Translations under genes and position numbers: made by a program | Notes under the pieces: model-generated | What the model saw: the letters and a program-made list of their open reading frames with translations, nothing else | Database searches by the model: none | Told to the model about the DNA's origin: nothing | Assembly: GCA_022711395.1 (NCBI GenBank) | Contig: JAKLFA010000001.1 | Coordinates: 3,277-67,276, forward strand | Direction of reading: 5' to 3' | DNA from: Candidatus Omnitrophota bacterium | Lineage (GTDB): Bacteria; Omnitrophota; Gorgyraeia; Zapsychrales; JANLHA01 | Length of the DNA: 64,000 nt | Part shown: piece after piece, positions 1 to 64,000 of the stretch | How positions within the stretch are numbered: position 1 is the stretch's first letter | Layout of the letters: every line of letters starts with the position of its first letter

Positions 1-2
1 AT

Positions 3-149
3 CTTTTCGGGATGCAATCTTTCAAAAAGTCCTTGGTCGGCCTTGTCCGCGCGGGGCTGGTCAATGAAGACGACGCCCGCATGCGGGCCGACAGCCGGGA
101 TGAATTCGACCTTGAGATCAAGGGGATCCGACGGATCGCTGATATTTAA
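3..149 (+). CDS. 3' end of an upstream gene running off the window start (frame 3), product unknown
   Basis: Frame 3 is open from the window edge to TAA at 147-149 and gives a charged, natural-looking C-terminus (...GLVRAGLVNEDDARMRADSRDEFDLEIKGIRRIADI*). The competing frame-1 ORF 43..249 is W/C-rich and looks less protein-like. Confidence 0.25.
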   Translation, partial: LFGMQSFKKSLVGLVRAGLVNEDDARMRADSRDEFDLEIKGIRRIADI

Positions 150-222
150 CCACAAAGACCATATCCGCCATGGGCAGATGAGCTATTGGATCATTAATGG
201 CAAGTTTGTCCCGTTATCTTTG

Positions 223-250
223 TTGACCACCCAAGACCTTGTGTTATAAT
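223..250 (+). promoter_or_regulatory. sigma70-like promoter candidate for prfB
   Basis: TTGACC (223-228), 16-nt spacer, TATAAT (245-250), about 45 nt upstream of the prfB ATG in an AT-rich gap. Confidence 0.4.
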
Positions 251-293
251 AGCTCGCCATTTAATTTAAAAATTCTATTTATAATAATATTTT

Positions 294-1385
294 ATGTTTG
301 ATCAAATTAAAGAAAAAGCTCGGTTTTTCCGGGAAAAACTCTTTCAATTGCGGGATTTTTTCAATCTCACGGAAAAATCCGTCCGCATGGAAGAGCTTCA
401 GGAACTGATGAACGCGCCTGATTTCTGGAATAATCAGGAAAGCGCCAACAAAATCCTTTTGGAGCTTAAATATCTAAAATCCGTTGTTGAGCCGTTCGAA
501 GCTCTTTTGCAAAAAGTCGATGATTTTGATGAGTTGGCCGATATCTGTCAGGAAGACACCGGCTCATTGGAGGAGGTCTACCGGGATCTCTGCGCGCTGG
601 AGCCTGAGCTCATCGATCTGGAAACGCGCTCGTTTTTGGGCGGAAAATTTGATAAGAACAATGTGATCTTGAGCATCAATGCCGGCGCGGGCGGGACAGA
701 ATCCTGCGATTGGGCCAGCATGCTGTTGAGGATGTATACGCGTTTCGCGGATCTGAAAGGTTTTAAAGTTCGCATGGTCGACATGCTCCATGGAGAAGAA
801 GCGGGGATCAAGAACGCGACACTGAACATTGAAGGCGAGATGGCTTACGGGTTGTTAAAAAGCGAAAAGGGTGTTCATCGGCTGGTGCGCATTTCTCCGT
901 TTGATGCCAATAAGCGGCGCCACACATCGTTTGCTTCGATCGACGTGATCCCGGAAGTTGATGACGAGATCGAGATCGAGATCAATCCGGACGAGCTTCG
1001 GATCGATATTTTCCGTTCTTCCGGCCCCGGCGGTCAGAGCGTCAACACGACCGACTCGGCCGTGCGGATCACGCATCTTCCCACCGGAATTGTGGTCCAG
1101 TGCCAGAACGAGCGTTCTCAGCTTCAGAACAGAACAATGGCCATGAAGATCTTGAAAGCCCGGCTTTATGAAAAAAAGCGCCAGGAGCAGGAAGAGGCGA
1201 TGGCCAAGGAATACGGTCAAAAGCAGAAGATCGAGTGGGGAAGCCAGATCCGTTCGTATGTTATGCATCCGTACTCCATGGTCAAGGACCACCGCACAGA
1301 TGTCGAGACCGGCAACGTGCAGAAGGTGATGGACGGAGATATCACAATGTTTATTGAGGCGTTTTTACGCTGGAAACCAGAATAA
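294..1385 (+). CDS. prfB: peptide chain release factor 2
   Basis: RF2 N-terminus, the SPF stop-recognition tripeptide (RISPFDANKRRHTSFASIDV) and the GGQ motif (SSGPGGQSVNTTDSAVRITHLPTGIVV). It is one uninterrupted frame with no programmed +1 frameshift site. Confidence 0.9.
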   Translation: MFDQIKEKARFFREKLFQLRDFFNLTEKSVRMEELQELMNAPDFWNNQESANKILLELKYLKSVVEPFEALLQKVDDFDELADICQEDTGSLEEVYRDLCALEPELIDLETRSFLGGKFDKNNVILSINAGAGGTESCDWASMLLRMYTRFADLKGFKVRMVDMLHGEEAGIKNATLNIEGEMAYGLLKSEKGVHRLVRISPFDANKRRHTSFASIDVIPEVDDEIEIEINPDELRIDIFRSSGPGGQSVNTTDSAVRITHLPTGIVVQCQNERSQLQNRTMAMKILKARLYEKKRQEQEEAMAKEYGQKQKIEWGSQIRSYVMHPYSMVKDHRTDVETGNVQKVMDGDITMFIEAFLRWKPE

Positions 1386-1394
1386 GGAATTGTC

Positions 1395-4382
1395 ATGTTC
1401 GATTTTTTGATCAGAAAGCACGTTGTCAGGAGCGCCCAGAAGGCGGTCGATCGTTTAGAGCCCAAAGTTAATATTCATGTCCCGCAAGACTTGCCTTTGC
1501 CGTCGATTTCTGTGATCAAACGCATGGCGGCGGCCGTTGCCAAGATCAACAGTTTCGAGCCTGAAATCCAAGGCCTTTCGGATGAGGGGCTCAAAGCAAA
1601 GTCGGCTCAGTTGCGTGAGCGTTATTTTCAGGCGGTCAGTGAAAAGAAGACAGAACTGGAACATGTTGAAGAACAGTATGTGAAGGCCGAGTCCAATGAT
1701 CTCCGTGAAGAAGCGGCTCTTCGTATTGAAAAGGCATACGCGGAGTTTAAAGCGGTGAAAGCCAAGGCGCTCAAAGACCTTTTGCCGGAAGCGTTCGCTC
1801 TGGTGAGGGAGACCAGCCGGCGAGTTTTGGGTCTGCGGCATTATGATGTTCAGCTTGTTGGGGGGATGATCCTTCATGAGGGGAATATCGCTGAAATGGC
1901 GACCGGTGAAGGAAAAACCCTTGTGTGCACCGCCCCCGTTTACCTTAACGCGCTGACGGGCGAAGGCGTGCATGTGGTCACCGTCAACGATTATCTCGCC
2001 AGGCGTGACCGGGAGTGGATGGGGCCGATCTATGAATTTTTAGGTCTTACAGTCGGGGTTATTGTCCACGGTCTTACTCCATCCCAGCGGCAGGAAGCCT
2101 ACGGCAGTGACATTACTTATGGGACCAACAATGAATTCGGTTTTGATTATTTGCGCGATAACATGGTGAGTTTTAAAACGGACATGGTCCAGCGCAAGCA
2201 TCATTACGCCGTTGTTGATGAGGTGGACAGCATTTTGATCGATGAGGCCCGCACCCCATTGATCATTTCAGGGCCGGCCGAAGAGTCAACCTCGACGTAT
2301 TATCAGGCGCATGATATCGCCAGAACCATGCGGGGCATCCGTTTGACGGAAGGCGAGGAGATCGAGGCGAAGCATCGTGGGCAAGAGCTGGATGATCTTT
2401 CCAAAGGCTATGATTATGTCGCTGATGAGAAGAACAGATCCGTCTCATTGACCGAACAGGGAGAGGAAAAAGCCTCCCGCGCGTTCGGGATCGAGAATAT
2501 GCATGACATGGAAACGGTGGAATACCGTCATCATATCCTGCAGGCGCTGAAGGCGAAGGAGTTCTTTAAGAAGGACGTGGATTATGTGGTCCGTGACGGG
2601 GAGGTCATTATCGTCGATGAATTTACGGGACGCATGATGCCGGGCCGTCGCTGGTCGGACGGCCTTCATCAGGCGGTCGAGGCGAAAGAGGGGATCCGCA
2701 TTGAACGCGAGAACCAGACCCTGGCCACGATCACATTCCAGAATTATTTTCGCATGTATGAAAAGCTCGCAGGCATGACCGGCACAGCTTACACGGAGGC
2801 TAACGAATTCAAGCAGATCTATAATCTGGACACGGTCGTTCTTCCTACCAACCGGCCGCTCAAGCGAAAGAACCATAATGATTGCATCTATAAAACGGTC
2901 CGTGAAAAATACAAAGCGGTCGTGGATGAAATAGATGAATATTACCGTCGGGGACAGCCTGTTCTGGTCGGGACCATTTCTATCGAGAAATCTGAGGTCC
3001 TTTCTGCGATGCTGAAACAGCGCGGGATCGACCATCAGGTTTTGAATGCCAAATATCATGAACTTGAAGCCCAGATCGTCGCCCAAGCCGGGCGTTTTAA
3101 GGCGGTCACCATCGCCACGAACATGGCAGGCCGCGGGACCGATATTGTTCTGGGGGGCAACGCTGAATTCCTCGCCCGCAGCCTGGCGGAACAGAATCGA
3201 AGCGAAAACGAAGGGGAAGAGGAGCATCAAAAGAGGGTCCGGAAATTTCTTGAGGAGTTCCGATCACAGACGCGGCAGGAGCACGATCACGTCGTTGAAC
3301 TTGGCGGGCTCCATGTCCTGGGAACGGAGCGGCATGAATCGAGGCGCATTGATAATCAGCTGCGCGGACGCTCTGGACGTCAGGGAGATCCCGGCTCATC
3401 AAAGTTTTTCATTTCGCTGGAGGACGATTTGATGCGGTTGTTCGGAGGGGATCGATTGATGGGGATCATGGATACACTGGGGGCTGAAGAGGGCCAACTG
3501 TTGGAACACCCGTTGATCAGCCGCTCGATCAGTATCGCTCAAAAGCGAGTGGAAGGTTTTAATTTTGAGATCCGCAAACAGCTGATCGAATATGACAATG
3601 TCATGAACAAACAGCGGGAAGCGGTCTACGGTCTTCGCCGCAGCATCCTGGAAAGCGAGAGCGTCAAGGACCGCGTCCTGGATGTGGTCAGTTTATGTTC
3701 TGACCAGGCCGTTGAGAAATATTTGTATGGAGGCAATGTCGAGACCGAATGGGACTGGAACGGGCTGATCATGTGCCTGAAGACGTCTTTTCATTGTGAT
3801 GTTTCCGTCAGAAGCCAGGAGCTTCAGAGCAAGACCTATGAGCAGGCGCAGGATATGGTGCGTCAGATGCTTTTGCAGGTCTATGAGTTTAAGGAACGCG
3901 AGCTTGGTTCAGAGGCCATGCGTACGATGGAAAAGATGGTGTTTTTGAACACGATCGACGCGAAATGGAAGGACCATCTTTACGCCATGGACCAGTTGCG
4001 AGGCAGCGTCGGGCTTCGAGCCTATGGGCAGCGTGATCCGATCCTGGAGTATAAGCGGGAAGGTTTTGAGATGTTCCAGTCGATGTTCGATTCGATCTAT
4101 CAGGAAGTGGCGGAACTTGTTTTTAAGCTTCGCCCCGTTTCAGAGCACGTCCGGATGAAAGGCGTGTTTGATTCCGTGCCACAGAATTTGATCCATAGCG
4201 ATTTTTCAAGTTTGAACCGTCAGCCGCCGTCGGCAGCCATTGCGCGGAATTTTGGTGCTCCAGAGGAGGAAGAACCATCCTCGAAGCCTCAGCCCGTTTC
4301 GCGCGCCGGGGAGAAGGTCGGGCGCAACGATCCCTGCCCTTGCGGCAGCGGGAAAAAATATAAGAAATGCTGCGGTCAATAA
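1395..4382 (+). CDS. secA: preprotein translocase ATPase SecA
   Basis: 995 aa. DEAD-like motor motifs ([35 protein letters not shown]), [30 protein letters not shown], and a C-terminal zinc finger [14 protein letters not shown]. Confidence 0.92.
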
Positions 4383-4425
4383 AAAGGCCGTGTTTACGGC
4401 CCGCAGGCAATGTTCGGTCACGCAC

Positions 4426-5967
4426 ATGGTCTTGGATTTTTTAAAAAAACGCGCATTCTTCCGGGATGAACTTTTGGCAGTTGGATCGGCTGTCCTGCTG
4501 GTTTTTTCTCAGCCCCGGCATGACCTTGGTTTTCTCGCCTGGTTCGCTTTAGTCCCTTTTTTTATCGCGCTGCAACAGAAGACTAGCGGTCAGAGTTTGA
4601 GGCTGGGCTATCTTTTCGGAGTGTTCTATTTTTTTGGGATGTTTTGGTGGTTGATCCACGTGACATTGCCGGGGATGGTCTTGTTTAATCTTTATCTTGC
4701 CCTTTATCCCGCGGGATTTGCCGTCTTGTACGTTTTTTGGAGGCGGAAATTCAAGCCCGGAGTTCTTCAGATTATTTTAGCTGCCGCCAGTTGGACGGTG
4801 TTGGAGTTCTTGAGGGCCGAGCTGTTTTCCGGTTTTGGCTGGGCGTCTTTAGGGCACAGTCAGTATCGCTTTTTGCCGGTCTTGCAGATCGCCGATGTCA
4901 CGGGAGTCTTTGGTATTTCTTTTTTTCTGGTTGTGGTCAACATGGCATTGTTTTATGGGTCGCAGCGTGAGGGGGCTGAGCATCCTCAGGCGCTGTGGTC
5001 TTCATTTGGGTTTTCTGCCGCCCTTTTGATAGGCGTCTTGGCCTATGGATTTTTTTCTCTTTCGAACAACGCTTTTTTACCGGATGATCCGCGTTCTTTG
5101 AAGGTCACGGTCGTCCAGCCCAATGTCCTCCAATCTGAAAAATGGGCGCCCTCCAATTGGGATGAGATCATGGGAAAGCTAGAGCGGCTCTCCCGTCAGG
5201 GGGTTGGTCGATCGACGGATGTGGACCTGATCGTCTGGCCTGAGACGGCGCTTCCGGGCTATCGTTGGGAATCGCCGCGATATTTTGAGCGGGCCAAGGC
5301 TTTGGCAAAAGACCTTAAAACGCCGATCCTTCTCGGCGCGGAGAGCCACATAGGGAAGCGTTATTTTAATTCGGCGGTCTTTGTTTCAGCCCAGGGAGAA
5401 GAAGTCGCGCGTTATGATAAAATCCATCTGGTTCCGTTCGGAGAGTTCATTCCCTTAAGGCCGTGGCTGAATTTTATCGGGAATTTTGTCCCGATGGAAG
5501 ACCTTTCGCCGGGTGCGGATAAAACGGTCTTTATACTGGGGAACCCTAAGGTCGGGGTATCGGCACTGATCTGTTTTGAAGATACGGTCCGTGATGTGTC
5601 CAGGGGCATGGTCCAGTCTGGAGGACAGGTCTTGATCAATCTGACCAATGACGCGTGGTTCTTAAAGACCAAAGCGCCTTTTTTGCATCTTCAAATGAGC
5701 GTTTTTGAGGCTGTTGGTAATCGCCGGGCCATGATCCGCGCGGCCAACACCGGTGTCAGCGGCATCATCCATCCTTCGGGGCGGGTGGTGGGCGTTATCA
5801 AGGGCTCTTCTGGCGAGGAGACCTTTATTGCGGGGCATTTGAACGCCCGCGTGCCGGTCGCCGGCAACAGACAGACGGTCTTTACTCGATACGGCGATTT
5901 TTTTGCATATTTCTGTTTTGTGTGTTTGGGGTTTGGTGTTATTATTGATATAAATACTAAGAAATAG
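4426..5967 (+). CDS. lnt: apolipoprotein N-acyltransferase
   Basis: Multi-TM N-terminal half plus a C-terminal CN-hydrolase domain with the catalytic Cys in the VSALICFEDT context. Start moved to ATG 4426 (MVLDFLKK...) because the upstream part of the ORF overlaps secA. Confidence 0.8.
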   Translation: MVLDFLKKRAFFRDELLAVGSAVLLVFSQPRHDLGFLAWFALVPFFIALQQKTSGQSLRLGYLFGVFYFFGMFWWLIHVTLPGMVLFNLYLALYPAGFAVLYVFWRRKFKPGVLQIILAAASWTVLEFLRAELFSGFGWASLGHSQYRFLPVLQIADVTGVFGISFFLVVVNMALFYGSQREGAEHPQALWSSFGFSAALLIGVLAYGFFSLSNNAFLPDDPRSLKVTVVQPNVLQSEKWAPSNWDEIMGKLERLSRQGVGRSTDVDLIVWPETALPGYRWESPRYFERAKALAKDLKTPILLGAESHIGKRYFNSAVFVSAQGEEVARYDKIHLVPFGEFIPLRPWLNFIGNFVPMEDLSPGADKTVFILGNPKVGVSALICFEDTVRDVSRGMVQSGGQVLINLTNDAWFLKTKAPFLHLQMSVFEAVGNRRAMIRAANTGVSGIIHPSGRVVGVIKGSSGEETFIAGHLNARVPVAGNRQTVFTRYGDFFAYFCFVCLGFGVIIDINTKK

Positions 5968-5987
5968 AAATTTAAAAAGGAGAATTC

Positions 5988-6764
5988 ATGATCGGCACGA
6001 TGAGAAAAAGGTCGTTAAGCATCGCGGTGATTTCTTATACGTTGGCCCTTTTATACGCGGTGTCATTTGTTTATTATCTGTCATCGGTGGCGACATCGGT
6101 TGTCTATCATTATGCCATAGCTGTTTCTTTGATGTGCCTGGTGCTGTTTTTCGGCGCCGTGGGGCTTTCTTTCGGAAAGAGCTGGGGGCGGACCATCCTG
6201 ATCTTCGGGAATATCGCGTTTTTTGCCGTCGGGATATGGATGATCACTCTTTTTCCCGAGGTCATTGAGCTGCAATCATTCGATCAGAACACTTTTTTTA
6301 ACAGCCTCTTTTTAGGAACGATCTGCCTCGCGGCGGTGATCTGCGCTTATTTGGCCCAGCATAAGGTCAAGCTTTTGCTTAATCCGGACATGAAGTATAT
6401 GCGCAAGAGCGTCTTGGTCATTGACGATGACGAAGGGATCCTTACGACCATGAAGAAGATCCTTTTGCCGGTCGGATACAGTGTTTTGACAGCCTCCTCG
6501 GGTGAGCGAGGGCTTCAGATCGCCCAGACGCAGAAGCCGGATTTGATCGTTCTGGATGTCATTCTGCCGGGTCTAAAAGGAAGGGAAGTGTGCCGCCGTT
6601 TGAAAGATGATGCCGCGACCAAGGATATTCCAGTGATTTTTTTAACGGCCAAGGATTCTCCGGATGATATCAAGGCGGAAATGGATCTTGGGGCCATTGC
6701 CCATGTGACCAAACCGTTGCACGCCAGACTGATGGTGGCAAAGGTCAAAGAAATCCTGGGCTAG
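5988..6764 (+). CDS. membrane-anchored response-regulator receiver (REC) protein with 4 TM helices and no output domain
   Basis: The N-terminal ~130 aa are hydrophobic. The C-terminal CheY-like REC has VLVIDDDEGIL...DLIVLDVILPGLKGREVC...IPVIFLTAKD...KP. Confidence 0.7.
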   Translation: MIGTMRKRSLSIAVISYTLALLYAVSFVYYLSSVATSVVYHYAIAVSLMCLVLFFGAVGLSFGKSWGRTILIFGNIAFFAVGIWMITLFPEVIELQSFDQNTFFNSLFLGTICLAAVICAYLAQHKVKLLLNPDMKYMRKSVLVIDDDEGILTTMKKILLPVGYSVLTASSGERGLQIAQTQKPDLIVLDVILPGLKGREVCRRLKDDAATKDIPVIFLTAKDSPDDIKAEMDLGAIAHVTKPLHARLMVAKVKEILG

Positions 6765-6948
6765 TTTTTTCCGCCGGGCCGCCTGGCTTTGCGGCAACCG
6801 TGTTTGAGCGCCTGAAATTTCTTCGGTTCATGTGACGCGGGACAGCAGTCCCAAACGCATTCCCACTTTAACACATCCGGTCGGTGGCGGATTTTATTTT
6901 GAAACTCGGCGCAGTTTCAGAACGTTTAGGCATGAGGTTTAAGTTTTT

Positions 6949-7896
6949 ATGGAAGACCAGAGCAGTCACAGCGCGGGCGCCAAAGAGGAGGGCTTTTCAT
7001 ATAAAAAGCTACGTCGTGCTTTTGCCTGGAATGTTTTGATGTCCCTGATATGGTTCGTCGGCAAGATCCCGGCGGCGGTTATCCGAAAGGTGATGGACGT
7101 CTTGATCATGATCGGATACGCGACGTTTTTTAAAAGGGCTAAGCGCAAAGGGCTTCGAAGCCTTGATATTGCTTACGAAAGAGTATTGAGCGATCAGGAC
7201 AAACAAGCCATTCTTAAAAAAAGTTTCCGTCATTTTGGCCGGGTCATATCAGATATGATCTGTGCCACGCGGGATTTGAGCGAGGCGACGAGCTGTTTTG
7301 AGATCGAGCACAGGCGCAGGCTGGATGAAGCTCTTTCCCGGGGGCGGGGGGTGTTGGCCGTCACGGCGCATTTGGGGTATTTTCCGCACATGATCTTTCG
7401 CATGGCCAAAGAGGGATATAAGGTCGCTGTGATCATGCGCCGGCCGAGGGATGAACGGGTGGGGGATTATTGTTTAAGACGTATGAAGGAATCGAACGTC
7501 CAAACGATCTATAGCGTTCCCGCACGCCAATGTGTCCGCGAGTCGATCGCGGCCTTGAGGGAAAATGCAATCGTCTTCGTGCTGCTTGATCAGCATTTCG
7601 GGGCGCCGGGGCGCGTGACGGTCGATTTTTTCGGCCAGCCTGCTGAGACCGGGGCGAGTCCCGTCGTGTTCGCGCAGCGGACCAAAGCGGCGATCCTGCC
7701 GGTCTTTACGGTCAGGGAAGAGGATGGCCGCCAGAGGATCATCTTTGAACGAGAGATCGTTTGTGAGGATGCGGACACTAGCGATACAGCCGTGGCTCAA
7801 TGCGTTCAGGAGATCACGTCTATGATCGAAGCGTATGTCCGACGGTATCCTTCCCAGTGGATGTGGATGCATGGACGCTGGAAGGCGCAGCAATAA
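6949..7896 (+). CDS. lipid A biosynthesis (LpxL/LpxM-type) lysophospholipid acyltransferase family protein
   Basis: Roughly 315 aa with an N-terminal membrane anchor. Overall LpxL/HtrB-like architecture, including the HLGYF region. Confidence 0.55.
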   Translation: MEDQSSHSAGAKEEGFSYKKLRRAFAWNVLMSLIWFVGKIPAAVIRKVMDVLIMIGYATFFKRAKRKGLRSLDIAYERVLSDQDKQAILKKSFRHFGRVISDMICATRDLSEATSCFEIEHRRRLDEALSRGRGVLAVTAHLGYFPHMIFRMAKEGYKVAVIMRRPRDERVGDYCLRRMKESNVQTIYSVPARQCVRESIAALRENAIVFVLLDQHFGAPGRVTVDFFGQPAETGASPVVFAQRTKAAILPVFTVREEDGRQRIIFEREIVCEDADTSDTAVAQCVQEITSMIEAYVRRYPSQWMWMHGRWKAQQ

Positions 7897-7909
7897 AAGG
7901 AGGTTCGTT

Positions 7910-8083
7910 ATGTCTAAAGAACAGAAAGCACAGGCGATCTTCGTTTCTGGACTGGTTGTCCTGGTGATCGGGATTTCCATGGTCCTGGCGTGGTGGCCGG
8001 ATGTGATCTCTTTTTTTAAAGGTTTTTTGGGGGTCACAGCGGCGATCGGCGGCCTGTTGATGATGTATTTCGCTAAGAAATGA
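7910..8083 (+). CDS. small membrane protein (57 aa, 2 TM)
   Basis: AAAGGAGG RBS 6 nt before ATG 7910. Two hydrophobic helices. Confidence 0.45.
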   Translation: MSKEQKAQAIFVSGLVVLVIGISMVLAWWPDVISFFKGFLGVTAAIGGLLMMYFAKK

Positions 8084-8150
8084 CAGCGGGGTGAGGTGTT
8101 GAGATTGACGTGTTCGGGGAAAGATGAGAGAATGTGTCGTTTATTTTTAG

Positions 8151-9179
8151 GTGGGGAGAAAAGATGAAATGTCCGTTATGATGTGGGTTCAATTTGCGGT
8201 CAGCGCGGCCTTGATCCTGTATGCCGGAACATATTTAACACGTTATGCGGACCGCTTATGTGACGCTTTGGGTTTGGGGAAAGTGTGGATCGGTGTCGTT
8301 CTTCTGGGATTCGTCACATCCCTGCCTGAAGCCGGGTCTAGCATGGTCGCCTTGCTTCAGCTTCATGCTCCTGATCTTGCTGTGGGAAACATGCTTGGCA
8401 GCAATAATTTCAATTTGTTGCTTTTGGTTTTTTTGGATCTGTTTTATCGCAAAGGAGCGGTGACGGACCTGATATCCTGCGGCCGCGCGCAACGTGTGCC
8501 CGCGTATTTTGCTATTTTTTTAACGTCTCTCGTCGGGATGGAGATCTGGATGGGGCAGCAGAGAACGCTGCCGGCTGTTTTGGGAATCGGTTGGGGGAGT
8601 TGGGCTGTGTGCCTGGGTTATATTGCCGGGATGAGGGCCGTGTATCAAAGCAATCCCGGGGTGTGCGGGTCGGACCGACAGGAATGCCTGGCTGGTTCCA
8701 GAAATGGTTTAGGCGGAATCTATGGGGGGTTGTTTATTAGCGGTGTTGTAGTCGTGGCGGCAGCTGTTTGGCTGGCCAATACGGCGGATCAGATCGCGCA
8801 AGTGACCGGTTGGGGGCGGACATTCGTGGGGTCGTTGTTTTTGGCCATGGCGACGTCCTTGCCGGAAATGGTCGTGACATTGTCCGCACTGAAACTGGGC
8901 CAGATGGACCTGGCGATCGGCAATATTTTTGGCAGCAACATGGTGAACATGTTTTTATTATTTGTGTGCGATGTTTTTGTGCGCTCGGGTGCGCTTCTGG
9001 GGATGGTCTCAGGGTCCCATCTGTGGACGGTTGTTATCGGAATTGTCATGACCGCTGTCGCGTTTGCGGGGTTACGGTATAAGGGAAAGGTGACGTTTTT
9101 CGCTTTGGGGTGGGATACCTGGACTTTGTTTGTGCTATACGGGTTGGGCATGGCCGTGCTTTATCAACTCAGGAGCTGA
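8151..9179 (+). CDS. CaCA-family cation/Ca2+ exchanger (YrbG-like)
   Basis: Two alpha-repeat signatures, GNMLGSNNFNL and GNIFGSNMVNM, in a 10-TM protein. Confidence 0.7.
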   Translation: MGRKDEMSVMMWVQFAVSAALILYAGTYLTRYADRLCDALGLGKVWIGVVLLGFVTSLPEAGSSMVALLQLHAPDLAVGNMLGSNNFNLLLLVFLDLFYRKGAVTDLISCGRAQRVPAYFAIFLTSLVGMEIWMGQQRTLPAVLGIGWGSWAVCLGYIAGMRAVYQSNPGVCGSDRQECLAGSRNGLGGIYGGLFISGVVVVAAAVWLANTADQIAQVTGWGRTFVGSLFLAMATSLPEMVVTLSALKLGQMDLAIGNIFGSNMVNMFLLFVCDVFVRSGALLGMVSGSHLWTVVIGIVMTAVAFAGLRYKGKVTFFALGWDTWTLFVLYGLGMAVLYQLRS

Positions 9180-9273
9180 GGCGCCGGTGTCTTAGTAATT
9201 CGGTTTTAAGGTTTTTAATGCCGCAGTGTTATAGTGCCTTAGCGACAGAGCTTTATGATCAGAGGAGGAACTC

Positions 9274-9873
9274 ATGTGGGTCAATCTTAGAAAATATTTT
9301 GTTTCCGGCTTGATGGTGTTCATGCCGTTGGCCTTGACGGTGTTTTTGTTCATCTGGGTCATCGGGTTTGCGGACGGGCTTTTGGGGGATTATATCCAGC
9401 CGTTCTTTAAAGAATATTTTGGGTTCTATATTCCTGGGCTGGGGATCCTTGTCGGGGTGGTGCTGATCATAATGATCGGATTTTTTGCCACGCAGATCAT
9501 CGGGGCGAAATTCCATGGGGCTTTTGAGAAACTGTTTTTAAGGCTGCCGTTCTTTAAGCAGGTCTATCCCGCGTTTAAAGAGATCGTGGGTTTTTTCTTT
9601 TCCCGGGAAAGGCCGAGTTTCAAAAAAGCGGTGATCGTGCAGTATCCGGGTAAAGGAATATATTCCTTCGGATTTTTGACCAATGAGACAAGCCAGAAGC
9701 TTAAGGATTTGACCGGAGAGGACCTTTGTAACGTTTTTGTTTCGAGTTCTCCCAGCCCGTTCACGGGTTTCGCGGTCATGATCCCCAAAAAAGATATTAT
9801 TATGACGGACATTTCGATCGAAGAGGCCGCGAAGTTCATTGTTTCTGGCGGGGTGGTCAACCCGCATGTTTAA
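9274..9873 (+). CDS. DUF502-family membrane protein
   Basis: N-terminal TM pair and conserved core typical of DUF502 (RKYFVSGLMVFMPLALTVFLFIWV...). Confidence 0.55.
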   Translation: MWVNLRKYFVSGLMVFMPLALTVFLFIWVIGFADGLLGDYIQPFFKEYFGFYIPGLGILVGVVLIIMIGFFATQIIGAKFHGAFEKLFLRLPFFKQVYPAFKEIVGFFFSRERPSFKKAVIVQYPGKGIYSFGFLTNETSQKLKDLTGEDLCNVFVSSSPSPFTGFAVMIPKKDIIMTDISIEEAAKFIVSGGVVNPHV

Positions 9874-9885
9874 GAAGCTGTTCTA

Positions 9886-10560
9886 TTGGAGCGCGACATG
9901 ATCAAAGTGATAGCCTTTGACCTGGATGGGACGCTGATCAACGCCTATCCGGCCGTTGAAGAGAGCATAAATTTTTTGATGAGAACATTCGGTCTTCCTA
10001 TTGTTGACGGGGATGTGATCAAGCGGACTGTTGGACTGGGTGACCGTAATCTGGTTGAGGCTTTTGTCGGGCCCGGCCGCATAGAGCAGGCCATGCCGAT
10101 CTACCGGGAGTATCACGCACAGGCGCTTTTAAGGGGGTCTTCTTTTTTGCCGGGAGCGTTGGAAACGCTCAAAGAGTTGAAGACCCAGGGTTATCGTATG
10201 GCGATCGCCAGCAACCGGCCCAAGCGATTCTCCATGATCGTGATGGAACACCTTGGCATGGCGCATTTTTTTGAACGGATCCTTTGCGGGGATGAGTTTG
10301 AGAGGGGAAAACCGTATCCGGATATTCTATTTCAGCTGATACGCGAGATGGCAATAGCAAAAGAAGAACTTTTATACGTTGGAGATATGGACGTGGATGT
10401 TCAGACCGGAAAAAACGCAGGAGTGGCCATGGTGGCTGTTTTGACCGGATCCTGCTCGCGGGAAGAACTGTTCTCAAACGGCGCGCGGATGATCTTGAAC
10501 GGCGTCAGTGAGCTGCCGGCGTTTTTGGGCAAAAACGCGGGCTGTGCTTTAAAAATATAG
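9886..10560 (+). CDS. HAD-IA hydrolase (phosphoglycolate phosphatase-like)
   Basis: Motif I IAFDLDGTL and motif IV VGDMDVDVQTGKNAG. The true start may be ATG 9898. Confidence 0.7.
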   Translation: MERDMIKVIAFDLDGTLINAYPAVEESINFLMRTFGLPIVDGDVIKRTVGLGDRNLVEAFVGPGRIEQAMPIYREYHAQALLRGSSFLPGALETLKELKTQGYRMAIASNRPKRFSMIVMEHLGMAHFFERILCGDEFERGKPYPDILFQLIREMAIAKEELLYVGDMDVDVQTGKNAGVAMVAVLTGSCSREELFSNGARMILNGVSELPAFLGKNAGCALKI

Positions 10561-10659
10561 GGAAGAGCTTTTAATTCTTGATTTTTTCCAAAAATCATAT
10601 ATAAATATTCCCTATGCCTTTTATAGAAATTCAAGCATTATTAATCGAAGGAGCAAGTC

Positions 10660-10740
10660 ATGAGTAAGAAAAAACGTCGTGGAAAACTAAACTGGCGTTC
10701 TAAAAAAGCCAATCATGGCCGCAAACCCTGCAGGGGATAA
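10660..10740 (+). CDS. 26-aa highly basic peptide, candidate THX-like ribosomal protein
   Basis: AGGAGC RBS 5 nt upstream. Product MSKKKRRGKLNWRSKKANHGRKPCRG carries an RRGK[IL]xWR...GRKP pattern like bacterial ribosomal protein THX. It is below the 60-aa ORF cutoff, so it is absent from the ORF track. Confidence 0.4.
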   Translation: MSKKKRRGKLNWRSKKANHGRKPCRG

Positions 10741-10847
10741 TATCGGTGGTGGGTTGTTTGTTCTGCAGATGGTGGAGATGATGGTTTTTTGAGGGTTCAT
10801 TTTAGAAAGAACGAGATCTCAACACTATAAACAAAGGGGAGGAAAGA

Positions 10848-12923
10848 ATGAATGATCTACTGTGGCTAGCGCCAACCTTTTCGGTTGCAGCGTTGGTGCT
10901 GGCGGCCTTCTTAACGGTCAGGATCCTTAAGAAGGAAGAAGGAACCGAAAAGATGAAGGAGATCGCCACGGCGGTCCGTGAGGGGGCATCGGCTTATTTG
11001 AATCGTCAGTATAAGACTGTTGCGGTTTTTTTTGTGGTTGTGTTTTTGGTCCTGGTTGTTCTGGCGTATTTAAAGACATTGTCATTTTTTGTTCCGATCG
11101 CATTTTTGACAGGGGGATTTTTTTCCGGATTATCAGGATTTTGCGGGATGAAGATCGCCACCGCTTCCTCTGCCAGAACAGCGAACGCCTGCCGTTCGTC
11201 CCTTAACGAGGGGCTGAGAGTCGCGTTTTCTTCCGGGTCTGTCATGGGATTTTCTGTTGTCGGGTTCGCTTTGTTGAATTTAACGGCCTGGTATTTCTTT
11301 TTGAAATGGTATTATGGCACGCATGCCCTTCCGGTCGGATTGGATGAACCGACAGCGATCACCAATGTCATGTTGACCGTTGGCCTGGGGGCCAGCTTTT
11401 TGGCCTTGTTCGCTCGCGTGGGCGGCGGGATCTTTACAAAAGCCGCTGACGTAGGGGCTGACCTTGTCGGAAAAGTTGAAGCGGGAATTCCGGAAGATGA
11501 TCCCCGAAATCCGGCGGTTATCGCTGATAACGTTGGGGATAACGTTGGCGATGTGGCGGGAATGGGCGCCGACCTGTTTGAATCCTATATGGGTTCGATC
11601 GTGGCCGCGGCATCTTTGGGTGTTGCTGCGGGGTTGGGTTTTAAAGGGGTCACCATGCCGATGGTCATCGCGGCTGTGGGGATTCTTTCTTCGATGGTGG
11701 GCATGGTTTTTGTGCGCACCGGGGAAGAAACATCTCAGAAGGTGCTGTTAAAGGCCCTTCATCAGGGTGTTTGGATCTCTTCCGCTTTGGTCGTGCTGTG
11801 TTCTTTTTTTGCTGTTCGTTTTATCTTAGGCGCAGAAAGCATGGGAGTCTTCTGGGCCATCATCAGCGGTTTAGCGGCTGGTCTTGTTATCGGATTCTTA
11901 ACCGAATATTACACGTCGTCTCATTTTAATCCCACAAAAACGATCGCCAAGTCTTCGGAGACAGGTCCGGCAACGGTCATTATTTCCGGCCTGGCTTCAG
12001 GGATGATCTCCACGGCTTTACCGGTCGTAGTTGTGGCGGTGGCGATTCTTTTTAGCTATAAATTCGCCGGCCTTTACGGGATCGCGATCGCGGCTGTTGG
12101 GATGCTTTCGACGTTGGGTATCACGCTGGCGACGGATGCTTATGGTCCGGTCGCTGACAATGCTGGCGGTAACGCCGAAATGGCCGGCCTCGAACCGGCT
12201 GTCCGCGTGAAAACGGATGCGTTGGATTCTTTGGGAAACACAACAGCAGCCACAGGAAAAGGGTTTGCTATCGGGTCAGCCGCTTTGACGGCCCTGGCTT
12301 TGATCGCTTCTTTTAAAGGCCAGATCGAGATCGCAGGCGGAACCTTGGTTTTGGATCTGCTTGATCCGAACGTTCTTGTCGGTATTTTTATCGGGGTCAT
12401 GATGCCGTTTGTGTTCTCGGCTTTGACCATGAGCGCGGTCGGCCGCGCCGCGGGCCAGGTTGTGGTCGAGGTCCGTCGTCAGTTCAAGGAAATCGTCGGG
12501 ATCATGGAAGGCAAAGGAAAACCCGATTACGCAAGCTGCGTGGACATTGTCACAACATCAGCCCTTAAAGAGATGATCGTTCCGGCCATGCTGGCGATCA
12601 TTGCTCCTATTGGTATCGGACTCTTGCTTGGTGTCAATAGTTTAGGAGGGCTCTTGATGGGCTCAACAGCGTCTGGTTTTGTCCTTGCTGTCATGATGGC
12701 CAATTCCGGCGGCGCCTGGGATAACGCCAAGAAGTATATTGAAGAAGGAAACTTCGGCGGGAAGGGTTCTCAGTGCCACAAGGCCGCGGTCGTGGGCGAT
12801 ACTGTTGGCGATCCTTTCAAAGACACATCAGGACCGAGCATCAATATTTTGATCAAATTGATGTCTATGGTCGCGATCGTTTTTTCTGCTTTTATCCTTC
12901 AATATGCGTTGAAATTGTTTTAA
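10848..12923 (+). CDS. hppA: membrane-bound proton/sodium-translocating pyrophosphatase
   Basis: 691 aa with about 16 TM helices. Motifs [11 protein letters not shown] and [27 protein letters not shown] has Ala at the K+-dependence position, indicating the K+-dependent subtype. Confidence 0.9.
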
Positions 12924-12947
12924 TATAAAGTAGTACTTTTATTAAAA

Positions 12948-13006
12948 CGGCGCACAGATGTGGACCTCAGTTCAGTTAAAGAACAGGGGTCCGCATCTGA
13001 GCGCCG
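12948..13006 (+). terminator. long imperfect hairpin downstream of hppA (terminator or regulatory stem-loop)
   Basis: The arms cggcgcAcagatgTggacc...ggtccGcatctgAgcgccg give roughly 19 bp with 2 mismatches around a 21-nt loop. A T-rich stretch (ttatattctt) follows. The hairpin sits 25 nt after the hppA stop. Confidence 0.45.
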
Positions 13007-13030
13007 TTATATTCTTCAAGCGCATCCCAT

Positions 13031-14575
13031 ATGAACAAACATGTTGAATTCAGTGAACCGCATCATCCTCGCCCGCAGTGGCGTTCAAGGATGGGCTTTA
13101 TCCTTGCCGCTATGGGGTCCGCCGTTGGGCTGGGAAATATCTGGCGTTTTTCTTATTTGTGCTATAAGAATGGCGGAGGGGCCTTTTTGATCCCTTACGC
13201 GATCGCGATGGTCGTGGTGGGGATCCCTTTGATGGTTCTGGAGCTGGGGCTTGGGCACAAAATGCGCGGGTCCGCCCCGATGAGCTTTGCCAAGGTGAAC
13301 CGTCATTGGGAATGGTGCGGCTGGTGGGCGGTCACTTGCGCGATGTTCGGTATCATGCTGTATTATTCCGCGGTCATCGCCTGGTGCGTGAATTATGTGT
13401 TCTTTTCGATCAATCTTTCGTGGGGGGCGGATACCAAAGCGTTTTTCTTTCAGCAGTTCCTGCAGATCTCAGACGGGCCCCTTCAGATCGGGGATATCAG
13501 GGCTCCCATCCTCTTGAGCCTGATGACCGTTTGGGGCGTTTGCTGGATGATTGTTTTTTTCGGAGTCCAGAAGGGCCTTGAAAGGGCCAATAAAATTTTC
13601 ATGCCGCTATTGTTTTGTCTGATCGCCATTTTAGTGGTTTGGAGTTTGAACCTTAAAGGTGCGATGGAGGGGATCCGTGTTTATCTAAGCCCGGATTTTT
13701 CTCAATTATCCAGACCGCAGATCTGGATCGACGCTTTTTCACAGATCTTTTTTTCGCTTTCCTTGGCCTTCGGCATCATGGTGACGTACGCTTCATATCT
13801 GCCTCGCAAAGCCGACATTGTGCAGGACGCCGTGGTGATCAGCATTGGAGATTGTCTTTTTTCTGTGATAGCCGGATTCGCCGTCTTTGGTACGTTGGGA
13901 TATATGGCCCAGGCGCTGGGAAAACCTGTCAGTGAAGTTGTGACCCAGTCCATAGGACTGGCGTTCGTGACTTATCCTGAGGCGATCAGCAACATGCCGG
14001 CGTTTTCCAAGGCTTTTGGGGTGATCTTTTTTTCGGCTTTGGTTCTGGCCGGGTTGACAAGCGGGATCTCTTTGGTCGAAGCGTTTAGCGCCGCGATCAT
14101 TGATAAATTTCATTTTTCGCGCAAAACAGTTGTTTCGGTGGTTTGTCTGACGGGTTTTTTAGGAAGCATTATCTTTACGGCTAAGAGCGGCTTGTTCTGG
14201 GTTGATATCCTGGATCACTTCATTACGAATTACGGTCTTGTGATCATTGGGATTTTGGAATGTATTTTAGTCGGATGGGTCTTGGGGGCGAGGCATTTAA
14301 GGGAACATGTCAATCATGCCGGCGGGATCGTGATGACACGGTTTTGGGATATTAGCGTGCGTGTTATAGCTCCCGCCGTTCTGGGTATTTTGCTTTTCAA
14401 CAGCTTGCATAATGAATTCAGGGCCCCGTATGAGGGTTATCCGTGGGTCTCTATCATTTTGATCGGCAGGGATTGGGTCGTTGGAGCGTTGATCGTCGCG
14501 TTGTTCATGGCCATGTATCCCTGGAAGCGCGCATTGGAATCTGAGGAAGGCTCAGGCCTTCATAATAAATCTTAA
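13031..14575 (+). CDS. sodium-dependent neurotransmitter:sodium symporter (NSS/SNF) family transporter
   Basis: N-terminal NSS signature GLGNIWRFSYLCYKNGGGAFLIPY, about 12 TM helices, 514 aa. Confidence 0.85.
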   Translation: MNKHVEFSEPHHPRPQWRSRMGFILAAMGSAVGLGNIWRFSYLCYKNGGGAFLIPYAIAMVVVGIPLMVLELGLGHKMRGSAPMSFAKVNRHWEWCGWWAVTCAMFGIMLYYSAVIAWCVNYVFFSINLSWGADTKAFFFQQFLQISDGPLQIGDIRAPILLSLMTVWGVCWMIVFFGVQKGLERANKIFMPLLFCLIAILVVWSLNLKGAMEGIRVYLSPDFSQLSRPQIWIDAFSQIFFSLSLAFGIMVTYASYLPRKADIVQDAVVISIGDCLFSVIAGFAVFGTLGYMAQALGKPVSEVVTQSIGLAFVTYPEAISNMPAFSKAFGVIFFSALVLAGLTSGISLVEAFSAAIIDKFHFSRKTVVSVVCLTGFLGSIIFTAKSGLFWVDILDHFITNYGLVIIGILECILVGWVLGARHLREHVNHAGGIVMTRFWDISVRVIAPAVLGILLFNSLHNEFRAPYEGYPWVSIILIGRDWVVGALIVALFMAMYPWKRALESEEGSGLHNKS

Positions 14576-14609
14576 AAGATCGGTTTGGAATTATTTAAAG
14601 GAGATTTAG

Positions 14610-15017
14610 ATGAGAGAGTCTGCTATTGGAAAAAACATTGTTTTGACCTTGGTCGCCATCATGATGATCGTTCTGAACGGTTGTGTGTATTTGGTAGTCG
14701 GGGGGGTGGGGGCCCTTGGCGGTTATGTTGTCAGCCCGGATACAGTCGAAGGCGTTTTGAATGATTACGATATGGATCAGGTATGGGGGGCATCCAAGGA
14801 TGTGGTCACCATGATGGGCGTGATCATGGAAGAAAGCGAAGGAGTCGGGATCATGATCGCCCAGCTGCAAAACACGCGGGTGACGATCACGGTTTCGAGA
14901 ATGGGATATGAAGGGTCAAAATTGACCGTTAAGGCGCGCCGGTCCGTGTTTCCGCGTATTAAGATCGCTCAGGACGTTTATATGAAGGTTGTAAGTCGTC
15001 TCGAGGCCGGGCGTTGA
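14610..15017 (+). CDS. small lipoprotein-like secreted protein
   Basis: N-terminal hydrophobic segment with an LNGC lipobox-like site. GGAG RBS upstream. Confidence 0.4.
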   Translation: MRESAIGKNIVLTLVAIMMIVLNGCVYLVVGGVGALGGYVVSPDTVEGVLNDYDMDQVWGASKDVVTMMGVIMEESEGVGIMIAQLQNTRVTITVSRMGYEGSKLTVKARRSVFPRIKIAQDVYMKVVSRLEAGR

Positions 15018-15213
15018 TCCTGAAATTTCTAGTATTGACAAGAGGCGGTCCGTTGATTAAAATAAGGCCTCATTTGCGAAGTTTCAGTTAAAAACGATTG
15101 TTCTAAGAACCTTTCCGCCCGTTAGTCTGTGGCGGACTTATCATATGTGGCTATACAAAGGGTTCATTTTTGGGTTCTGTTGAAACCCAAAGGTCTTTGA
15201 AATGTTTAATGAT

Positions 15214-15289
<76 letters not shown>

Positions 15290-15432
15290 TTTCTTAAGTA
15301 AAATAAGGAATGCGTAGCGCAAAAGCAGTTCCTGTTTTGTGATAGAAAAGAATCGCTTCAAAGACCGGTTCATAGATCGGTTTTGGCATCCTTTAGGCAG
15401 GATCACAGAGTGGCAAAAAAAGGGAGAGTGTT

Positions 15433-15918
15433 ATGAAAAGAGCAATGATGGTGTTTGTGCTGGTTGCGGTGGTGTTGGTGGTTGGGGTTCCTGTATGGGC
15501 GCAGGATGCGCATTTACAGGCAGCAGAAGATTTTTTGGTCGCATTGAAGGTCCCTGAACAGATGAAACAGGCAACGGATGACTATATTGATCTCATGCTT
15601 CAAGGTCAGCCTATGATGGCCCCGTATCGAGCAACGATCAAAGCGTTCTATGACAAATATGTGAGTTGGGAAGCGTTGCGCGCAGAATATCTGCAGATTG
15701 TCACCGGTCTTTGGTCTGAGCAGGACCTCAAGGACCTTACGGCCTTTTTCAAGGGCGAGACTGGGCAAAAGTTCGTTAATCAGCAAGGTGAGCTGTTCCA
15801 GAAGACTTCGGAGCTTGGTTTCCGCGCGGCTCAGGAGCATCAGGATGAGTTGATCGCTAATATTCAGGCTGAGGCCGAAAAGTATCAGGCGCCGGCAAAC
15901 CCAGCTGCTATCCAGTAA
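15433..15918 (+). CDS. secreted hypothetical protein (signal peptide; DUF2059-like)
   Basis: Signal peptide MKRAMMVFVLVAVVLVVGVPVWAQ. GGGAGAG RBS upstream. Confidence 0.5.
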   Translation: MKRAMMVFVLVAVVLVVGVPVWAQDAHLQAAEDFLVALKVPEQMKQATDDYIDLMLQGQPMMAPYRATIKAFYDKYVSWEALRAEYLQIVTGLWSEQDLKDLTAFFKGETGQKFVNQQGELFQKTSELGFRAAQEHQDELIANIQAEAEKYQAPANPAAIQ

Positions 15919-15944
15919 ATAGAGTAGATGTCCAAGGGTTATAG

Positions 15945-15982
15945 GGAAATGCCGGTTTTTATAAAGCCGGCATTTCCTTTTC
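15945..15982 (+). terminator. Rho-independent terminator
   Basis: ggaaatgccgg...ccggcatttcc inverted repeat followed by TTTTCG, 27 nt after the stop of the preceding gene. Confidence 0.7.
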
Positions 15983-16021
15983 GTAAATAAGTTTTAATAA
16001 AGGTTCAATAAGAAATTCAAG

Positions 16022-16094
16022 GCCGACGTAGCTCAGATGGTAGAGCAGCGCATTCGTAATGCGCGGGCCGGGGGTTCGATTCCTCTCGTCGGCT
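16022..16094 (+). tRNA. tRNA-Thr (CGT)
   Basis: Acceptor gccgacg/cgtcggc, D arm gctcagatggtagagc, anticodon stem gcgca/tgcgc with loop ttCGTaa, T loop ttcgatt. No encoded CCA. A T-run follows. Confidence 0.75.
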
Positions 16095-16375
16095 TTTTAT
16101 TTTTTGATAAACGGCAGTTGCTGTTATGCGTTAAGGGCCTTTATTTGACGTAAACGATGGTCTTGAAATTCCCAGAAACTTATTGTTCAGCCGCATTTTT
16201 CGAACGCCGTCCGGCGCCCCATCGCAGTTCTGCATCGTTGTGCTCAGCGGCCCACATTGCTCGGAAAAGAAATTTCTGCGAAAAGATAAAATTCGAGATA
16301 AATCCGTTTAAAGCGACCGGAAAATGTTAGAATGAACATCAGAAACAACGATCCATTCAGAAAACGGTTTATGCT

Positions 16376-17629
16376 ATGATGCGATTTATTTCCGACATTC
16401 GAAACAAGAACTTCATGCGTTTGTGGTGGGCGCAGCTGATCTCCCAGTTCGGCGACCGCATCAATCAAATGGCCCTGATCGGGCTGGCATATGAATTGAG
16501 TGGAAAACAGCCATCAGCCACCGGGTTGGCAAAGATCCTGTCTTTCACGATCATTCCTGTCTTTATTATCGGTCCCGTGGCCGGCGTGTTTGTGGACCGC
16601 TGGGACCGCCGCAAGACGCTCTTTATTTGTGATATCATCCGGGGCGCGTTGGTCTTGACGATCCCGCTGGTGTTTTTCTTTTGGAAGACCCTGATTCCGA
16701 TTTATTGTGTTGTTTTTTTGGCCTTTGGCTGCAGCCGTTTTTCTGTTCCGGCCAAAATGTCGATCATACCGGAGATCGTGCATAAGGACCATTTGCTTAT
16801 GGCCAATTCCCTGATGACCACGACGGGAATGATCGCTTTTGCCTTTGGATGCGCCGCCGGAGGGTTTTTGGTGGAATGGTTCGGCGCCCGAGGGGGATTT
16901 TTCATTGACGCGGCCACATTTTTTATTTCTGCGGCCTTGATTATTACCATGACCCGAGACCTTGATTTTAGAATTGACCGCCAAGTCATTATCGATCATG
17001 GAAAAGAAATGCTGAAGATCGAGCATTCTTTTTGGCGAGAGATGAAAGAAGGGGCTCTGTATTTATTTCAAAAACGTGAAATACGGCTGATCATCGTTAT
17101 CTTGTTCATTTTGCTGGCCGCTGCCGGTTCGGTCTATGTTACCATTATCGTCTTTATTCAGGAGATCTTTAACAGTGTGACCCGCCACTTGGGCGTTTTG
17201 GCCGTGACCTTAGGGGTGGGCCTTTTTTTGGGAACGGTGGCTTATGGAAAATTCGGCAAGGCTTTGCCGTGGCACCGGACGGTCTTTTTGTGCCTGTTGT
17301 TGAGCGGGGCCATGATGATTTTGTTTGTTATCGGGATATCGAACTTTGCGAATGTGTGGCTGGCATTCATCCTGACGTTAGGGCTGGGTGTTGTAACAGG
17401 CCCGATCTTTATTGAATCTAACACGATCGTTCACCGGGTGGCTGATGAGCAGATGCACGGCAAGGTTTTTAGCTCCCTGGAGATCGTGATCCATCTGGGT
17501 TTTATGCTTGCGATGCTGGCCAGTTCTTTTCTGGCGGAGTTTTTTTCAGCGGCGGGTATCTTGAGCGCCGTGGGCGTTGTGGTCTGCATCGTCGGCGTCA
17601 GCGGCCTTATATGGTATAAAGAAAAGTAA
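16376..17629 (+). CDS. MFS transporter
   Basis: 12-TM profile with MFS motifs (GPVAGVFVDRWDRRKTL). Confidence 0.75.
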   Translation: MMRFISDIRNKNFMRLWWAQLISQFGDRINQMALIGLAYELSGKQPSATGLAKILSFTIIPVFIIGPVAGVFVDRWDRRKTLFICDIIRGALVLTIPLVFFFWKTLIPIYCVVFLAFGCSRFSVPAKMSIIPEIVHKDHLLMANSLMTTTGMIAFAFGCAAGGFLVEWFGARGGFFIDAATFFISAALIITMTRDLDFRIDRQVIIDHGKEMLKIEHSFWREMKEGALYLFQKREIRLIIVILFILLAAAGSVYVTIIVFIQEIFNSVTRHLGVLAVTLGVGLFLGTVAYGKFGKALPWHRTVFLCLLLSGAMMILFVIGISNFANVWLAFILTLGLGVVTGPIFIESNTIVHRVADEQMHGKVFSSLEIVIHLGFMLAMLASSFLAEFFSAAGILSAVGVVVCIVGVSGLIWYKEK

Positions 17630-17657
17630 CGCGGCGCCCTTTAGCAGGAGGGTCTTT

Positions 17658-18380
17658 GTGCCTAAAGAATATCAGTGCCTGGATTCAGGGGAGATCATTA
17701 AAAGCGTGGATCTTTTGTGCCGACGGATCTCGGAACGCTTTCCTGCTTCTGGGCTTTCAAAGGTCGCCCGTGAGGTTCTAGAAGTCGCTGAAACAGCTCA
17801 ATTGAAGGCTCGGGAGATCGGCCGGCCTAATTATTTTTTGCGCGCTACGATCGGGGTGGTGGTCTGTGTTTTTTCCGTTGGACTGGCTGAGGTCATTTTA
17901 AAGGTGAGGCTGCCGTTTCAATGTTCAAGTTTCAATGAATTTGTGCAGATCGCGGAAGCGGGTATCAGCAATTTGATTTTTATCGGCGCGGGCATTGCTT
18001 CATTGGTCGCTGTTGAAAACAAGATCAAGCGAAACCGCGCGGTGCTTTTGATGAGCGAATTGCGTTCTCTCGCTCATGTGGTGGACATGCATCAGTTGAC
18101 GAAGGATCCGGATTGTGCCTTGACCCCGCAATTCCGGACCCCATCCTCTCCACAGCGCGACATGTCCGCGTTTCAGCTTGCCCGGTATCTGGACTATTGC
18201 AGCGAGCTTCTGTCGTTGATCAGCAAGATCGCTTCGCTTTATGTCCAGAATTATGATGATCCGATCGTGGTAGAGACCGGCAATGATATTGAAAGCCTGA
18301 CAACGGGCCTGTCACAGAAGATATGGCAGAAGATCATCATTCTGGATAATCGCAAAAACGCTGCAGGCGGGGACAAATAA
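17658..18380 (+). CDS. hypothetical protein with a central TM segment
   Basis: GTG start 17658 with GCAGGAGGG RBS 5 nt upstream. The ORF-track ATG 17577 overlaps the MFS gene. Confidence 0.45.
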   Translation: MPKEYQCLDSGEIIKSVDLLCRRISERFPASGLSKVAREVLEVAETAQLKAREIGRPNYFLRATIGVVVCVFSVGLAEVILKVRLPFQCSSFNEFVQIAEAGISNLIFIGAGIASLVAVENKIKRNRAVLLMSELRSLAHVVDMHQLTKDPDCALTPQFRTPSSPQRDMSAFQLARYLDYCSELLSLISKIASLYVQNYDDPIVVETGNDIESLTTGLSQKIWQKIIILDNRKNAAGGDK

Positions 18381-18423
18381 GAGCAGCGTTGCGAAGATGT
18401 CTCTGGACGTGGCATACTTTTTA

Positions 18424-18470
18424 GCGTAGAGCGTAGAGCGTAGAGCGTAGAGCGTAGAGCGTAGAGCGGA
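18424..18470 (+). repeat. heptanucleotide microsatellite (GCGTAGA)x6 plus a partial unit
   Basis: Perfect tandem 7-mer copies in the gap between the hypothetical gene and purN. Confidence 0.95.
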
Positions 18471-18538
18471 AGATGTGGAGGCGCATTCCCAATGGATTCT
18501 GAAGGCGCGCATCCTCTTTAAGAGAAGAAAGGATCATT

Positions 18539-19141
18539 ATGCAAAAATTCGCGGTTTTTATTTCAGGGAGCGGGACGAACCTGCAGGCGATCATTGATGC
18601 TGTTAAGGCGGGAGATATCGCGGCTGAGCTTGCGTTGGTTGTCGCTGATCGTGAAGATGCTTATGGCTTGCAGAGGGCGGAAGCTGCCGGTATTAAAACA
18701 GCGGTCTTTAATCCAAAGAATTATACCAATCGTCAAAGCGTGGACCGCGACATGATGATCGCGATGAAAGAACATAAGATCGATTTCATTGTGCTGGCCG
18801 GGTATATGAGGTTATTGACCCCGTTCTTTATTAAGGAATATAAGAATGCTGTTTTGAACGTCCATCCGGCGATCTTGCCGTCTTTTCGGGGCATGGATGG
18901 GATCAAGGATGCCTTCACGTATGGCGTGAAGATCACCGGTGTGACAGTGCATTTTGTAGATGAAAAAATGGATCATGGCCCTATCATCGCTCAAGAAGCT
19001 TTTAGGGTCGCGGAAGACGACACGCTTGAGACCCTTGAGGCTAAGATCCACGCCGTTGAGCATAAACTTTATCCTAAAGCGATCAAACTTTTTGTGGATG
19101 GCAAGCTGAAGATCCAGGGCCGGCGAGTCATTGTTGAGTGA
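18539..19141 (+). CDS. purN: phosphoribosylglycinamide formyltransferase
   Basis: KFAVFISGSGTNLQAIIDA N-terminus and catalytic NVHPAILPSFRG...HFVDEKMDHGPII motifs. Confidence 0.88.
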   Translation: MQKFAVFISGSGTNLQAIIDAVKAGDIAAELALVVADREDAYGLQRAEAAGIKTAVFNPKNYTNRQSVDRDMMIAMKEHKIDFIVLAGYMRLLTPFFIKEYKNAVLNVHPAILPSFRGMDGIKDAFTYGVKITGVTVHFVDEKMDHGPIIAQEAFRVAEDDTLETLEAKIHAVEHKLYPKAIKLFVDGKLKIQGRRVIVE

Positions 19142-19211
19142 GACCGCAAAGAGATAAGGCCCGCCGTAAATCCATTCAAAGCTGACCTTTAAAGTTCTTT
19201 CGGGAGGACCT

Positions 19212-19994
19212 ATGAAACGACTGTTTGTTCTTTTTGTTTGCGCCTTATTTTTGAGCGTGAACGTGATCTCTGCTCGTGGGGAGGAAGAAAAACCATATGA
19301 TCACAGCGGTGTTGTCCGGGCCATCGGTCAGCTGCATCTACAGGCAAACGATTTCTGGCCGGAACATTTTCGGCAGGGGGAAGAACGGCGCCGGGGCAAT
19401 GAATTTGATCCGAGCGAATACTTCAGGGTCTTGACGCACATTGCTCCTGAACAAGGGTTTGTCCTGGAATATTTATATTGTGGCGGCATGAACGGCCGTC
19501 CGGTCTTTTATTGGAGGACGGTAATGGATCCCGGCCCTGAAAATTGTGAGTTCCCGGACCTTTTGGCTGGAAGGGGGACGGAACTCCAACGGATCGCCGC
19601 TCATTTAAAACTCGACGGAACATTGGAAAGTTTTTATGAACTGTTCGTTTTTAACACTCTGGCGGGGCAGTTCTATTTGAGCTGGCACGCCAATTATGAT
19701 GATACGCGGATCATTGTTTCGCAGGATGACGTTGAGGCGGTCATCGCGGAGGTCAACGGATCCGACTTCGGATCGTCCTTTGATGCCAGCCAAGAAAAGG
19801 AGGCCAGAGCTCTGGACGTGACCCCTCGCGTGGAATTCTGGGACGAGGAAGCGGCAGAGGTTTCAGTGGTGGTGTTTTCAAAATGGGGAGGTTTCCAGAG
19901 GATCACGCAAAGGATCCGCCGGCTTTTCCCCCACACGGTCCTTCATGAGCAGAACGAAAAGCTTGTCGAATATAATTGCGGGGTCATGTATTAA
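19212..19994 (+). CDS. secreted hypothetical protein
   Basis: Signal peptide MKRLFVLFVCALFLSVNVISA. No recognisable domain. Confidence 0.5.
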   Translation: MKRLFVLFVCALFLSVNVISARGEEEKPYDHSGVVRAIGQLHLQANDFWPEHFRQGEERRRGNEFDPSEYFRVLTHIAPEQGFVLEYLYCGGMNGRPVFYWRTVMDPGPENCEFPDLLAGRGTELQRIAAHLKLDGTLESFYELFVFNTLAGQFYLSWHANYDDTRIIVSQDDVEAVIAEVNGSDFGSSFDASQEKEARALDVTPRVEFWDEEAAEVSVVVFSKWGGFQRITQRIRRLFPHTVLHEQNEKLVEYNCGVMY

Positions 19995-20028
19995 AAGACA
20001 TTGCCGGGTTTCGTAAAAAGGAGGCGGC

Positions 20029-21945
20029 ATGGAGCGCAAGATTGTTGTACGGGGTCTGATCATTTTTTTTCTTTCCTTGAATATTGTCGGTCTTCTTTAT
20101 CTGCATTTATATTCTGGCGCCGAGCGGCTTATCCGTCAGGCTGAAGAATCCTCTTCTCAGGGCGACCAGCATCAAGCGGTTGAACTCTTGAGCAAAGCGC
20201 TGAACATTCAGAAAAGCGCCAAAACGTATTATCTGCGCGCGGTCGCGTATAAGGATATGCGGGATTGGGAGCGTTCCATTGCGGATTATAAATCAGCCAT
20301 CGCTTTGGAGCCGGATTTCGCCCTGGCTTACCGGCGGTTGGGCTATGTGTATGATGTGACAGGACGTCTTGAGGAGGCATTCAAAAATTATCAAAAGGCG
20401 GTTGAGCTTGACCCGGGCGATCCCAAGGCGCAGTATAACCTGGGGCTTGCTTATTATTTGAAAGGAGATTGGCAGCAGTCCGCAGACCATTATAAAAAAG
20501 CCCTGGACTTAGAGCCTAAGTTCAGTGATGCCTGGCATAATCTGGGAATCGTGCAGGACAAGTTAGGAGATAAAGAAGAGGCGGTCCGGTGTTATGATCA
20601 AGCGATCGAGATCGATTCGAATAATTTTCAATATTATGATGCCCGTTCCCGGACGCTCAAGGACCTCGCACGGATGGATGAGGCTTTTTCGGATGTGAAT
20701 CGATCGATCGAGCTGAATCCTGATTATTTTGAGTCGCGGATGAACCGGGGGCATTATTATTTTTTGAAGGGCGATTATGCCAGTTCATCCAAAGACTATG
20801 AGCTCGCATCCCAACTGGACCCGGGGAACGTGATGGCTTGGGTGATGAAAGCTGAGATCGACCGTGTGACAGGCAATTATATCGGCGCCGAAAAAAATTT
20901 AAAGCGCGCCCATCAACTTGACCCAGTCAATCCACGGCCGGTCTATGATCTGTATCGCGTGTATTATGCTTTAGGTAAATACCATATGGCATTAGCGTAT
21001 CTTGATTACCTTGAGAAGATGAACCCCGAGATCACGTCGGACCGTCTCCATTGGAAAACGCTGGTAAACTATAACCGTGGATTGGTCATGGAACGGCTGG
21101 GGTATCCTGATGCGGCTCTTGAGAAATATAATCAGGTGATCAAGGAGTTCCCGGAGTATGGCGAGTCTTATACGGCCAGGGGTCGCATTGCTTACGGAAA
21201 ACAGGATTATGAAGCAGCTGTTGAAGATATCAGTAAAGGGATCGAACTTGGGACAAGCGACGTGGACCATGCCCTCTGGTATCGGGCCAGCTCCCTGTAT
21301 TATCAACAGCAGTGGCAGCGCGCGCTTGATGATATCAAAGCGCGTTCTGATCAGAATGACGAGGAACTAAATGCTTTGCGTAAGGAGATCGAAGAATACG
21401 TGCTTCCCGGATTCAGTGGTGAGCGCAAAGAATACTATGATGACGGCGCGTTGCGTTCTGTGATGCCTTACAAAGAAGGCCTTCCTGACGGGGAAAGCCG
21501 GATGTTTATGCCTGATGGAAGTTTGATGGTCACGATGGAAATGCGTAAAGGCAAGCGCAACGGAAAGACCGTTTATTATGGGCCCGACGGCCAGACATTT
21601 GAAATGGTGTTCGAGGATGATAAGCCGGTGGGGACGGGTGCCGGTGGAGAGGACCCAGGGTGTCCTTTTGCGGATAAGGAAACATCCAAGGCGGTCGGTT
21701 ACAATAATCAGGCGTATGAGCTTTTTTTGAAGCGCGAACATTTACAAGACGGGCTGGACCTGATCGAGCAGGCCCTGGCGATCGATCCCGGCGACCCGAC
21801 TTTTTTAAGCACGAAGGCTGAGCTGCTTTATGCCCTGGGGCGCCACCCTGAGGCGTTGGAGTGCATCCAAAAGGCTTTGCAAAAGAATTCTCAGCACGCG
21901 GCTTTTCAGGAAGACCTGCAGATGATCGTTGAAGCGCTGGAGTGA
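20029..21945 (+). CDS. TPR-repeat protein with internal MORN/YwqK-like repeats, N-terminal TM anchor
   Basis: Many 34-aa TPR units (AxxYxxLGxxY...). The block YYDDGALRSVMPYKEGLPDGESRMFMPDGSLMVTMEMRKGKRNGKTVYYGPDGQ resembles MORN-variant repeats. Confidence 0.7.
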   Translation: MERKIVVRGLIIFFLSLNIVGLLYLHLYSGAERLIRQAEESSSQGDQHQAVELLSKALNIQKSAKTYYLRAVAYKDMRDWERSIADYKSAIALEPDFALAYRRLGYVYDVTGRLEEAFKNYQKAVELDPGDPKAQYNLGLAYYLKGDWQQSADHYKKALDLEPKFSDAWHNLGIVQDKLGDKEEAVRCYDQAIEIDSNNFQYYDARSRTLKDLARMDEAFSDVNRSIELNPDYFESRMNRGHYYFLKGDYASSSKDYELASQLDPGNVMAWVMKAEIDRVTGNYIGAEKNLKRAHQLDPVNPRPVYDLYRVYYALGKYHMALAYLDYLEKMNPEITSDRLHWKTLVNYNRGLVMERLGYPDAALEKYNQVIKEFPEYGESYTARGRIAYGKQDYEAAVEDISKGIELGTSDVDHALWYRASSLYYQQQWQRALDDIKARSDQNDEELNALRKEIEEYVLPGFSGERKEYYDDGALRSVMPYKEGLPDGESRMFMPDGSLMVTMEMRKGKRNGKTVYYGPDGQTFEMVFEDDKPVGTGAGGEDPGCPFADKETSKAVGYNNQAYELFLKREHLQDGLDLIEQALAIDPGDPTFLSTKAELLYALGRHPEALECIQKALQKNSQHAAFQEDLQMIVEALE

Positions 21946-22020
21946 ACGCGGGATCTGGCGGTCGAGCGGTATTGATCCAGAGCTGGGCCATTGTTTATGA
22001 TTTGGAAAGGAGATCGTTTT

Positions 22021-22662
22021 ATGACGAAATGGGTCTTGGTCTTTTTGCTGGCGGCCTGGTCGGCGCCGGCCTGCGCATCAGAGGCGGTTGCGGTCTGCCA
22101 GGAGCTTACGCTCGAGGTCCAGGGTAGGGGTTTCTATGAGCGTGAGATCGATTCTTGCGACGGGATCAAGAATTGTCATGAGCGCCCGGATGGAAGTTTT
22201 TATTATGAAGTTCCTGATACGCGGTTTAAGGTGATCGAAGCGGAAGGCGGGGCTGAGTGCCCGGCTAAGGGGTCGCTTTTGGATATTTCGGAAGAAGTTT
22301 CTTCAGACCAGATACGGGCTTCGCTGGTCGCTATCACCTCTATGGGACCGGATGGCATCGTCAGCGGAATGATGCTGGACCATATTCGTCCCATGGACCC
22401 GCAGAGCCCGGTGAAAGAAGTTTCGTTGGCGTCTGTGACGCACATTGTTCCCTGTGGAAAAAAAGACACGACCATGGGAAGCGGCGCGTATGACGCTTGT
22501 TGTGAAGGATTGATGGCTGTGGGGGTTTTTGCTGAAGGCGAGACATCATGCGAGGAAAGGCAGCTTTCCGGAGGGTATGCCTGCGCGGCCTGCGGAGACG
22601 GCCTGTGCGAGGGGCCGTATGAGAACAGCTGCAGTTGCGTTCAGGACTGCCCCGGCCAATGA
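22021..22662 (+). CDS. secreted cysteine-rich protein
   Basis: Signal peptide MTKWVLVFLLAAWSAPACA. About 20 Cys, ending ...CSCVQDCPGQ. Confidence 0.5.
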   Translation: MTKWVLVFLLAAWSAPACASEAVAVCQELTLEVQGRGFYEREIDSCDGIKNCHERPDGSFYYEVPDTRFKVIEAEGGAECPAKGSLLDISEEVSSDQIRASLVAITSMGPDGIVSGMMLDHIRPMDPQSPVKEVSLASVTHIVPCGKKDTTMGSGAYDACCEGLMAVGVFAEGETSCEERQLSGGYACAACGDGLCEGPYENSCSCVQDCPGQ

Positions 22663-22663
22663 A

Positions 22664-23092
22664 TCAGCCTTTTTCGAACAGGGCCCTGACGCTTGGTTTC
22701 ATCAGGTAGTAGGCGATCGAGATGTTAAGAACGAAGAACGGCAGGACGGCCAAGGCGAGAATGATGGGGCTGAAACTGCCAAAAGAAGACCTCAGAGTTT
22801 CAATTGCCAGGAATTTTCCCCGGAATCCTTTCACGATCATCGAACATCCCGTATAGATGCAGACGGCAATGGTCGTCTTTCTTGCCGTCGGATTTAATTT
22901 GAAAACCCCGAACCCCAGCAAAGCAAAGATCGGCAGAACCGGCCAGCCGATCAGGAACAATTTTTTCCAAAGTTCGGCGGAGATCCCGTGTCCTCTTAGC
23001 AGAAAAAGCATTCCGTGGATCATGACAAGATGGATAGCCGGAAGAACGGCAACGACGACGCTTATGAGGGGGATCTTATTGGGGCGGTTCAT
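22664..23092 (-). CDS. small integral membrane protein (4 TM)
   Basis: Hydrophobic 142-aa ORF convergent with the preceding gene. Confidence 0.45.
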   Translation of the reverse strand: MNRPNKIPLISVVVAVLPAIHLVMIHGMLFLLRGHGISAELWKKLFLIGWPVLPIFALLGFGVFKLNPTARKTTIAVCIYTGCSMIVKGFRGKFLAIETLRSSFGSFSPIILALAVLPFFVLNISIAYYLMKPSVRALFEKG

Positions 23093-23103
23093 TGGTCAGT
23101 TTT

Positions 23104-24006
23104 TTACGGTTGTTTAAAGAGGATCGTTTTATAATCCTTGAAATCATAGGCCGAAATAGCCTCAAGGGCTAATTCTTTCAGGACGTCTTCATCAGGTTTA
23201 TCCAAAGGGTAGACCGTGCGGCCGTAATTATAATTAATGCGGTATTGGATCTCTTTCGCCACGAACTCCGGCCAGGCGAGGTCCTTGTAATCGATCGATT
23301 GTCCCCACTTGTCGTTCTTCATGCGCAGGTCTCCGAACATCTCGGTCATGTAGCGCTGCGCGTATTCGTCCTGCCCGATGGCCTGTCCGACTCCCAGCTT
23401 CAGGTCCTGGTAGGAAAACGTGTTCCTGATCCCAATACCGTTTCGGATATCGGCGAGGATCAAGACGATGAAATCTTTGGGGGCCTCAGCGCTGTCCTTG
23501 AGAAGGTCACCGTAAGAACGGCTGATGCTTGTCAGGATATTATTATGGAGCCGGGTGAATTGTTCTGTGTAGGATGAGGCATAGCCTTTGGACTGCGGGT
23601 AACTTTTTAAAACCTGGATATCATATTCGATCATGAATTGCTGATCAAGATATTGGACGTCTAAAAAGGAGACGGTCTTTTTAAAGCTGGCCTGGCGTTC
23701 GTTGACACTGGCCGAGCGGGCTGCCTGATAGACGAAGATGTCAAATTCGATGGGGACATAAATATAAAGGGTGTTCGTTAAGGGCGTGATGACGGCGTTC
23801 TGTTTGAGCTCTTCTTCAAAAAGCTGGACCAGCTTTTGGTTTGCTTCAGACAAAGTCGTGACCGGGGGCGTGACTTTGTAGCAGCCAGCAAGACACACGA
23901 CACAGGACACAAGACACACGATAAAGGTGCCTGTCACCTTTATTTTACGCTGAAAGCCGGGCCGGCCGGATGCCGTAGTTATCGAAAATTTGGACGATCT
24001 CATCAT
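23104..24006 (-). CDS. lipoprotein of unknown function
   Basis: Lipobox LAGC after a hydrophobic segment (…KIKVTGTFIVCLVSCVVCLAGCYK). The start is uncertain: ATG 24006 overlaps the 3' end of the FtsH-like gene by about 60 nt, and the alternative is GTG 23937. Confidence 0.4.
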   Translation of the reverse strand: MMRSSKFSITTASGRPGFQRKIKVTGTFIVCLVSCVVCLAGCYKVTPPVTTLSEANQKLVQLFEEELKQNAVITPLTNTLYIYVPIEFDIFVYQAARSASVNERQASFKKTVSFLDVQYLDQQFMIEYDIQVLKSYPQSKGYASSYTEQFTRLHNNILTSISRSYGDLLKDSAEAPKDFIVLILADIRNGIGIRNTFSYQDLKLGVGQAIGQDEYAQRYMTEMFGDLRMKNDKWGQSIDYKDLAWPEFVAKEIQYRINYNYGRTVYPLDKPDEDVLKELALEAISAYDFKDYKTILFKQP

Positions 24007-25627
24007 ATTCCAGTTCTTCTTTTTGCAAAAGGCGCTGCGCGAAATCTTCAAAAAGGTCCCGGTTGCGGCTCAAGGTCTCTTTCACTTCTTTCAGGCAGCT
24101 TTGCAGGATATCCTGAACGTCCTGTTCAAGGCGCGCCTTGGTCTGTTCTGATAAAATGGACGATCCTCCGCCAAAAGGTCCTGAATGGACCATGCTGCCG
24201 AAGTCCCCGATCAACCCCGAAGCCCCCATCCCGTAATGATAGACCATGGCGTAAGCATAGGTCATGGCCGTATGAAAATCGCTTCCCGGCCCGCCTCCAA
24301 CGCCGGCGCTGGTCGATCCGAATTTGAGAAGTTCGGCCGCGTAGCTTCCCAGCGCGACCTTGATCTCGGCCAGAAGGTCCTCTCTGCGTTTGGAATGCAA
24401 TTCTTCGACCGGCCGTTGCGAGACGAATCCGAGCATGCCTTTATGCGGGATGATCGTGGCCTTGATGACATCATTGGTCGGATGGCACAGATAGGCAATG
24501 ACGGCATGACCCGCTTCGTGGTAAGCGGTCCATTGTTTTTCTTTTGCTGTTAGAGTGATATTGCTCTTCATGCCGAACATGACACGGTCATAGGCCGTTG
24601 AAAGGTCTTTATTGGTGATCGCCGCCCGCCCGTCACGCATGGCGATCAAGCCCGCCTCACGGACCATGGCATCAATATCCGCTGGAGAAAACCACAAGGC
24701 TTTGCGGGCCAATAAGTTGGAGTCGATGTCTTCTGCGGCTTTAACGCGTTTGAGATAGAAATCAAAAAGGTCTTTGCGGTCTTCAAGATTCGGTTTTGAA
24801 ACGTGGATCTTGCGCTCGAACCGGCCGGCGCGCATGATCGCGGAATCGAGCTCGTTTTCAGGAACGTTCGTGGCCGCGATGACCACGATGTTGTTCTCGC
24901 TTTTGCGAAGGCCGTCCATTTCGGTCAAAAATTGATTGATGGTGGCATTACGATCCATCGTCCCGCCGAACCCCTGGTCGGCTTGCCGGGGCCGGGCGAA
25001 GGAGTCGATCTCATCGATAAAAACAATGCAGCCACCATGAAGTTCCGCCAGGGCGCGGCCCTCTTTAAAAAGGGATTTCATGCGCGCGGTCCCTACGCCG
25101 ATGAACATGCCGATAAATTCGCTTCCCGTCGCGGAGATGAGCGGCAGTCCGCATTCGGTGGCGATGGCTTTGGCAAGATACGTTTTGCCGCAGCCGGGAG
25201 GGCCGATCATGATGGTCCCTTTGATGATCTTTCCGCCGATCGCTTTGACCTTGGCGCGGTCTTTAAGAAGTTCCACCAGTTCCCAGGCCTCGGCTTTGGC
25301 CTCACGCATGCCGATGACCTCATCCCATTTGATATCGGTCCTGGCCAAAGAGATCTTGCTTTGTCCCATTTTGGCAAAACCGCCCTGCATGAAATAGAAC
25401 TGCAGGCCGATCATGATCGGGGTGGCGATCAACTGGACCAGGAGGAACATCGGCAGAAGAAGGGCCATTTGCCCCGAGATCTGACGGCGGCTGGAACGCT
25501 CCAATAAAAAGTAGTTTTCCATGCAGTAATTCACAAAAAAGACAGAAACGATAATAGCGGCCAGAAGAAACGTGAAGATCAAAATTCTCAACCAATAGAG
25601 CTTAAGGAAGATCAAAGCTTTTTTCAT
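23945..25627 (-). CDS. ftsH: FtsH-like ATP-dependent zinc metalloprotease (AAA+ and M41)
   Basis: Walker A GPPGCGKT, second region of homology, and HEAGHAV zinc motif. Unusually short at 560 aa, with only about 20 aa between its two TM helices (reduced periplasmic domain). Confidence 0.8.
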   Translation of the reverse strand: MKKALIFLKLYWLRILIFTFLLAAIIVSVFFVNYCMENYFLLERSSRRQISGQMALLLPMFLLVQLIATPIMIGLQFYFMQGGFAKMGQSKISLARTDIKWDEVIGMREAKAEAWELVELLKDRAKVKAIGGKIIKGTIMIGPPGCGKTYLAKAIATECGLPLISATGSEFIGMFIGVGTARMKSLFKEGRALAELHGGCIVFIDEIDSFARPRQADQGFGGTMDRNATINQFLTEMDGLRKSENNIVVIAATNVPENELDSAIMRAGRFERKIHVSKPNLEDRKDLFDFYLKRVKAAEDIDSNLLARKALWFSPADIDAMVREAGLIAMRDGRAAITNKDLSTAYDRVMFGMKSNITLTAKEKQWTAYHEAGHAVIAYLCHPTNDVIKATIIPHKGMLGFVSQRPVEELHSKRREDLLAEIKVALGSYAAELLKFGSTSAGVGGGPGSDFHTAMTYAYAMVYHYGMGASGLIGDFGSMVHSGPFGGGSSILSEQTKARLEQDVQDILQSCLKEVKETLSRNRDLFEDFAQRLLQKEELEYDEIVQIFDNYGIRPARLSA

Positions 25628-25759
25628 AACTATATCTCCATGAAATATTTAGGATATTACGAATAGAAGTATAACAAAAGACTATTCGGGCGTAAAGGGG
25701 AAAAATGAGAGAGCAAATATTTTACTGTTAAAAGAGAAAGTATTATATATACTTAAATT

Positions 25760-26269
25760 ATGAAAACCACGCAAGGCTTTACTCTTTTGGAACTCATTAT
25801 TGTGATCATCATTGTGGGCGTTCTGGCTTCTATAGCGCTTCCCAAGCTGTTTAGCGTGGTTGAAGGTTCGCGGGCGGCAGAGGCCTTGGCGGCTATTTCA
25901 AGTATCCGCTCATCCATGGAACGGTGTTATCTCATGAGTAATGGAACTTATTTTGGATGTCAAATTAATACATACGCTCCCACGAATGATTCGTTGGACA
26001 TTGAGAATCCCGAAAAATCTCCCGGGGCGCACTTTCGTTACCTTGTAACCTCAGGAGCTCCTTTTACCAGGAACGATTATGTGATCATCAGCATACGGAA
26101 TGCTGTGGACGGGGGCACCCATCAGGGGAAAATGATCAATTTTGGGTTGGGCGCCCGCGCGAGGGTTAATGCGGATCAGGTCAGCTATACACTGGAGTAT
26201 GTGGGAGATGATAAGATCTATTGGGATGCGTCCGATATTTATAAAGGATTGATCCCGAAGTCTAATTAG
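25760..26269 (+). CDS. type IV pilin-like / pseudopilin protein (class III signal peptide)
   Basis: MKTTQG|FTLLELIIVIIIVGVLASIALPK shows prepilin peptidase site G|F with Glu at +5. C-terminus ...IYWDASDIYKGLIPKSN. Confidence 0.75.
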   Translation: MKTTQGFTLLELIIVIIIVGVLASIALPKLFSVVEGSRAAEALAAISSIRSSMERCYLMSNGTYFGCQINTYAPTNDSLDIENPEKSPGAHFRYLVTSGAPFTRNDYVIISIRNAVDGGTHQGKMINFGLGARARVNADQVSYTLEYVGDDKIYWDASDIYKGLIPKSN

Positions 26270-26387
26270 TCATTTCATTTTACTGCGGATATGAAGTCCG
26301 CCTGCTTTGGCAGTTATCTGGAACAAACTTTTGAAAAGTTTTTCGAAAAATAAAAAACTTCCAATACAATTCATGTATATTCATAGA

Positions 26388-26876
26388 ATGCGAACAAAAA
26401 CCGGATTTACATTATTAGAGCTTATCATTGTGATCGTTATTGTTGGCGTGCTTGCTTCGCTTGCGCTTCCTAAGCTTTTCAGCGTGATAGAAGGGGCGCG
26501 GGCGGCAGAGGCCTTGTCCGCGATCGCCAGCATCCGTTCGGCCATGGAACGGTGTTACTTGATGAACAACGGATCGTATATGGGTTGTGCTTTTGGCCCC
26601 GGGTATAACTTTTTAACAATTGATGACCCCGGAACATCTCCTAACGCGCATTTTACATATAACATTCCTTTGGTAAGCAGCCTTTTTTACGTGATTATTG
26701 CGGACCGTAATGCTCTTGATGGGGGCGTTACGGTCGATCATCGGATCGTCATGGGATTTGGGATCCAGCCGCAGATGCAGCCAGGCGGCGGGACATCTTT
26801 GCTGGCGGGTGAAGAGGGAAAGATCTACTGGGATGCCTCACCAGCCTATAAAGGATTTGTTCCGAAGTCTAATTAA
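26388..26876 (+). CDS. type IV pilin-like / pseudopilin protein, paralog of 25760..26269
   Basis: MRTKTG|FTLLELIIVIVIVGVLASLALPK and the same C-terminal module (IYWDASPAYKGFVPKSN). Start moved to ATG 26388. Confidence 0.75.
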   Translation: MRTKTGFTLLELIIVIVIVGVLASLALPKLFSVIEGARAAEALSAIASIRSAMERCYLMNNGSYMGCAFGPGYNFLTIDDPGTSPNAHFTYNIPLVSSLFYVIIADRNALDGGVTVDHRIVMGFGIQPQMQPGGGTSLLAGEEGKIYWDASPAYKGFVPKSN

Positions 26877-26945
26877 CGGCTTGTTCGAGCCATCCTTTTT
26901 CTTGACTTTACCCTTTGGATATGATAATTTTGGCAAAGATTTTAA

Positions 26946-28265
<1,320 letters not shown>

Positions 28266-28376
28266 TTTTGATCATTTGACAGGAAAACGGAGGATGGAAG
28301 ATAGAGAACGGGTTTTAGCGTGTTTTGAGTTGTTTTCCGTTTTCCATGCTCCGTATTCCATTTTCCTGAAAAAAGT

Positions 28377-28667
28377 ATGTGGAAAAACCCATTCATTCTA
28401 TTTTTGCTCGCAGTCGGCCTGTTTTTGATCTTTTTGCCTTCGTATCAGAAGATGCAGGATCTTAAGACGGCCAATGCTGATTATGAGCAGCGCATTCGCG
28501 AACTGATGGAAGAGAATCAGGTCTTGGCGGAAGAAAAACGCCTGTTGCTTGAAGATCCCGTTTATTTGGAAAAAGTGGCCCGTGAAAAAATGGGATTGAT
28601 CCGTGAAGGAGAGGTCATTTATAAAATTGAACCTCAAACAAGCACTGCGGAAACACAAAAGCAGTGA
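28377..28667 (+). CDS. ftsB: septum formation initiator family protein (FtsB/DivIC-like)
   Basis: Single N-terminal TM segment followed by a coiled coil (QRIRELMEENQVLAEEKRLLLEDPVYLEKVAREKMGLI). Confidence 0.7.
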   Translation: MWKNPFILFLLAVGLFLIFLPSYQKMQDLKTANADYEQRIRELMEENQVLAEEKRLLLEDPVYLEKVAREKMGLIREGEVIYKIEPQTSTAETQKQ

Positions 28668-28690
28668 GAGTTTGAAACTGATAAAAATGA

Positions 28691-28720
28691 AAAGGCGCCT
28701 ATTAAGGCGCCTTTTTTGTT
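28691..28720. terminator. bidirectional Rho-independent terminator between convergent ftsB and rubrerythrin genes
   Basis: aaaaggcgcc-ttatta-aggcgcctttt. A perfect GC-rich stem flanked by A-run and T-run on each side. Confidence 0.8.
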
Positions 28721-28740
28721 TACCGTGTTTTCAATTTGAG

Positions 28741-29280
28741 CTAAATTGTGATATCCATATCCGCCGGTTCGAAATATTCCATCGGATGCTTGCAGGCGAT
28801 GCAGATCTTTGGCGGCTGCGTGCCTTCATGGATGAGGCCGCACTTCATGCATCTCCAGCGGATCGGTTGTTCACGTTTGAAAACGGTCCCGCCTTCGACC
28901 ATTTTTAAGAGGGCGCGAAACCGTTTTTCATGTTCGGCCTCAACCCTGGCGATCTGCTTGAACTGGACAGCGACATCGCGGTGGCCCTCCTCTTCCGCCT
29001 CTTTGGCGAACGTCGGGTACATGGTCTGTGTTTCGTAGCATTCCCCTTCAATGGCGCATTTAAGGTTGGCGGCGGTATTGCTGATGCCTTTGAGCAGCTT
29101 GAATTCCTCTTTGGCGTGCTGGACTTCATTTTCGGCTGTTTCTTCAAAGATCTTCGCGATGTAGTGAAGCCCTTCTTCGCGCGCGGCTTTCGCGAAATAC
29201 GCGTATTTGTTGCGCGCCTGTGATTCGCCGGCGAAAGCGGCTTTCAGATTGGCTTGTGTTTTAGGGCCAAGTTCTGCCAT
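28741..29280 (-). CDS. rbr: rubrerythrin
   Basis: MAELGPKTQANLKAAFAGESQARNKYAYF ferritin-like diiron domain plus a C-terminal rubredoxin-like CxxC...CxxC (CMKCG...CIACKHP). AGGAGG RBS 6 nt before ATG 29280. The ORF-track start 29370 lacks an RBS. Confidence 0.85.
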   Translation of the reverse strand: MAELGPKTQANLKAAFAGESQARNKYAYFAKAAREEGLHYIAKIFEETAENEVQHAKEEFKLLKGISNTAANLKCAIEGECYETQTMYPTFAKEAEEEGHRDVAVQFKQIARVEAEHEKRFRALLKMVEGGTVFKREQPIRWRCMKCGLIHEGTQPPKICIACKHPMEYFEPADMDITI

Positions 29281-29486
29281 GGGAACCTCCTGTGTTTTGG
29301 GGGCAAACATTGATAAAATCCGTTCCAAAATTGGATGGGCGATATTATAACATGTGAAGAATCGAGACACAAGATGAACGGAGAAAGTATGAAAAAGGGC
29401 AGGAATAAGAATGACAGAGCCCGTTATTTTTTGTTATAATCGGGCGTTCAGCGCACTTTCAGGTATTCTTCGAATACGTTTATGAA

Positions 29487-30557
29487 TTGCGGAAAATGAA
29501 ATATTCCAAATTTAAAACCATTCTGTTTTCCATATCCGCCATCGGTCTTTTTTTTGTCCTCATGGAGGTTTCTCTGCGGGGCATTTATTATCAAAAAAGC
29601 GAGTCCGAGCCTTTATGCGCCATGAAAGTTTACAAAAAGTTAAGGAAAGGACATTTTCAGCGTCTGGCCCAACGCCGAATGGAAGGCATGAATTTCGGCA
29701 AAGACCATTTACGGTTCTTGTATTCTGAAGTTGGAAAAGACCTGCTTGCGGAGCTCCAGGCAAGGTATGAGGGTGAATTTAAAAAATTGCGGGATGAGCT
29801 GGCCAGGGAGAATGTTCATTTGGTGATGCTGTATCTGCCGCATTACGCTTATTGGAACACGCACATGCCGGACTCGCGGGATTTCTTTAAAAGCCTGGCA
29901 GAACGATCCGGCGTGGATTTTATCGACATGACCGATGAGCTTTTTCTTTATGAGCCGGAAGAATTTTCCCTTCTGCCGGAAGAGAGGTATTTTTCGGCCT
30001 TTGGCAATCAGCTTGTCGCCGGGCGGTTATCGAAATATTTGCAAAATTTCTCGTCTCATCGCAGCACGCTCAAATTTGATAAACGGCCGGCATTATTCGG
30101 AGATGAAAAGCCCGGTTTTAATGACATTCATCCCTGGGACGATCATATGCCTTACATTCTGGAGGCCAACAGTCAGGGGCTGCGCATGGATTATGATCTG
30201 AGCTTTCCCAAAACACAGCAGCGGGTGCTTCTTCTGGGGGATGCTTATACCTATGGTCCGTATCTTGAAAATTTTGAAACATTTCCGGCAATCCTGGACA
30301 GGAGGCTGGAACATGCCGAAGTCATCAACGCCGGCTACGGAGGCTATACGATCTCTCACGAATCGTCACTGTATTTTGAGCGGGCAAAATATGTTGAACC
30401 TGATATTGTGATCCTTCAGGTGCTGGATAATGATCTTGAAGGGCTCGTCTACATTCATGAAAACCAATATGATCGTCATGGCAATGTTCGTGAGCCGACG
30501 TCGGCAGAGGCGTCTTTCATTAAAAAGGTTCACGCGCTGGGCAGGGGAAGGGAATGA
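29487..30557 (+). CDS. membrane-anchored SGNH/GDSL-like hydrolase-fold protein (AlgX/PatB-like?), paralog 1
   Basis: N-terminal TM segment. C-terminal RVLLLGDAYTYGPY...INAGYGGYTI...LQVLDNDLEG (GDS-type block with Ser in GDAY/GDSY). His-containing PHYAYWNTH upstream. Confidence 0.5.
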   Translation: MRKMKYSKFKTILFSISAIGLFFVLMEVSLRGIYYQKSESEPLCAMKVYKKLRKGHFQRLAQRRMEGMNFGKDHLRFLYSEVGKDLLAELQARYEGEFKKLRDELARENVHLVMLYLPHYAYWNTHMPDSRDFFKSLAERSGVDFIDMTDELFLYEPEEFSLLPEERYFSAFGNQLVAGRLSKYLQNFSSHRSTLKFDKRPALFGDEKPGFNDIHPWDDHMPYILEANSQGLRMDYDLSFPKTQQRVLLLGDAYTYGPYLENFETFPAILDRRLEHAEVINAGYGGYTISHESSLYFERAKYVEPDIVILQVLDNDLEGLVYIHENQYDRHGNVREPTSAEASFIKKVHALGRGRE

Positions 30558-31639
30558 ACACCGTTTGGTATAAAAAAGTTTTTTTTGCCATATTCGCTGC
30601 GGCTGTTCTATGCGCGCTCGCGGAGATTTCTTTGCGGGTCATTTATTATCAAAAGAGCGATGCGGAACCGTTGTGCGCGGTAAAGGTTTATAAAAAGCTG
30701 CGGAAAAATCATCTTCAGCGCGCGGCTCAAAAAGAAGCCGGGGACATGGCCCTCAGCAAGGACCACTTGCGTTTTTTGTATTCCGACGCTGGAGAAGATC
30801 TTTTGGTGGAGCTCCAGGCAAGGTATGAGGGTGAATTTAAAAAATTGCGGGATGAGCTGGCCAGGGAGAATGTTCATTTGGTGATGCTGTATCTGCCGCA
30901 TTACGCTTATTGGAACACGCACATGCCGGACTCGCGGGATTTCTTTAAAAGCCTGGCAGAACGATCCGGCGTGGATTTTATCGACATGACCGATGATTTG
31001 CTTCACTACGGGCTTGAGGAGGTCACACTGCTCCCTGAAGATCATCATTTGTCGAGATTTGGAAATCAGATCATCGCCAAGCGGCTATCTGGATATCTTA
31101 AGGATTTTGAGTCGCACCGCAGCGCGTTGAAGTTTAGTGAGCGCCCGGTTCTGCTCGGAGATGAGCGGCCCGGATTTTATGATCTGAGCCCCTGGGATAA
31201 GCGGATGCCGTTTATTTTAAAAACCAATGCGCAGGGCTTGCGCATGGATTATGACCTGGCATTCCCGAAAACACAGCAGCGGGTGCTTGTCCTGGGGGAT
31301 TCTTATACTTTTGGTCCGTATCTTGAGAATGCGCACACGTTTCCGGCGATCCTGGACAGAAAGCTGGAACATGCTGAGGTCATCAACGCCGGCCATGGCG
31401 GTTACACGATCTCGCACGAATCTTCACTGTATTTTGAGCGGGCGCAGTATAGTGAGCCTGATATTGTGGTCCTTCAGGTTTTGGACAATGATCTTGAAGG
31501 GCTTGTGTATATTCATGAAAATCAATACGACCGTCATGGCAAAGCCCGGACGCCGACCACGGCAGAAAGGGCTTTTTTGGAGCAAGCTATTCGATTGGAC
31601 AATAAAAAAGCCCAACCCCTAACGGGGCCGGGCTTTTAA
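30554..31639 (+). CDS. membrane-anchored SGNH/GDSL-like hydrolase-fold protein, paralog 2 (4-nt overlap with paralog 1)
   Basis: Same architecture with RVLVLGDSYTFGPY...INAGHGGYTI. Roughly 70% aa identity to paralog 1 outside the identical tract. Confidence 0.5.
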   Translation: MNTVWYKKVFFAIFAAAVLCALAEISLRVIYYQKSDAEPLCAVKVYKKLRKNHLQRAAQKEAGDMALSKDHLRFLYSDAGEDLLVELQARYEGEFKKLRDELARENVHLVMLYLPHYAYWNTHMPDSRDFFKSLAERSGVDFIDMTDDLLHYGLEEVTLLPEDHHLSRFGNQIIAKRLSGYLKDFESHRSALKFSERPVLLGDERPGFYDLSPWDKRMPFILKTNAQGLRMDYDLAFPKTQQRVLVLGDSYTFGPYLENAHTFPAILDRKLEHAEVINAGHGGYTISHESSLYFERAQYSEPDIVVLQVLDNDLEGLVYIHENQYDRHGKARTPTTAERAFLEQAIRLDNKKAQPLTGPGF

Positions 31640-31641
31640 AA

Positions 31642-31718
<77 letters not shown>

Positions 31719-31935
31719 GTGCTTTGAATGACAGCGCGGCTGAAGGGCACGATACCCCGCAAAACACCCATTTTTTAAATAACGAGTTTGTATTCTAACA
31801 TAAATGTCTTTGAAATCAAGCAATTTAAATGGCTGCCTTCAGCAGAAAATGGTCCGGTGATTGTTGGGCCCGGCTCGATTTTATGCTACAATTTCATACG
31901 ATCTACAAACAGAAATATGCGTCGGAGAACAGGCT

Positions 31936-32394
31936 ATGCAGGGTATAAGAGTGATCGTTCATAGACTGAATGTTGTTTTGATCTCATGCTGTGTGTTTTT
32001 GGTCTCGTCCGGCTGCTCGAAAGCACGAAAGATCGAAGGCGGATCATGGTCCTTTAAGGGCGCTGCAGGAAGGGTTGTCGTTGAAGACGGCCGGTATTAT
32101 TTCGGACGGAAAAAGAAAGACCCAAAGTATACGACCGTCACGGAATACAGCAAACACGCGTGTTATTTTAAATTCCAGTTGGTCAATCAGACGGACCAGC
32201 CCCTTCAGATCAAGACTATGGGGGAATTGCTGGATAAAGATGGAGCTCAGCTGGAGAGCGTCATGACCAATTATTATAAATCACTGGCCCCTGGGGAAGA
32301 AAAGACCATCGAAGGGTTCTTTGGTGTGACCAAAAAGGATGTTCTGCAGACAAAGCGTTTTCAGGTGGCGGTCACGGACATTCAATTTCAATAG
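31936..32394 (+). CDS. lipoprotein of unknown function
   Basis: GGAGAACAGG RBS. MQGIRVIVHRLNVVLISCCVFLVSSGCSK carries a lipobox. Confidence 0.5.
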   Translation: MQGIRVIVHRLNVVLISCCVFLVSSGCSKARKIEGGSWSFKGAAGRVVVEDGRYYFGRKKKDPKYTTVTEYSKHACYFKFQLVNQTDQPLQIKTMGELLDKDGAQLESVMTNYYKSLAPGEEKTIEGFFGVTKKDVLQTKRFQVAVTDIQFQ

Positions 32395-32616
32395 TCTTTC
32401 GAAAAGCGATAATTCTGCCGCAGCAATAATATTTGCTTGTTATTGGCGGTAATGTGTTATACTAATCCATGAATAGTAAGAAGATCTCAAACCGCAAAGG
32501 GGAGAAATCATCCTTTGCGGTTTTTTTTGGCCTCTCTCATGAAGTCCGCATGACCAGCCTGAAAGACCTTCTCGAAACAGAAACAATAAGTTTATAACAA
32601 TCAGGAGAAAAGTTAC

Positions 32617-33858
32617 ATGATCAAGACACAAAACCCGCTGGAGAAGATGGCTTCTCCCGCATTGAGCTTCTACGGGCTTGGGATCGCTCCCAAGATCATG
32701 GAGATCATCGCTCAACTGAAGTTCACAAACGCAACGCCTATACAGCATAAAGCGATCCCCATCGCTTTGGAAGGCAAGGATTTTATTGGGATCGCGCAGA
32801 CCGGAACAGGAAAAACCATGGCGTTTGCCATCCCCACGGTCCAGAACCTTGCTAAGGGACAGTCGTCGGCATTGATTCTGGTCCCGACCAGGGAATTGGC
32901 CCTGCAGGTGGAGGAAAGCATTTCCAAGATCGCCCGTTCTTTTGCGATGAAGTCCGTGGTTCTGATCGGGGGGGCGCCGATCCACGCGCAGATCAGGTCT
33001 TTAAAACAGCAGCCGCGCATATTGATCGCCACGCCCGGCCGGCTGATCGACCTGATGCAACAGCGAAAGGTTCAGCTTAATAAGATCGGAATTTTGGTCC
33101 TGGATGAGGCTGACCGCATGCTGGATATGGGGTTTGCTCCGCAGATCGAGAGGATCTTAAAAGAGGTCTCCGTTAAGCGTCAGACCATGCTTTTTTCAGC
33201 GACCATGCCTTCAGCGATCGTCACGATCGCCACGGCGCATATGAAATTCCCGGTTCAGGTCGAGATCGCTCCTCCCGGGACATCCGCTGAAGATGTTTCA
33301 CATGAGCTGTTTATTGTTCCCAGGGAGAAAAAGCAGGAGATCCTGAAAGATCTATTGCAAAAATATCGTGGATCGATCCTGTTGTTCTGCCGCACGAAGA
33401 TCGGAACGCAAAAGCTCGCCCGGGCATTGCGTAACCTTGGACATAAGGCGGCAGAGATCCATTCTGACAGGTCCTTGTCCCAAAGAAAAGACGCGTTGGA
33501 AGGCTTCCGAAAGGGACGCTACCGGATCCTTGCGGCGACGGATATCGCCTCTCGCGGGATCGATGTCGCGGGGATCGAGCTGGTCATCAATTATGATCTT
33601 CCGGAAGACCCCGAGAATTATGTTCATCGTATCGGCCGGACCGGACGCGCCGGTATGGCCGGCCACGCGGTGTCCTTTGCGTCTCCTGACCAGCGCCAAG
33701 ATGTGCAGAACATTGAGCGCCTGATGAAGATGACGATCCCGATCTCTGTGCATCCGGATGGCACGGTCGCGCAGTTCGATAAACCAAGGAATGTGTTCAG
33801 CGGCCGGAAAATGCCTGGAAGGAGAAAGATATCCTTTCGGGGCAGAGGCCGGCGTTAA
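32617..33858 (+). CDS. DEAD-box ATP-dependent RNA helicase
   Basis: Q motif, AQTGTGKT, PTRELA, DEAD (VLDEADRMLDMGF), SAT, HRIGRTGRAG, and a basic C-terminal tail. Confidence 0.9.
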   Translation: MIKTQNPLEKMASPALSFYGLGIAPKIMEIIAQLKFTNATPIQHKAIPIALEGKDFIGIAQTGTGKTMAFAIPTVQNLAKGQSSALILVPTRELALQVEESISKIARSFAMKSVVLIGGAPIHAQIRSLKQQPRILIATPGRLIDLMQQRKVQLNKIGILVLDEADRMLDMGFAPQIERILKEVSVKRQTMLFSATMPSAIVTIATAHMKFPVQVEIAPPGTSAEDVSHELFIVPREKKQEILKDLLQKYRGSILLFCRTKIGTQKLARALRNLGHKAAEIHSDRSLSQRKDALEGFRKGRYRILAATDIASRGIDVAGIELVINYDLPEDPENYVHRIGRTGRAGMAGHAVSFASPDQRQDVQNIERLMKMTIPISVHPDGTVAQFDKPRNVFSGRKMPGRRKISFRGRGRR

Positions 33859-33924
33859 AAATTACGCGCTCAGCGGCTGGCGCTGTTGGTCTATGTTATA
33901 AAAAATAATAACTGGGACTAAAAA

Positions 33925-34125
33925 ATGGAAACAGGACATATCGTTGAGCTTTTTCAGGAAAAAGAATACGGATCCATAAGGACGAATGGCGGAGAAGCCG
34001 TTCATTTTCACAAGCGTTGTCTTTGGGGGATCGCTTTTGATCAGCTGCATGAAGGACAAGCTGTCAAATTTTTCACGCAGTCGACGATCAAGGGGCTGTT
34101 GGGTTTTGATGTTCAGCCTGTTTAG
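33925..34125 (+). CDS. cold-shock-domain-like small protein
   Basis: 66 aa. GHIVELFQEKEYGSIRTNGGEAVHFH...LHEGQAVKF fits the CSD OB-fold pattern. Confidence 0.45.
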   Translation: METGHIVELFQEKEYGSIRTNGGEAVHFHKRCLWGIAFDQLHEGQAVKFFTQSTIKGLLGFDVQPV

Positions 34126-34221
34126 AGATGTTTTAAAGCTCATGCGCTTAAAAGAGCGTCTATTTTCGTAAAGGCTTGGATCTTTTTTGGAATGGTCCAG
34201 TCCTTAAAATAAGGAAGGCTT

Positions 34222-34623
34222 ATGGCCGAGGGAAATGAAGATATAAAGATCATCGGAGTTGATAAAGAAGCGATTAAAATCAGCTCAGAAAAAGGGGAAT
34301 ACTGGAGCATTCCTTTCAGGTTGTCGCATGTTCCCGACCAATCCTGGCATAAAAAGTTCCATGAGGTCCGCGAAAAGGACAAAAATCTTTTGAAACGAAA
34401 GGTTCAAGTTTCAGAGAAAATGATCAGCGTGGAGGTTTCTGGAGCGGACGACCTGCAGAAAGTCCTTGATGTGCTTAAGATCCAGATAGCTGAAACAAAT
34501 ATTTTATGTGCAGAAGATTATCAGAAAAAACTCAAGATTCGTCAGGAATTGGAAGACCTTCAGCAGAAGCAAAGGGATATTACCACGAAGTTCAAGGATG
34601 ATTCCGCGAAATTGAAATTTTAA
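34222..34623 (+). CDS. hypothetical coiled-coil protein
   Basis: AGGAAGG RBS. Charged, helical composition. Confidence 0.4.
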   Translation: MAEGNEDIKIIGVDKEAIKISSEKGEYWSIPFRLSHVPDQSWHKKFHEVREKDKNLLKRKVQVSEKMISVEVSGADDLQKVLDVLKIQIAETNILCAEDYQKKLKIRQELEDLQQKQRDITTKFKDDSAKLKF

Positions 34624-34742
34624 AAAGTTTTGGTGGTTTTTAGGGCAGGATCTTTATTGAATGAAGAGACTGCCCTTTTTTATTTGACAAAACATGCTTA
34701 TGTTGTATACTCTACTATATTGGTGGGAATAATAGGTGATAT

Positions 34743-35183
34743 ATGAAATTAACATACAAGGGCGATTATGCTTTAAAAGCCGTGCTGGATCTGGCCATTC
34801 ATTACGGCAAAGAATTGGTCACAAGCCATGATCTGGCAAGACGTGTTGACGCTCCGGTAAAATTTTTTGAACAGGTCCTCATGGAGCTGAAAAAGGGGGG
34901 GATCATTGACAGCCGGCGCGGGAAAGAAGGGGGATATTTATTATCCAAAGCCCCATCCCAGATCACGGTCGGGGATGTGGTGAGGATCATTGACGGGCCG
35001 ATCGAACCGATCGCCTGCGTAAAGGACAGATATCGTAATTGCCAGGACATTGACCGGTGCGTCTTTCGAAATGTCTGGCAAAAGGTGCATCAGGCGACTT
35101 CTGACATTATCGATCATGTGACGTTTGAGGAGCTGGTTTCACAGGTTAAAGCGGGGCAAGACACACCAACGTATTCTATTTAG
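34743..35183 (+). CDS. Rrf2-family transcriptional regulator (IscR/CymR-like)
   Basis: MKLTYKGDYALKAVLDLA...SHDLARRVDAPVKFFEQVLMELKKGGIIDSRRGKEGGYLL winged HTH. Sits directly upstream of metY. Confidence 0.8.
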   Translation: MKLTYKGDYALKAVLDLAIHYGKELVTSHDLARRVDAPVKFFEQVLMELKKGGIIDSRRGKEGGYLLSKAPSQITVGDVVRIIDGPIEPIACVKDRYRNCQDIDRCVFRNVWQKVHQATSDIIDHVTFEELVSQVKAGQDTPTYSI

Positions 35184-35277
35184 GGAAGGTTTCATGAGGA
35201 TCTTTATCGAACAATTTCTCAGCGTGAACTGTTGCATGGCGATGTGCCACCTGCCCACGGGTGGAGGTCCGCCGATG

Positions 35278-35298
35278 TGACGCGTTCGTGACGCGTTA
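35278..35298 (+). promoter_or_regulatory. direct/palindromic repeat GTGACGCGTT-c-GTGACGCGTT in the metY leader (candidate Rrf2 operator)
   Basis: A 10-nt unit repeated twice, each containing palindromic ACGCGT, between the Rrf2 regulator gene and metY. Confidence 0.3.
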
Positions 35299-35326
35299 GG
35301 CGCAAAAAGGGACCCACTGCCCGTGA

Positions 35327-36721
<1,395 letters not shown>

Positions 36722-36734
36722 GTAAGGGCGGGGC

Positions 36735-37364
36735 TCAGTCATCGAAAAACGAAAAGGCTTTGGATAATTCCTGAATGAGGAATTTATGCTCATCCCAGAG
36801 CTCCTTGGGGGTGACCGAGAAAGAGATCCTGTAGAATTTTTCGTTATGTATGAGGTAATAATCCGTCATCCGCGAGGAAGGCGTTCCATCGGAAAAGGCT
36901 TTAACTCTTAAGGCGTTCTCGTCCGCGAACGAAATCTCTTCCACCGCAAAGCCGTCGGCATAATGGCCTATTTTTTTCATGGCCGTTCTGTCAAGCTGGT
37001 GTAAATAGCGGAAAGCCGTATCGATTTGGGCGACATACATGGCCGCGGCCATGTCCGTGGAGGATAAAAATAAAGCAGTGCCTTCTTCTTTTGGCATGGT
37101 CCAATTGGCCGGGCATTTGAATTGTATCTTGAGGGCCTCACTGCGGCATTGGTCCGGGCTGGACGGGGCATCCGAAGCGGAAGGGCCGCTCTCCTTTTTG
37201 GCGATCCTGTCGAGCATCATATCAAATGTTTTCGAACCGGGTTTGCGCTTGAGCTTTTGACCGACGGTTTGGGAAATGATGCTTTCGTTCGAAAAGCTTG
37301 CTTGCGGAACGACCGCCAGGAGAACGGGGGAAGTAATTATTAATAGAAGGAATAATTTTTTCAT
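36735..37364 (-). CDS. secreted hypothetical protein
   Basis: Signal peptide MKKLFLLLIITSPVLLAVVPQASF. Confidence 0.5.
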   Translation of the reverse strand: MKKLFLLLIITSPVLLAVVPQASFSNESIISQTVGQKLKRKPGSKTFDMMLDRIAKKESGPSASDAPSSPDQCRSEALKIQFKCPANWTMPKEEGTALFLSSTDMAAAMYVAQIDTAFRYLHQLDRTAMKKIGHYADGFAVEEISFADENALRVKAFSDGTPSSRMTDYYLIHNEKFYRISFSVTPKELWDEHKFLIQELSKAFSFFDD

Positions 37365-37512
37365 ATCATAGTATATTAGATGCGCGCTTTTCCAGTAAAT
37401 TCATTATGGGCTCATAATTTCAGGAAGCAATTTTTATTCCAAGTTGACAATTTTTGCCGGAACATGTATTGTTCTTAAGAAGACCGTGGAACGTAATCTA
37501 GGCAGGGCTGTT

Positions 37513-38427
37513 ATGGGTCACTCACACGAGCATCGGGTCATTGAAGAGGAGTTCAGGGAACTGTTTGACCTTGCTGATCAGGTAAGGGATTGTGTCGACG
37601 GGCTTTTAGAAACTTTTAATGAGAGAGAAACAAAACTTTTTGACCTGTCCGCCGCAAGGCGGATTTTTTTGTTTATCCTGACCAGGTCCATCAAAACGTA
37701 TTCGTCGATCGTGGTCCTGTGCCGGCGCGGATACGGCCAGGACGTGGCGACCCTGTTGCGCGGGCTTCTGGAGAATCTGGTCACTGCTGAATATATCCTT
37801 TATGATCCGAAGCATGCCAATCATTTGGCGGCCCGTTTTGTGGCCTACAAGTGGATCATTTTTAAGCGCGCGCTTCCGGAACAGGAGAGGCTGATCAAGG
37901 ACGCCCCCGAGGAACGTCAGAAGGAATTTGACCGCCGCAAGGCCGTTGTGATGGAACATGTTAATGATTTCAAGAAAAAATTCAAAGTCACATCGGATCG
38001 CGCGCTGATCACCTGGTCGGGCAAGACCGTGCGTGATATGGCCAAACATGTCAGCGCGGAGCTTTTGGCGGAATATGATGAAACGTTCCGTCAATGTTCT
38101 AAATTTTCCCATCCCAGTATTCTTGGAGACCAGGAATACATGGTCCGGGACAGCAAGAATCTTATCTTTTCTCCGCAACCTTCCGAGATCGGGGTCGCGA
38201 TCAACCTGAAACAGGCGATCAAATATTTTTTGGAATTTGCTGACCTGGTCAATGAGCAGTTTGATCTTAACAGAAAGGTTTTAATTGACCGTCTTCGTCA
38301 GCAGTGGTCCGGCCTTCAGGGAAATCCGCTCAAATCAGACGGGCTCGCCCTTGTCCAGTCGAAAGAAGCGATCCCTATTCGGGATTGCACCGTTGTGTTT
38401 AAGACCAATGGAAAAGTCCGTTCCTAG
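37513..38427 (+). CDS. hypothetical cytoplasmic protein (304 aa), no recognised domain
   Basis: Clean ORF beginning MGHSHEHRVIEE. Confidence 0.45.
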   Translation: MGHSHEHRVIEEEFRELFDLADQVRDCVDGLLETFNERETKLFDLSAARRIFLFILTRSIKTYSSIVVLCRRGYGQDVATLLRGLLENLVTAEYILYDPKHANHLAARFVAYKWIIFKRALPEQERLIKDAPEERQKEFDRRKAVVMEHVNDFKKKFKVTSDRALITWSGKTVRDMAKHVSAELLAEYDETFRQCSKFSHPSILGDQEYMVRDSKNLIFSPQPSEIGVAINLKQAIKYFLEFADLVNEQFDLNRKVLIDRLRQQWSGLQGNPLKSDGLALVQSKEAIPIRDCTVVFKTNGKVRS

Positions 38428-38442
38428 AATATTAATATTTTT

Positions 38443-38499
38443 AGTATGTCCATTATTGTCATATTATGTCCAAGTATGTCCATTTTTGTCATATTGACA
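38443..38499 (+). promoter_or_regulatory. direct repeats AGTATGTCCAtt(a/t)TTGTCATATT x2, overlapping a TTGACA -35 hexamer, upstream of the AraC-family gene
   Basis: 23-nt units at 38443-38465 and 38473-38495 with an extra ATGTCCA between them. TTGACA at 38494-38499, about 90 nt before the AraC start. Confidence 0.4.
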
Positions 38500-38585
38500 G
38501 CTTGGGGCGGCAGGAGCATGATAGTCCTTACTTTGGCTTTCGGATATCCGCAAGCATATAAGTGGTTTAAGAAAAACGTGTTGCC

Positions 38586-39455
38586 ATGCGAGATAATATT
38601 CTTCTTCACTATCTGACAGGCAACAAATCCTATCACCTTTTGCGGCAGCTCATCAACACGTTCTATGGATTTGACCTGGAGCTTTTGACCCTTGAAGGTG
38701 AGTTCATTGATCCGCCTTCAGAGAGAAGGTTCCGCTCTTTTTCCGGTCTCGAGGCCCCGACACAAACACCATCATCCCGCAGGTTTTTCGATCAGGATAT
38801 CCTGCAGCAGGTCCAGGATTCCCGTCATACGTTGGTCACGGAGTGCAAGGAGAGGGGCTATAAACAGCTCTTTGTCCCTGTTCTGCAGAAACGCGACGTT
38901 GTCGGATTTGTGTTCGTCAGCGAAGACGGCAATGTCCGCCTCACAGATGCCGAGGTCCAGATCACGATAGAATTTCTCGCGGATTATATCCGCATGCTGG
39001 TCAAGACGGACCTTGAATTCATCGAATTTTTCCAGAACAAGGACATGTCGCACCAGCAGTGCGTGATCCATGATGTGATCAATTACGTCCAGGAGCATTA
39101 TCAGGAAACCCACCTGACGCTTAGGGATATCGCCAGCTGGCGGGGGATCAGTTATCATTATCTCAGCTCGTTGTTTAAAAAAGAGATCAAGATGCCGTTC
39201 AAAACATACTTGACCCACGTGCGTCTTGAAAGGGCGGCTCATCTTTTGCAGAGCCGGCATGTGCCTGTGGGCCAGGTCGCCCGTGAATGCGGGTTCGAGG
39301 ACCCGGGCTATTTCAGCAAGGCCTTCAAGCGCCAAACTGGCCTTTCCCCTTTGGCCTACCGCGAACATCCGGTGCAAGTTAAGACGCATTCCGCAAAAGG
39401 CTTCCAATGCGCGCTTTCCAAATACGGGATCAGCTGTAAAAAGAACCGTCGGTAA
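38586..39455 (+). CDS. AraC/XylS-family transcriptional regulator
   Basis: C-terminal twin HTH (TLRDIASWRGISYHYLSSLFKKE...VGQVARECGFEDPGYFSKAFKRQTGLSPLAYRE). Confidence 0.8.
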   Translation: MRDNILLHYLTGNKSYHLLRQLINTFYGFDLELLTLEGEFIDPPSERRFRSFSGLEAPTQTPSSRRFFDQDILQQVQDSRHTLVTECKERGYKQLFVPVLQKRDVVGFVFVSEDGNVRLTDAEVQITIEFLADYIRMLVKTDLEFIEFFQNKDMSHQQCVIHDVINYVQEHYQETHLTLRDIASWRGISYHYLSSLFKKEIKMPFKTYLTHVRLERAAHLLQSRHVPVGQVARECGFEDPGYFSKAFKRQTGLSPLAYREHPVQVKTHSAKGFQCALSKYGISCKKNRR

Positions 39456-39646
39456 AAATTCCCATTCTTTCACAACTTCCTCCATTGCCAAAAACAGGAT
39501 CTTTGCTAAATTAGCGGATACTTGAGCGGGCGGATTCAGCGTCCGTTCTAAAAGAAAATCGGCAAGTTGATGTTTTTCCGTCGAGAAAAATTAAAAATGG
39601 ATCAGCCATGATTTTCGATACTCAAACCATAAAACGCGCGACAATC

Positions 39647-39686
39647 CAAAACCACCGGTTCGTTTCTGCAACCGGTGGTTTTTTGT
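39647..39686 (+). terminator. Rho-independent terminator
   Basis: aaaccaccggtt-cgtttctgc-aaccggtggttt followed by TTTTTGTTTGT. Confidence 0.65.
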
Positions 39687-39848
39687 TTGTCTGGCGAAAG
39701 GAGGTGGTGCCGGCACACAGATAAACGAGGCAGACGCAGGGCACATGCGGGTCAGGGTTAATGCTGAAAGGGATTTCAGCGCCCACCAGAACAATTCATG
39801 TGCCGAAAACGAAACAGATGTTTAATTTTTAAAACACAGGATTGAACC

Positions 39849-42101
39849 ATGAAAAAACTCACATCATTATTAATAATTTTTTTGATCCTGTCATTCGTGG
39901 CATACCCGATCCCCTCATTTGCTGAGGGAGTTGCTTTATCAGATGAGGAGATGGACCAGATCGCCGCCGGCGAATGGGTCTTTGCCAAGAATAACGGGCC
40001 GGTGAAAAAGAATTCACTGGAAGTCAACAGCGAGGCTCAGAGTGAACTTAAAGGGGTAAGCAACGCCAACACGGTCGATTCCGCTGTTGCCGGACAATAC
40101 AACGTTTCCAATGCGACGGAAGGCGTTGTGGATGTCAGCCAGGGCAACACGGCGAACGTGACGAACTCGGCGGTCACTCCTGACACCAGTTCATTCAAAG
40201 CTGTTGTCAATGAAACAACAGCGGTCGAGGAAACAACCAGCAATCAGCGCAATGACGTCGTGTCTTTCGGTGAGACCAAGACTAACGATAAGAGCGTGAC
40301 GTATAGTGACGTTGAGACCCTTGATGCCAGCTATTCCAAGACGGACACATTCCATTTGGAAGAGAGCGACAGCAAGACAAAAACATACGACATGGACCAG
40401 AAAGACACGTATTCATCGACAAAGGACAAATCTTCTTCTGAGGACAGTTCTCTGTCCGCTTCCTTTAGCGATGATAAGGCGTTTTCTGCCAGCTCCAGCA
40501 AGAATGTCGCCGCTGAGCACGCGGAAAGCGATACGTTCGATCTGAACAAATCCGATCAAGAAGCGTCAGAAAAGCACGCGACGGACAGCTCTTCATTCAG
40601 CGCGAACTTGGACGCAAGTGAAACAAAGTCCAAGAGCGATGATGAAAGCTTCTCCGCGGAGCACGCCTCAAGTGATACGTTCGATCTGAACAAGTCCGAT
40701 CAAGAGGCCTCCAGCAAGAGCGCGACACAGAATGAATCGTTCAGCGCCAGTTTGGATGCCAGCGAAACAAAGGCGAAGAGCGAAGATGAAAGTTTCGCTG
40801 CTGAGCATGCTTCAAGTGACACGTTCGATCTGAACAAATCTGATGAAGAGGCTTCATCATATTCAAGTTCGGATAATGAGCAGTCAGCCCTGTCTGTGAG
40901 CGCCAATGCCAGCAAGACAGAAGATGAAGCGATCAGCAAAGAAGCTTCTTTTACGGATAATTCCACGCAGGAGAACTCATCGACATCAACAGCATCTTCT
41001 GTTGTGGTTTCGGGTCCTGCTGAAGGCGAAACAGAGGTTTCTGGAGTGGCCGAAACCACTTTGGAGGCTTCAGCTGAAGACTCTGGAAGCGCTTCAGCGG
41101 CTACTTCTACAAACGAGTCAGCCAGCGCCGAGAGCCATGAGGGCTTGAGTGCGGCCGGCAGCTTCTCCAAGACCGAGAGCGAAACAAAGGACGCGTCCTT
41201 CGCGCTTGAAGGAAGCTCTTCGGATGTTGAATCCAAGGACAAGACATCAAGCGATAACGAATCGCTGGTGATCTCCTCCAATGAGCAGGCTTCGGGATCG
41301 GTCAGCAAGACAGATTCAGAGAGCTATGACAGCTCGAAGGCTCTGTCAGCCGGTGTTGATGCCTCTGCGTCAAAGACCTACGATTCTGAGAAGAGCGACA
41401 ACGAATCATTGGTGATCTCCTCCAATGAGCAGGCTTCGGGATCGGTCAGCAAGACAGATTCAGAGAGCTATGACAGCTCGAAGGCTCTGTCAGCCGGTGT
41501 TGATGCCTCTGCGTCAAAGACCTACGATTCCGCCAAGAGCGATAATGAATCATTGGTGATCTCTTCCGATGAACAGTCTTCGGGCTCGTTCAGCAAGGAT
41601 GAGGCGTCCAATGTTGATGCAACTTCGAATGTCGCGGCCAACTTGGATGCTTCGCATTCGGAGGCGGACAGCTACAGCTCAACCAAGAACAGCGATGAGA
41701 GCTACGTCGAAGCCAAGAGCTACGATGCGGCCAGCTCAAAGCTGATCGATAAAGATGAGAGCTCAGAAGGCTCGATCTCAGCAAGTAAGGATAAATCCGT
41801 TACTTACGATGATGTGAAGACCAAAGAGAAGACGGCGAGCGTGGATCATTCAGAAACTGACACGCACACGCTGGTCGACAACTCGACCTTTGCGTCAGAG
41901 ATCGAGAAGGATGAGACGAAGCAGGGGATCGTGAAGAATAAACTTCTGATCACCAATACATCGCAGAAGAATCTGACCGTCGTCAGCAACCTGAACGCCG
42001 TTGCATCCGCGACAGCGATCCAGGCCAACGTTGCCAATGCCAATACCGTGTCCGGGAACCTGACACAGGCCAACGTCGCGACGATCGTGAACGGGTTCTA
42101 A
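39849..42101 (+). CDS. secreted, extremely acidic Ser/Asp/Glu-rich repeat protein (candidate exported substrate A of the C39/outer-membrane-barrel cluster)
   Basis: Sec signal peptide MKKLTSLLIIFLILSFVAYPIPSFA. Then LSDEEMDQIAAG, a double-glycine-leader-like motif. About 650 aa of low-complexity S/D/E/T/K sequence with 47-48-aa tandem repeats. N/Q-rich C-terminal module ...TSQKNLTVVSNLNAVASATAIQANVANANTVSGNLTQANVATIVNGF. Confidence 0.7.
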   Translation: MKKLTSLLIIFLILSFVAYPIPSFAEGVALSDEEMDQIAAGEWVFAKNNGPVKKNSLEVNSEAQSELKGVSNANTVDSAVAGQYNVSNATEGVVDVSQGNTANVTNSAVTPDTSSFKAVVNETTAVEETTSNQRNDVVSFGETKTNDKSVTYSDVETLDASYSKTDTFHLEESDSKTKTYDMDQKDTYSSTKDKSSSEDSSLSASFSDDKAFSASSSKNVAAEHAESDTFDLNKSDQEASEKHATDSSSFSANLDASETKSKSDDESFSAEHASSDTFDLNKSDQEASSKSATQNESFSASLDASETKAKSEDESFAAEHASSDTFDLNKSDEEASSYSSSDNEQSALSVSANASKTEDEAISKEASFTDNSTQENSSTSTASSVVVSGPAEGETEVSGVAETTLEASAEDSGSASAATSTNESASAESHEGLSAAGSFSKTESETKDASFALEGSSSDVESKDKTSSDNESLVISSNEQASGSVSKTDSESYDSSKALSAGVDASASKTYDSEKSDNESLVISSNEQASGSVSKTDSESYDSSKALSAGVDASASKTYDSAKSDNESLVISSDEQSSGSFSKDEASNVDATSNVAANLDASHSEADSYSSTKNSDESYVEAKSYDAASSKLIDKDESSEGSISASKDKSVTYDDVKTKEKTASVDHSETDTHTLVDNSTFASEIEKDETKQGIVKNKLLITNTSQKNLTVVSNLNAVASATAIQANVANANTVSGNLTQANVATIVNGF
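40513..40860 (+). repeat. about 2.5 diverged tandem copies of a ~141-bp (47-aa) intragenic repeat
   Basis: AEHA(E/S)SDTFDLNKSD(Q/E)EAS...SFSA(N/S)LDASETK(S/A)KS(D/E)DESF(S/A) is repeated. Confidence 0.8.
41254..41600 (+). repeat. near-perfect 144-bp (48-aa) tandem repeats, 2 full copies plus a partial third
   Basis: Copies 41254-41397 and 41398-41541 differ at about 6 nt and share a perfectly identical core longer than 110 bp (SDNESLVISSNEQASGSVSKTDSESYDSSKALSAGVDASASKTYDS). Confidence 0.9.
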
Positions 42102-42130
42102 TAACGTTGTATTTGTATTCGTATAAGGCG

Positions 42131-42157
42131 CAAGAGGGGAGGGACCCCCTCCCCTCT
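42131..42157 (+). promoter_or_regulatory. GC-rich hairpin between substrate genes A and B (possible attenuator or processing site)
   Basis: agaggggaggg-acc-ccctcccctct, a perfect 11-bp stem with no T-run after it. Confidence 0.4.
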
Positions 42158-42189
42158 GCACCTCTAAAATTATAAGGAGCACGGAGGTT

Positions 42190-43179
42190 TTGCTGGCCGT
42201 GAAGAAGACCATGAACACATCTGTCAAGATCATAGCCTTTTCCATCCTTCTGCCATTTTCATGTTCAACGCTTTCGTACGCCGGAATGGCCAGGGTCATG
42301 AGCGATTATGAGCTTGACCAAGTGCACGCCGGCGGGTTGAACCTTGATTTTGACAAATTTCTTGGGTCCTTTTCGAGTGCCTCGGACACCGTTTCCAAAG
42401 GAGGGGTTACGGATACGGCGGCGGTCTTAAGCAGCCCGATCGTGATCGATAATAACGGAAAGAAAGTCCAGATCGTTGAGATCAAGGCGCCGAACACTCC
42501 GAAATTACCGAATATGCCTGTTGCGCCGACGGCCCCGACTACGGCCGGCAGCCTGCAGCAGGATCTTCCGGATGTGCCGGATGTGCCAGACGTGCCTGTC
42601 CCGGAAGTGAATGTGGCGTTAGCCACGGTTCCGGAGGCAACACGGTCCGCTTCACCGGATATTACGGTTGTGGATACCGCCTCGTCCGCGGTATTGGGCG
42701 CGACGTCAGATCTGGCGAATATCGTGCCGACGGTCCCGGTGACCGCGGCAAATGTTCCGGATGGGAGCGCCGCGGCAAATTCTGCGCCGTTGACCAACAG
42801 TGCGGCATCGGCGGTATCTTCTCCGACGGTCCCGACATCTCCGGTGGCTCCGACCGCACCGCAGGCTCCGGCGTCTCCGGTCATGCGGTTTGATGTGGTC
42901 GCAGGCCAGCAGAACGGAAAATTCGCGGTTGCGGTGAGCGATCAATCGGTTGGCGCAGCCGGAGCTCCGCTGTTTACGGCATCAAGCCCGGGATCCCAGA
43001 ACTTTTTGAATGTGACGGATACGGCTCAGCAGAATCTTGAGGCCCTGGTCAATGTGAACGCCGCCGGGAGCGTCGTGCCGGTCCAATTGAATTTGACGGT
43101 TTTGGTCAACTCAAACATTGAAAATTTGAATCTTTCGAATCAGTTGGATCTGAACAGTTTTTCAACATATCAATTTTGA
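42190..43179 (+). CDS. secreted Pro/Thr/Ala/Val-rich protein sharing N- and C-terminal motifs with substrate A (candidate substrate B)
   Basis: Signal peptide (KIIAFSILLPFSCSTLSYA), then MSDYELDQVHAGG, which matches the LSxxELxxIxGG double-glycine leader consensus. DVPDVPDVPV and a PT-rich linker. C-terminus TAQQNLEALVNVNAAGS...NLTVLVNSNIENLNLSNQLDLNSFSTYQF. The start is ambiguous (TTG 42190, GTG 42199 or ATG 42211). Confidence 0.6.
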   Translation: MLAVKKTMNTSVKIIAFSILLPFSCSTLSYAGMARVMSDYELDQVHAGGLNLDFDKFLGSFSSASDTVSKGGVTDTAAVLSSPIVIDNNGKKVQIVEIKAPNTPKLPNMPVAPTAPTTAGSLQQDLPDVPDVPDVPVPEVNVALATVPEATRSASPDITVVDTASSAVLGATSDLANIVPTVPVTAANVPDGSAAANSAPLTNSAASAVSSPTVPTSPVAPTAPQAPASPVMRFDVVAGQQNGKFAVAVSDQSVGAAGAPLFTASSPGSQNFLNVTDTAQQNLEALVNVNAAGSVVPVQLNLTVLVNSNIENLNLSNQLDLNSFSTYQF

Positions 43180-43229
43180 TGGCCGGTTGACGCAGTGTAG
43201 AGAGTTTCCGATCATCTAGAAAATGAGCA

Positions 43230-43925
43230 ATGAATATCCGCGCACTCTATACGTCTATTCTAACCGTTGCCTTTTTGATGTGCCACATTCCTATTGCTTC
43301 TGCCGCGACATTTAACGTCGCGGGGGTCCGGTTAACAAAAGACGTGAAACCGCTCCGGGAGATCAAACGAAGCAACGTTATTTCGCAGAGCCTGGATTTC
43401 AGCTGTGGGGCCGCAGGCCTTTCGACCCTCCTGAATTTTTATTTAAATGACGAAGTCAGCGAGCAGGAAATTATTGAAACGCTGTTAACGGTGGTCCCTA
43501 TCGAGAAAGTCCGCCAGCGCAAAGGGTTTTCATTGTTCGACCTAAAGACATTCGCTGAAAATCGCGGGTATAAGGTCACCGGTTATCAAATGGATTTTGA
43601 ATTTTTAAAGAACCTGGATGCGCCGGTCCTTGTTCCGATTCATTTCAGGAACTACAGCCATTTTGTCGTTGTGAGGGGGGTCGTAGGGGACAGGGTCTTC
43701 ATCGCGGATCCGGCGGCGGGCAATATGTCGATGAAGATCGATCAGTTCGAACGGGTCTGGGCCGGCGGGATCGGGCTGGTTGTTGAGCATCAATCTCCGG
43801 ACAGGGACCAGCGTTACGCCCTGCAGATCGAAGAGGACGACCTTCTTGTCGCGGACTATAAACATTTAAATAAGATCATGAACCAAATGATGGTGAGGAC
43901 AGCTGTATTTCCCTCAGAATATTAA
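43230..43925 (+). CDS. standalone secreted peptidase C39-family (bacteriocin-processing-type) cysteine peptidase
   Basis: Signal peptide MNIRALYTSILTVAFLMCHIPIASA. Catalytic-motif contexts are Q/Cys in ISQSLDFSCGAAGLSTLLNFY, His in NYSHFVVVRGV, and Asp in FIADPAAG. No ABC transporter domain is attached. Confidence 0.75.
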   Translation: MNIRALYTSILTVAFLMCHIPIASAATFNVAGVRLTKDVKPLREIKRSNVISQSLDFSCGAAGLSTLLNFYLNDEVSEQEIIETLLTVVPIEKVRQRKGFSLFDLKTFAENRGYKVTGYQMDFEFLKNLDAPVLVPIHFRNYSHFVVVRGVVGDRVFIADPAAGNMSMKIDQFERVWAGGIGLVVEHQSPDRDQRYALQIEEDDLLVADYKHLNKIMNQMMVRTAVFPSEY

Positions 43926-43958
43926 CAACAACGCCTGGTCGAAAGAGGGGGGAACACA

Positions 43959-45350
43959 ATGCCAAAGAGCAGAACTTCAATAAGCCGGACAGCCTTTCTC
44001 ATTGTGGCGGTCATTGCCGGACTGGTCATCTTGAATCATCGGAACCAGCAGAAAATCATCCGGGACATGCGCGCTCAGATCAAAAAGGAATTGAAGATTG
44101 AACAGGCCCCGATCATTGAGCAGATGGTCAAAGACGAGGTCCGCAGGGTCTATGATGAAGAATTGGCGAAACACGCCACATCCGGGCTGCTGCTTTCAAA
44201 GGCCGGTCAGCCCGCTGACGAGGGTGAGACTTTAGACGAGGCGATCCATCGCATTGTATGGGAGGTTTACGCCGCAGAAGTTGAGGCCCGCAAGGCTTCC
44301 GGTGAAGTGGGCATCGCTTCCGACAGTGTTCTGGATGCGCATGTCGCCGGGGCGGGGATCGATCCGGACACGGCCATTCAAGGGGGATTCATCAAAAAGC
44401 CGGCGCTGGAGCCGGCATACCGTTTAGCCAAGGCTGCCGGAGACGCAGCGCCGGAATCATCGGATGAGATGGCCGTTGATGCAGGAGAAGGAGTGGAGCG
44501 GCCTGAATCGATCGAGCGGACCATGCAACAGAAGGGCAGCGTGCTGCTTCCCAAGGGCAAGCGCATTTTTGAGCCGAGTTTTACTTACGCTCATTTTTCC
44601 ACTAACCGTATCAATATTCAGGGCGTGACGATCCTGGATGTGTTTACCATCGGGCCTGTTTCCACGCAAAAGATACAGCGCGACATGTTCATTCAGACCT
44701 TCGGGTTCAAATATGGGCTGGCGGATAATTTGCAGGGAGACTTGCGTATTCCGTTCAGATATGAATTTGACCGGATCAGTAACAGTGATCAGACGGCTGA
44801 AGAGACCCGCAGCAAGGGCGGTTTGGGCGATATTGACGTGAGCGTTTCCCGGCAGATCGGATGGGAAGAGGGGTGGAAGCCGGATCTGATCGCGTCTTTG
44901 GGCGTGAAGTCAAATACCGGTAAACCGATCTATAACAACAGCATTGGTCTGGGGACAGGGCATTGGGCTGTGCGTGGGTCTCTGGTCGCGGCCAAATCCA
45001 GCGATCCGGCGGTCGTCTTCGGGAGTTTAAATTATATCCATAGTTTTAAACGCAGTTTCTCGAACTATGGGGAGATCGATCCCGGTGATACGATCGGTTA
45101 TAGTTTGGGCATGGCTCTTGCGTTAAGCTATCAGACGGCGATCAATTTTTCATTTGATCAGAGCTTCACACAAAAGCTCAAACGCGGCGGTGAAGCGGTG
45201 GTGGGTTCTTTTGTCAATTCCGCCAATTTTAAGACAGGCTTAAACTGGGCGTTGAGCGAGCGGGCTTCCGTGGATGTCAGCGCATCGGTCGGTTTGACGG
45301 AAGATTCCCCGGACTTTGCGGTTGAAGTCCGCGTTCCGGTGTATTTTTAA
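43959..45350 (+). CDS. outer-membrane beta-barrel protein with N-terminal coiled-coil and disordered linker (FapF-like architecture)
   Basis: N-terminal anchor/signal, a helical heptad region (IRDMRAQIKKELKIEQAPIIEQMVKDEVRRVYDEELAKH), an Ala/Pro/Glu-rich linker, then about 270 aa with alternating amphipathic beta-strand pattern ending in the OMP C-terminal signature ...VEVRVPVYF. Confidence 0.65.
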   Translation: MPKSRTSISRTAFLIVAVIAGLVILNHRNQQKIIRDMRAQIKKELKIEQAPIIEQMVKDEVRRVYDEELAKHATSGLLLSKAGQPADEGETLDEAIHRIVWEVYAAEVEARKASGEVGIASDSVLDAHVAGAGIDPDTAIQGGFIKKPALEPAYRLAKAAGDAAPESSDEMAVDAGEGVERPESIERTMQQKGSVLLPKGKRIFEPSFTYAHFSTNRINIQGVTILDVFTIGPVSTQKIQRDMFIQTFGFKYGLADNLQGDLRIPFRYEFDRISNSDQTAEETRSKGGLGDIDVSVSRQIGWEEGWKPDLIASLGVKSNTGKPIYNNSIGLGTGHWAVRGSLVAAKSSDPAVVFGSLNYIHSFKRSFSNYGEIDPGDTIGYSLGMALALSYQTAINFSFDQSFTQKLKRGGEAVVGSFVNSANFKTGLNWALSERASVDVSASVGLTEDSPDFAVEVRVPVYF

Positions 45351-45513
45351 GTTAAAAATATTATGATAAGCAGATATTTCCCGGCTCCTCTTCTTTGGGG
45401 GGCCGGGTTTTCTTTTAAGGATATTTTTTTGTGATTGCTTAAATATTAGTGATAAACTAAACAGCATAAAAGAAGGCCGGTTTTCAGGTCCGTGATCTTG
45501 CCTGGAGGATGCG

Positions 45514-45789
45514 ATGATTGCATTGATCAAAGGTGCGGCGATCGGGTTTTTGATGACATTTTCGTTTGTTTTTCTGCTTTTGCTGGCGGAGACGAAATTT
45601 TTATGGCGCTACATGGATCTTTCGGAGGGTCTGCGTGTTTGTTTCGGGTCCGTTCCAGCCGTTTTTTTAGGGGCGTTTCAATTCAGAGAAAAACGATTAT
45701 TTGGTATGGGGTTGCTTTGCGGGGTTGTGCTCGCGGGCGTGGCATGGTTTGGTTTTATCATGAGCATTTTAATATCGTTTGGGGAGTGA
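45514..45789 (+). CDS. small membrane protein (91 aa)
   Basis: Three hydrophobic segments. Preferred over the overlapping 45492 frame on composition. Confidence 0.35.
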   Translation: MIALIKGAAIGFLMTFSFVFLLLLAETKFLWRYMDLSEGLRVCFGSVPAVFLGAFQFREKRLFGMGLLCGVVLAGVAWFGFIMSILISFGE

Positions 45790-45811
45790 GGGGCCTTATA
45801 CGGGCTTGCTT

Positions 45812-48142
45812 ATGAGAAATACTGTCAGAAATTTTTTTGCGAGAATAAAAAACCGGATGATGTTCATTGCTTCGGCTTTTTTGATCGCTGCGTTTACTCT
45901 TGCCGCTGTTCATATCAAGGTCCTCTATTTCTTGCTATACAGGCCATATTCGGCTTATTTGTATCTTTCGAGTTTTTTTTATAAACAGGCGTTTTTAAAA
46001 ACGGGGCAGTTTCCGCTGTGGGACCCACTCATGATGTGCGGGATCAGTGACACATCGAACATGCCCTTTCCGCTTTCGCTTTTCAGGATCTTCACGCTTT
46101 CAGGGTTTTCGGCGATCTATTCGGTGTTCTTGACCGAACTTTTTTTCACGGTCATGGGAGCCGTGTTTTTTTATCTTTTGATGCGGGTTTATCGATGTTC
46201 CAGGCCGGTGGCCCTTTTGGGAACATTCCTCTATATATTTTGGCTTTATAAATGGAATGTGTCTGAAGGTTATCCTATGGCTTTGGCACCGGCGGTCTTT
46301 TATGCCGTCCAGAAATATGAATTGACCTTAAAATACAAATATATTTTTTTAGGGGCGGTGGCCGTCGGCGTGACCTGTCTCACGGGGATCATTCACGCTG
46401 TTGCCGTGATTTTTTTGTTCCATATGGTGGTGATCGCGTGCTTTTTGAAACAAAGGGTTTTTTGGAAATACTGTCTGGCCGGGTTTTTGTCTTGGGGCCT
46501 GGGATTTATACTGGCGTTGCCGTCCCTTGTTCCGCAGGTCAAGGATCTGCCGGAAAGTCAGCGGATCTTTTACGCCAAAGGCATGTTTGATTTCGCGAAT
46601 TTAGACTGGTCGAAATTCTGGCTAAGGTTCAATGAGGTCCTTCAGTTGTTCCCGTTCTCACCCGTATTCATGTTCTGTTTTGTTCTGGCCTTCCTTTCGA
46701 TCTTTTTCCTGAAAGACCAAAAGTTGAGGACGGTTTTTTATGTGTCCGTGGGTTTTTTTGTTTTTCATATTGTTTTGAGCTTCACGCAGACCGCATGGAA
46801 GGCGCTGCCTTTGATCGGAAAGTTCATTAACGCCGTTGACCTTTATCGCTCCGCGGCTTTGACCGGTTTTATTGTCCTTTTTTTCAGCACGTATCTGATC
46901 CACGTTCTCACGGAGGCCCCGTTCGTGGCGCGCCTTAGAAGAAAAATGCTCATTTTTCTGAGCGCGATCTTTTTAACGGTTTTTTTCGCCTTCCTTTATA
47001 TGGTCGCTCTCTCGGACGCGGAATTGATCATTGCCGCTGGTTCGGGGGTGATGGCCTTTGTGTTGGTGCATGTCTTTTTTCGTCATGCGTTCTTGAGGAG
47101 AGGCTTGAGCGTTCTTTTAGTAGGGATGGTTTTTTATTACAGCGCGGTGACTGACGGGATCTTCTTCTACCGGTATTGTTATAAGATGAATATTCAAAAG
47201 AAGGGGTTTCCGTTCTTTCAGGGGGTCATGGATGATTTTTATCCCAGGACCTATTTGGGGCTTTTTGCGGATGAGCCTTCGATGTCCAGGGGCCTGGCCT
47301 GGAAGATCATGGAGGAAAATGTTGCCAGGGAACATCTTCGCGGCGCGGACATCGGTGTTTATAATTTTTACGGGAAAGTGCGTTTTTACGCTGATGGATT
47401 GAACAGCATCTACGGGGTCGCCAATATCTATCCTGCGAGGTATTACGAATTTTTTTCCTGGATGGCCAACACTTCAGCAGTTGAGGCGCCGGACGCGGCT
47501 TATGCATTTGGTATCGATTCCGAGCTTGATCCCACGCTGATGAGCCTTGCCGGGGTTGGGTGGTTGGTGACGCCTAAAGATTTTGTCAGTGATGAGCTGC
47601 GGCTTGTTTGGAAAGGGGAAAAGTACGCGCTTTACAGGAATGACAGGGTTTTTCCTCGGGCGTTCACGGTCTTTCAGTTGAACGCGTTTGATGATAAAGC
47701 GGGGCTTGAAAATTATTTGAAAGAGGCCCCGGATGGGAGCTTAAGGGCCGCGGCAGCTGTTTTGAAAGAAGAGGTGAAAGGGTTGCCCGCTGAAGCCGTA
47801 AGCGGTTCCGGCAACGGCACGGCCGCGATCACAATATACGAACCAAACCAGGTCGTAGTCGAAGCGGATTTAAATGCCGACGGTCTGCTGGTCTTAACGG
47901 ACATGTTCCATCCGAACTGGCGCGCCACTGTTGATGGAGATCCGGTTGAGATCTATCCCGCGTATCATGTGTTCCGGATGGTCGCGTTGTCTAAGGGAAA
48001 ACATACGGTCCGGTTTTTTATCAAGGATGATGCCTTCACCCTGGCGCTCTGGGCTTCTTCCGGCGCGCTGATAGGAATGGTCTTGTTCTTTTTTTGGAGA
48101 AAGAGGAAAAGCGTCTCAGAGGCAGATCAAAAAGGGAAATGA
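45812..48142 (+). CDS. large polytopic membrane protein (YfhO-like; possible glycosyl/arabinosyl-transferase-type)
   Basis: About 15 TM helices over the first ~480 aa, then a soluble C-terminal domain and a final TM (WASSGALIGMVLFFFW). The start could be 45779 or 45812. Confidence 0.5.
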   Translation: MRNTVRNFFARIKNRMMFIASAFLIAAFTLAAVHIKVLYFLLYRPYSAYLYLSSFFYKQAFLKTGQFPLWDPLMMCGISDTSNMPFPLSLFRIFTLSGFSAIYSVFLTELFFTVMGAVFFYLLMRVYRCSRPVALLGTFLYIFWLYKWNVSEGYPMALAPAVFYAVQKYELTLKYKYIFLGAVAVGVTCLTGIIHAVAVIFLFHMVVIACFLKQRVFWKYCLAGFLSWGLGFILALPSLVPQVKDLPESQRIFYAKGMFDFANLDWSKFWLRFNEVLQLFPFSPVFMFCFVLAFLSIFFLKDQKLRTVFYVSVGFFVFHIVLSFTQTAWKALPLIGKFINAVDLYRSAALTGFIVLFFSTYLIHVLTEAPFVARLRRKMLIFLSAIFLTVFFAFLYMVALSDAELIIAAGSGVMAFVLVHVFFRHAFLRRGLSVLLVGMVFYYSAVTDGIFFYRYCYKMNIQKKGFPFFQGVMDDFYPRTYLGLFADEPSMSRGLAWKIMEENVAREHLRGADIGVYNFYGKVRFYADGLNSIYGVANIYPARYYEFFSWMANTSAVEAPDAAYAFGIDSELDPTLMSLAGVGWLVTPKDFVSDELRLVWKGEKYALYRNDRVFPRAFTVFQLNAFDDKAGLENYLKEAPDGSLRAAAAVLKEEVKGLPAEAVSGSGNGTAAITIYEPNQVVVEADLNADGLLVLTDMFHPNWRATVDGDPVEIYPAYHVFRMVALSKGKHTVRFFIKDDAFTLALWASSGALIGMVLFFFWRKRKSVSEADQKGK

Positions 48143-48161
48143 GCGTCAATTTTTAGGAGAA

Positions 48162-49823
48162 ATGAACATGAAAAGATCAATCCAGGGTTTGAAATCAAAG
48201 ATCGGCCAAGGCGTTATTTTCGGAAATTTCAATACGCGGCAGAAAAGCCTCGAAACGCTGGGGGCTTTTGTATCAGCTATTGAAAACGCGCGGGAGGCGA
48301 TCCTGATCACATCTTCCGATACAAAGATCATTTTTGCGAATAAAGCGGTCTATAGATTGTTCGGTTATAAAAGGGAGGAGCTCATCGGGAGAACCCCGTC
48401 GATCTTTCATAAAGGACAGGATTCGGGGTTGTTGTTAAAAAAGATCTTCTCAGCCGTAAGGAAAAAGGGATTTTGGGAGGGGGAGATTGAAAGCGTTACG
48501 AAGCAGGGCAAAAGGATCCTGACGCTGGGCAGGGCCAGCTGCGTCCGAGATAAAAAAGGACGCATCGTGAATTACTTGTGCGCCCAGCATGATGTTACGG
48601 AACGCAGGCGCATCGAAGAGGACCTGCGTTTGAAGGAAGAACGATATCTTGCGATCCTGCATGGCCAGGCGGACCTGATCTCGAGGTTTAAGCCCGACGG
48701 CACGTTTATCTTTGCGAATGACGCGTATTGCAGCTTTTTCGGTAAAACTGAAAAGCAGCTTGTTGGAAAAAAGTGGTTTCCTCGGGCTTTTTCAGAAGAT
48801 CTGCCCATGATCCGGCGAAAGCTGGAAACTTTGAAGCCGGACCACCCGGAAGTTGTTGTTGAGAACCGTGTTATTTCCGCGTCCGGAGAAGTTCATTGGA
48901 TGCAGTTCGTTAACCGGGCTTTTTATGATCCAAAAGGAAGACATTTGGAAACACAGTCTGTCGGGCGTGATATTACGAGCCTTAAAAAGATGGAATTGGA
49001 ATTGAAAAGCGCCCTGGAGTGGCTTTCGTTGGCCCAGCGGCATGCCCTTATCGGCGCCTGGGACTGGGATCTGCGCACGAATCAGGTGCGATGGTCTGAT
49101 GAATACCGTTTGCTGTTCGGGCACAAGTTGGATGCGCCGGCCACGTTAAGGGGGTGGGAGAAGAAAATTCATCCCAATGACCGGGCCAAGGTCAAGGCCG
49201 CGGTAAAGAAGGTCTTAAGGGAAAAAATTCCTTACAATGTTGAATACCGCATAAAAAAGACCGCTCAGCAGATACGCTGGATCAATGGGCGGGGGGACCT
49301 GATTTTTGATGATAACGGCAGGCCCAAACGGATGGTCGGGCTTGTTATTGATATCACCGAATCACGCAAAATAGCTGAAAAACTGAAACGATCAGAACAG
49401 GAACTGCAAAAGCAGAAGGTGCTGCTTGAGCACAAAAATATCGCGTTGCAAGAACTGATCAAACAGATCGAGGTAGAGAAGGACCGTTTAAAAAAGGATG
49501 TGATGGCCAATATTGAAAAAGTCGTTCTGCCGATCCTTAGACGGCTAGGCGAAAAGGACGGCCGCAACAGGAATGTTGGGTTGATCGAAAGGCAGCTTGG
49601 CAGCATCACCTCCGAATTGGGCGGGCGGGCTGGAGAAAAATTCCTCTCTTTGGCCCCGCGGGAACGCGAGATCTCTTCGCTGGTCAAGGCGGGACAGTCA
49701 AGCAAAGAGATCGCCTCAACGCTCAAGATCTCAGTTCAGACGGTTGAAAAACATCGCAGGAATATACGAAAGAAATTAGGCCTTGTTCAGAAAAAGGTCA
49801 ACTTGACCTCTTTTTTGGAGTGA
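48162..49823 (+). CDS. PAS-domain sensor / LuxR-family (GerE HTH) transcriptional regulator
   Basis: Several PAS/PAC modules, a coiled coil, and a C-terminal LSLAPREREISSLVKAGQSSKEIASTLKISVQTVEKHRRNIRKKLGL. Confidence 0.8.
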   Translation: MNMKRSIQGLKSKIGQGVIFGNFNTRQKSLETLGAFVSAIENAREAILITSSDTKIIFANKAVYRLFGYKREELIGRTPSIFHKGQDSGLLLKKIFSAVRKKGFWEGEIESVTKQGKRILTLGRASCVRDKKGRIVNYLCAQHDVTERRRIEEDLRLKEERYLAILHGQADLISRFKPDGTFIFANDAYCSFFGKTEKQLVGKKWFPRAFSEDLPMIRRKLETLKPDHPEVVVENRVISASGEVHWMQFVNRAFYDPKGRHLETQSVGRDITSLKKMELELKSALEWLSLAQRHALIGAWDWDLRTNQVRWSDEYRLLFGHKLDAPATLRGWEKKIHPNDRAKVKAAVKKVLREKIPYNVEYRIKKTAQQIRWINGRGDLIFDDNGRPKRMVGLVIDITESRKIAEKLKRSEQELQKQKVLLEHKNIALQELIKQIEVEKDRLKKDVMANIEKVVLPILRRLGEKDGRNRNVGLIERQLGSITSELGGRAGEKFLSLAPREREISSLVKAGQSSKEIASTLKISVQTVEKHRRNIRKKLGLVQKKVNLTSFLE

Positions 49824-50000
49824 TGGCGAAAGCAGCTTTTATTGCGGCTGCTGATGCGCTTCAGAAAGCATCCCTCAAAAATCCACAGCAGGTATAAGCA
49901 TACCCATTTTATACCCATCATAAACCATATGTTTTGGTCTTCGGTTCGCATATACTTTTAATACATATAAAAATATTCATATTTTTTAAAGGAAAACAGC

Positions 50001-53000
50001 ATGAGTGCTGCTTTTTTTTCAAATCAACATGGTTTTGTCATAATCCTTCTTCTTATGATGATCTTCGGGTTGGTCATCCGTCTTCTGCTTTTGTGCAGGA
50101 AATATGAAGATCTGAAGCTCTCGGTCAGGGGTGTCCGGAGTGAGCATGAAAAGCGCGCTGAAAAAAGCGAGATGCTTTTAGAAAGGATTTTTGACATCCT
50201 TCCGATCGGGCTTTGGATAGCGGACAAAGATGGAAAGCTCATTCGCGGGAACCCCGCCGGGATCAAGATCTGGGGGGCGGAACCAAAGGTCGGAATGAAG
50301 GACTACGGTGTTTTTAAGGCGCGGCGTCTTCCGTCCGGAAAAGATATCCAGCCTGATGATTGGGCCCTCGCGCACACGGTTAAAGAGGGGGTGACGATCG
50401 CTGATGAAATGATCGAGATCGAAGCCTTTGATGGGAAAAAGAAGGTCCTTTTGAATTATACAGCGCCGGTCCTGGATGGGCGGGGACAGATCGAAGGGGC
50501 GGTCATCCTCAACAGGGACATTACTGAACAGGTGCAGTTTGAAGAAGCTTTGAAGCAAGGTGAAGAGCGTTTCAGGACGCTTTTTGAGCATATGACCAGC
50601 GGGGTCGGGATCTATCAAGTGATCGATGGCGGAAAAGATTTTATTGTTAAGGATATCAATGCCGCCGGCGCACGGCTGTGCAAGCTCCGCAAGGAAGAGA
50701 TGATCGGGAAAAAATTGCTTCAGGCTTTTCCCGGCCTGACGGATATTGGACTGTTTAAGATGTTCCAGAAAGTTTTGGCCACGGGCAAGCCTGCTTATTT
50801 AAGGGATTCTTTCTACAGGGACGACCGGATGGGATTATGGATCGAGAATTTTGTCTATAAACTTTCAGAGAGCGAGATCGTTTCTGTTTTTAATGATGTG
50901 ACGGACCGCAAATTAAGCCAGATCAAGCTGGAGGAAAGCGAGGCCAATTACCGCACGTTATTTTCTTCCATGACGGAAGGATTTTGCGTGCATGAGGTGA
51001 TCAGGAACGAGAAGGGCCGTATCACTGATTACAGGATCCTTGAAGCCAACCCCAGTTATCAGACGATCACAGGGATAAACATCGATATGGCGATCGGACG
51101 GGAGGCAAGTCTTCTTTATGGAACAGGGGAGGCGCCGTTTTTGGATATTTACAGCCGGGTCGTGGAGAGGCATGAAACGGCCAGGTTTGAGAGTTTTTTT
51201 GCTCCGTTGCAGAAGCATTTTAGAATATCGGTCTTTTCTCCAGGGGCGGATCGTTTCGTCACGGTCTTTGAGGATATTACGGAAAGGATAGAGTCGGAGA
51301 AGAGGCTTTTGAACGCGACGCGGGAGTGGTCAGCTTCTTTTGATGCCATGGCCGACGGAGTTTCTATTCATGGCCCCGACTGCACGATCCTGACCGTCAA
51401 TAAGACATTGTGTGAAATGCTGGGAATGACGGCTGAGGATATCGTTGGGAAAAAATGCTTTCGGCTTTTTCATGGGACGGATTCGCCGATCGCGGAATGC
51501 CCGCTGGAGAGGACAAAGCTGACTTTGCAGAAAGAGTACGTGGAGATCTTTGAACCGACCCTGAATAAATGGCTTGCCATATCTACAGCCCCGATCCTGG
51601 ACAAGGATGGGTGTTTGATCAAGATCGTGCATGTCCTGCATGATATCACGGAACGAAAAAAGGCCGAAGCATTGATCAAGGAGAGTGAACAGCGATACCG
51701 TTCTTTTATCGACCTGACGGGACAGGTCGCATGGAACACGGACAAAGACGGTAAGGTCCATGACGATATGCCGGGATGGAGGGCGTTCACCGGACAAAGC
51801 TATGAAGAGATCCGGGGAACGGGCTGGTCTGAGGCCCTTCATCCGGAAGACAAGGACAGAACGATAGGGGTCTGGGAAAAGGCTGTAGCGGAAAAGAAGC
51901 CGTATGAGACGGAATACCGTATGCGCAGGCATGACGGTGTTTATCGTCATTTTCTTGCCCGTGGAGTTCCTATTCTGGATGACCGCGGCGAGATCCTGGA
52001 ATGGATCGGCGTTTGTATCGACATGACTGACCGTAAAATGTATGAGCAGCGGATTGAAGAGCAGCAGCGCCTCTTGCGCGATATCATTGATGTGATGCCG
52101 GCCGCGGTCTTTTGGAAAGACCGTAATTCAGTTTATGTCGGATGCAATAAACTCATTGCCAAGCTCGCTGGTTTTGAGAAACCGGAAGACCTGGTCGGCA
52201 AGACCGACTATGACATGCCCTGGAAGAAAGAAGAATCTGACCAATATAGAGCGGACGACAGACACGTAATGGAAAGCGGCCAGCCGAAGCTGAACATAGA
52301 AGAAACACAGCGCCAGGCGGACGGCACGGATAAGTTCCTTCTGACCAATAAGGTCCCTTTGCGTAATCAGAAGGGAGACGTTTATGGGATTTTGGGCGTG
52401 TATGTGGACATTACACGGTTAAAGGAGATGGAAGGGCTTTTGCGCAAAAGCCAGGAAGCGTTGGAACGGACAGTATTGGACCTGGAGGAGAAAAACCAGA
52501 GGTTGCGGGAAACGCAGGCGCAGCTTCTGCAGAGCGAAAAAATGGCCGCGGTCGGCCAATTGTCTTCCGGAGTCGCGCATGAGATCAAGAACCCGCTGGC
52601 CGTTATTATTTTGGCAATTCAGTCCCTGGAAGAGCTGGCCCAGCAGGATGAGTCCATGAAAACAAGGCTTCTGATCGTCAAAAAAGCGGCAGAAAAGGCG
52701 AACGAAGTCGTTACCAAGCTTCTTAAATTCGCGCATATCTCAAGCGGAAATTTTGACATCCTTGATATTCACAAAAATTTGGATTCTATTATGGCCTTGA
52801 TCGAACATATCGCGAAACTTAAGAAGGTCAAACTGACCAAAGAATACGGACATGAGCAGTTGTTGGCGCGGGGGGACGCGGTTCTTTTAGAGCAGGTTTT
52901 TATGAACATTGTTTCAAACGGGATCGATGCCGTTGCGGAAGCGGGTGAGGTTCGCATCAGGACGCGCGTGGAGATCGAAGCAGAGAAGAAGTGGGCTGTC

Positions 53001-53234
53001 ATTGAGATGGCCGATAACGGCACCGGGATCCCTCCGGAGCAGTTGTCCAGAATTTTTGAACCGTTTTTTACGACTAAAAAACCGGGCGAAGGGACAGGAC
53101 TTGGGTTAAGTACGGCGTATATGATCATTGAGCATCATCAGGGAAAAATTAAGGTGGATAGTCAGGTCGGCCAGGGAACAATATTTACGGTCTCTTTGCC
53201 TTTGTTCGATGGTCAGGATAGCGCAAATTCATAA
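50001..53234 (+). CDS. multi-PAS sensor histidine kinase
   Basis: N-terminal TM, at least 5 PAS/PAC units, HisKA (SSGVAHEIKNPLAVI with phospho-His) and HATPase_c (N box, DNGTGIP, GTGLGLS). Confidence 0.88.
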   Translation: MSAAFFSNQHGFVIILLLMMIFGLVIRLLLLCRKYEDLKLSVRGVRSEHEKRAEKSEMLLERIFDILPIGLWIADKDGKLIRGNPAGIKIWGAEPKVGMKDYGVFKARRLPSGKDIQPDDWALAHTVKEGVTIADEMIEIEAFDGKKKVLLNYTAPVLDGRGQIEGAVILNRDITEQVQFEEALKQGEERFRTLFEHMTSGVGIYQVIDGGKDFIVKDINAAGARLCKLRKEEMIGKKLLQAFPGLTDIGLFKMFQKVLATGKPAYLRDSFYRDDRMGLWIENFVYKLSESEIVSVFNDVTDRKLSQIKLEESEANYRTLFSSMTEGFCVHEVIRNEKGRITDYRILEANPSYQTITGINIDMAIGREASLLYGTGEAPFLDIYSRVVERHETARFESFFAPLQKHFRISVFSPGADRFVTVFEDITERIESEKRLLNATREWSASFDAMADGVSIHGPDCTILTVNKTLCEMLGMTAEDIVGKKCFRLFHGTDSPIAECPLERTKLTLQKEYVEIFEPTLNKWLAISTAPILDKDGCLIKIVHVLHDITERKKAEALIKESEQRYRSFIDLTGQVAWNTDKDGKVHDDMPGWRAFTGQSYEEIRGTGWSEALHPEDKDRTIGVWEKAVAEKKPYETEYRMRRHDGVYRHFLARGVPILDDRGEILEWIGVCIDMTDRKMYEQRIEEQQRLLRDIIDVMPAAVFWKDRNSVYVGCNKLIAKLAGFEKPEDLVGKTDYDMPWKKEESDQYRADDRHVMESGQPKLNIEETQRQADGTDKFLLTNKVPLRNQKGDVYGILGVYVDITRLKEMEGLLRKSQEALERTVLDLEEKNQRLRETQAQLLQSEKMAAVGQLSSGVAHEIKNPLAVIILAIQSLEELAQQDESMKTRLLIVKKAAEKANEVVTKLLKFAHISSGNFDILDIHKNLDSIMALIEHIAKLKKVKLTKEYGHEQLLARGDAVLLEQVFMNIVSNGIDAVAEAGEVRIRTRVEIEAEKKWAVIEMADNGTGIPPEQLSRIFEPFFTTKKPGEGTGLGLSTAYMIIEHHQGKIKVDSQVGQGTIFTVSLPLFDGQDSANS

Positions 53235-53244
53235 GGAGGCTTTT

Positions 53245-53718
53245 ATGCCTGAGCAAAAGGTGAAGATCGTTGTGATCGATGATGAAAAAGATCTCGGATT
53301 TCTTATCCAGGAGATCCTGCGGAAAGAAGGCTATGAGGTCTTTCTGACTGACGACCCGCAGGAAGGGAAAGAAATATGTGTCCGGGAATCGCCCCAGTTG
53401 GTCTTGCTGGATTACATTATGCCCAAATGCTATGGGATCGAGGTCATTTCTTTTCTGAGGGCCCAGCCGCAAGCCGCTCAGACTAAGGTCATCATGATGA
53501 GCGGGCTTGTTATGATCCGTGAAAACGAAGGGGATGCTTTAAGCCATGACCTTAATAAAGCCTTTGTGGCGGTTGTCTTAAAGGGGGCGGCCAGCGGGGT
53601 TCCCTGGATGGCCTTTACTCCTGAGCAGGTTGCAAAATACGGTATTCATGCGTTCTTGACCAAGCCTTTTTCGAGAGAATTGTTGATTGAGGTTGTCCAT
53701 AAATATTTATCCGAATAG
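53245..53718 (+). CDS. response regulator receiver-only protein
   Basis: GGAGG RBS before ATG 53245. VVIDDEKDLG...LVLLDYIMP... REC domain with no DNA-binding output. Confidence 0.7.
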   Translation: MPEQKVKIVVIDDEKDLGFLIQEILRKEGYEVFLTDDPQEGKEICVRESPQLVLLDYIMPKCYGIEVISFLRAQPQAAQTKVIMMSGLVMIRENEGDALSHDLNKAFVAVVLKGAASGVPWMAFTPEQVAKYGIHAFLTKPFSRELLIEVVHKYLSE

Positions 53719-53889
53719 AACGGATAGATCAGGATTTAGCAGAAGTTTTTTTCAATCCGCTTCCTTTTAAAAGCTGCGCGGCTTCCTGGCCGGTTTAAAT
53801 CTGCTTTACAAATCCCGCAAGATTGTGTATGCTCATGAGCTTGTTTTTAAGCGCAATGAATGGATATTTTTTAGTAGCGAGGGGAAAGA

Positions 53890-55506
53890 ATGCTTTCTGT
53901 TCAGAATATATCGCTTCAATACGGCCAGCGTAAACTTTTTTCCGGTGTGAATATTGTCTTTTCATCGGGAAACTGTTATGGCCTGATCGGCGCCAACGGT
54001 TCGGGAAAATCCACGTTTTTAAAGGTCCTTTCAGGGGAGATCGAAAGCACGTCGGGTGAGGTGGTCATCGCGCCCGGCAAGCGCATTTCGGTCCTGCGGC
54101 AGGATCAGTTCGCCTTTGATGAATACACGGCGCGGATGACGGTGATCATGGGGCATAAACGGCTCTATGACATCATGACAGAGAAGGACGCGTTGTATGC
54201 CAAGCCTGATTTTTCAGAAGAAGATGGAGTGCGGGCTTCAGAGCTGGAGGGGGAATTTTCGGACCTGAACGGATGGAACGTGGAGGCCGACGCGGAGCGC
54301 CTTTTGCACGAGTTGGGTATTCCATCGGAGGCGTATGATCTTCCGATGAAACAGTTGGAGGCGGGGCAAAAGGTGCGGGTGCTTCTGGCCCAGGCGTTGT
54401 TCGGAAATCCTGATGTCCTTCTTCTGGATGAGCCGACCAACCATCTGGATGTCGAGACCTGCATGTGGCTTGAAGAGTTTTTGTGTGAATTTGAGAACAC
54501 CGCCATCGTGGTCTCCCATGACCGGCATTTTCTTGATAAGGTCTGCACGCATATCGCTGACATTGACTTCGGGAAGGTCCAGATCTACACCGGAAATTTT
54601 TCATTCTGGCAGGAAGCCAGTCAGCTTGCGTTGCGGCAGCGCAGCGATGCCAATAAGAAGATCGAAGAGAAGCGCAAAGAGCTTCAGGATTTTATCGCCC
54701 GCTTCAGTGCGAACGCTTCTAAATCCCGTCAGGCCACCAGCCGCAAAAAGATCCTGGAAAAGCTGACGATCGAAGAGATCAGGCCGTCTTCCAGGAGATA
54801 TCCCTACATCAATTTTGAGCAGGAACGGGAGGCCGGCAATGATCTTCTTTCGATCAACGGGTTGACCAAGACTGTTGACGGAAAAGTGATGTTCCGCAAT
54901 CTTTCCATGACCGTTGAAAAAGGGGACAAGATCGCCTTTGTGGGCCCCAATGACCTGGCCAAGACCGTCCTTTTTCAGGTTCTGGCAGGCGAGCTTCCGG
55001 CCGATGAAGGGAATTTTAAATGGGGCTTTTCGACCAAACGGGCTTATTATCCGAAAGACAACGCCGCTTATTTTCAGGACGATCTTCAGTTGATCGATTG
55101 GCTGCGCCAGTATTCCACCAACACGGATGAAAATTTTGTGCGCGGATTTTTGGGGCGCATGCTTTTTTCCGGGGAGGAATCATTTAAATCCGTCAAGGTC
55201 CTTTCCGGAGGGGAACGGGTGCGCTGCATGCTGGCCCGCATGATGCTCAGCCAGCCGAACGTGGTCATACTGGATGAGCCGACCAACCATTTGGACCTGG
55301 AGTCGATCACCGCGCTCAATGAAGGGTTGCAGAGGTTCAAGGGCACGGTGCTTTTTTCTTCTCATGACCATCAGTTGGTCCAGACAGTGGCCAATCGTAT
55401 TGTGGAAGTCTCACCCAAGGGCCATATTGATTGCGTTCACACGACATTTGATGATTTTCTGGAGGATCCCAGGGTCAAGGAGCGCCGGAAAGAGCTGTTC
55501 AGCTGA
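53890..55506 (+). CDS. ABC-F family ATPase (EttA/Uup-like, two ABC domains, no TM)
   Basis: Two Walker A sites (GANGSGKST, GPNDLAKT), two LSGGE signatures and a linker coiled coil. Confidence 0.85.
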   Translation: MLSVQNISLQYGQRKLFSGVNIVFSSGNCYGLIGANGSGKSTFLKVLSGEIESTSGEVVIAPGKRISVLRQDQFAFDEYTARMTVIMGHKRLYDIMTEKDALYAKPDFSEEDGVRASELEGEFSDLNGWNVEADAERLLHELGIPSEAYDLPMKQLEAGQKVRVLLAQALFGNPDVLLLDEPTNHLDVETCMWLEEFLCEFENTAIVVSHDRHFLDKVCTHIADIDFGKVQIYTGNFSFWQEASQLALRQRSDANKKIEEKRKELQDFIARFSANASKSRQATSRKKILEKLTIEEIRPSSRRYPYINFEQEREAGNDLLSINGLTKTVDGKVMFRNLSMTVEKGDKIAFVGPNDLAKTVLFQVLAGELPADEGNFKWGFSTKRAYYPKDNAAYFQDDLQLIDWLRQYSTNTDENFVRGFLGRMLFSGEESFKSVKVLSGGERVRCMLARMMLSQPNVVILDEPTNHLDLESITALNEGLQRFKGTVLFSSHDHQLVQTVANRIVEVSPKGHIDCVHTTFDDFLEDPRVKERRKELFS

Positions 55507-55595
55507 TCCCACTGCCGGGTTTTGGTCATAAGAATTTTCCTTCTTATGTGTTGCTGAACAATGAATTGCCCGATACAATAATTCAGGTAAAAATC

Positions 55596-55931
55596 ATGGG
55601 CCCATTTTATAGAAATAAAACCACATTCCTGACGTTCTTTTTTGACGCGGTTTTTGTCTCCACGGTGTTTTTCTCTTCCGCCTACAGTCCTACTTCTGAA
55701 AAAACATTGCTTGAAACGGTCTTCCGTTACGTTTTTATGCCCTTTTGCATTTGGGGAGAGCCATTTTTGGTTTTTCTTTCAAAGATGGGGGGGCGTTTTT
55801 CGCAGATGGGTTTTGTATTTTTTGTTTCTTTGGTCCCGGCCTTTATCTACGCGTGGCTTTTTAACCGGCTTTTTTCTCTCATTCATTCAGACCTCACGTA
55901 TTTTCAGAAAAAAAATCAGGGAAAGATTTGA
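55596..55931 (+). CDS. small hypothetical membrane protein
   Basis: Three hydrophobic helices. The frame choice between two overlapping ORFs is uncertain. Confidence 0.3.
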   Translation: MGPFYRNKTTFLTFFFDAVFVSTVFFSSAYSPTSEKTLLETVFRYVFMPFCIWGEPFLVFLSKMGGRFSQMGFVFFVSLVPAFIYAWLFNRLFSLIHSDLTYFQKKNQGKI

Positions 55932-56029
55932 ATTTTTGGGCAGAAACGATGCCCTGACGATGAAAAACGGAAAAAGCGCCAGTCATCTTGAACATTGCAA
56001 TTCATCACTAAATTTAATACTATAGATCC

Positions 56030-56989
56030 ATGAAAAATTTTGTCACTCCGGAAAAGGCCAAACACCACGCGGAAATCCTTGCCAACCGCGTCCGCAAGCG
56101 CTATGACCATATGCGCAAGAGATTCGCTCGTCAGAAAATAGATTGTTTCCGGCTCTATGATTGGGATATTCCTGAGGTGCGCGCGGTGGTGGACTGGTAT
56201 GCGGGGCATCTGGTTGTGGGGGAGTATGTGCGCCTGCAGACCGGTCCGGAATGGCTGCCGATGATGGCCGGGGCGGTCGGGCAGGCCTTAAATGTCCCTC
56301 CTGAAAAGATCCACATCAAGCGGCGCCGCACAAAAACGGAAGACGAACCGCGTTACCAGAAGATGGATTCTCTGGGGACCCGTTTCGTGGTGCAGGAACG
56401 GGACCTGAAGTTCTGGGTGAATCTGGATGATTTTTTGGACACAGGGCTCTATTCAGACCACCGTGACACCCGCCTGATCATTAGGGACCTTGCCCGGGGC
56501 CAAAAATTCCTGAATCTGTTCGGTTATACCGGAGCGTTCACTTGCGCGGCCGCGCTGGGCGGCGCCAAGAGCACTGTTACCGTTGACCGTTCGGCAACGA
56601 ACCTGGCTTGGGCAAAAGACAACCTTGAGCTGAACGGTTTTAGTGGCCCTCAACACACGTTTGTGCAGTCTGATGTCGGGAAGTTTTTGCTTAAGGCCTT
56701 CAGGGATGTCCAGCGTTTTTCATTGGCGTTTGTTGACCCGCCGTCTTTTTTTCAGGACAAATTAAAAGCCCGTTCTTTTGACGTGAATCGCGACCATCCG
56801 CAATTGATCCGGGATGTCCTGAGGGTCATGTCTAAGGGCGCAACGGTCTTTTTTTCAACGAATCATCAGCGTTTTGCGCCGAAGATGGAGGGGCTTCCTG
56901 TTCAAACGATCACGGAGCTGACGCCGAAAACGATCCCGGAGGATTTTCGCAATCAGGCGATCCACCGGTGCTGGCGGATGACCGTATAG
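56030..56989 (+). CDS. class I SAM-dependent rRNA (cytosine/guanine) methyltransferase, RlmI/RlmK-like
   Basis: FLNLFGYTGAFTCAAALGGA (SAM-binding glycine-rich loop) and FVDPPSF catalytic motif. Confidence 0.75.
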   Translation: MKNFVTPEKAKHHAEILANRVRKRYDHMRKRFARQKIDCFRLYDWDIPEVRAVVDWYAGHLVVGEYVRLQTGPEWLPMMAGAVGQALNVPPEKIHIKRRRTKTEDEPRYQKMDSLGTRFVVQERDLKFWVNLDDFLDTGLYSDHRDTRLIIRDLARGQKFLNLFGYTGAFTCAAALGGAKSTVTVDRSATNLAWAKDNLELNGFSGPQHTFVQSDVGKFLLKAFRDVQRFSLAFVDPPSFFQDKLKARSFDVNRDHPQLIRDVLRVMSKGATVFFSTNHQRFAPKMEGLPVQTITELTPKTIPEDFRNQAIHRCWRMTV

Positions 56990-57030
56990 GTCAAAGGAAT
57001 GTTCTGAGCTTGGTCAAACGATAAGGAGAG

Positions 57031-57651
57031 ATGATGCTAAAAACACAAATGCGGGCAACGGGAGTCGCGCTTTTTTTGATAGGGATCATCACGTTGGTCG
57101 GTTATATGATGTATGTTGTTTTTCTGTCGGGGGAGAAATTGGGGACCTATACGATCCAGGAGTTCGATGGATCGATCGTTTCTTTCGGCGGGTTTCGGAT
57201 GACGAGCGGTTCCACCCAGTCGACGCACACGGTCGGGCCGTTAGTGCTTTCCCCTGACATGAACCCGTTGAGGCTGAATTTAAAGATCAACCAGCGTGGA
57301 GGAGGGGCCTCGATAGGATCGAGCGGGCTTCATTACGAGTTTGAACTTTTGGACCGGCTGGGCAACAGCGTTTGGAAAAGATCAGGAGGATACAGCGATT
57401 CAGAAGATTCCGGCTCTAAAACGGTCAATATTTCTTTGGGGGTCCTTGATGTTGAGCAGGCCGGAGAATATGTTCTTTTGTGCGACCTAAAAGATAAAAG
57501 GACATTCAAGCCTGTGATCACAAAAGCGGAAGTTGCGGTCCGAAAGAATGTTGCGCGGGCGAATAAGCAGGTCTATATTTTGGGTGGGGCAGCGGCGATC
57601 GTTGGCTTTGTTATGATGATGATCGGGGCTGAAAAGAAAATTGCCTCATAA
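57031..57651 (+). CDS. two-TM hypothetical membrane protein
   Basis: N- and C-terminal hydrophobic helices flank a Ser/Gly-rich periplasmic region. Immediately upstream of sodN. Confidence 0.45.
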   Translation: MMLKTQMRATGVALFLIGIITLVGYMMYVVFLSGEKLGTYTIQEFDGSIVSFGGFRMTSGSTQSTHTVGPLVLSPDMNPLRLNLKINQRGGGASIGSSGLHYEFELLDRLGNSVWKRSGGYSDSEDSGSKTVNISLGVLDVEQAGEYVLLCDLKDKRTFKPVITKAEVAVRKNVARANKQVYILGGAAAIVGFVMMMIGAEKKIAS

Positions 57652-57665
57652 AAAGGAGGAAGACA

Positions 57666-58142
57666 ATGAAACGAATTTTTTTGGGAACCTTGATCTTTGT
57701 TTTGGGTCTGGCCTCATTGGCTTTTGCGCATTGTCAGGTCCCGTGCGGGATCTATGATGACCATTTGCGCATCCATCAGATGGAGGAAGATATTCAGACA
57801 ATCGAGAAATCCATGACCATGATCCTGGAGCTCTCCAAAGCGGAAGAGGCGAATTATAATCAGATCGTGCGTTGGGTGAATAATAAAGAGGATTACGCCA
57901 AGTCCATATCCGATACGGTCGTCGAATACTACATGGCTCAACGCTTAAAGCCGATCGCCATCGGTGACGCGGGCCATGAAAAATACATCAGAGAATTGAA
58001 ACTGCTTCACGAGATCCTGGTCCTGGCCATGAAGGCCAAGCAGACGACGGACCTGGGGACCGTTTCGGCGCTTAAGTCGACATTGGCGGATTTTGAACGG
58101 TCGTATTTTGAGGGCGAGGCGCAAGTTCCCGTGGCTCCCTGA
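57666..58142 (+). CDS. sodN: nickel superoxide dismutase with Sec-type signal peptide
   Basis: Ni-hook HCQVPCGIYDD follows a 21-aa leader MKRIFLGTLIFVLGLASLAFA. Helical-bundle remainder as in Streptomyces/cyanobacterial NiSOD. Confidence 0.8.
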   Translation: MKRIFLGTLIFVLGLASLAFAHCQVPCGIYDDHLRIHQMEEDIQTIEKSMTMILELSKAEEANYNQIVRWVNNKEDYAKSISDTVVEYYMAQRLKPIAIGDAGHEKYIRELKLLHEILVLAMKAKQTTDLGTVSALKSTLADFERSYFEGEAQVPVAP

Positions 58143-58169
58143 GCTCTGAAATTGATAGAAAGAAGATCT

Positions 58170-59117
58170 ATGCGAAGTTTCGCGTGTGCGGTGTTTGCTT
58201 GTCTTTGCTGGAGTGCGGCGGTGTTCGCCGGCACCATGCAAAAAGAGAAGGCCTTCCGGCCTCCGGAGGGGAAGACCTGGCTTTTTATCGGCCAGAATAA
58301 AGAGTCGATCGACGCGTATGCCAAAGCATTTGACGGGAAATTTTCCGGAGTGATGCTTTATACGTCTATTCAGGAATTGAGCGGCCTTGATTCTCCAGCC
58401 GATCATGGGGCGGGGGTTCATTATGGGGCGCATCTGTTAAAGAGGTATCCCGAAGCCGCCCTTCAAATCGGGCTCTACATGGTGGATGCGCTTGATGAGG
58501 TCAATCGCGGGGAATATGACGATCATATCGTTAAGCTTGCCCGATGGGCCGGCTCCACAAAGCGCCCGGTCTTTTTGCGGATCGGTTATGAGTTTGATTT
58601 TTCTGATAACCGTTATGATCCTCGCCAATATCAAAACGCTTTTCGCAGGATCGTCGATAAATTTCGTTCCCTTAAGATTGAAAATGCTGTGTTCGTCTGG
58701 CATTCAGCCCTTCCTCCTAACAGAAAGGCCGATATGATGGCATGGTATCCGGGGGATGAATACGTGGATTGGTTCGCGGTCTCTTTTTTTACGGTGAATC
58801 AGTTCAAGCCTGCTGAGGAGTTTGCGCTTCTGGCAAAGCAGAGAGGGAAGCCGTTCATGATCGCTGAGGCGACACCGTTCGCGGCCATGAGCGTGCGCAG
58901 CAAGCTTGACTGGCTTAAGAAATATTTTCGTTTGATCGAAACAACGAACGCTCAAGCCGCCTGTTATATCAACACGGACTGGGATTCTCAACCGATGTTC
59001 AAAGGCCAGGGCTGGGGAGATTCACGGCTTGAACGATCTGCCGAGCTTAAGGAATTCTGGATTTCTGAGATCCGTAAAGCCCGTTTTGTTTTTGATCAGG
59101 GAGATGGGCGGAAATGA
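58170..59117 (+). CDS. secreted glycoside hydrolase family 26-like protein (putative beta-mannanase-type)
   Basis: Signal peptide. FLRIGYEFDF (acid/base Glu context), WYPGDEYVDWFAVSFF (GH26-type YPGDxYVD block), FMIAEATP (nucleophile Glu context). Confidence 0.45.
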   Translation: MRSFACAVFACLCWSAAVFAGTMQKEKAFRPPEGKTWLFIGQNKESIDAYAKAFDGKFSGVMLYTSIQELSGLDSPADHGAGVHYGAHLLKRYPEAALQIGLYMVDALDEVNRGEYDDHIVKLARWAGSTKRPVFLRIGYEFDFSDNRYDPRQYQNAFRRIVDKFRSLKIENAVFVWHSALPPNRKADMMAWYPGDEYVDWFAVSFFTVNQFKPAEEFALLAKQRGKPFMIAEATPFAAMSVRSKLDWLKKYFRLIETTNAQAACYINTDWDSQPMFKGQGWGDSRLERSAELKEFWISEIRKARFVFDQGDGRK

Positions 59118-59962
59118 AGAAGATCCTGCACATGAGCGATCTGCATGTCGGATATCAAGATTTCGACCTGAGGTTCCGCCGGTTGATCGATGCGGTCATT
59201 GCGCAATACTGTGATGAGGCATCGGATCTCGTGGTGGTGATAACGGGTGATCTGGCCAATAATGCCAACAAGGTGGAAAGTTTTCGTAAGGTCAAACAGA
59301 GCCTGGAGGCCTTGCGACAGGCCGGGTTCGCGCACATTCTGGTCGTCCCCGGGAACCATGACCATGGCACCGGAAAATTAACTGATGAGAAATTTGGAAA
59401 GATCTTTCAGGAAATCTTTTACGGCCGTTCGGTCGAATTCCCGAAGCTGGACATCATTGATGGGATGGCGTTCTTGGGTTTGAATTCCATGGAGGAAGAA
59501 CTGCATTGGTATGACCGGTTTTGGGCCGAGGGGGACCTGGGGATGCCGCAGCTCCGCCGGCTGGAAAAGGTCCTTCTGAGCCCGGAAGTACGCATCTGTA
59601 AAAAAAGGGTCATTTATCTGCATCATCATCCGTTCAAGTGGCGGCCCTTTCATGAACTTAAGGATTCCAAGGAGCTCAAAAAAGTTCTGATCGCTGCAAT
59701 GAATGAAGGCGTGTCGATTGATGCGCTTTTGTTCGGCCATAATCATCAGGGCAAGGCGCACAACGGGGAATGGGGGATCCCCCGCTGTTATGACGCAGGG
59801 ACCGCGACTCTAAAACCCCGCCCAAAATATTTGGACTGGTTCCATTGGTATCAAATCCAAGCTTCAACAAGGATCATCGATCTTGCCAATGACGATGTTT
59901 CATCAGACAGTGTTTTCTTTTTTAACGGCATGACAGGAGCGGGCCATGAAAAGGCAGAGTGA
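59114..59962 (+). CDS. calcineurin-like metallophosphoesterase
   Basis: MSDLHVG, VVITGDLANN, VPGNHDH, LHHHPF, GHNHQG metal-binding blocks. Confidence 0.8.
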   Translation: MKKILHMSDLHVGYQDFDLRFRRLIDAVIAQYCDEASDLVVVITGDLANNANKVESFRKVKQSLEALRQAGFAHILVVPGNHDHGTGKLTDEKFGKIFQEIFYGRSVEFPKLDIIDGMAFLGLNSMEEELHWYDRFWAEGDLGMPQLRRLEKVLLSPEVRICKKRVIYLHHHPFKWRPFHELKDSKELKKVLIAAMNEGVSIDALLFGHNHQGKAHNGEWGIPRCYDAGTATLKPRPKYLDWFHWYQIQASTRIIDLANDDVSSDSVFFFNGMTGAGHEKAE

Positions 59963-61061
59963 GGGCGGATCGGCGAGGGGTGTGGACCTTCGGCATCTTC
60001 CGGTTGAGTTCAATGATGTTAACAGCGCCGGATGGCTGGGCCCTTTTATCATGCTTTTTGCTTTTGTTTGGGGAGGAGGACCGACGGGGTTTCTTGTTCA
60101 GAACATTCTTAATGGAACCTTTGAACCGGGCATGCTTCTGGTCCTTTTTTTTACGGTCCTGGGCGCGGGGTTATTTATCTTTGGGTTTGTTTTGACGTTT
60201 CATAAGGAGAGATACCGGATCTCTTCGGAGGAGGTTTGTTGCACAACACAAAAGTTCAGACGGTCAGAGCAATGGCGAGAGCCCCTTGCGAATTATCAGG
60301 GGGTTGTCATGCGTTCGGAATATCATAAGCGTTCGGGCAGACATGGGTCCTCATATACGCTCTATATTGTTGAGCTTAGACATCCTCAGCATGAAAAAAC
60401 AGTTTTATTATGCCAGTCACGGTCCGACCGGTCTGTGCGCCGGATCTGGGAGGACAGCGCCAAGGCGTTGCGAAAAACAGCAATGGAATATGTGGACGGC
60501 AAACTTCATACGCGTGAGCCGGAGGATCTGGATAAATCCGTTCGGGACCTGATGCAGGAAGGCAAAGTCAAGTGGGAGGATGTCTCGTTGGATGTGCCGC
60601 CGGATGGGGTCCGGCTTGGGTATGACCAGGGGTCTTATGTGTTTACGGTCTCTCATTGCAATGCTCCGTGGCCGGTCATGAAAGTCCTGGGCTTGATCGT
60701 GGCAGGATTGATCGCGTTGCTTACTGTTACGGGGATCTATTTTATCGCAGGATTGGCGGCGCTGGCTGTTTTGTGGCAGATCTTTTGGCTTTACGGTGTT
60801 AAAACAGAGCTGAAAGTGAACTCTCAAAGAATTGAGAAGGCTTTTCTTTATCCGTGGGGAAAAAGCGGGACGGCTGTTCTGGAGGCGGGCCGGATCGAAG
60901 GGATCCAATTCAAGTCGTCAGCCGATAATCGAGGAGGGTCCAGGGATAAGCTGGTGATCACAACAGACCAGGAAGGGATGGTCAGGATAAGCACAGGCTG
61001 GATCACGAACGAGACCCTTGAATGGCTGCGCAGCGCGATGCTGAAAGCCCTATCGTTGTAA
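59946..61061 (+). CDS. hypothetical membrane protein (2 TM near the N-terminus, 2 near the C-terminal third)
   Basis: Clean ORF with a 17-nt overlap on the upstream gene. Confidence 0.45.
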   Translation: MKRQSEGGSARGVDLRHLPVEFNDVNSAGWLGPFIMLFAFVWGGGPTGFLVQNILNGTFEPGMLLVLFFTVLGAGLFIFGFVLTFHKERYRISSEEVCCTTQKFRRSEQWREPLANYQGVVMRSEYHKRSGRHGSSYTLYIVELRHPQHEKTVLLCQSRSDRSVRRIWEDSAKALRKTAMEYVDGKLHTREPEDLDKSVRDLMQEGKVKWEDVSLDVPPDGVRLGYDQGSYVFTVSHCNAPWPVMKVLGLIVAGLIALLTVTGIYFIAGLAALAVLWQIFWLYGVKTELKVNSQRIEKAFLYPWGKSGTAVLEAGRIEGIQFKSSADNRGGSRDKLVITTDQEGMVRISTGWITNETLEWLRSAMLKALSL

Positions 61062-61079
61062 TAGAAAGCAGAAGGCTTT

Positions 61080-61274
61080 TTATTTTTTCCGTCCGGCGAC
61101 CTTGACCACGGCCTGATATTCGCAAATGGCGCCGTTCCGCACGGACCCCCGCTGTTGAATGACCTCTACAAAATGGACATCCCATCCTTGGGCCGCCGCG
61201 TCGTTGACGGCATTCTGCACTGCTTGCGAATAACCTTCTTTGGAAGTTCCAATCAATTCGATGATCTCAAACAT
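61080..61274 (-). CDS. dodecin (flavin-binding) family protein
   Basis: MFEIIELIGTSKEGYSQAVQNAVNDAAAQGWDVHFVEVIQQRGSVRNGAICEYQAVVKVAGRKK, with the dodecin hallmarks (ELIGTS..., W, EYQ). Start placed at ATG 61274. Confidence 0.7.
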   Translation of the reverse strand: MFEIIELIGTSKEGYSQAVQNAVNDAAAQGWDVHFVEVIQQRGSVRNGAICEYQAVVKVAGRKK

Positions 61275-61474
61275 GGTATTTTTCTTTCGTGTGTTTTGAA
61301 GTTGAGAGGTATCATAGCATAGTTTGCTTATAAGGGTCAACACGGCTTGGTCCGCAGGATAGTTATTGCTCTGGCTTTCTGCTAGGGGTAAAATGTTTAG
61401 GGTCGTTTAGGTTATTCCATTTCGATAAGCGGGCTAAGATGCAAATCAAAGGTTTCTTGATCAAGGAGGGAGAG

Positions 61475-61696
61475 ATGAAAAAGGGACATGTATCCTGGGT
61501 GGCGGCTGTGCTGCTGATCGCGGCGCTGCTGGTCATGAATTATCAAAACAATCCATCATTCGCCCAGAGTGAATCAGGACGTTATTTGATGGCATCCCCT
61601 AACAGCGGAGTTTATATTTTTGACACGCAAACGGGGAGCGTTTATTACACAGGTTTCAATGTTGAACTTTCCAAGGTAGGAACGATTCCGAAATAG
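61475..61696 (+). CDS. small secreted hypothetical protein
   Basis: Signal peptide MKKGHVSWVAAVLLIAALLVMNYQ. Confidence 0.35.
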   Translation: MKKGHVSWVAAVLLIAALLVMNYQNNPSFAQSESGRYLMASPNSGVYIFDTQTGSVYYTGFNVELSKVGTIPK

Positions 61697-61869
61697 AAGG
61701 GTTTTTGATCGGTGCTCATGGATCAGCGGCTGTGGAAAGGATTAAATGCCGGGCCCCGGAAGGGGTCCGGTATTTTTTTGAATTTCTGCAATAAGGCATT
61801 CGGGGCGATGTTATACTGTTTTTATAAAGACATTTTTTAAGAACAGGGTCGTCAAAAAAGGGGGGCCAC

Positions 61870-62466
61870 ATGAACAGTGATGTGATGAATAAAATCATTC
61901 TAACGGCAACGATGGCTGTTCTTGTTGTTCTTGAATTTTTTGCTTTGGGGGTCGACAGTCATTTTAAATATGATTTTATTTGTCTGGTCATTTTGTTGTT
62001 CGTTATTTACGGACTAAGAAAGAAGCTGTTCTTGCATTGGGCGCATTTTTTGCTGTTCTGTATATTTCTTGTCGTCCATGATTGGGGTGTTTTTGGCGCC
62101 TATCAATGGTATCCAATGGGGATGGAATATGATTACTGGGTCCACGGGTTTTTCGGTGTGATCGCGTCTATGATCATTCTGCGCGCGTTGCGCTTGTGCA
62201 AATTCAATTTGAGCACCAAGACCAGAGTCCTTCTTGTGATCACGATCACCCTGGGGCTTTCCGCCGCCCATGAGCTGTATGAATTTGCCGGGGCGATCCT
62301 TTTGGGGGAGGGAGAAGGGGTTCTTTTTATCGGGGCCGGGGATCTGGATGAATGGGATACTCAGAAGGATATGCTGAATAATTTAATAGGCGCTGTTTTG
62401 GGGCTTGTTTTTTATGGGGGTATTACGCGGATCTTTCGAAAACCGGATGCGCAGTGGAGCTTATAG
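61870..62466 (+). CDS. hypothetical polytopic membrane protein
   Basis: 5-6 hydrophobic helices. AHELYEF motif. Confidence 0.45.
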   Translation: MNSDVMNKIILTATMAVLVVLEFFALGVDSHFKYDFICLVILLFVIYGLRKKLFLHWAHFLLFCIFLVVHDWGVFGAYQWYPMGMEYDYWVHGFFGVIASMIILRALRLCKFNLSTKTRVLLVITITLGLSAAHELYEFAGAILLGEGEGVLFIGAGDLDEWDTQKDMLNNLIGAVLGLVFYGGITRIFRKPDAQWSL

Positions 62467-62478
62467 GAGAAGACGCGC

Positions 62479-63912
62479 CTAAGGCAGGATGGGGGCGTGT
62501 CGTTCCCAGAAAATAACCTTTGGAATATCGGTATTATCGATATACGGCCCCCGGACAGGATCTTTCCCCTTGATGTTTTGAAGATAGAGTTGGCAGCCTG
62601 CTCCTTTCGCAAAGAAGGGCACGAGCGAGTTGCTATGCTCTGAGGTGTTCCATTGCATCTCGGGGATCGTGCCGGCGCCATTGGTGATAAGTTCATTCCA
62701 TAAAGGTTTTTCATTTTTTGCGCCGGAGCCGGGGCCGGTCAGATAACCGGTCTCATGGTCTGCTGTGATGATCAATAATGTTTCGTTCCAGGAACTGTTT
62801 TGCTCTATCCACTGATGAACAATGTCAACTGCGGCATGAAAATCGAGTTCTTCCTCGACCATTCGTCCGGATTGGTGCTGATGGCTGGCCCAATCGGCAG
62901 CTCCGCCTTCGATCATCAGGACAAAACCTTGGGGGTCTTTGCTGAGGATGTTCAGCGCCGCGGCGGCCATTTCAGCCAGGGTGGGGATATTCTGGTTCAT
63001 GGCGACCACGTAAGGGGCGGCATGGGAGTCGCCTTTGCGGCCTTGTTGCAGGGTTGTGTTGACCCGGGGGATCCCTAAAAGGCGCTTCGGTGTCTCTCCC
63101 TGGGCCATGGATCTAAAATCCAAAAGGCTTTCGATGAGTATCCACGGGTCGTTCACGCCGTCCCCATCGGCATCATTCCCCACCTTTTGGGAGGGGTCCA
63201 GAAGGTCCTTCCAAAGGGCCTCTCCGCCGACATAAGTGTAATTTTGAGAAGAATATTTACGCGACCCGTCATTGTGAAAGAAAGGGTGCCCGCAGCCCAT
63301 GATCACGTCCAGGCGGCTGTTCAAGAGCATTTCCTGGGCGATCTTTTCATAATTGTTGCGGGATGCGTTATGGATGCTGAATCCTGCCGGCGTGGAATGG
63401 CTGAAAGAGACCGAAGTCACGATCCCGGTCGCCTTACCGACATCTTCAGCCCGTTCCATCAGGTTTTTGAGGTGAGCGCCGTCGATTCCCACGCCGATGG
63501 CGCCATTCTCGGTTTTTTCACCGGTTGACATGGCAGTGGCAGATGCGGCAGAATCGGTGGAAAGGGAGGTTAGAACATATGAAAAATCCTCCCATGCCAG
63601 TTGCGGGTCGTAATGTCCTCCGCGGCTTTCATGAGGAAATGTGCTCATAGCCATTTTGACAGGAAATTGCTGGCAGGTCAGCTGGTCAGGTTTGCCGTGC
63701 TGGTAAAGGCTGGCTGCTTGAAAATGGTTGAATCCGGATCCGTCAGCGATCATGATAATGACATTTTTGGGGCTGGCAAGGTCCTGCGCTTTGCAAAGAG
63801 GACTGTTGAAAAAAAGAAAAGCCGCGGCAGAAGCTGAGAAAAACAACAATGTTTTGGCCCTGACGGGCGAAAAAAACATTATCACAAAGATATTTTTTGG
63901 TCTTGTATTCAT
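62479..63912 (-). CDS. phoA: alkaline phosphatase (PhoA family), secreted
   Basis: Active-site DSAASATAMSTGEKT (Ser nucleophile), metal-binding DxH/HxxH blocks, N-terminal signal peptide. The start may be an internal ATG at 63879. Confidence 0.85.
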   Translation of the reverse strand: MNTRPKNIFVIMFFSPVRAKTLLFFSASAAAFLFFNSPLCKAQDLASPKNVIIMIADGSGFNHFQAASLYQHGKPDQLTCQQFPVKMAMSTFPHESRGGHYDPQLAWEDFSYVLTSLSTDSAASATAMSTGEKTENGAIGVGIDGAHLKNLMERAEDVGKATGIVTSVSFSHSTPAGFSIHNASRNNYEKIAQEMLLNSRLDVIMGCGHPFFHNDGSRKYSSQNYTYVGGEALWKDLLDPSQKVGNDADGDGVNDPWILIESLLDFRSMAQGETPKRLLGIPRVNTTLQQGRKGDSHAAPYVVAMNQNIPTLAEMAAAALNILSKDPQGFVLMIEGGAADWASHQHQSGRMVEEELDFHAAVDIVHQWIEQNSSWNETLLIITADHETGYLTGPGSGAKNEKPLWNELITNGAGTIPEMQWNTSEHSNSLVPFFAKGAGCQLYLQNIKGKDPVRGPYIDNTDIPKVIFWERHAPILP

Positions 63913-64000
63913 TTTTCCGGGCTTTGTTAAAACGGTGAAAAAGACATAATATGTATATCATGAAAACAGTTCCATGCCCATCTGAATTACGGAATAAGCG

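Follow-up and report, generated by a model that had tools for sequence, protein, structure and literature searches.

Two adjacent genes in an Omnitrophota genome, here called g1 and g2, are probably old tandem duplicates of the AlgJ/AlgX type in which a 189 nt segment is kept identical by recurrent gene conversion, g1 being likely non-catalytic. The tract is homogenised between both copies in the lineage of the window (the whole 64-kb stretch of DNA that was analysed) and again in a sister lineage, and its history is one of recurrent, partial concerted evolution. Gene conversion in bacteria is a known phenomenon, of which this is a clean but ordinary case; the protein family is uncharacterised, and current understanding is not overturned. 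The locus provides a well-documented instance of partial concerted evolution in the Omnitrophota, the same 190-290 nt island having been homogenised independently in two lineages. To our knowledge this phylum is known only from metagenomes.

According to the ORF list, g1 and g2 are adjacent on the same strand (Table 1), the stop of g1 and the start of g2 being joined by an ATGA overlap, with a purine-rich GGGGAAGGGA ahead of the g2 start. The ATG start of g1 is the one chosen by gene callers in other assemblies. By exact-sequence look-up g1 is HSA30393.1, annotated as a hypothetical protein, and g2 is HSA30392.1. It is probable that g1 and g2 share a transcript and that their translation is coupled. 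A site upstream of g1 with 11/12 matches in a consensus scan, a consensus match only, is a probable promoter of the bicistron; shuffled sequence contains at least as many promoter-like sites in total as the region does. The hairpin at the 3' end, which doubles as coding sequence for the last 11 codons of g2, is likely a bidirectional terminator. Within the 64-kb window neither the tract nor the gene has a third copy.

Table 1. Features of the g1-g2 locus, in window coordinates.
Feature	Position	Strand	Description
Promoter-like site	29411..29440	+	ATGACA, 18-nt spacer, TG-TATAAT; 56 nt upstream of g1 ATG; probable promoter
g1 alternative TTG start	29487	+	356 aa product
g1	29496..30557	+	353-aa paralogue, N-terminal membrane anchor and permuted SGNH domain, without catalytic Ser and His
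Conversion tract, g1 copy	29750..29938	+	Codons 85/86-148; exact 189-nt identity with 30808-30996
g1 block V remnant	29982..29990	+	E-R-Y in place of family D/N-x-H
g1 block I remnant	30237..30245	+	G-D-A in place of family G-D-S
g2	30554..31639	+	361-aa paralogue, catalytic set intact
Sister-only tract part	30711..30807 (g1 counterpart 29653-29749)	+	Diverged between g1 and g2 in window, homogenised in sister lineage
Conversion tract, g2 copy	30808..30996	+	Exact 189-nt identity with 29750-29938
g2 block V	31040..31048	+	D163-H164-H165, D-x-H as in AlgJ/AlgX; 43 nt (14 codons) 3' of tract
g2 block I	31295..31303	+	G248-D249-S250, nucleophile; profile alignment to canonical SGNH block I
Hairpin	31606..31637	.	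G+C-rich, flanked by A and T runs; terminator scan and sequence; likely bidirectional terminator

The longest exact run common to g1 and g2 measures 189 nt, at an offset of 1058, and the second-longest 21 nt. With codon columns shuffled 200,000 times, the longest run averaged 25 nt and never exceeded 73 nt, so that 189 nt was reached in 0/200,000 shuffles. Inside the tract 0/62 codons differ, whereas nucleotide identity outside it is 71% (240 differences over 834 aligned nt); the corresponding Nei-Gojobori dS values are 0 and from 0.65 to saturation. A previous sequence-only reading had described such a sharp identity island, of about 177 bp, in paralogs with about 70% protein identity overall. 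The island and the overall identity (72% as measured) stand, and both reported ranges fall inside the true tract, but the length was an underestimate and the coordinates of the second copy were about 3 nt out of register. The last conversion event in the window genome was recent, because synonymous divergence between the tract copies is below 0.08, compared with about 0.4 between lineages.

Could the identity have arisen without any recombination, because extreme purifying selection acts on the protein or on a nucleotide-level element embedded there? In favour of that explanation, the tract is in frame, and core elements of secondary structure are encoded in it: in the AlphaFold2 model of g2 it spans the end of helix 78-104, strand 108-114, a variable loop (115-123), helix 124-137, strand 141-144 and the start of helix 146-150. 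However, 0 of about 39 synonymous sites differ in the tract, against synonymous differences in 41% of the codons outside it that specify the same amino acid in g1 and g2. Between lineages this segment has diverged by 10%, with a dS of about 0.4, and within the family it is less conserved (0.46) than the C-terminal half (0.70), which is itself only 85% identical between g1 and g2. A search of the tract against Rfam matched no RNA family. Selection of this kind is extremely unlikely as the source of the island.

Identity at the single-base level rests on short-read metagenome assemblies. The copies might truly differ, an assembler having collapsed them, borrowed the sequence of one for both or merged co-occurring strains, and the locus is demonstrably difficult for assemblers, several contigs being of the sort that such errors produce. 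The 547-kb contig L001 stops within the g1 tract, at window position 29832; L006 and L064 each hold a single gene, passing from the 5' part of g1 to the 3' part of g2 and skipping one copy; L064 changes from the sister to the window lineage within the tract; and P0125 is a mosaic of the two lineages. Contigs breaking or looping exactly at the tract are, however, also what a truly identical repeat longer than k would yield, and borrowing needs shared k-mers at both junctions, whereas beyond the tract no exact match exceeds 21 nt. L002 (ENA, SPAdes) and L004 (JGI) contain the two tract copies unchanged, and L065 (ENA, MEGAHIT k141) is 100% identical to the window from within the g1 tract across the g2 tract; these assemblies and the window genome, which differ in sample and assembler, agree in sequence across the junctions. 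The sister lineage, moreover, displays the same architecture with a different tract sequence. An assembly artefact is accordingly very improbable. The locus nevertheless serves as a warning, given that short-read assemblies broke in it, looped, fused the two genes into a single hybrid or merged two strains, and a "single hybrid gene" in a metagenome-assembled genome is not to be taken as biology without the reads. Hybrid genes formed by deletion between tandem paralogues have been described (PMC13626634), and L006 and L064 would fit unequal crossing-over at the tract; unlike in that case, collapsed or chimeric assembly explains them at least as well.

Recurrence of the conversion is evident from the sister lineage. 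A metagenome search yielded one sequence, the loop contig L008, which begins and ends with the same 123 nt (period 1057), and L066 is a single contig carrying rubrerythrin, the sister copy of g1 (g1s) and the start of that of g2 (g2s). L006, the path of which comprises the 5' part of g1, the tract and the 3' part of g2, differs from L008 by one mismatch over 289 nt. It had been considered as the ancestral single-copy locus, a candidate that was dropped as L008 and L066 show two copies in that lineage. The sister tract extends over about 289 nt, equivalent to window positions 30711-30999; its g2-context copy is seen directly only in the first 123 nt and at the 3' junction (in L006), with the middle deduced. 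The 3' edge lies within 3 nt of that of the window tract, while the 5' edges are 97 nt apart. Between the two tracts 20/189 positions differ (about 10%), and the tract dS between lineages is 0.41-0.45 (Nei-Gojobori). By site patterns, the part homogenised in the sister lineage alone is a mosaic of g1-type and g2-type sites, and exchange has therefore gone in both directions. Neighbour-joining trees change topology accordingly, grouping (g1,g1s)(g2,g2s) outside the tract (aa 30-52 and 149-340) and (g1,g2)(g1s,g2s) inside it (aa 53-148). Independent assemblies, the sister-lineage tract and this switch in topology all agree with gene conversion between tandem paralogs, as first proposed from the sequence.

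A single-protein search of genome contigs found no close relative; relatives in genome contigs were found with a 13-sequence alignment as query, and the distant ones (about 30) are all single copy. L007, examined as a second tandem case, was ruled out, the gene upstream of P0002 being unrelated.

Concerted evolution of bacterial paralogues by gene conversion is known from tufA/tufB and from the 26 genes of Wang and Chen 2018 (PMC6053082). As in those cases, the copies here are closer within a genome than orthologues are between genomes, and synonymous sites are homogenised recurrently. In contrast to them, g1 and g2 are homogenised only in a 190-290 nt island, with flanks diverged to saturation; they are adjacent, one of them is catalytically dead, and the depth covered is that of two closely related lineages.

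The fold is that of a circularly permuted, AlgJ/AlgX-type SGNH domain, by Pfam, profile comparison, and the AlphaFold2 model of g2 with its Foldseek matches. This settles a choice that the sequence-only reading had left between an AlgX/AlgJ/PatB-like O-acetyltransferase and a lipase, and places a hypothetical protein family in the permuted fold. In Pfam, g2 scores 31.9 bits with ALGX (cutoff 26.5) and 41.6 bits with Lipase_GDSL_2; g1 scores 31.2 bits with Lipase_GDSL_2 and 15.2 bits with ALGX, under the 26.5 cutoff. Most relatives carry PF13472 (Lipase_GDSL_2) only in their precomputed annotation, and NCBIfam gave no informative family. The g2 model (pLDDT 92.8) has AlgJ 4o8v as its top Foldseek match, with an E-value of 1.1e-7, a target-normalised TM of 0.55 and 294 aligned columns, while canonical SGNH enzymes align over only 117-162 columns. 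Positions 241-319 of the family profile correspond to the N-terminal blocks I-III of canonical SGNH proteins and positions 92-196 to their C-terminal block V region, such that the blocks of g2 run DHH (163-165), GDS (248-250), NAG (278-280), ND (312-313). In an alignment of 75 family members H165 and S250 are each present in 73/73 sequences besides g1, and 41 members have D and 30 have N at position 163. The invariant His is thus H165 (D-x-H-LSRFGN), 43 nt downstream of the tract, not within it. Nor does the tract encode a conserved His block, as had been claimed: its PHYAYWNTH loop is hypervariable in the same alignment, with I, R, S, N, V and others at position 123. The duplicated enzyme is membrane-anchored and extracytoplasmic, and is probably an O-acyl esterase or transferase with a glycan as substrate.

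AlgJ and AlgX (PF16822; PDB 4o8v, 4knc) share with g2 the permuted block order H-S-G-N, the D-x-H of block V, an N-terminal membrane anchor and a domain outside the cytoplasm. They, too, are paralogues, encoded in one operon and serving separate roles (PMC4148444). They differ from g2 in that sequence identity is only 15-16%. Where AlgJ and AlgX have GTSYS in block I and Tyr in block III (PMC4148444, PMC9487903), the g1/g2 family has the canonical GDS and Asn (LDND, with N312-D313 invariant or near-invariant), respectively. An AlgX-type carbohydrate-binding module is lacking, and neither an AlgI-like MBOAT partner nor alginate genes were found in the 64-kb window. The SGNH core is likewise permuted in PatB1 of the DHHW family (PDB 5v8e; secondary cell wall polysaccharide O-acetyltransferases), and the TDHHW of its block V is similar to the EDHHLS of g2; its blocks I and II, by contrast, are KDS and DxRY as against GDS and NAG. 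PatB1 is absent from the Foldseek and profile matches.

While g2 retains the catalytic set, g1 has Ala for S250, Tyr for H165 and Ala for the nearly invariant R168, substitutions unique among the 75 members, and it is the only member without both Ser and His. This loss of the nucleophile and the catalytic His had been missed in the sequence-only reading. The sister copy g1s too carries GDA and ERY, and g1 has therefore persisted without its catalytic residues since before the lineages split. Such a gene could be a decaying pseudogene, its conversion an incidental by-product of residual homology. Decay is suggested by the missing Ser, His and R168, by the single copy with which all of the roughly 30 distant relatives manage, and by g1s, where the loss of one nucleotide just 3' of the tract (T5 to T4), seen in both L008 and L066 (two assemblies), leaves a 234-aa product. 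Because of this frameshift g1 may be dispensable and not a functional pseudoenzyme. On the other hand, the g1 ORF is full-length in the window lineage and keeps the other family-invariant residues (G248, D249, N278, N312, D313), dN/dS is 0.08-0.29 across regions between g1 and g1s and about 0.16 between g1 and g2 despite saturated dS, and the catalytic losses common to g1 and g1s show a gene kept since before the split. Decay is thus somewhat unlikely. Since purifying selection has continued after the loss of Ser and His, the most likely role of g1 is that of a non-catalytic partner or pseudoenzyme, and as a catalytically dead member it is unique in its family.

Taken together, the locus probably has the following history. 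The two genes are old tandem duplicates of a membrane-anchored permuted SGNH enzyme, of which g2 has kept the Ser-His-(Asp) set and g1 lost Ser (GDA) and His (ERY) before the sampled lineages split. The 189-nt beta-alpha-beta unit just upstream of the D-x-H motif is homogenised by repeated non-reciprocal homologous recombination, i.e. intrachromosomal gene conversion, presumably by a RecA-type mechanism. The island probably perpetuates itself, since no other stretch has the length and identity needed for recombination to start and be resolved, with heteroduplex unable to extend into flanks of only 60-70% identity. Selection against swapping dead and active catalytic motifs between the copies may help to hold the 3' edge.

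Selection could also have a larger part, with the conversion real but the position of the island and its sharp 3' edge held by it. Both proteins might have to keep the tract identical, e.g. as a surface for a common partner or for each other, and any conversion extending as far as the D-x-H motif, 14 codons downstream, would be purged for inactivating g2 or reactivating g1. In line with this, it is the 3' edge that agrees within 3 nt in the two lineages, 43 nt ahead of the DHH/ERY codons, and the 5' edges that do not, at 97 nt apart; the adjoining aa 149-240 have the highest non-synonymous divergence between the copies (pN 0.23), and purifying selection acts on g1. The same pattern is expected, however, of a neutral island that perpetuates itself between flanks already diverged; the comparison is based on two lineages only, and the g1s frameshift argues against an obligatory partner. 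An edge set by selection is rather unlikely, and the self-perpetuating island is preferred.

The distant relatives adjoin glycosyltransferases in 13/27 cases, the only and indirect support for a putative O-acetyl esterase or transferase activity on polysaccharide. In 9/27 the order is carbamoyltransferase, SxtJ-like gene, family gene and DUF5989 (at 52 aa as long as SxtK); no publications on DUF5989 turned up in a literature search, and no MBOAT gene was seen beside the relatives in L009-L011. The window itself, 64 kb in length, holds no MBOAT, carbamoyltransferase or polysaccharide genes (the MBOAT scan took in every gene-like ORF of at least 200 aa, the unscanned ORFs being too short for MBOAT), and a tRNA-Met fills the space after g2, with no DUF5989- or SxtK-like small ORF there. 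SxtL is a GDSL-lipase homologue in the sxtI-sxtJ-sxtK-sxtL segment of the saxitoxin cluster (PMC2679770). It is likened to the present family by gene neighbourhood only; gene order in that segment differs from the cassette of the relatives, and the window locus is without any such neighbours.

A further combination of these observations would take active g2 and dead g1 as a heteromeric pair, or as sharing a common partner, with the island as a selected device: recurrent conversion would hold the beta-alpha-beta module (aa 86-148) identical and selection would block it 14 codons on. If true, this would be a bacterial case of selection-bounded partial concerted evolution in an enzyme/pseudoenzyme pair, and the family, which in other phyla sits within a carbamoyltransferase-SxtJ-DUF5989 cassette, might be the extracytoplasmic transferase of an undescribed route of glycan O-carbamoylation. 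The combination is improbable. The carbamoyltransferase-SxtJ-DUF5989 neighbourhood conserved in relatives could in any case guide functional work on the family.

Between g1 and g2, two adjacent AlgJ-like SGNH paralogs, lies one long exact match (hereafter the tract), for which no third copy was found in the window. Outside the tract the codon alignment gives 71% identity (240 differences over 834 nt), synonymous changes occur in 41% of the codons specifying the same amino acid, and the second-longest exact run is 21 nt, whereas within it none of the 62 codons differ. In 200,000 shuffles of the codon columns the longest run averaged 25 nt and reached 73 nt at most. The identity island described in the sequence-only reading is confirmed, and divergence is far from even along the genes; both ranges given there fall inside the true tract, with the proposed length of 177 nt and the positions of the second copy slightly off. 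The start codon of g2 overlaps the stop codon of g1 (ATGA), and a purine-rich GGGGAAGGGA precedes the g2 ATG.

Coordinates of features at the g1/g2 locus (window positions; residues in g2 numbering)
Feature	Position	Strand	Remarks
Promoter-like site	5' of g1		consensus match 11/12
g1	29496 (ATG, likelier) or 29487 (TTG) to 30557	+	ORF
Tract	29750-29938 (g1) = 30808-30996 (g2)	+	longest exact g1/g2 match, 189 nt, offset 1058
g1 ERY	29982-29990	+	Tyr at H165 position
g1 GDA	30237-30245	+	Ala at S250 position
g2	30554-31639	+	ORF adjoining g1
Terminator hairpin	31606-31637		A and T runs on either side; closes g2, encodes its last 11 codons, lies between g2 and tRNA
tRNA-Met (CAT)	31642-31718	-	starts 3 nt past g2 stop codon

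Creation of the identity by an assembly artefact, an objection already raised with the original claim, is very unlikely, although the assemblies may conceal a few differences between the copies. The exact g1 and g2 proteins, both annotated as hypothetical protein, are HSA30393.1 and HSA30392.1 on a 580-kb contig of a third-party Candidatus Omnitrophota MAG. Both full 189-nt copies are present in contigs L004 (JGI 3300025902; 100% identical to the window locus) and L002 (ENA ERZ795055, SPAdes; 99.7%), and L065 (ENA, MEGAHIT) is 100% identical to the window over a stretch that begins within the g1 tract and takes in all of the g2 tract; these contigs derive from other samples and assemblers than the window MAG. 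Since the longest match apart from the tract is so short, an assembler has no k-mer bridge for grafting the tract between copies. The 547-kb contig L001 terminates at window position 29832, within the g1 tract, as expected where a repeat exceeds the assembler's k-mer in length. Contigs L002, L004 and L005 all terminate inside the tRNA-Met gene (31684-31706).

Counterparts of the two genes, g1s and g2s, occur in a sister lineage, with contigs that share 87-91% identity with the window across the upstream genes. In contig L066, rubrerythrin, g1s and the beginning of g2s are joined in one piece, which ends 58 nt into the second repeat copy; L008 is a 1180-nt loop contig that begins and ends with the same 123 nt (period 1057), and the path of L006 runs from the 5' part of g1s through the repeat to the 3' part of g2s. 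Taken together, they make the homogenised tract of the sister lineage about 289 nt long and place it opposite window 30711-30999, its copies differing by one mismatch at most; of the g2s copy, the first 123 nt are seen directly, the 3' junction is seen via L006 and the middle is inferred. The 3' edge of this sister tract lies within 3 nt of that in the window and its 5' edge 97 nt upstream, and 20 of the 189 positions differ between the tracts of the two lineages. With the tract excluded, neighbour-joining trees recover (g1,g1s)(g2,g2s), and for aa 53-148 they recover (g1,g2)(g1s,g2s). The sister-lineage pattern and this switch of topology are, on sequence grounds, the signature of concerted evolution. 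Purifying selection at the nucleotide level is ruled out as the source of the identity, as the tract groups by genome and its dS (Nei-Gojobori) is 0.41-0.45 between lineages, with orthologous dS elsewhere at 0.25-0.55, against 0 to 0.03 within genomes. Gene conversion between diverged paralogs, as first proposed, is thus supported by the independent contigs, the sister tract and the tree switch.

In the 97 nt homogenised in the sister lineage only, g1-type sites alternate with g2-type ones in patches, so exchange has gone both ways; overall, at least three conversion events are required. With no differences at about 39 synonymous sites, dS in the window tract is below 0.077 (95% confidence), so the lineage split is old compared with the last conversion. 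Further downstream in g1 (30306-30485, gene positions 810-990), sites that differ between g1 and g1s carry the g2 state 18 times in window g1 and 5 times in g1s, which hints weakly that g2 may have converted the 3' region of g1 in the window lineage, at an earlier date or in patches.

The best explanation, judged from these comparisons, is recurrent intrachromosomal gene conversion between the tandem paralogs, limited to an island of 190-290 nt. Its stable position is most simply explained if the island maintains itself: no other stretch has enough uninterrupted identity to initiate and resolve recombination, and flanks at 60-70% identity would block heteroduplex extension. An appealing complement is selection against transfer of the live or dead catalytic motif, which lies 14 codons past the 3' edge common to both lineages, but the present data fit the neutral account equally. 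Gene conversion and concerted evolution are well known in bacterial paralogs such as tuf and others (PMC6053082). The g1/g2 pair has these in common with them and adds a new, well-supported case from an AlgJ-like family that is uncharacterised, its distinctive detail being the pairing of an enzyme with a predicted dead enzyme.

The tract does not encode a conserved His block, as the sequence-only reading had it. Its PHYAYWNTH loop is hypervariable across the family (I, R, S, N, V or a gap at position 123), and mean top-residue frequency is 0.46 in the tract versus 0.70 in aa 241-320. The invariant His is H165, whose codon lies 43 nt past the tract end. H165 and S250 are kept in 73/73 other family members, with g1 the sole exception; the nearly invariant R168 is likewise missing from g1, which is predicted to be catalytically dead. 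The same Tyr and Ala substitutions are borne by g1s, so the loss is older than the lineage split. In the window g1 is a full-length ORF, with dN/dS of 0.08-0.29 against g1s and about 0.16 against g2 (dS saturated); the ratios and intact frame point to a retained, non-catalytic protein. In g1s, a 1-nt deletion (T5 to T4) in a T run 3 nt past the tract (L008 ~289, L066 ~1098-1102, equivalent to window 29939-29945) is present in each of two independent assemblies and shifts the frame, so that the product is truncated to 234 aa (P0047). The frame is otherwise intact downstream, so the frameshift would be recent; it suggests that the g1 copy may be dispensable.

Lipase_GDSL_2 (Pfam) matches the C-terminal half of both proteins, and ALGX (PF16822; threshold 26.5 bits) scores above threshold in g2 (31.9 bits) and below it in g1 (15.2 bits). 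Against canonical SGNH hydrolases the family profile (75 members) aligns in two pieces of swapped order, positions 241-319 with N-terminal blocks I-III and positions 92-196 with the C-terminal block V region, which marks the domain as circularly permuted. The AlphaFold2 model of g2 (pLDDT 92.8, pTM 0.90), with an N-terminal helix (residues 3-31) that would be suitable as a membrane anchor, has as its top PDB match the AlgJ O-acetyltransferase domain 4o8v (E 1e-7, 294 aligned columns, target-normalised TM 0.55); in structure comparison classical SGNH enzymes align with only about half of the g2 domain. The fold, at first left open, is by profile order and the 4o8v match a permuted SGNH fold of AlgJ/AlgX type. 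AlgJ and AlgX have been described as SGNH proteins with a circular permutation, their blocks running H-S-G-N and block V reading D-x-H (PMC4148444, PMC9487903). The g2 motifs are D163-H164-H165 and G248-D249-S250; the D-x-H motif and the permutation are shared with AlgJ/AlgX, but the g2 family retains the canonical GDS and the block III Asn. It is a predicted AlgJ-type enzyme family, yet distinct and uncharacterised, and borderline to the AlgX family proper.

Two copies were found only in the two close lineages when copy number was compared as had been suggested. The nearest homologue beyond them, P0002 (contig L007), is 63% identical and has an unrelated gene upstream, and about 30 full-length relatives (31-45% identity, all MAGs, many phyla) are single-copy within 4 kb. 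With these single copies, and P0002 outside the g1/g2 split in the tree, the duplication is therefore confined to a small clade and old within it. In L006 (718-1803) and L064 (5001-6086) a single 361-aa hybrid gene, with a g1 5' part and a g2 3' part, lies between rubrerythrin and the downstream gene; L064 changes from the sister to the window lineage inside the tract. Either the hybrids stem from collapse or chimerism in assembly, or they are genuine deletion recombinants like those observed when E. coli was evolved experimentally (PMC13626634). Window ~31240-32317 (the 3' 400 nt of g2 and 678 nt downstream) is 99.9-100% identical to L006 and L064, with upstream parts at 87-91%, which could reflect recent inter-lineage recombination or strain-chimeric assembly.

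Housekeeping genes surround the window locus. Upstream of it lie FtsH, two pilin-like genes, enolase, DivIC and rubrerythrin; downstream come tRNA-Met, an FxLYD-like protein and a DEAD-box helicase. Across the 64-kb window no MBOAT, carbamoyltransferase or polysaccharide gene was found. Among relatives, glycosyltransferases adjoin the family gene at 13/27 loci. A cassette of a carbamoyltransferase (~605 aa), an SxtJ-like gene (PF19588), the AlgJ-like SGNH gene and DUF5989 (PF19451, 52 aa) occurs in 9/27 distant relatives from several phyla (L009 3770-7231; L014, L015, L017, L019, L021, L026, L032, L038), mostly within glycosyltransferase and methyltransferase clusters. In saxitoxin clusters, sxtL of sxtI-sxtJ-sxtK-sxtL is a GDSL-lipase homologue (PMC2679770); the cassette resembles that segment in gene layout. 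It may be an undescribed glycan O-carbamoylation module, and the neighbours in relatives support a putative family role in modifying a glycan or other hydroxylated substrate.

The ORF downstream of the tRNA (31861-32394) matches FxLYD weakly (NCBIfam 21.4 bits, cutoff 23); a later start is called in other assemblies (133 aa). A second tandem pair, prepilin-type (N_methyl, ComP_DUS-like; 25760-26269 and 26307-26876), is ~76% identical over 186 nt and has no identity island. Around a Peptidase_C39 gene (43230-43925) and an outer-membrane gene resembling Phenol_MetA_deg (43959-45350) lie three large ORFs with no Pfam match (39849-42101, 42190-43179 and 45779-48142; 750, 329 and 787 aa).

What the first reader, a model, noticed from the sequence alone, without database searches (positions are those of the whole stretch)
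38443..45350. Candidate novel export system: Sec signal plus double-glycine-like leader substrates, a standalone periplasmic C39 peptidase, and a FapF-like outer-membrane channel
Four co-directional genes follow an AraC regulator. Proteins A and B have Sec signal peptides. Immediately downstream of the signal peptide both carry the same alignable motif, [LM]-S-D-x-E-[ML]-D-Q-[IV]-x-A-G (A: LSDEEMDQIAAG, B: MSDYELDQVHAGG). This is the LSxxELxxIxGG double-glycine leader consensus with Ala at -2. Both proteins end in a shared N/Q-rich module (TxQxNLxxxxNxNAxxS ... F-COOH) reminiscent of amyloid/beta-solenoid Asn ladders. The next gene is a signal-peptide-bearing C39 cysteine peptidase, the family that cleaves GG leaders, with Q/C/H/D contexts intact and no ABC transporter. 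The last gene is an outer-membrane barrel with an N-terminal coiled coil and a long linker. A C39 peptidase (FapD) plus a coiled-coil OM barrel (FapF) is exactly the Pseudomonas Fap functional-amyloid secretion architecture, but FapA/FapE are missing here. Sec export followed by periplasmic GG-type processing and OM export of acidic repeat proteins would be an undescribed variant.
Basis: partly seen in the sequence, partly recalled or inferred. Interest (0 to 1): 0.9.

Follow-up and report, generated by a model that had tools for sequence, protein, structure and literature searches.

The report
Fap-like secretion system with leader-tagged cargo
An uncultured Omnitrophota bacterium carries a relative of the Pseudomonas Fap amyloid-export machinery in which both cargo proteins, and the outer-membrane channel itself, carry a bacteriocin-style leader motif, pointing to what the periplasmic protease of this whole family may cut.

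Summary
Window 39849-45350 encodes four co-directional genes. They are cargo A (750 aa), cargo B (329 aa), a signal-peptide-bearing C39 peptidase with invariant Q53/C59/H144/D160, and a FapF-type outer-membrane channel (PDB FapF E=7e-28; predicted-model target TM-score 0.81-0.88). A strong terminator closes the set.

A and B each have a Sec signal peptide followed by L-S-D-x-E-[LM]-D-Q-[IV]-x-A-G, and they share an Asn/Gln-rich C-terminal module (E=6e-6). Both features are conserved in homologues.

- In 80 loci from about ten phyla or classes, the peptidase is paired with a FapF-like barrel in 76.
- Neighbouring genes carry the post-signal-peptide motif 164 times, against 11 in a reversed-sequence null.
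- The motif also occurs in FapE-family proteins and in Fil/DUF6160 pilin-like proteins.
- The A-B-C39-FapF cassette also exists in Acidobacteriaceae and Gammaproteobacteria.
- In Omnitrophota only, the channel carries the same motif in its own periplasmic linker.

Verdict: this is a new variant of the known FapD/FapF secretion class, not a new class. Cleavage at the motif is inferred, not shown. It offers a testable answer to the open question of what FapD-type peptidases cut.

The parts
37444..38427 (+). DUF5677 protein (327 aa). Conserved upstream partner of the cassette in Omnitrophota only; role unknown.
   Evidence: Pfam DUF5677 3e-22. Present upstream of AraC in all six other Omnitrophota loci (L001/2, L003, L004, L009, L010), whose flanks differ, and absent from the non-Omnitrophota loci.
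38586..39455 (+). AraC-family transcription regulator, presumed regulator of the operon.
   Evidence: Pfam HTH_18 1e-22 and HTH_AraC 3e-17. Syntenic in all Omnitrophota loci. In L004 it is fused to a response-regulator receiver domain.
39456..39848 (+). 393-nt intergenic region between AraC and gene A; presumed promoter and operator region.
   Evidence: Largest gap in the cassette. A promoter-like hit lies at 39485-39512; this is a consensus match only.
39849..42101 (+). Cargo A (750 aa): signal peptide (residues 1-25), leader LSDEEMDQIAAG (residues 30-41), Asn/Gln module copy 1 (about residues 51-105), acidic Ser/Asp/Glu-rich repeats, Asn/Gln module copy 2 (about residues 697-750).
   Evidence: No Pfam or NCBIfam hit. 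Long orthologues with the same ends occur in L001, L003, L004, L009 and L010, and analogous long proteins occur in Acidobacteriaceae and Gammaproteobacteria.
39936..39971 (+). Leader-like motif of A (LSDEEMDQIAAG). Predicted C39 recognition and cleavage site, after AG and before E-W.
   Evidence: 'AG[ED]W' is conserved in A orthologues.
40507..40856 (+). Tandem repeat 1 inside A (144-bp unit, 2.4 copies, 79% match).
41250..41597 (+). Tandem repeat 2 inside A (144-bp unit, 2.4 copies, 93% match).
42190..43179 (+). Cargo B (329 aa): signal peptide (residues 1-31), leader MSDYELDQVHAG-G (residues 37-49), conserved LNLDFDKFLGS, hypervariable Pro/Ala/Thr-rich spacer, C-terminal Asn/Gln module.
   Evidence: The family has 191 representatives at E<=1e-3 among 1.84 billion proteins. 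The AlphaFold monomer is disordered (pLDDT 39.6), with the leader modelled as a helix at residues 39-48.
42298..42336 (+). Leader-like motif of B (MSDYELDQVHAGG).
   Evidence: D39, E41, L42, D43, Q44, A47 and G49 are invariant or nearly so. 116 of 130 full-length family members have the motif within their first 90 residues.
43018..43176 (+). C-terminal Asn/Gln-rich module of B (TAQQNLEALVNVNAAGSVVPVQLNLTVLVNSN...).
   Evidence: Near-identical modules (AQQNLxSLININAVNSxxNVLLNLNxNINS) sit in the gene immediately upstream of C39 in 17 of the 80 loci, spanning Omnitrophota, Acidobacteriaceae and Gammaproteobacteria.
43230..43925 (+). Standalone periplasmic C39 cysteine peptidase (231 aa; signal peptide ...ASA|A; catalytic Q53, C59, H144, D160).
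   Evidence: Pfam PF03412 3.7e-22. NCBIfam FilB 1.4e-37 and FapD 1.1e-35, both below equivalog cutoffs. PDB double-glycine protease domain 6mpz 1.7e-10. Catalytic residues are invariant.
43959..45350 (+). FapF-like outer-membrane channel (463 aa): N-terminal hydrophobic helix plus long helix (residues 5-74), helix 92-113, disordered linker 115-180, plug-position helix 183-191, beta-barrel 202-458.
   Evidence: NCBIfam FapF 1.7e-39. PDB FapF 5o65 7e-28. AlphaFold pLDDT 80.7. Foldseek top hits are FapF, E 9e-24, target TM-score 0.81-0.88.
44319..44351 (+). Internal leader-like motif in the channel linker (SDSVLDAHVAG, residues 121-131), in the same register as the cargo leaders.
   Evidence: The tight motif occurs in 30 of 56 Omnitrophota FapF-like proteins against 0.0027 expected per shuffled sequence. 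It is absent from FapF-like proteins of other phyla.
45380..45407 (+). Intrinsic terminator closing the operon (11-bp stem, 9 GC pairs, T-tract).

Best explanation
This is an operon for a two-step outer-membrane secretion system of the FapD/FapF ('Fap/Fil') superfamily, in a Candidatus Omnitrophota genome, exporting two previously unclassified surface or fibre proteins.

Proposed mechanism:
(1) A, B, the C39 peptidase and the channel are exported to the periplasm by Sec. A, B and the peptidase lose their signal peptides at AxA sites. This is inferred from sequence.
(2) A and B then carry a short N-terminal propeptide of about 16-18 residues, xxxxL-S-D-x-E-[LM]-D-Q-[IV]-x-A-G. It has the spacing of a double-glycine bacteriocin leader (hydrophobic residues at -12, -7 and -4; a small residue at -2).
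(3) The periplasmic C39 peptidase binds this leader and cuts at or next to the A-G (in A) or A-x-G (in B). This step is inferred. It rests on the intact catalytic residues here, the requirement for the FapD catalytic Cys in Pseudomonas, and the loss of the FapE N-terminus there.
(4) Cleavage is coupled to hand-over of the unfolded cargo to the plugged FapF-like channel, by analogy with trimeric FapF.
(5) Outside the cell, the Asn/Gln-rich beta-prone modules mediate assembly. A has a module at both ends and could polymerise head-to-tail, displaying its acidic Ser-rich repeats. B has one module and could act as nucleator, cap or anchor. This step is speculative.

In Omnitrophota the channel linker carries the same motif, so the peptidase probably also docks on or processes the channel. 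DUF5677 and AraC are lineage-specific accessory and regulatory genes.
For: Homology of the two machinery genes.

Operon structure.

Cassette synteny in six further Omnitrophota loci with unrelated flanks.

Obligate pairing: a FapF-like barrel is present in 76 of 80 C39 loci, and the 4 exceptions are cut by contig ends.

Leader motif: 164 signal-peptide-plus-motif ORFs against 11 in the reversed null. They concentrate on the same strand, 0-6 kb upstream of the peptidase, and 65 of 80 loci have at least one there.

The motif spans known subfamilies. It occurs in Fil-like DUF6160 proteins, where the FilA profile hits fall exactly on the signal peptide plus motif. It also occurs in FapE-family proteins, where the FapE profile at 1.4e-23 begins at the motif.

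The B leader region aligns to the FapE leader region by hhalign, E=4.3e-5.

B family: 116 of 130 members have the leader and 80 have both the leader and the C-terminal module.

The C-terminal module is shared across three phyla.

Literature: the FapD Cys-to-Ala mutant abolishes secretion, the FapE N-terminus (about 70 residues) is absent from mature protein, and the FapD substrate is unknown (PMC5557850). Colocalised fapD-fapF pairs occur in five further phyla (PMC6173800).

From my own knowledge: the leaders of colicin V (..LTLNELDSVSGG), lactococcin A (..VSDEELSEANGG) and pediocin PA-1 (..LTEKEMANIIGG) have the same spacing.
Against: No experiment exists for any member of this subfamily.

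Curated double-glycine leader HMMs do not score the motif; the best hit is E=0.15.

The residue at -1 is not conserved in the B family (G 57, E 21, A 9, Q 7, R 5), and the invariant Gly is one position later. The scissile bond is therefore ambiguous, and the specificity must differ from canonical Gly-Gly.

Conservation continues past the putative cut site (GLNLDFDxFLGS in B, EWV in A). The segment could be a folded or docking element rather than a discarded propeptide.

A and B have no detectable similarity to FapB, FapC or FapE as whole proteins, and the C-terminal modules did not align to FapE.

AlphaFold gives no confident fold for B, so 'amyloid-like' is only a compositional analogy.
Confidence: 0.7

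Rival explanations
1. The physiological substrate of the C39 peptidase is the channel itself, not the cargo. Cleavage at the internal leader motif in the FapF-like linker would sever the N-terminal coiled-coil, which may be inner-membrane-anchored, from the barrel to mature or gate the channel. The cargo motifs would serve only as competing or targeting elements.
For: The in-register motif is present in the linker of 30 of 56 Omnitrophota FapF-like proteins. Most of these proteins lack an AxA signal-peptidase site, and the hydrophobic N-terminus runs straight into the long helix. Rouse 2017 suggested FapD might process the FapF linker.
Against: The internal motif is absent from FapF-like proteins in all other phyla sampled, whereas the cargo motif is universal. 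Channel processing therefore cannot be the ancestral role of the peptidase. The two roles are not mutually exclusive. As the sole role it is unlikely; as an additional role I put it near 0.35.
Confidence: 0.12
2. The post-signal-peptide motif is a non-cleaved targeting or chaperone-docking signal. The peptidase would bind it to keep the cargo unfolded and deliver it to the channel, as catalytically dead C39-like domains do in HlyB-type transporters. The motif would remain on the mature protein.
For: Conservation continues beyond the putative cut site, and the -1 residue is variable. The peptidase has a conserved C-terminal extension of about 45 residues (..RTAVFPSEY) beyond the catalytic core that could be a docking element.
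Against: Gln/Cys/His/Asp are invariant across the family, whereas true C39-like chaperone domains lose the Cys. The FapD C38A mutant abolishes secretion, and the FapE N-terminus is missing from the mature protein (PMC5557850).
Confidence: 0.13
3. The cluster is not a protein-export system. The barrel would be a COG4313/Phenol_MetA_deg uptake channel for hydrophobic compounds, and A, B and the peptidase would be functionally unrelated neighbours.
For: The only Pfam hit for the barrel is Phenol_MetA_deg (2.8e-07). The COG4313 channel 4rl8 is the next-best structural match.
Against: FapF scores far better than COG4313. The barrel has the FapF-specific N-terminal helix, linker and plug-position helix. 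C39-barrel pairing holds in 76 of 80 loci across phyla, with leader-bearing neighbours. The review of Fap biogenesis states that C39 peptidases have not been reported next to COG4313-type uptake channels (PMC6173800).
Confidence: 0.03

Closest known systems
Pseudomonas Fap functional-amyloid system (fapABCDEF; FapD peptidase plus FapF channel)
   Same: A Sec-dependent periplasmic C39 peptidase with a catalytic Cys is encoded next to a FapF-type plugged barrel that has an N-terminal helical domain and a disordered linker. The cargo is Asn/Gln-rich. FapE-family proteins carry the same class of post-signal-peptide motif (L-x-D-x-E-L-x-x-M-R-G-[GKR]).
   Different: There is no FapA, FapB, FapC or FapE by HMM. 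Scores fall far below the FapD and FapF equivalog cutoffs (123 against 330; 136 against 700). Both cargo proteins are leader-tagged, and I did not find the motif in the one FapB homologue examined (L070). The leader-bearing short protein lies upstream rather than downstream of the peptidase. The channel carries an internal leader motif. DUF5677 and AraC are the accessory genes. The host phylum is Omnitrophota.
Acinetobacter/Pseudomonas 'Fil' putative pilus system (NCBIfam FilA/FilB/FilC; Pfam DUF6160)
   Same: A periplasmic C39 (FilB is the best NCBIfam hit for the window peptidase, 1.4e-37) is paired with a FapF-related barrel (FilC). All DUF6160 subunits carry a signal peptide followed by [ML]-D-D-x-A-L-S-x-V-T-G-Q-DG.
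   Different: A and B are not DUF6160 or FilA. FilC similarity is weak (54 bits against a cutoff of 630). There is no FadL-type second barrel like the one in L007. The motif has Ala rather than Gly at -2.
Unnamed A-B-C39-FapF cassettes of Acidobacteriaceae and Gammaproteobacteria (Ectothiorhodospira, Marinobacter, MAGs) found here
   Same: They have the same gene order: a long leader-tagged protein, a short leader-tagged protein with the AQQNLxSLININAVNS...LNLNxNINS module, the C39 peptidase and a FapF-like barrel. The leader has the same 'x-A-G/A' flavour.
   Different: The short protein is only about 130-160 aa and lacks the Pro-rich spacer. There is no DUF5677/AraC pair and no internal motif in the channel. 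To my knowledge these cassettes are also undescribed.
Peptidase-containing ABC transporters (PCAT1, ComA, CvaB, LahT) and their double-glycine leader peptides
   Same: They share the C39 fold and the Gln/Cys/His/Asp active site. The leader spacing L-S-x-x-E-L-x-x-I-x-G-G matches that of the cargo motif.
   Different: Those peptidases are cytoplasmic domains fused to an ABC exporter, and their substrates lack Sec signal peptides. Here the peptidase is a free periplasmic enzyme, the leader follows a Sec signal peptide, -2 is Ala and -1 is variable. Leader HMMs do not detect the motif.
Curli (CsgA/B with CsgG; type VIII secretion)
   Same: It follows a similar overall logic: Sec export, then passage of unfolded Asn/Gln-rich subunits through a dedicated outer-membrane channel, with a major subunit and a nucleator (general knowledge; PMC5557850).
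   Different: There is no sequence or structural relationship. Curli has no protease and no leader.

Membership tests
Peptidase family C39 (Pfam PF03412) | Profile match above the Pfam gathering threshold | tested here: met
   79 bits against a cutoff of 22, E=3.7e-22, residues 48-186.
Peptidase family C39 (Pfam PF03412) | Catalytic Cys and His, with the oxyanion Gln and orienting Asp, aligned with solved C39 domains | tested here: met
   Q53, C59, H144 and D160 align to 6mpz, 7n87 and PCAT1 and are invariant in 22 family members.
Peptidase family C39 (Pfam PF03412) | Cleaves after a Gly-Gly-type motif in a leader peptide | not testable with these tools
   This needs an enzymatic assay or MS. 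A candidate site is conserved.
PCAT-type bacteriocin exporter | C39 domain fused to an ABC transporter, acting in the cytoplasm | tested here: not met
   The protein is 231 aa with its own signal peptide and no ABC domains. TIGR03796 and TIGR01193 match only the peptidase segment, far below their cutoffs.
Double-glycine leader peptides | Match to curated leader models or the L-S-x-x-E-L-x-x-I-x-G-G consensus at the extreme N-terminus | tested here: inconclusive
   Consensus spacing is met, with Ala at -2. No significant HMM hit; the best is E=0.15. The motif follows a Sec signal peptide rather than starting the protein.
Fap system (Pseudomonas functional amyloid) | FapD equivalog (NCBIfam NF058616) | tested here: not met
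   123 bits against a cutoff of 330. It is related but not an equivalog.
Fap system (Pseudomonas functional amyloid) | FapF equivalog (NCBIfam NF058560) | tested here: not met
   136 bits against a cutoff of 700. It is homologous but below the equivalog cutoff.
Fap system (Pseudomonas functional amyloid) | FapF architecture: N-terminal helical or coiled-coil domain, disordered linker, plug helix, 12-stranded barrel | tested here: met
   The AlphaFold model has helices 5-74 and 92-113, a low-confidence linker at 115-180, a helix at 183-191 and a barrel at 202-458. FapF crystal structures are the top hits, target TM-score 0.81-0.88. Trimerisation and strand count were not tested.
Fap system (Pseudomonas functional amyloid) | FapB/FapC amyloid subunits with Fap repeats | tested here: not met
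   A and B have no NCBIfam or Pfam hit at E<=0.1. The FapB model does detect a true homologue in L070, so the test has power.
Fap system (Pseudomonas functional amyloid) | FapE and FapA present | tested here: not met
   No hit in the window. Only the B leader region aligns to the FapE leader region (hhalign E=4.3e-5).
Fap system (Pseudomonas functional amyloid) | Product forms extracellular amyloid fibrils | not testable with these tools
   The AlphaFold monomer of B is disordered. This needs EM, ThT binding or formic-acid solubility assays.
Fil putative pilus system | FilB and FilC matches above the NCBIfam cutoffs | tested here: not met
   FilB scores 129.6 against 475 and FilC scores 54.4 against 630.
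Fil putative pilus system | FilA/DUF6160 subunits | tested here: not met
   A and B give no DUF6160 or FilA hit. True Fil-like loci (L007 and the Pseudomonas/Massilia loci) do.
FapD/FapF superfamily (peptidase-plus-barrel module, broad sense) | Periplasmic C39 gene adjacent to a FapF-like barrel gene | tested here: met
   The genes are 33 nt apart in the window. The same pairing holds in 76 of 80 related loci.
FapD/FapF superfamily (peptidase-plus-barrel module, broad sense) | Neighbouring cargo with a signal peptide followed by h-x-D-x-x-[LM]-x-x-h-x-[GA]-x (a feature proposed here) | tested here: met
   A and B carry it. Across the loci there are 164 such ORFs against 11 in the null, clustered upstream of the peptidase.
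COG4313 / Phenol_MetA_deg outer-membrane channels | Pfam PF13557 above the gathering threshold | tested here: met
   31.3 bits against a cutoff of 22. This is the parent superfamily of FapF (PMC6173800).

The most novel reading that the evidence does not exclude
A conserved 'periplasmic leader code' defines a widespread, unnamed two-step secretion pathway. Every cargo of a FapD/FapF-type module would be marked, directly after its Sec signal peptide, by a double-glycine-type leader (h-x-D-x-x-[LM]-x-x-h-x-[G/A]-x). This covers FapE in the Fap system, the DUF6160 pilin-like proteins in Fil, and the A and B proteins here and in Acidobacteriota and Gammaproteobacteria. The free periplasmic C39 peptidase would recognise and remove the leader as the licensing step for outer-membrane translocation. 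In Omnitrophota the channel itself carries the leader and may be released from an inner-membrane signal anchor by the same cut. If so, this would identify the long-sought substrate and recognition rule of FapD, and would extend leader-guided C39 processing from the cytoplasm (type I/PCAT export) to the periplasm.
Probability: 0.45. Interest if true: 0.8.

Novelty: new variant of a known kind. Interest (0 to 1): 0.68.

Why it matters
Since 2017 it has been known that the Fap amyloid system needs the catalytic Cys of the periplasmic C39 peptidase FapD. Neither the substrate nor the recognition sequence has been identified (PMC5557850; PMC6173800).

The Omnitrophota cassette shows the signal in its clearest form: a near-canonical double-glycine leader placed right after a Sec signal peptide on both cargo proteins. 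The comparative analysis shows the same motif class next to this peptidase family across Omnitrophota, Acidobacteriota, Nitrospirota, Desulfobacterota and Alpha-, Beta- and Gammaproteobacteria, including FapE-family and Fil/DUF6160 proteins.

This turns an open mechanistic question into a set of precise, cheap experiments: peptide cleavage assays, N-terminal MS and -2/-1 mutagenesis. It also gives a sequence rule for finding cargo of these systems in genomes. The peptidase family occurs in at least 595 species-level genomes, and most of these loci are annotated only as 'C39 family peptidase' and 'transporter'.

For Omnitrophota, ultra-small and probably host-dependent bacteria, it identifies a candidate surface-fibre or adhesin system that is not mentioned in the main genomic survey of the phylum (PMC10066038).

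Tried and rejected
(1) Scoring the leader segments of A and B against NCBIfam and Pfam leader or bacteriocin models gave nothing significant (best E=0.15, LSEI_2386 family). The 'double-glycine leader' label therefore rests on consensus spacing and genomic context.

(2) The AlphaFold model of B, built with a 15-sequence alignment, had pLDDT 39.6 and no usable fold, so no structural statement about the Asn/Gln module is possible.

(3) I tested whether B is a diverged FapE. The hhalign comparison aligned only the leader region (E=4.3e-5, probability 69%) and not the C-terminal modules. B is therefore not filed as FapE.

(4) I searched for the internal channel motif in FapF-like proteins of other phyla. 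It was absent (1 true hit, itself Omnitrophota, plus 1 spurious hit among 77 proteins), so it is a lineage-specific feature.

(5) Literature. A whole-word 'FapD' search was swamped by the clinical acronym FAPD. 'DUF6160' gave one irrelevant paper. Searches for Fil, FapF-like and Omnitrophota found no description of the motif or of this cassette. The library omits most subscription journals, so absence is not proof of novelty.

(6) I searched the window for paralogues of A, B, C39, FapF or DUF5677 and found none.

(7) I considered the C-terminal Phe of A and B as a BAM beta-signal and rejected it, because the residue is not conserved in homologues.

(8) The Thiohalobacter locus L006 was examined as a possible canonical fap operon. 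It is an intermediate form (FapD 148 bits, weak FapE N-terminal hit, Gly-rich cargo) and was not used as a Fap reference.

Full report
**1. What is in the window**

The region holds six co-directional genes on the + strand:
- a DUF5677 protein (37444-38427)
- an AraC-family regulator (38586-39455)
- protein A (39849-42101, 750 aa)
- protein B (42190-43179, 329 aa)
- a 231-aa C39 peptidase (43230-43925)
- a 463-aa outer-membrane protein (43959-45350)

The last four genes are separated by only 88, 50 and 33 nt. They are followed by a strong intrinsic terminator at 45380-45407. A 393-nt gap precedes A.

A partial NCBI protein 100% identical to the peptidase comes from a Candidatus Omnitrophota MAG. 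Nearly all close homologues are from that phylum.

**2.

A has a signal peptide ending SFA|E, and LSDEEMDQIAAG begins five residues later (residues 30-41). B has a signal peptide ending SYA|G, followed by MSDYELDQVHAGG (residues 37-49). No other ORF in the 64-kb window has the motif behind a signal peptide.

The C-terminal modules of A and B align at 41% identity over 32 residues (E=6e-6). A also has a second copy of the module directly after its leader (E=8e-9 against its own C-terminus). The domain layouts are therefore:
- A: signal peptide, leader, module, acidic Ser/Asp/Glu-rich repeats (two 144-bp x 2.4 tandem arrays, mature pI 4.2), module
- B: signal peptide, leader, short conserved box, Pro/Ala/Thr-rich spacer, module

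In 14 B homologues the leader and the module are nearly invariant while the spacer is hypervariable. Neither protein hits any Pfam or NCBIfam family.

**3. The two machinery genes**

The peptidase passes Pfam Peptidase_C39 (79 bits against a cutoff of 22). Its best NCBIfam hits are FilB (1.4e-37) and FapD (1.1e-35), both well under the equivalog cutoffs. It aligns to solved double-glycine protease domains (6mpz, 1.7e-10). Q53, C59, H144 and D160 are invariant in a 22-member alignment spanning Omnitrophota, Acidobacteriota and Thiohalobacter. It has its own signal peptide (ASA|A) and no ABC transporter domains.

The outer-membrane protein hits NCBIfam FapF (1.7e-39) and the FapF crystal structures (7e-28 over residues 189-463). 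An AlphaFold model built from 57 sequences has pLDDT 80.7. It shows a long N-terminal helix (5-74), a second helix (92-113), a disordered linker (115-180), a short helix at the plug position (183-191) and a barrel (202-458). Foldseek ranks FapF structures first (E 9e-24, target TM-score 0.81-0.88), ahead of the COG4313 channel 4rl8.

**4. Conservation of the cassette**

The order DUF5677-AraC-A-B-C39-FapF recurs in six other Omnitrophota loci with unrelated flanking genes (L001/2, L003, L004/5, L009, L010). The A orthologues keep 'G-V-A-L-S-D-x-x-M-D-x-I-A-A-G-E-W', the N-proximal module and the C-terminal module.

**5. The wider family (the main new result)**

A scan of 185,579 species-representative genomes used a pattern from the peptidase alignment. 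These loci cover Omnitrophota, Acidobacteriaceae, Nitrospirota, Syntrophales, Desulfosarcina and Alpha-, Beta- and Gammaproteobacteria.

A FapF-like barrel is present in 76 of the 80 loci, usually immediately downstream of the peptidase. The four exceptions are truncated by contig ends.

I then searched all six frames for the motif h-x-[DENS]-x-x-h-x-x-h-x-[GA]-x preceded within 60 residues by a start codon and a signal-peptide-like hydrophobic core. This found 164 distinct ORFs against 11 in reversed sequences. On the peptidase strand they pile up 0-6 kb upstream of it, and 65 of 80 loci have at least one there. Several other loci have them divergently transcribed.

Three flavours of the motif appear:
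- (i) L-[STN]-D-x-[QE]-[LM]-D-x-V-[TS]-A-[GA]. Found in Omnitrophota, Acidobacteriaceae, Noviherbaspirillum, Methylobacter, Thermithiobacillus and Acetobacteraceae, among others.
- (ii) [ML]-D-D-x-A-L-S-x-V-T-G-Q-D-G. Found in DUF6160/FilA-like proteins of Pseudomonas, Massilia and Duganella, and in the Acidobacteriota locus L007. There the FilA and DUF6160 profile hits fall exactly on the signal peptide plus motif.
- (iii) h-x-D-x-E-L-x-x-M-R-G-[GKR]. Found in the gene just downstream of the peptidase. These are FapE-family proteins (1.4e-23 and 4e-17), and the profile alignment starts at the motif.

A profile-profile comparison aligns the B-family leader region to the FapE leader region (E=4.3e-5, probability 69%). 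It places the Omnitrophota Ala on the FapE Gly at -2. The small residue at -2 is the constant feature across the superfamily, while -1 varies.

**6. The cassette outside Omnitrophota**

The Omnitrophota cassette is one branch of a broader, unnamed 'A-B-C39-FapF' type. The gene immediately upstream of the peptidase carries the module AQQNLxSLININAVNSxxNVLLNLNxNINS in 17 of the 80 loci, including Acidobacteriaceae, Ectothiorhodospira, Marinobacter and gammaproteobacterial MAGs. A long leader-tagged protein with a related C-terminus lies upstream of it.

An exhaustive profile search of 1.84 billion representatives found only 191 B-family members at E<=1e-3. Of 130 full-length members, 116 have the leader and 80 have both the leader and the module.

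In the B family, position 12 of the motif varies (G 57, E 21, A 9, Q 7, R 5) and the next residue is an almost invariant Gly ('V-x-A-x-G'). In A orthologues the pattern is 'A-G-[ED]-W'. The exact scissile bond is therefore uncertain.

**7.

The Omnitrophota FapF-like channels carry the same 12-residue motif, in register, inside their periplasmic linker. In the window it is SDSVLDAHVAG at residues 121-131. Homologues have, for example, LSDEELDRFVAG, LTDDEMDRFVAG and LSDQELDQYVAS.

The tight motif occurs in 30 of 56 homologues against 0.0027 expected per shuffled sequence. It is absent from FapF-like proteins of other phyla.

Most of these channels also lack an AxA signal-peptidase site. Their hydrophobic N-terminus runs directly into the long helix. 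This raises the untested possibility of an uncleaved signal anchor, with the peptidase severing the anchor from the barrel.

**8. Mechanism**

- Shown: gene content, homology of the peptidase and channel, operon structure, cross-phylum co-occurrence of peptidase, channel and leader-tagged neighbours, and intact catalytic residues.
- Inferred from established knowledge: Sec export and signal-peptidase I cleavage (AxA sites). C39 peptidases recognise an amphipathic leader helix with hydrophobic residues at -4, -7 and -12, and cut after a Gly-Gly-type pair. FapD is periplasmic and its Cys is required for secretion. The FapE N-terminus is missing from the mature protein. FapF is a trimeric plugged channel for unfolded cargo (PMC5557850; PMC6173800).
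- Inferred here: the peptidase removes a propeptide of about 16-18 residues from A and B (and possibly acts on the channel linker) as the step that licenses translocation.
- Speculative: the Asn/Gln modules drive extracellular assembly, with A (a module at both ends) as the polymerising subunit and B (one module) as nucleator, cap or anchor.

**9. Comparison with known systems and novelty**

The system works like Fap and Fil but is a member of neither. The FapD, FapF, FilB and FilC equivalog cutoffs are all missed, and there are no FapA, FapB, FapC, FapE or DUF6160 proteins. It belongs to the broader FapD/FapF superfamily. The existence of that superfamily outside Proteobacteria was noted earlier, without cargo, in PMC3792158 and PMC6173800.

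I found no paper in the searchable library that describes the post-signal-peptide leader motif, the A/B families or the internal channel motif. The library is incomplete, so this is not proof of novelty.

I rate the finding a new variant of a known kind. Its specific value is that it makes the unresolved FapD substrate question directly testable.

**10. Caveats**

- There is no experimental evidence for any member of this subfamily.
- Leader HMMs do not score the motif.
- Conservation extends past the putative cut site.
- The AlphaFold model of B is uninformative.
- The motif regex is permissive. The control is the reversed-sequence null and the positional clustering, not a formal probability.

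Noticed in passing
window 43959-44060 (FapF-like residues 1-34) and homologues P0133-P0218: Most Omnitrophota FapF-like proteins lack an AxA signal-peptidase site. The N-terminal hydrophobic stretch continues directly into the charged long helix (AlphaFold helix 5-74). This may be an uncleaved inner-membrane signal anchor on an outer-membrane barrel protein.
   Followed up: partly
window 44373-44400 (FapF-like residues 139-148, AIQGGFIKKP): A second conserved linker box, [IL]-x-G-G-x-x-K-x-P, lies about 10-20 residues after the internal leader motif in many Omnitrophota FapF-like proteins. It contains a true Gly-Gly.
   Followed up: no
window 37444-38427: A DUF5677 protein is strictly syntenic with the AraC regulator and cassette in all Omnitrophota loci but absent elsewhere. 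It has no obvious signal peptide, and its role is unknown.
   Followed up: partly
L009 4183-6927 (Omnitrophota A orthologue): The end of the leader is duplicated: LTDAELDEIAAG-DEEIAAG-EWV. That gives two consecutive candidate cleavage sites.
   Followed up: no
P0224, P0226-P0230, P0232, P0234 (FapF-like homologues): A subgroup of Omnitrophota FapF-like barrels carries an N-terminal PF16656 (fibronectin-type-III-like) domain in place of the coiled-coil helix. This is a different periplasmic or surface module on the same barrel.
   Followed up: no
L033 3788-4916; L053 6301-7171; L058 6585-7832; L071; L076; L078 1201-2273: In Noviherbaspirillum, Methylobacter, Thermithiobacillus, Thiotrichales and Acetobacteraceae, the cargo genes upstream of the C39-FapF pair are two or three tandem paralogues of only 93-120 aa. 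Each has a signal peptide followed by L-[ST]-[DE]-x-Q-M-D-x-V-[ST]-A-G. They are bacteriocin-sized Ala/Ser/Thr/Gly-rich products.
   Followed up: no
L059, L061, L068, L074, L075, L082 at about +4.1 kb from the C39 gene: Massilia Fil-like loci encode a further protein of about 200 aa with a long Ala-rich N-terminus and the motif LSDEELGEIMAQ, followed by a charged helical region. It may be another substrate or an accessory factor.
   Followed up: no
L006 (Thiohalobacter thiocyanaticus) 5179-10585: This is an intermediate Fap-like locus. It has two extremely Gly-rich proteins (371 and 313 aa) without the leader, a 116-aa and a 202-aa (weakly FapE-like) protein with ..L-D-A-L-R-G-R/..L-A-A-L-R-G-G motifs, and a FapF-like gene on the opposite strand that is split into two ORFs. 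An integrase and sigma-54 activators are adjacent.
   Followed up: partly
L007 5263-6924 (Acidobacteriota Fil-like locus): A FadL/Toluene_X-family barrel sits immediately downstream of the FilC-like barrel. The Fil-type loci therefore carry two different outer-membrane barrels.
   Followed up: no
window 1-64000: Nearly all long ORFs are on the + strand, and GC skew is positive in every 2-kb bin (cumulative skew rises monotonically). This fits a window lying entirely on one replichore's leading strand. Three tRNA genes are present: Phe 15214-15289, Thr 16021-16095 and Met 31642-31718 on the minus strand.
   Followed up: no
window 45779-48142 and 48162-49823: Downstream of the terminator are a 787-aa polytopic membrane protein with a weak YfhO-like C-terminus and a PAS/LuxR-type regulator (domain call from reading the translation). 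Neither is syntenic with the cassette in other Omnitrophota loci.
   Followed up: partly

What the first reader, a model, noticed from the sequence alone, without database searches (positions are those of the whole stretch)
39849..42101. 750-aa hyper-acidic Ser-rich repeat protein
About 40% of residues are Ser/Asp/Glu and hydrophobics are nearly absent between the leader and the last ~60 aa. This composition is typical of Ca2+/metal-binding, biomineral-associated or S-layer-like extracellular matrix proteins. Together with the amyloid-like C-terminal module it could be a matrix, adhesin or cation-scavenging surface polymer.
Basis: seen in the sequence. Interest (0 to 1): 0.6.

Follow-up and report, generated by a model that had tools for sequence, protein, structure and literature searches.

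The report
Acidic stalk protein exported by Fap-type system
The 750-residue acidic, serine-rich protein is real and is the first cargo gene of a Fap-type outer-membrane export operon in an uncultured Omnitrophota bacterium; it belongs to an undescribed protein family whose export-signal cleavage site can be read from the sequence and whose long acidic middle has grown symmetrically about a central turn.

Summary
ORF 39849-42101(+) encodes 750 aa with Ser 21.9% and S+D+E 40.0%, against 17.6±3.3% in 30 neighbouring ORFs. Its pI is 4.2, and it has two 48-aa tandem arrays.

It is not an orphan. It heads a terminator-delimited four-gene operon: W750, a 329-aa second cargo, a periplasmic C39 peptidase (FapD/FilB-like, catalytic residues intact) and a FapF homologue (PDB 5o65, E=7e-28). 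This layout, preceded by DUF5677 and AraC genes, recurs in at least 10 loci, and every locus with a taxon label but one is Candidatus Omnitrophota.

The cargo matches no FapB/C/E or FilA model. It defines an unnamed family of about 117 representatives among 1.84 billion proteins. Members have a Sec signal peptide, then an LSDxEMDxIAAG motif that fits the C39 double-glycine leader spacing. Two homologous ~40-aa Asn/Gln/Ala/Val-rich units flank a variable core.

In short members AlphaFold predicts the core as one long β-hairpin. In four independent long lineages the turn motif (CxxC) stays within 7.5-12 residues of the exact midpoint, and 48-aa arrays mirror each other across it.

Best reading: a secreted, C39-processed surface-fibre subunit with a polyanionic two-armed stalk. 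Cation binding or biomineral roles are untested.

The parts
37444..38427 (+). DUF5677 gene, conserved upstream partner of the operon
   Evidence: Pfam DUF5677 3e-22; found upstream of the cargo genes in at least 10 related loci
38586..39455 (+). AraC/PocR-type transcription regulator, conserved upstream partner
   Evidence: Pfam HTH_18 1e-22, NCBIfam PocR 9e-21; conserved position in related loci
39485..39512 (+). sigma-70-like promoter candidate in the 393-nt intergenic region (weak evidence)
   Evidence: TTGCCA-16-TAAATT with TG, 9 of 12 matches; consensus match only
39849..42101 (+). W750: cargo A, 750-aa hyper-acidic Ser-rich secreted protein (the finding)
39849..39923 (+). Sec-type signal peptide, aa 1-25 (MKK + hydrophobic stretch + SFA|E)
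   Evidence: read from the sequence; position 3 upstream of the leader is Ala in 79 of 106 relatives; AlphaFold helix aa 2-17
39924..39971 (+). double-glycine-type leader, aa 26-41 (EGVALSDEEMDQIAAG), predicted C39 cleavage after G41
   Evidence: L30(-12), E34(-8), M35(-7), I38(-4), A40(-2), G41(-1) fit the published C39 recognition spacing; invariant in family alignments; AlphaFold helix aa 32-36
40011..40142 (+). N-terminal repeat unit, aa 55-98
   Evidence: unit HMM domain E=1e-13; HHalign N-unit vs C-unit probability 99%, E=2.7e-18
40507..40856 (+). array 1: 48-aa tandem repeat x2.4 in the N-arm of the core
   Evidence: TRF period 144, 79% matches; lies 46-189 aa before the centre
41013..41030 (+). 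central 'GPAEGE' (aa 389-394), only proline of the core, at the exact midpoint between the two units; putative turn
   Evidence: conserved in orthologues L006 and L009
41250..41597 (+). array 2: 48-aa tandem repeat x2.4 in the C-arm of the core
   Evidence: TRF period 144, 93% matches; lies 56-193 aa after the centre, mirroring array 1
41937..42077 (+). C-terminal repeat unit, aa 697-743; the protein ends ...IVNGF
   Evidence: unit HMM domain E=9e-14; 90% identical in L009 although the arrays are ~25% identical
42190..43179 (+). cargo B, 329-aa ORF (probable start at the ATG at 42211, 322 aa): signal peptide, MSDYELDQVHAGG leader, Pro/Ala/Thr-rich core, one repeat unit, ends ...STYQF
   Evidence: unit HMM E=2e-13; HHalign C-unit vs cargo-B unit probability 95%; conserved position in related loci
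43230..43925 (+). periplasmic C39 cysteine peptidase (FapD/FilB-like) with its own signal peptide
   Evidence: Pfam Peptidase_C39 3.7e-22; NCBIfam FilB 1.4e-37 and FapD 1.1e-35; Gln53, Cys59, His144 and Asp160 invariant, including in Aeromonas FapD
43959..45350 (+). FapF-type outer-membrane channel: N-terminal coiled-coil-like region plus barrel ending ...VPVYF
   Evidence: PDB 5o65 FapF E=7e-28 over aa 189-463; NCBIfam FapF 1.7e-39; Pfam Phenol_MetA_deg 2.8e-7; identical to NCBI HSA30525.1, 'transporter [Candidatus Omnitrophota bacterium]'
45380..45407 (+). intrinsic terminator closing the four-gene operon
   Evidence: 11-bp stem with 9 G-C pairs, followed by TTTTCTTTT

Best explanation
W750 is the major secreted cargo of a divergent Fap/Fil-type export operon in a Candidatus Omnitrophota bacterium. 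Proposed pathway:

(1) The Sec system exports the precursor and signal peptidase cuts after ...SFA25. This is inferred from the sequence.

(2) The new N-terminus is a 16-residue double-glycine-type leader, EGVALSDEEMDQIAAG. The periplasmic C39 peptidase encoded two genes downstream recognises it and cuts after G41. This is inferred from the exact fit to the published recognition spacing, its conservation in more than 100 relatives and in the second cargo, and the intact catalytic residues of the peptidase.

(3) The unfolded protein crosses the outer membrane through the FapF homologue. Homology is shown; transport is inferred.

(4) Outside the cell, the two homologous ~40-residue Asn/Gln/Ala/Val-rich units at the two ends dock by beta-stacking with units of neighbouring subunits and of cargo B, building or anchoring a fibre. 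This is inferred. The same unit occurs 12-18 times in tandem in paralogues, and it receives low confidence in monomer models.

(5) The ~560-residue polyanionic Ser/Asp/Glu core folds back on itself at the central GPAEGE, giving a two-armed antiparallel stalk. This stalk is an expanded version of the beta-hairpin predicted for short relatives, and it projects from the fibre as a negatively charged spike or brush up to ~100 nm long if fully extended. The mirror symmetry is shown; the conformation is inferred.

The biological role (adhesion, matrix, cation capture) is not determined.
For: Operon and machinery: four co-directional genes end at a strong terminator. The FapF homologue matches PDB 5o65 at E=7e-28 and NCBIfam FapF at 1.7e-39. 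The C39 peptidase matches FapD at 1e-35 and FilB at 1e-37, with Gln/Cys/His/Asp invariant. The genome is diderm (lipid A acyltransferase, Lnt).

Synteny: DUF5677 - AraC - cargo A (1-2 copies) - cargo B - C39 - FapF recurs in at least 10 independent loci.

Leader: in 106 unique relatives the counts are L 99, S/T 98, D 90, E/Q 95, L/M 106, D 77, I/V 103, A 105, G 104, then D/E 76 and W 64. The motif starts ~4 residues after an A-x-A-type site. The published determinants are Leu(-12)-X3-Glu(-8)-Leu(-7), a hydrophobic residue at -4 and a small pair at -2/-1, with the leader forming a helix (PMC6363468). AlphaFold predicts a helix at aa 32-36. Cargo B carries the same motif.

Repeat unit: HHalign gives N-unit vs C-unit 99% probability (E=2.7e-18) and C-unit vs cargo-B unit 95%. 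P0080 and P0083 contain 18 and 12 units.

Hairpin: AlphaFold on short relative P0003 (65-sequence alignment) predicts strands 116-180 and 184-248 at pLDDT 70-90, with the turn at CGKGC. The CxxC motif lies +8 to +11.5 from the midpoint in all 17 two-unit proteins that have one. In long forms its centre lies at +7.5 (L012, 826 aa), +7.5 (L022, 660 aa), +12 (L026, 1128 aa) and +10 (L028/L021, 822 aa), with a joint chance of ~5e-7. The last three lineages were found after the prediction was made. W750's GPAEGE sits exactly at its midpoint. The 48-aa arrays are mirrored about the centre in W750 (46-189 / 56-193), L009 (66-207+ / 66-193) and L026 (127-242 / 119-261).

Core pattern: alpha-helical periodicity is depleted (z about -3.5), apolar i,i+2 pairs are enriched (53 vs 38±5) and i,i+1 pairs depleted.

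Selection: pN is far below pS along the whole gene.
Against: There is no experimental data of any kind; the organism is uncultured. AlphaFold on W750 itself gives mean pLDDT 40 and no secondary structure in the core, which is equally compatible with intrinsic disorder. The beta hydrophobic-moment test is not significant for W750 (z +1.6 at 160 degrees), and the positive control (the P0003 hairpin) is not enriched either, so that test has little power. The leader ends in Ala-Gly rather than the canonical Gly-Gly, Gly-Ala or Gly-Ser. In cargo B the -1 position varies (G/S/Q), so the exact scissile bond is uncertain. A double-glycine leader placed behind a Sec signal peptide has no characterised precedent that I could find. 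Amyloid or beta-stacking behaviour of the units is inferred only from composition, repetition and analogy: the units show no detectable homology to Fap repeats and have no solved relative. Fold-search hits for the hairpin are weak (TM ≤ 0.17).
Confidence: 0.6

Rival explanations
1. Disordered polyanionic brush for cation binding. The core is an intrinsically disordered, highly charged spacer whose job is to bind Ca2+, Mg2+, Fe or mineral surfaces, or to hydrate the matrix. The terminal modules only anchor it. This concerns the core's conformation and role, and is compatible with export by the Fap-type operon.
For: Net charge -80, pI 4.2, Ser 26% and Asp+Glu 22% in the core. AlphaFold pLDDT is 25-45 with no secondary structure across the core. 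Core sequence and repeats turn over quickly while the composition is kept, as is typical of disordered regions.
Against: A free coil has no reason to keep its turn motif at the exact midpoint in four independent expansions, or to mirror 48-aa arrays across it. Short relatives have a confidently predicted hairpin in the homologous position. Apolar residues show i,i+2 enrichment and helical periodicity is depleted. No known Ca-binding motif or domain is found. pN/pS of ~0.3 in the core indicates sequence-level constraint.
Confidence: 0.22
2. Monomeric secreted or surface adhesin. The terminal modules are only targeting signals: the N-terminal leader for the C39 peptidase and the C-terminal module ending in Phe for recognition by the FapF channel. 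No polymer forms.
For: Both cargo classes end with a conserved unit plus an aromatic or aliphatic last residue. Secretion signals are expected to be shared by all cargo of one channel. Rouse et al. proposed that the processed FapE N-terminus is a FapF-targeting sequence (PMC5557850).
Against: The N-terminal unit is homologous to the C-terminal one, at 99% HHalign probability, which a pure C-terminal signal does not explain. Paralogues carry 12-18 internal copies of the unit, which is typical of a structural repeat and not of a signal.
Confidence: 0.12
3. Oligomeric beta-barrel tube. The long hairpins of several subunits associate side by side into a hollow beta-barrel stalk or nanotube, like the stems of aerolysin-type toxins or phage tail tubes, rather than a single two-stranded ribbon.
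For: All structural neighbours of the predicted hairpin in the PDB are hairpins that build oligomeric barrels: phi29 tail, lysenin, anthrax PA, aerolysin and CDTb. An isolated two-stranded ribbon 100 nm long would be unusually fragile (general knowledge).
Against: The matches are weak (TM ≤ 0.17; best E = 5e-4) and reflect only 'long hairpin' geometry. A charge of -77 in the core would strongly oppose lateral packing without counter-ions. No multimer model could be run.
Confidence: 0.05
4. Gram-positive-type serine-rich repeat glycoprotein adhesin (SRRP) or another known Ser-rich family, or a spurious ORF in low-complexity DNA.
For: High Ser content. A weak NCBIfam hit of relative P0006 to 'ser_rich_anae_1' (E=0.005, 14 bits against a cutoff of 650).
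Against: No LPXTG, no KxYKxGKxW-type signal, no SxSx dipeptide repeats, and no SecA2/SecY2/Asp/Gtf genes. The host is diderm. The frame is conserved in orthologues with pN far below pS, and the exact protein is encoded on five independent contigs.
Confidence: 0.01

Closest known systems
Pseudomonas Fap functional-amyloid system (fapABCDEF; FapF structure PDB 5o65; FapC fibril PDB 9nqd/9u4u)
   Same: A periplasmic C39 peptidase plus a FapF-type outer-membrane barrel encoded next to Sec-dependent, Asn/Gln-rich, repeat-containing secreted proteins. The major cargo has conserved repeats separated by variable linkers. A second cargo has a conserved N-terminus, a disordered linker and an N/Q-rich C-terminus, like FapE.
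   Different: The cargo repeats are not detectably homologous to Fap repeats (HHalign 0.1%; no NCBIfam FapB/C/E hit while controls hit). There are two units rather than three, and no FapA. The gene order is cargo-cargo-D-F. FapD and FapF score far below the equivalog cutoffs (123 vs 330 bits; 136 vs 700 bits). [quoted passage not shown] The phylum is Omnitrophota, which is not among the phyla listed for Fap operons in the 2025 survey (PMC12822426).
Acinetobacter Fil putative pilus system (FilA-F; NCBIfam NF050077-79)
   Same: The C39 peptidase is marginally closer to FilB (1.4e-37) than to FapD. FilC is a FapF-like barrel. FilA has a loosely similar M-D-D-x-x-L-x-x-A-x-G-Q motif just after its signal peptide.
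   Different: The barrel matches FapF much better than FilC (1.7e-39 vs 1.3e-14). No cargo matches FilA. No FilD/E/F equivalents are present.
Double-glycine leader peptides cleaved by C39 domains of PCAT/AMS ABC transporters (class II bacteriocins, RiPPs)
   Same: The leader has Leu(-12), Glu(-8), Leu/Met(-7), Ile/Val(-4) and a small pair at -2/-1, with a predicted short helix.
   Different: The leader lies behind a Sec signal peptide and would be cut in the periplasm by a stand-alone peptidase. No ABC transporter is involved. The pair is Ala-Gly, not Gly-Gly/Ala/Ser. The cargo is a 74-kDa protein, not a peptide.
Curli (CsgA/CsgB with the CsgG channel)
   Same: A dedicated outer-membrane export route for unfolded, Asn/Gln-rich imperfect-repeat subunits that polymerise outside the cell. 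A minor subunit shares the repeat with the major one (general knowledge; PMC12822426).
   Different: No Curlin_rpt, CsgG, CsgE or CsgF match. The channel family is unrelated.
Serine-rich repeat glycoprotein adhesins (SRRPs) of Gram-positive bacteria
   Same: A long Ser-rich, low-complexity, surface-exposed stalk with tandem repeats that vary in number.
   Different: No LPXTG, no accessory Sec system, no glycosyltransferases, a diderm host, and a different repeat type (48-aa units, not SxSx).
Long beta-hairpin stems of oligomeric barrels (aerolysin, lysenin, anthrax PA, phi29 tail knob)
   Same: A very long two-stranded antiparallel hairpin as the dominant structural element.
   Different: Only geometric resemblance (TM ≤ 0.17), with no sequence relationship. 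Arms here are 65 to ~485 residues, far longer than any solved stem. The oligomeric state is unknown.

Membership tests
Fap-type export machinery (FapD + FapF) | FapF-family outer-membrane barrel with a periplasmic N-terminal extension | tested here: met
   PDB 5o65 FapF E=7e-28 over aa 189-463; NCBIfam FapF 1.7e-39 (136 bits, below the equivalog cutoff of 700, so a distant family member and not an orthologue); Pfam Phenol_MetA_deg
Fap-type export machinery (FapD + FapF) | Stand-alone periplasmic C39 peptidase with a catalytic Cys, encoded next to the barrel | tested here: met
   NCBIfam FapD 1.1e-35 and FilB 1.4e-37; N-terminal signal peptide; Gln53/Cys59/His144/Asp160 invariant; the gene is immediately upstream of the barrel gene
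Fap functional amyloid (complete system) | FapC/FapB subunits with three imperfect repeats of the GNxGxNxxAGxxNQQxN type | tested here: not met
   No NCBIfam FapC/FapB hit at E ≤ 0.1, while Aeromonas FapC hits at 1e-50; HHalign of the unit profile vs 8 genuine Fap repeats gives probability 0.1%; there are two units, not three
Fap functional amyloid (complete system) | FapE and FapA accessory proteins | tested here: not met
   Cargo B resembles FapE in architecture only. There is no NCBIfam FapE hit (the Aeromonas FapE control hits at 2e-12), and HHalign probability is below 1%. No FapA-like ORF is present in the operon
Fap functional amyloid (complete system) | Cargo forms amyloid (cross-beta) fibrils | not testable with these tools
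   Needs ThT/Congo red, EM, or fibre diffraction of the expressed protein
Acinetobacter Fil system | FilA subunit plus FilB (C39), FilC (barrel) and FilD/E/F | tested here: not met
   FilB-like 1.4e-37 and FilC-like 1.3e-14 are present, but no cargo hits FilA (the FilA control hits at 2e-97) and there are no FilD-F equivalents
C39 double-glycine leader substrates | Leu(-12)-X3-Glu(-8)-Leu(-7), hydrophobic residue at -4, small residues at -2/-1, helical leader | tested here: met
   L30, E34, M35, I38, A40, G41; family counts L 99, E/Q 95, L/M 106, I/V 103, A 105, G 104 of 106; determinants from PMC6363468; helix at aa 32-36. The pair is Ala-Gly, not Gly-Gly
C39 double-glycine leader substrates | Cleavage after the -1 residue by the cognate C39 peptidase | not testable with these tools
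   Needs N-terminal sequencing or mass spectrometry of the secreted protein, or an in vitro assay
Serine-rich repeat glycoprotein adhesins (SRRP) | LPXTG anchor, extended KxYKxGKxW signal peptide, SxSx repeats, SecA2/SecY2/Asp/Gtf locus | tested here: not met
   None of these appears in the sequence or in the 64-kb window. The only SecA is the canonical one (SEC-C motif) at 1395-4382, next to a release-factor gene
Curli | Curlin repeats and the CsgG/E/F secretion genes | tested here: not met
   No Pfam or NCBIfam match on cargo or neighbours
Known Ca2+-binding, biomineral or S-layer proteins | RTX/EF-hand/calsequestrin-type motifs, SLH or S-layer domains, or a magnetosome gene context | tested here: not met
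   No domain hit and no such genes in the window. Binding itself is not testable here
New Omnitrophota two-unit cargo family (defined here) | Signal peptide + LSDxEMDxIAAG[DE]W leader + N-unit + core centred on a turn motif + C-unit ending G[LF]; encoded upstream of cargo B, C39 and FapF | tested here: met
   Family profile E from 1e-123 to 1e-3 for 117 representatives. W750 aligns at all invariant columns, and its units hit the HMM at 1e-13. Synteny is confirmed and the midpoint rule holds

The most novel reading that the evidence does not exclude
A new class of bacterial surface fibre. Subunits exported by a Fap-type channel consist of two terminal amyloid-like docking units joined by a single giant antiparallel beta-hairpin stalk. 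The stalk has 65 to ~485 residues per arm (~20-160 nm if extended) and lengthens during evolution by matched 48-residue insertions in both arms. This would also be the first FapD/FapF-type system in which the peptidase's substrate and cleavage site can be read directly: a Sec signal peptide followed in tandem by a double-glycine leader. It would point to the same logic for FapE and FilA in Proteobacteria.
Probability: 0.3. Interest if true: 0.82.

Novelty: new variant of a known kind. Interest (0 to 1): 0.66.

Why it matters
There are three reasons.

1. In the Pseudomonas Fap system the peptidase FapD is essential for secretion, but its substrate is still unknown. As of the 2025 review it is only 'thought to' process FapE and FapF. 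Here both cargo proteins carry a leader with the exact spacing that C39 proteases recognise, placed right after the Sec signal. That gives a concrete, cheaply testable model for what FapD-type peptidases cut and why. It also suggests where to look in FapE and FilA.

2. The cargo is an undescribed family, with no Pfam or NCBIfam model and every member labelled hypothetical. Its design rule is unusual and quantifiable: cores ranging from ~130 to ~1000 residues stay centred on one turn motif, and tandem arrays are mirrored across it. This implies length-coupled evolution of two arms of one structure.

3. It provides a first candidate surface-fibre or adhesion apparatus for Omnitrophota, a widespread uncultured phylum whose cell-surface biology is essentially unknown. 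It is also a natural example of a tunable-length polyanionic spacer on a self-assembling scaffold.

Tried and rejected
- Full-length homology search with W750 returned 8000 low-complexity candidates and nothing significant. It was replaced by termini-only and profile searches. W750's exact sequence is absent from that protein collection, which explains why it never hit itself.
- Homology of the repeat unit to FapB/FapC repeats: HHalign probability 0.1%. Rejected.
- Homology of cargo B to FapE: HHalign aligns the suggestive motifs but probability is below 1%. Not supported.
- Leader-like motifs in Proteobacterial cargo: present in Aeromonas FapE and Acinetobacter FilA, but not found in the Cupriavidus locus with the same pattern. 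Kept only as a lead.
- AlphaFold on W750 gave mean pLDDT 40, unusable for fold search.
- Foldseek of the P0003 model against the PDB gave only weak, geometry-level hits. The AlphaFold-database library was unavailable.
- The beta hydrophobic-moment test was inconclusive, and the positive control did not score either.
- The PDB profile search with the terminal modules gave a best E of 0.31, which is noise.
- Rfam and tRNA scans found nothing near the operon.
- SRRP/accessory-Sec, curli, RTX/EF-hand, S-layer and magnetosome readings were rejected for lack of any defining feature.
- The YfhO-like gene downstream was considered as a possible glycosylation partner. It was rejected as part of the system because a terminator lies in between and it is not conserved in other loci.


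Full report
**1. The observation**

ORF 39849..42101 (+) is present as described: an ATG start and 750 codons. It has Ser 21.9%, Asp 8.9% and Glu 9.2%, so S+D+E is 40.0%. Its pI is 4.21 and its net charge is -80, with a single Arg and a single Trp.

This is a large deviation from the genome it sits in. Thirty other large ORFs of the window have Ser 6.1±1.1%, S+D+E 17.6±3.3% (maximum 22.9%) and hydrophobic residues 36.8±5.0%, against 18.8% here. All six Ser codons are used in near-background proportions, so the bias is selected at the protein level.

Tandem Repeats Finder reports two arrays of 144 nt (48 aa) with 2.4 copies each, at 40507-40856 and 41250-41597. One part of the description is overstated. 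The core (aa 126-690) still has 14.9% ILVFMWY and never runs more than 27 residues without one.

The frame is a real gene:
- The identical protein is encoded on five independent contigs.
- Orthologues keep the frame over saturated synonymous divergence (pS ~0.75). pN is 0.11-0.14 in the termini and 0.24 in the core.

**2. Source and context**

The barrel protein encoded downstream is identical to NCBI HSA30525.1, 'transporter [Candidatus Omnitrophota bacterium]'. The closest genomic loci are Omnitrophota MAGs, plus one binned as 'Planctomycetales'.

The window is ordinary chromosomal DNA of a diderm. It carries lipid A acyltransferase, Lnt, housekeeping SecA, a release-factor gene, FtsH, enolase and H+-PPase.

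W750 is the first of four co-directional genes:

| Coordinates | Product | Evidence |
|---|---|---|
| 39849-42101 | W750 (cargo A) | |
| 42190-43179 | 329-aa secreted protein (cargo B) | |
| 43230-43925 | C39 peptidase: Pfam 3.7e-22; NCBIfam FilB 1.4e-37, FapD 1.1e-35 | |
| 43959-45350 | Outer-membrane barrel: PDB FapF 5o65 E=7e-28; NCBIfam FapF 1.7e-39 | |

A strong intrinsic terminator follows at 45380-45407. The peptidase has its own signal peptide. It keeps Gln53, Cys59, His144 and Asp160 in all orthologues and in Aeromonas FapD.

Upstream lie DUF5677 and an AraC/PocR regulator. The whole arrangement (DUF5677, AraC, one or two cargo A genes, cargo B, C39, FapF-like) recurs in at least ten independent loci.

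**3. What the Fap literature says**

- In Pseudomonas, FapD is a periplasmic C39 protease whose catalytic Cys is required for FapC secretion. [quoted passage not shown] The FapE N-terminus is processed, and FapE has a conserved N-terminus, a disordered linker and an N/Q-rich C-terminus (PMC5557850).
- Co-localised fapD/fapF homologues were noted in five further phyla, without description of their cargo (PMC6173800).
- A December 2025 review lists Fap operons in Pseudomonadota, Desulfobacterota, Nitrospirota and Bacillota. It describes them as almost invariably having three imperfect repeats, and still says FapD is 'thought to' process FapE and FapF (PMC12822426).
- I found no paper linking Omnitrophota to such a system.

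**4. The cargo is a new family**

W750 and cargo B hit no Pfam or NCBIfam model. Positive controls hit theirs: Aeromonas FapC 1e-50, FapE 2e-12 and Acinetobacter FilA 2e-97.

A search with only the non-repetitive termini found eight relatives. A terminal-module profile then found 79 clusters. An unindexed HMMER search of 1.84 billion representatives found 117 at E ≤ 1e-3, of which 44 are at E ≤ 1e-30. All are unnamed or 'hypothetical', and the few labelled ones are Omnitrophica/Omnitrophota. No solved structure is related.

The architecture has four parts:
1. A signal peptide.
2. The motif L-[ST]-D-x-[EQ]-[LM]-D-x-[IV]-x-A-G-[DE]-W.
3. An N-terminal unit of the form 'N.L.L.D.SQ..IQAVSNANAVDSAVAVQTNIA', followed by a variable core.
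4. A homologous C-terminal unit ending ...VVNG[LF].

HHalign relates the units to each other: N-unit vs C-unit is 99% probability (E=2.7e-18), and C-unit vs the single unit at the end of cargo B is 95% (E=1.8e-8). The unit is not detectably related to genuine Fap repeats, with probability 0.1% against eight repeats from PDB FapC and Aeromonas FapB/C.

Two relatives, P0080 (1283 aa) and P0083 (1000 aa), consist of 18 and 12 tandem copies of the unit behind the same leader. So the unit is a structural repeat and not merely a signal. In the window it occurs only in W750 (aa 55-98 and 697-743) and in cargo B.

**5. The leader**

Counts in 106 unique family sequences:

| Position | -12 | -11 | -10 | -8 | -7 | -6 | -4 | -2 | -1 | +1 | +2 |
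|---|---|---|---|---|---|---|---|---|---|---|---|
| Residue | L | S/T | D | E/Q | L/M | D | I/V | A | G | D/E | W |
| Count | 99 | 98 | 90 | 95 | 106 | 77 | 103 | 105 | 104 | 76 | 64 |

The motif starts about four residues after an A-x-A-type signal-peptidase site.

Published work on C39 double-glycine proteases gives the recognition sequence Leu(-12)-X3-Glu(-8)-Leu(-7). The leader forms a helix that inserts residues -4, -7 and -12 into a hydrophobic groove, and it ends in a small residue pair (PMC6363468). With cleavage after 'AG', the Omnitrophota motif matches every one of these positions.

AlphaFold predicts a short helix at aa 32-36. Cargo B carries the same motif, L[ST]DxELDx[IV]xA[GSQ]GL.

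I therefore infer two-step maturation. Signal peptidase cuts after A25, then the periplasmic C39 peptidase removes the 16-residue propeptide E26-G41. This is inference. The terminal pair is Ala-Gly rather than Gly-Gly, and the exact bond in cargo B is uncertain.

Aeromonas FapE ('LADGELAHLRGR') and Acinetobacter FilA ('MDDAALSAATGQ') show the same spacing after their signal peptides. I could not generalise this, so it remains a lead.

**6. The acidic core is an expansion of a hairpin**

Most family members are 300-340 aa with a core of ~130 residues. For one of them, P0003, AlphaFold with a 65-sequence alignment predicts one long antiparallel beta-hairpin. The strands are 116-180 and 184-248 at pLDDT 70-90, with the turn at 'CGKGC'. 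The conserved terminal units stay at pLDDT ~40, as expected if they pair between molecules.

For W750 itself AlphaFold is uninformative: mean pLDDT 40 and no secondary structure in the core. I therefore tested symmetry instead.

In all 17 two-unit proteins with a CxxC or CxxxC in the core, that motif lies +8 to +11.5 residues from the exact midpoint between the two units. The long forms obey the same rule:

| Locus | Length (aa) | Turn motif | Offset of its centre from the midpoint |
|---|---|---|---|
| L012 | 826 | CPGC | +7.5 |
| L022 | 660 | CTDC | +7.5 |
| L026 | 1128 | CEDC | +12 |
| L028/L021 | 822 | CEDC/CADC | +10 |

The last three lineages were retrieved after the rule had been formulated. 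The joint chance is about 5e-7 for all four lineages and about 2e-5 for the three found afterwards.

The W750 clade has lost the cysteines. W750's 'GPAEGE', which contains the only proline of the core, sits exactly at its midpoint.

The 48-aa arrays are mirrored about the centre:

| Protein | N-arm array (aa before centre) | C-arm array (aa after centre) |
|---|---|---|
| W750 | 46-189 | 56-193 |
| L009 (partial) | 66-207+ | 66-193 |
| L026 | 127-242 | 119-261 |

This holds although the repeat sequences of these lineages are unrelated. W750 and L009 arrays are 25-27% identical while their C-units are 90% identical.

L006 is the one exception. Its N-arm is about 46 residues short, exactly where a single frameshift interrupts the gene. 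This suggests a collapsed repeat in that assembly.

In the cores, alpha-helical periodicity is depleted (z about -3.5). Apolar i,i+2 pairs are enriched and i,i+1 pairs depleted, in W750 (53 vs 38±5; 30 vs 39±4) and in L009. L012 shares only the i,i+1 depletion (34 vs 48.5±5) and has a strong 180° hydrophobic moment instead (z = +5). The hydrophobic-moment test itself is weak, and its positive control did not score.

I conclude that the two halves of the core are length-coupled. The simplest explanation is that they pair antiparallel as an elongated version of the family's hairpin. If fully extended, W750's arms (~298 residues each) would span about 100 nm. That figure is an extrapolation.

Structural neighbours of the hairpin model in the PDB are only weak matches to hairpins that form oligomeric barrel stems (TM ≤ 0.17). 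I treat this as an analogy that motivates one rival.

**7. Mechanism, with status of each step**

Shown:
- The composition and repeats.
- The operon.
- Homology of the channel and the peptidase, and the intact catalytic residues.
- The family, the conserved leader and unit homology.
- The mirror symmetry.
- Purifying selection.

Inferred:
- Sec export.
- C39 cleavage after G41.
- Passage through the FapF-like channel.
- Extracellular assembly through the terminal units, with cargo B sharing the unit as a possible nucleator or anchor, by analogy with FapB, FapE and CsgB.
- A two-armed polyanionic stalk projecting from the assembly.

Unknown:
- The biological role. Adhesion, matrix formation and cation capture all remain possible.
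- Whether the units form true amyloid.

**8. Comparison and novelty**

The system works like Fap, Fil and curli: dedicated outer-membrane export of unfolded, Asn/Gln-rich repeat subunits. Its channel and peptidase are distant members of the FapF and FapD/FilB families.

It fails the membership tests for a Fap operon proper:
- No FapB/C/E homology.
- Two units rather than three.
- No FapA.
- Machinery scores far below the equivalog cutoffs.

It fails those for Fil too. SRRP, curli, Ca-binding, S-layer and magnetosome readings lack every defining feature.

I classify it as a new variant of a known kind: a Fap-type export system with a new cargo family. Two features do not appear in the literature I could search. 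One is a Sec signal and a double-glycine leader in tandem. The other is a symmetrically expandable hairpin core.

**9. Verdict**

Its interpretation as an extracellular matrix or surface polymer is partly supported by context, while the cation and biomineral ideas remain untested.

- Interest: 0.66.
- Confidence in the overall explanation: 0.6.

Confidence differs by step. It is highest for 'cargo of a FapD/FapF-type export operon'. It is moderate for C39 cleavage at G41 and for arm pairing. It is lower for amyloid-like polymerisation.

Noticed in passing
window 42190-43179 (+): The second cargo protein (329-aa ORF, probable start 42211) has its own signal peptide, the leader MSDYELDQVHAGG, a Pro/Ala/Thr-rich core with a 9-nt tandem repeat (42568-42596, 'PDVPDVPDVP') and one copy of the repeat unit. 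Its length varies from 218 to 616 aa between loci. Its architecture resembles FapE, but homology is not supported.
   Followed up: partly
window 37444-39455 (+): A DUF5677 protein and an AraC/PocR-type regulator sit immediately upstream of the cargo genes in essentially every related locus. They are probably dedicated regulators. DUF5677 has no known function.
   Followed up: partly
P0080 (1283 aa) and P0083 (1000 aa), from the representative search: These are paralogous proteins made of 18 and 12 tandem copies of the same ~40-aa unit behind the same leader motif, each with a Cys-rich segment. They are the multi-unit extreme of the family. Their genomic context was not examined.
   Followed up: no
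W750 aa 210-353 and 455-592; L009 28-1707; L026 251-3637: The tandem period is 48 residues in both arms in three lineages whose repeat sequences are unrelated. Why the quantum is 48 is unexplained.
   Followed up: partly
L006 7998-10359: The closest orthologue is split by one +1 frameshift inside the N-arm repeat array, and that arm is ~46 aa shorter than the C-arm. This is probably a collapsed repeat or assembly error rather than a pseudogene.
   Followed up: partly
L003, L004, L005 (JGI 3300019216/10/47) and L021 (Ga0179942): These are short contigs of 2.9-3.9 kb that carry only a long cargo A gene, plus the start of cargo B in L003-L005. They may be metatranscriptome assemblies, which would mean the gene is highly expressed. 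The sample type could not be checked with these tools.
   Followed up: no
L013 5949-6596 (Aeromonas FapE); L014 4476-5342 (A. baumannii FilA): Both have an L/M-x3-E/A-L-x2-hydrophobic-x-G motif shortly after their signal peptides, with the same spacing as the Omnitrophota leader. This may be a clue to the unknown FapD/FilB substrate in Proteobacteria.
   Followed up: partly
window 45779-48142 (+): A 787-aa polytopic membrane protein has a weak YfhO match (E=9e-5, C-terminal part only). It lies just downstream but beyond the terminator, and it is absent from this position in other loci.
   Followed up: partly
P0119, P0138, P0153 (~400 aa) and P0122 (422 aa): These more distant relatives share the leader ('APVALEDSAMDQVTAG...') and terminal units but have different cores. 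P0122 has several internal 'NIGDSAVALQANLAAIA' repeats. The superfamily may extend beyond Omnitrophota. Their taxonomy is unknown.
   Followed up: no
P0079 (296 aa): A protein annotated with C39 peptidase Pfam domains gave a weak match (E=3e-5) to the cargo terminal-module profile. This may be a fusion or a chance match.
   Followed up: no
window 1-64000: GC skew is positive in every 2-kb bin and nearly all large ORFs are on the + strand, so the whole window probably lies on one replichore's leading strand. Two adjacent GDSL/AlgX-like genes (29487-31639) suggest polysaccharide O-acetylation.
   Followed up: no
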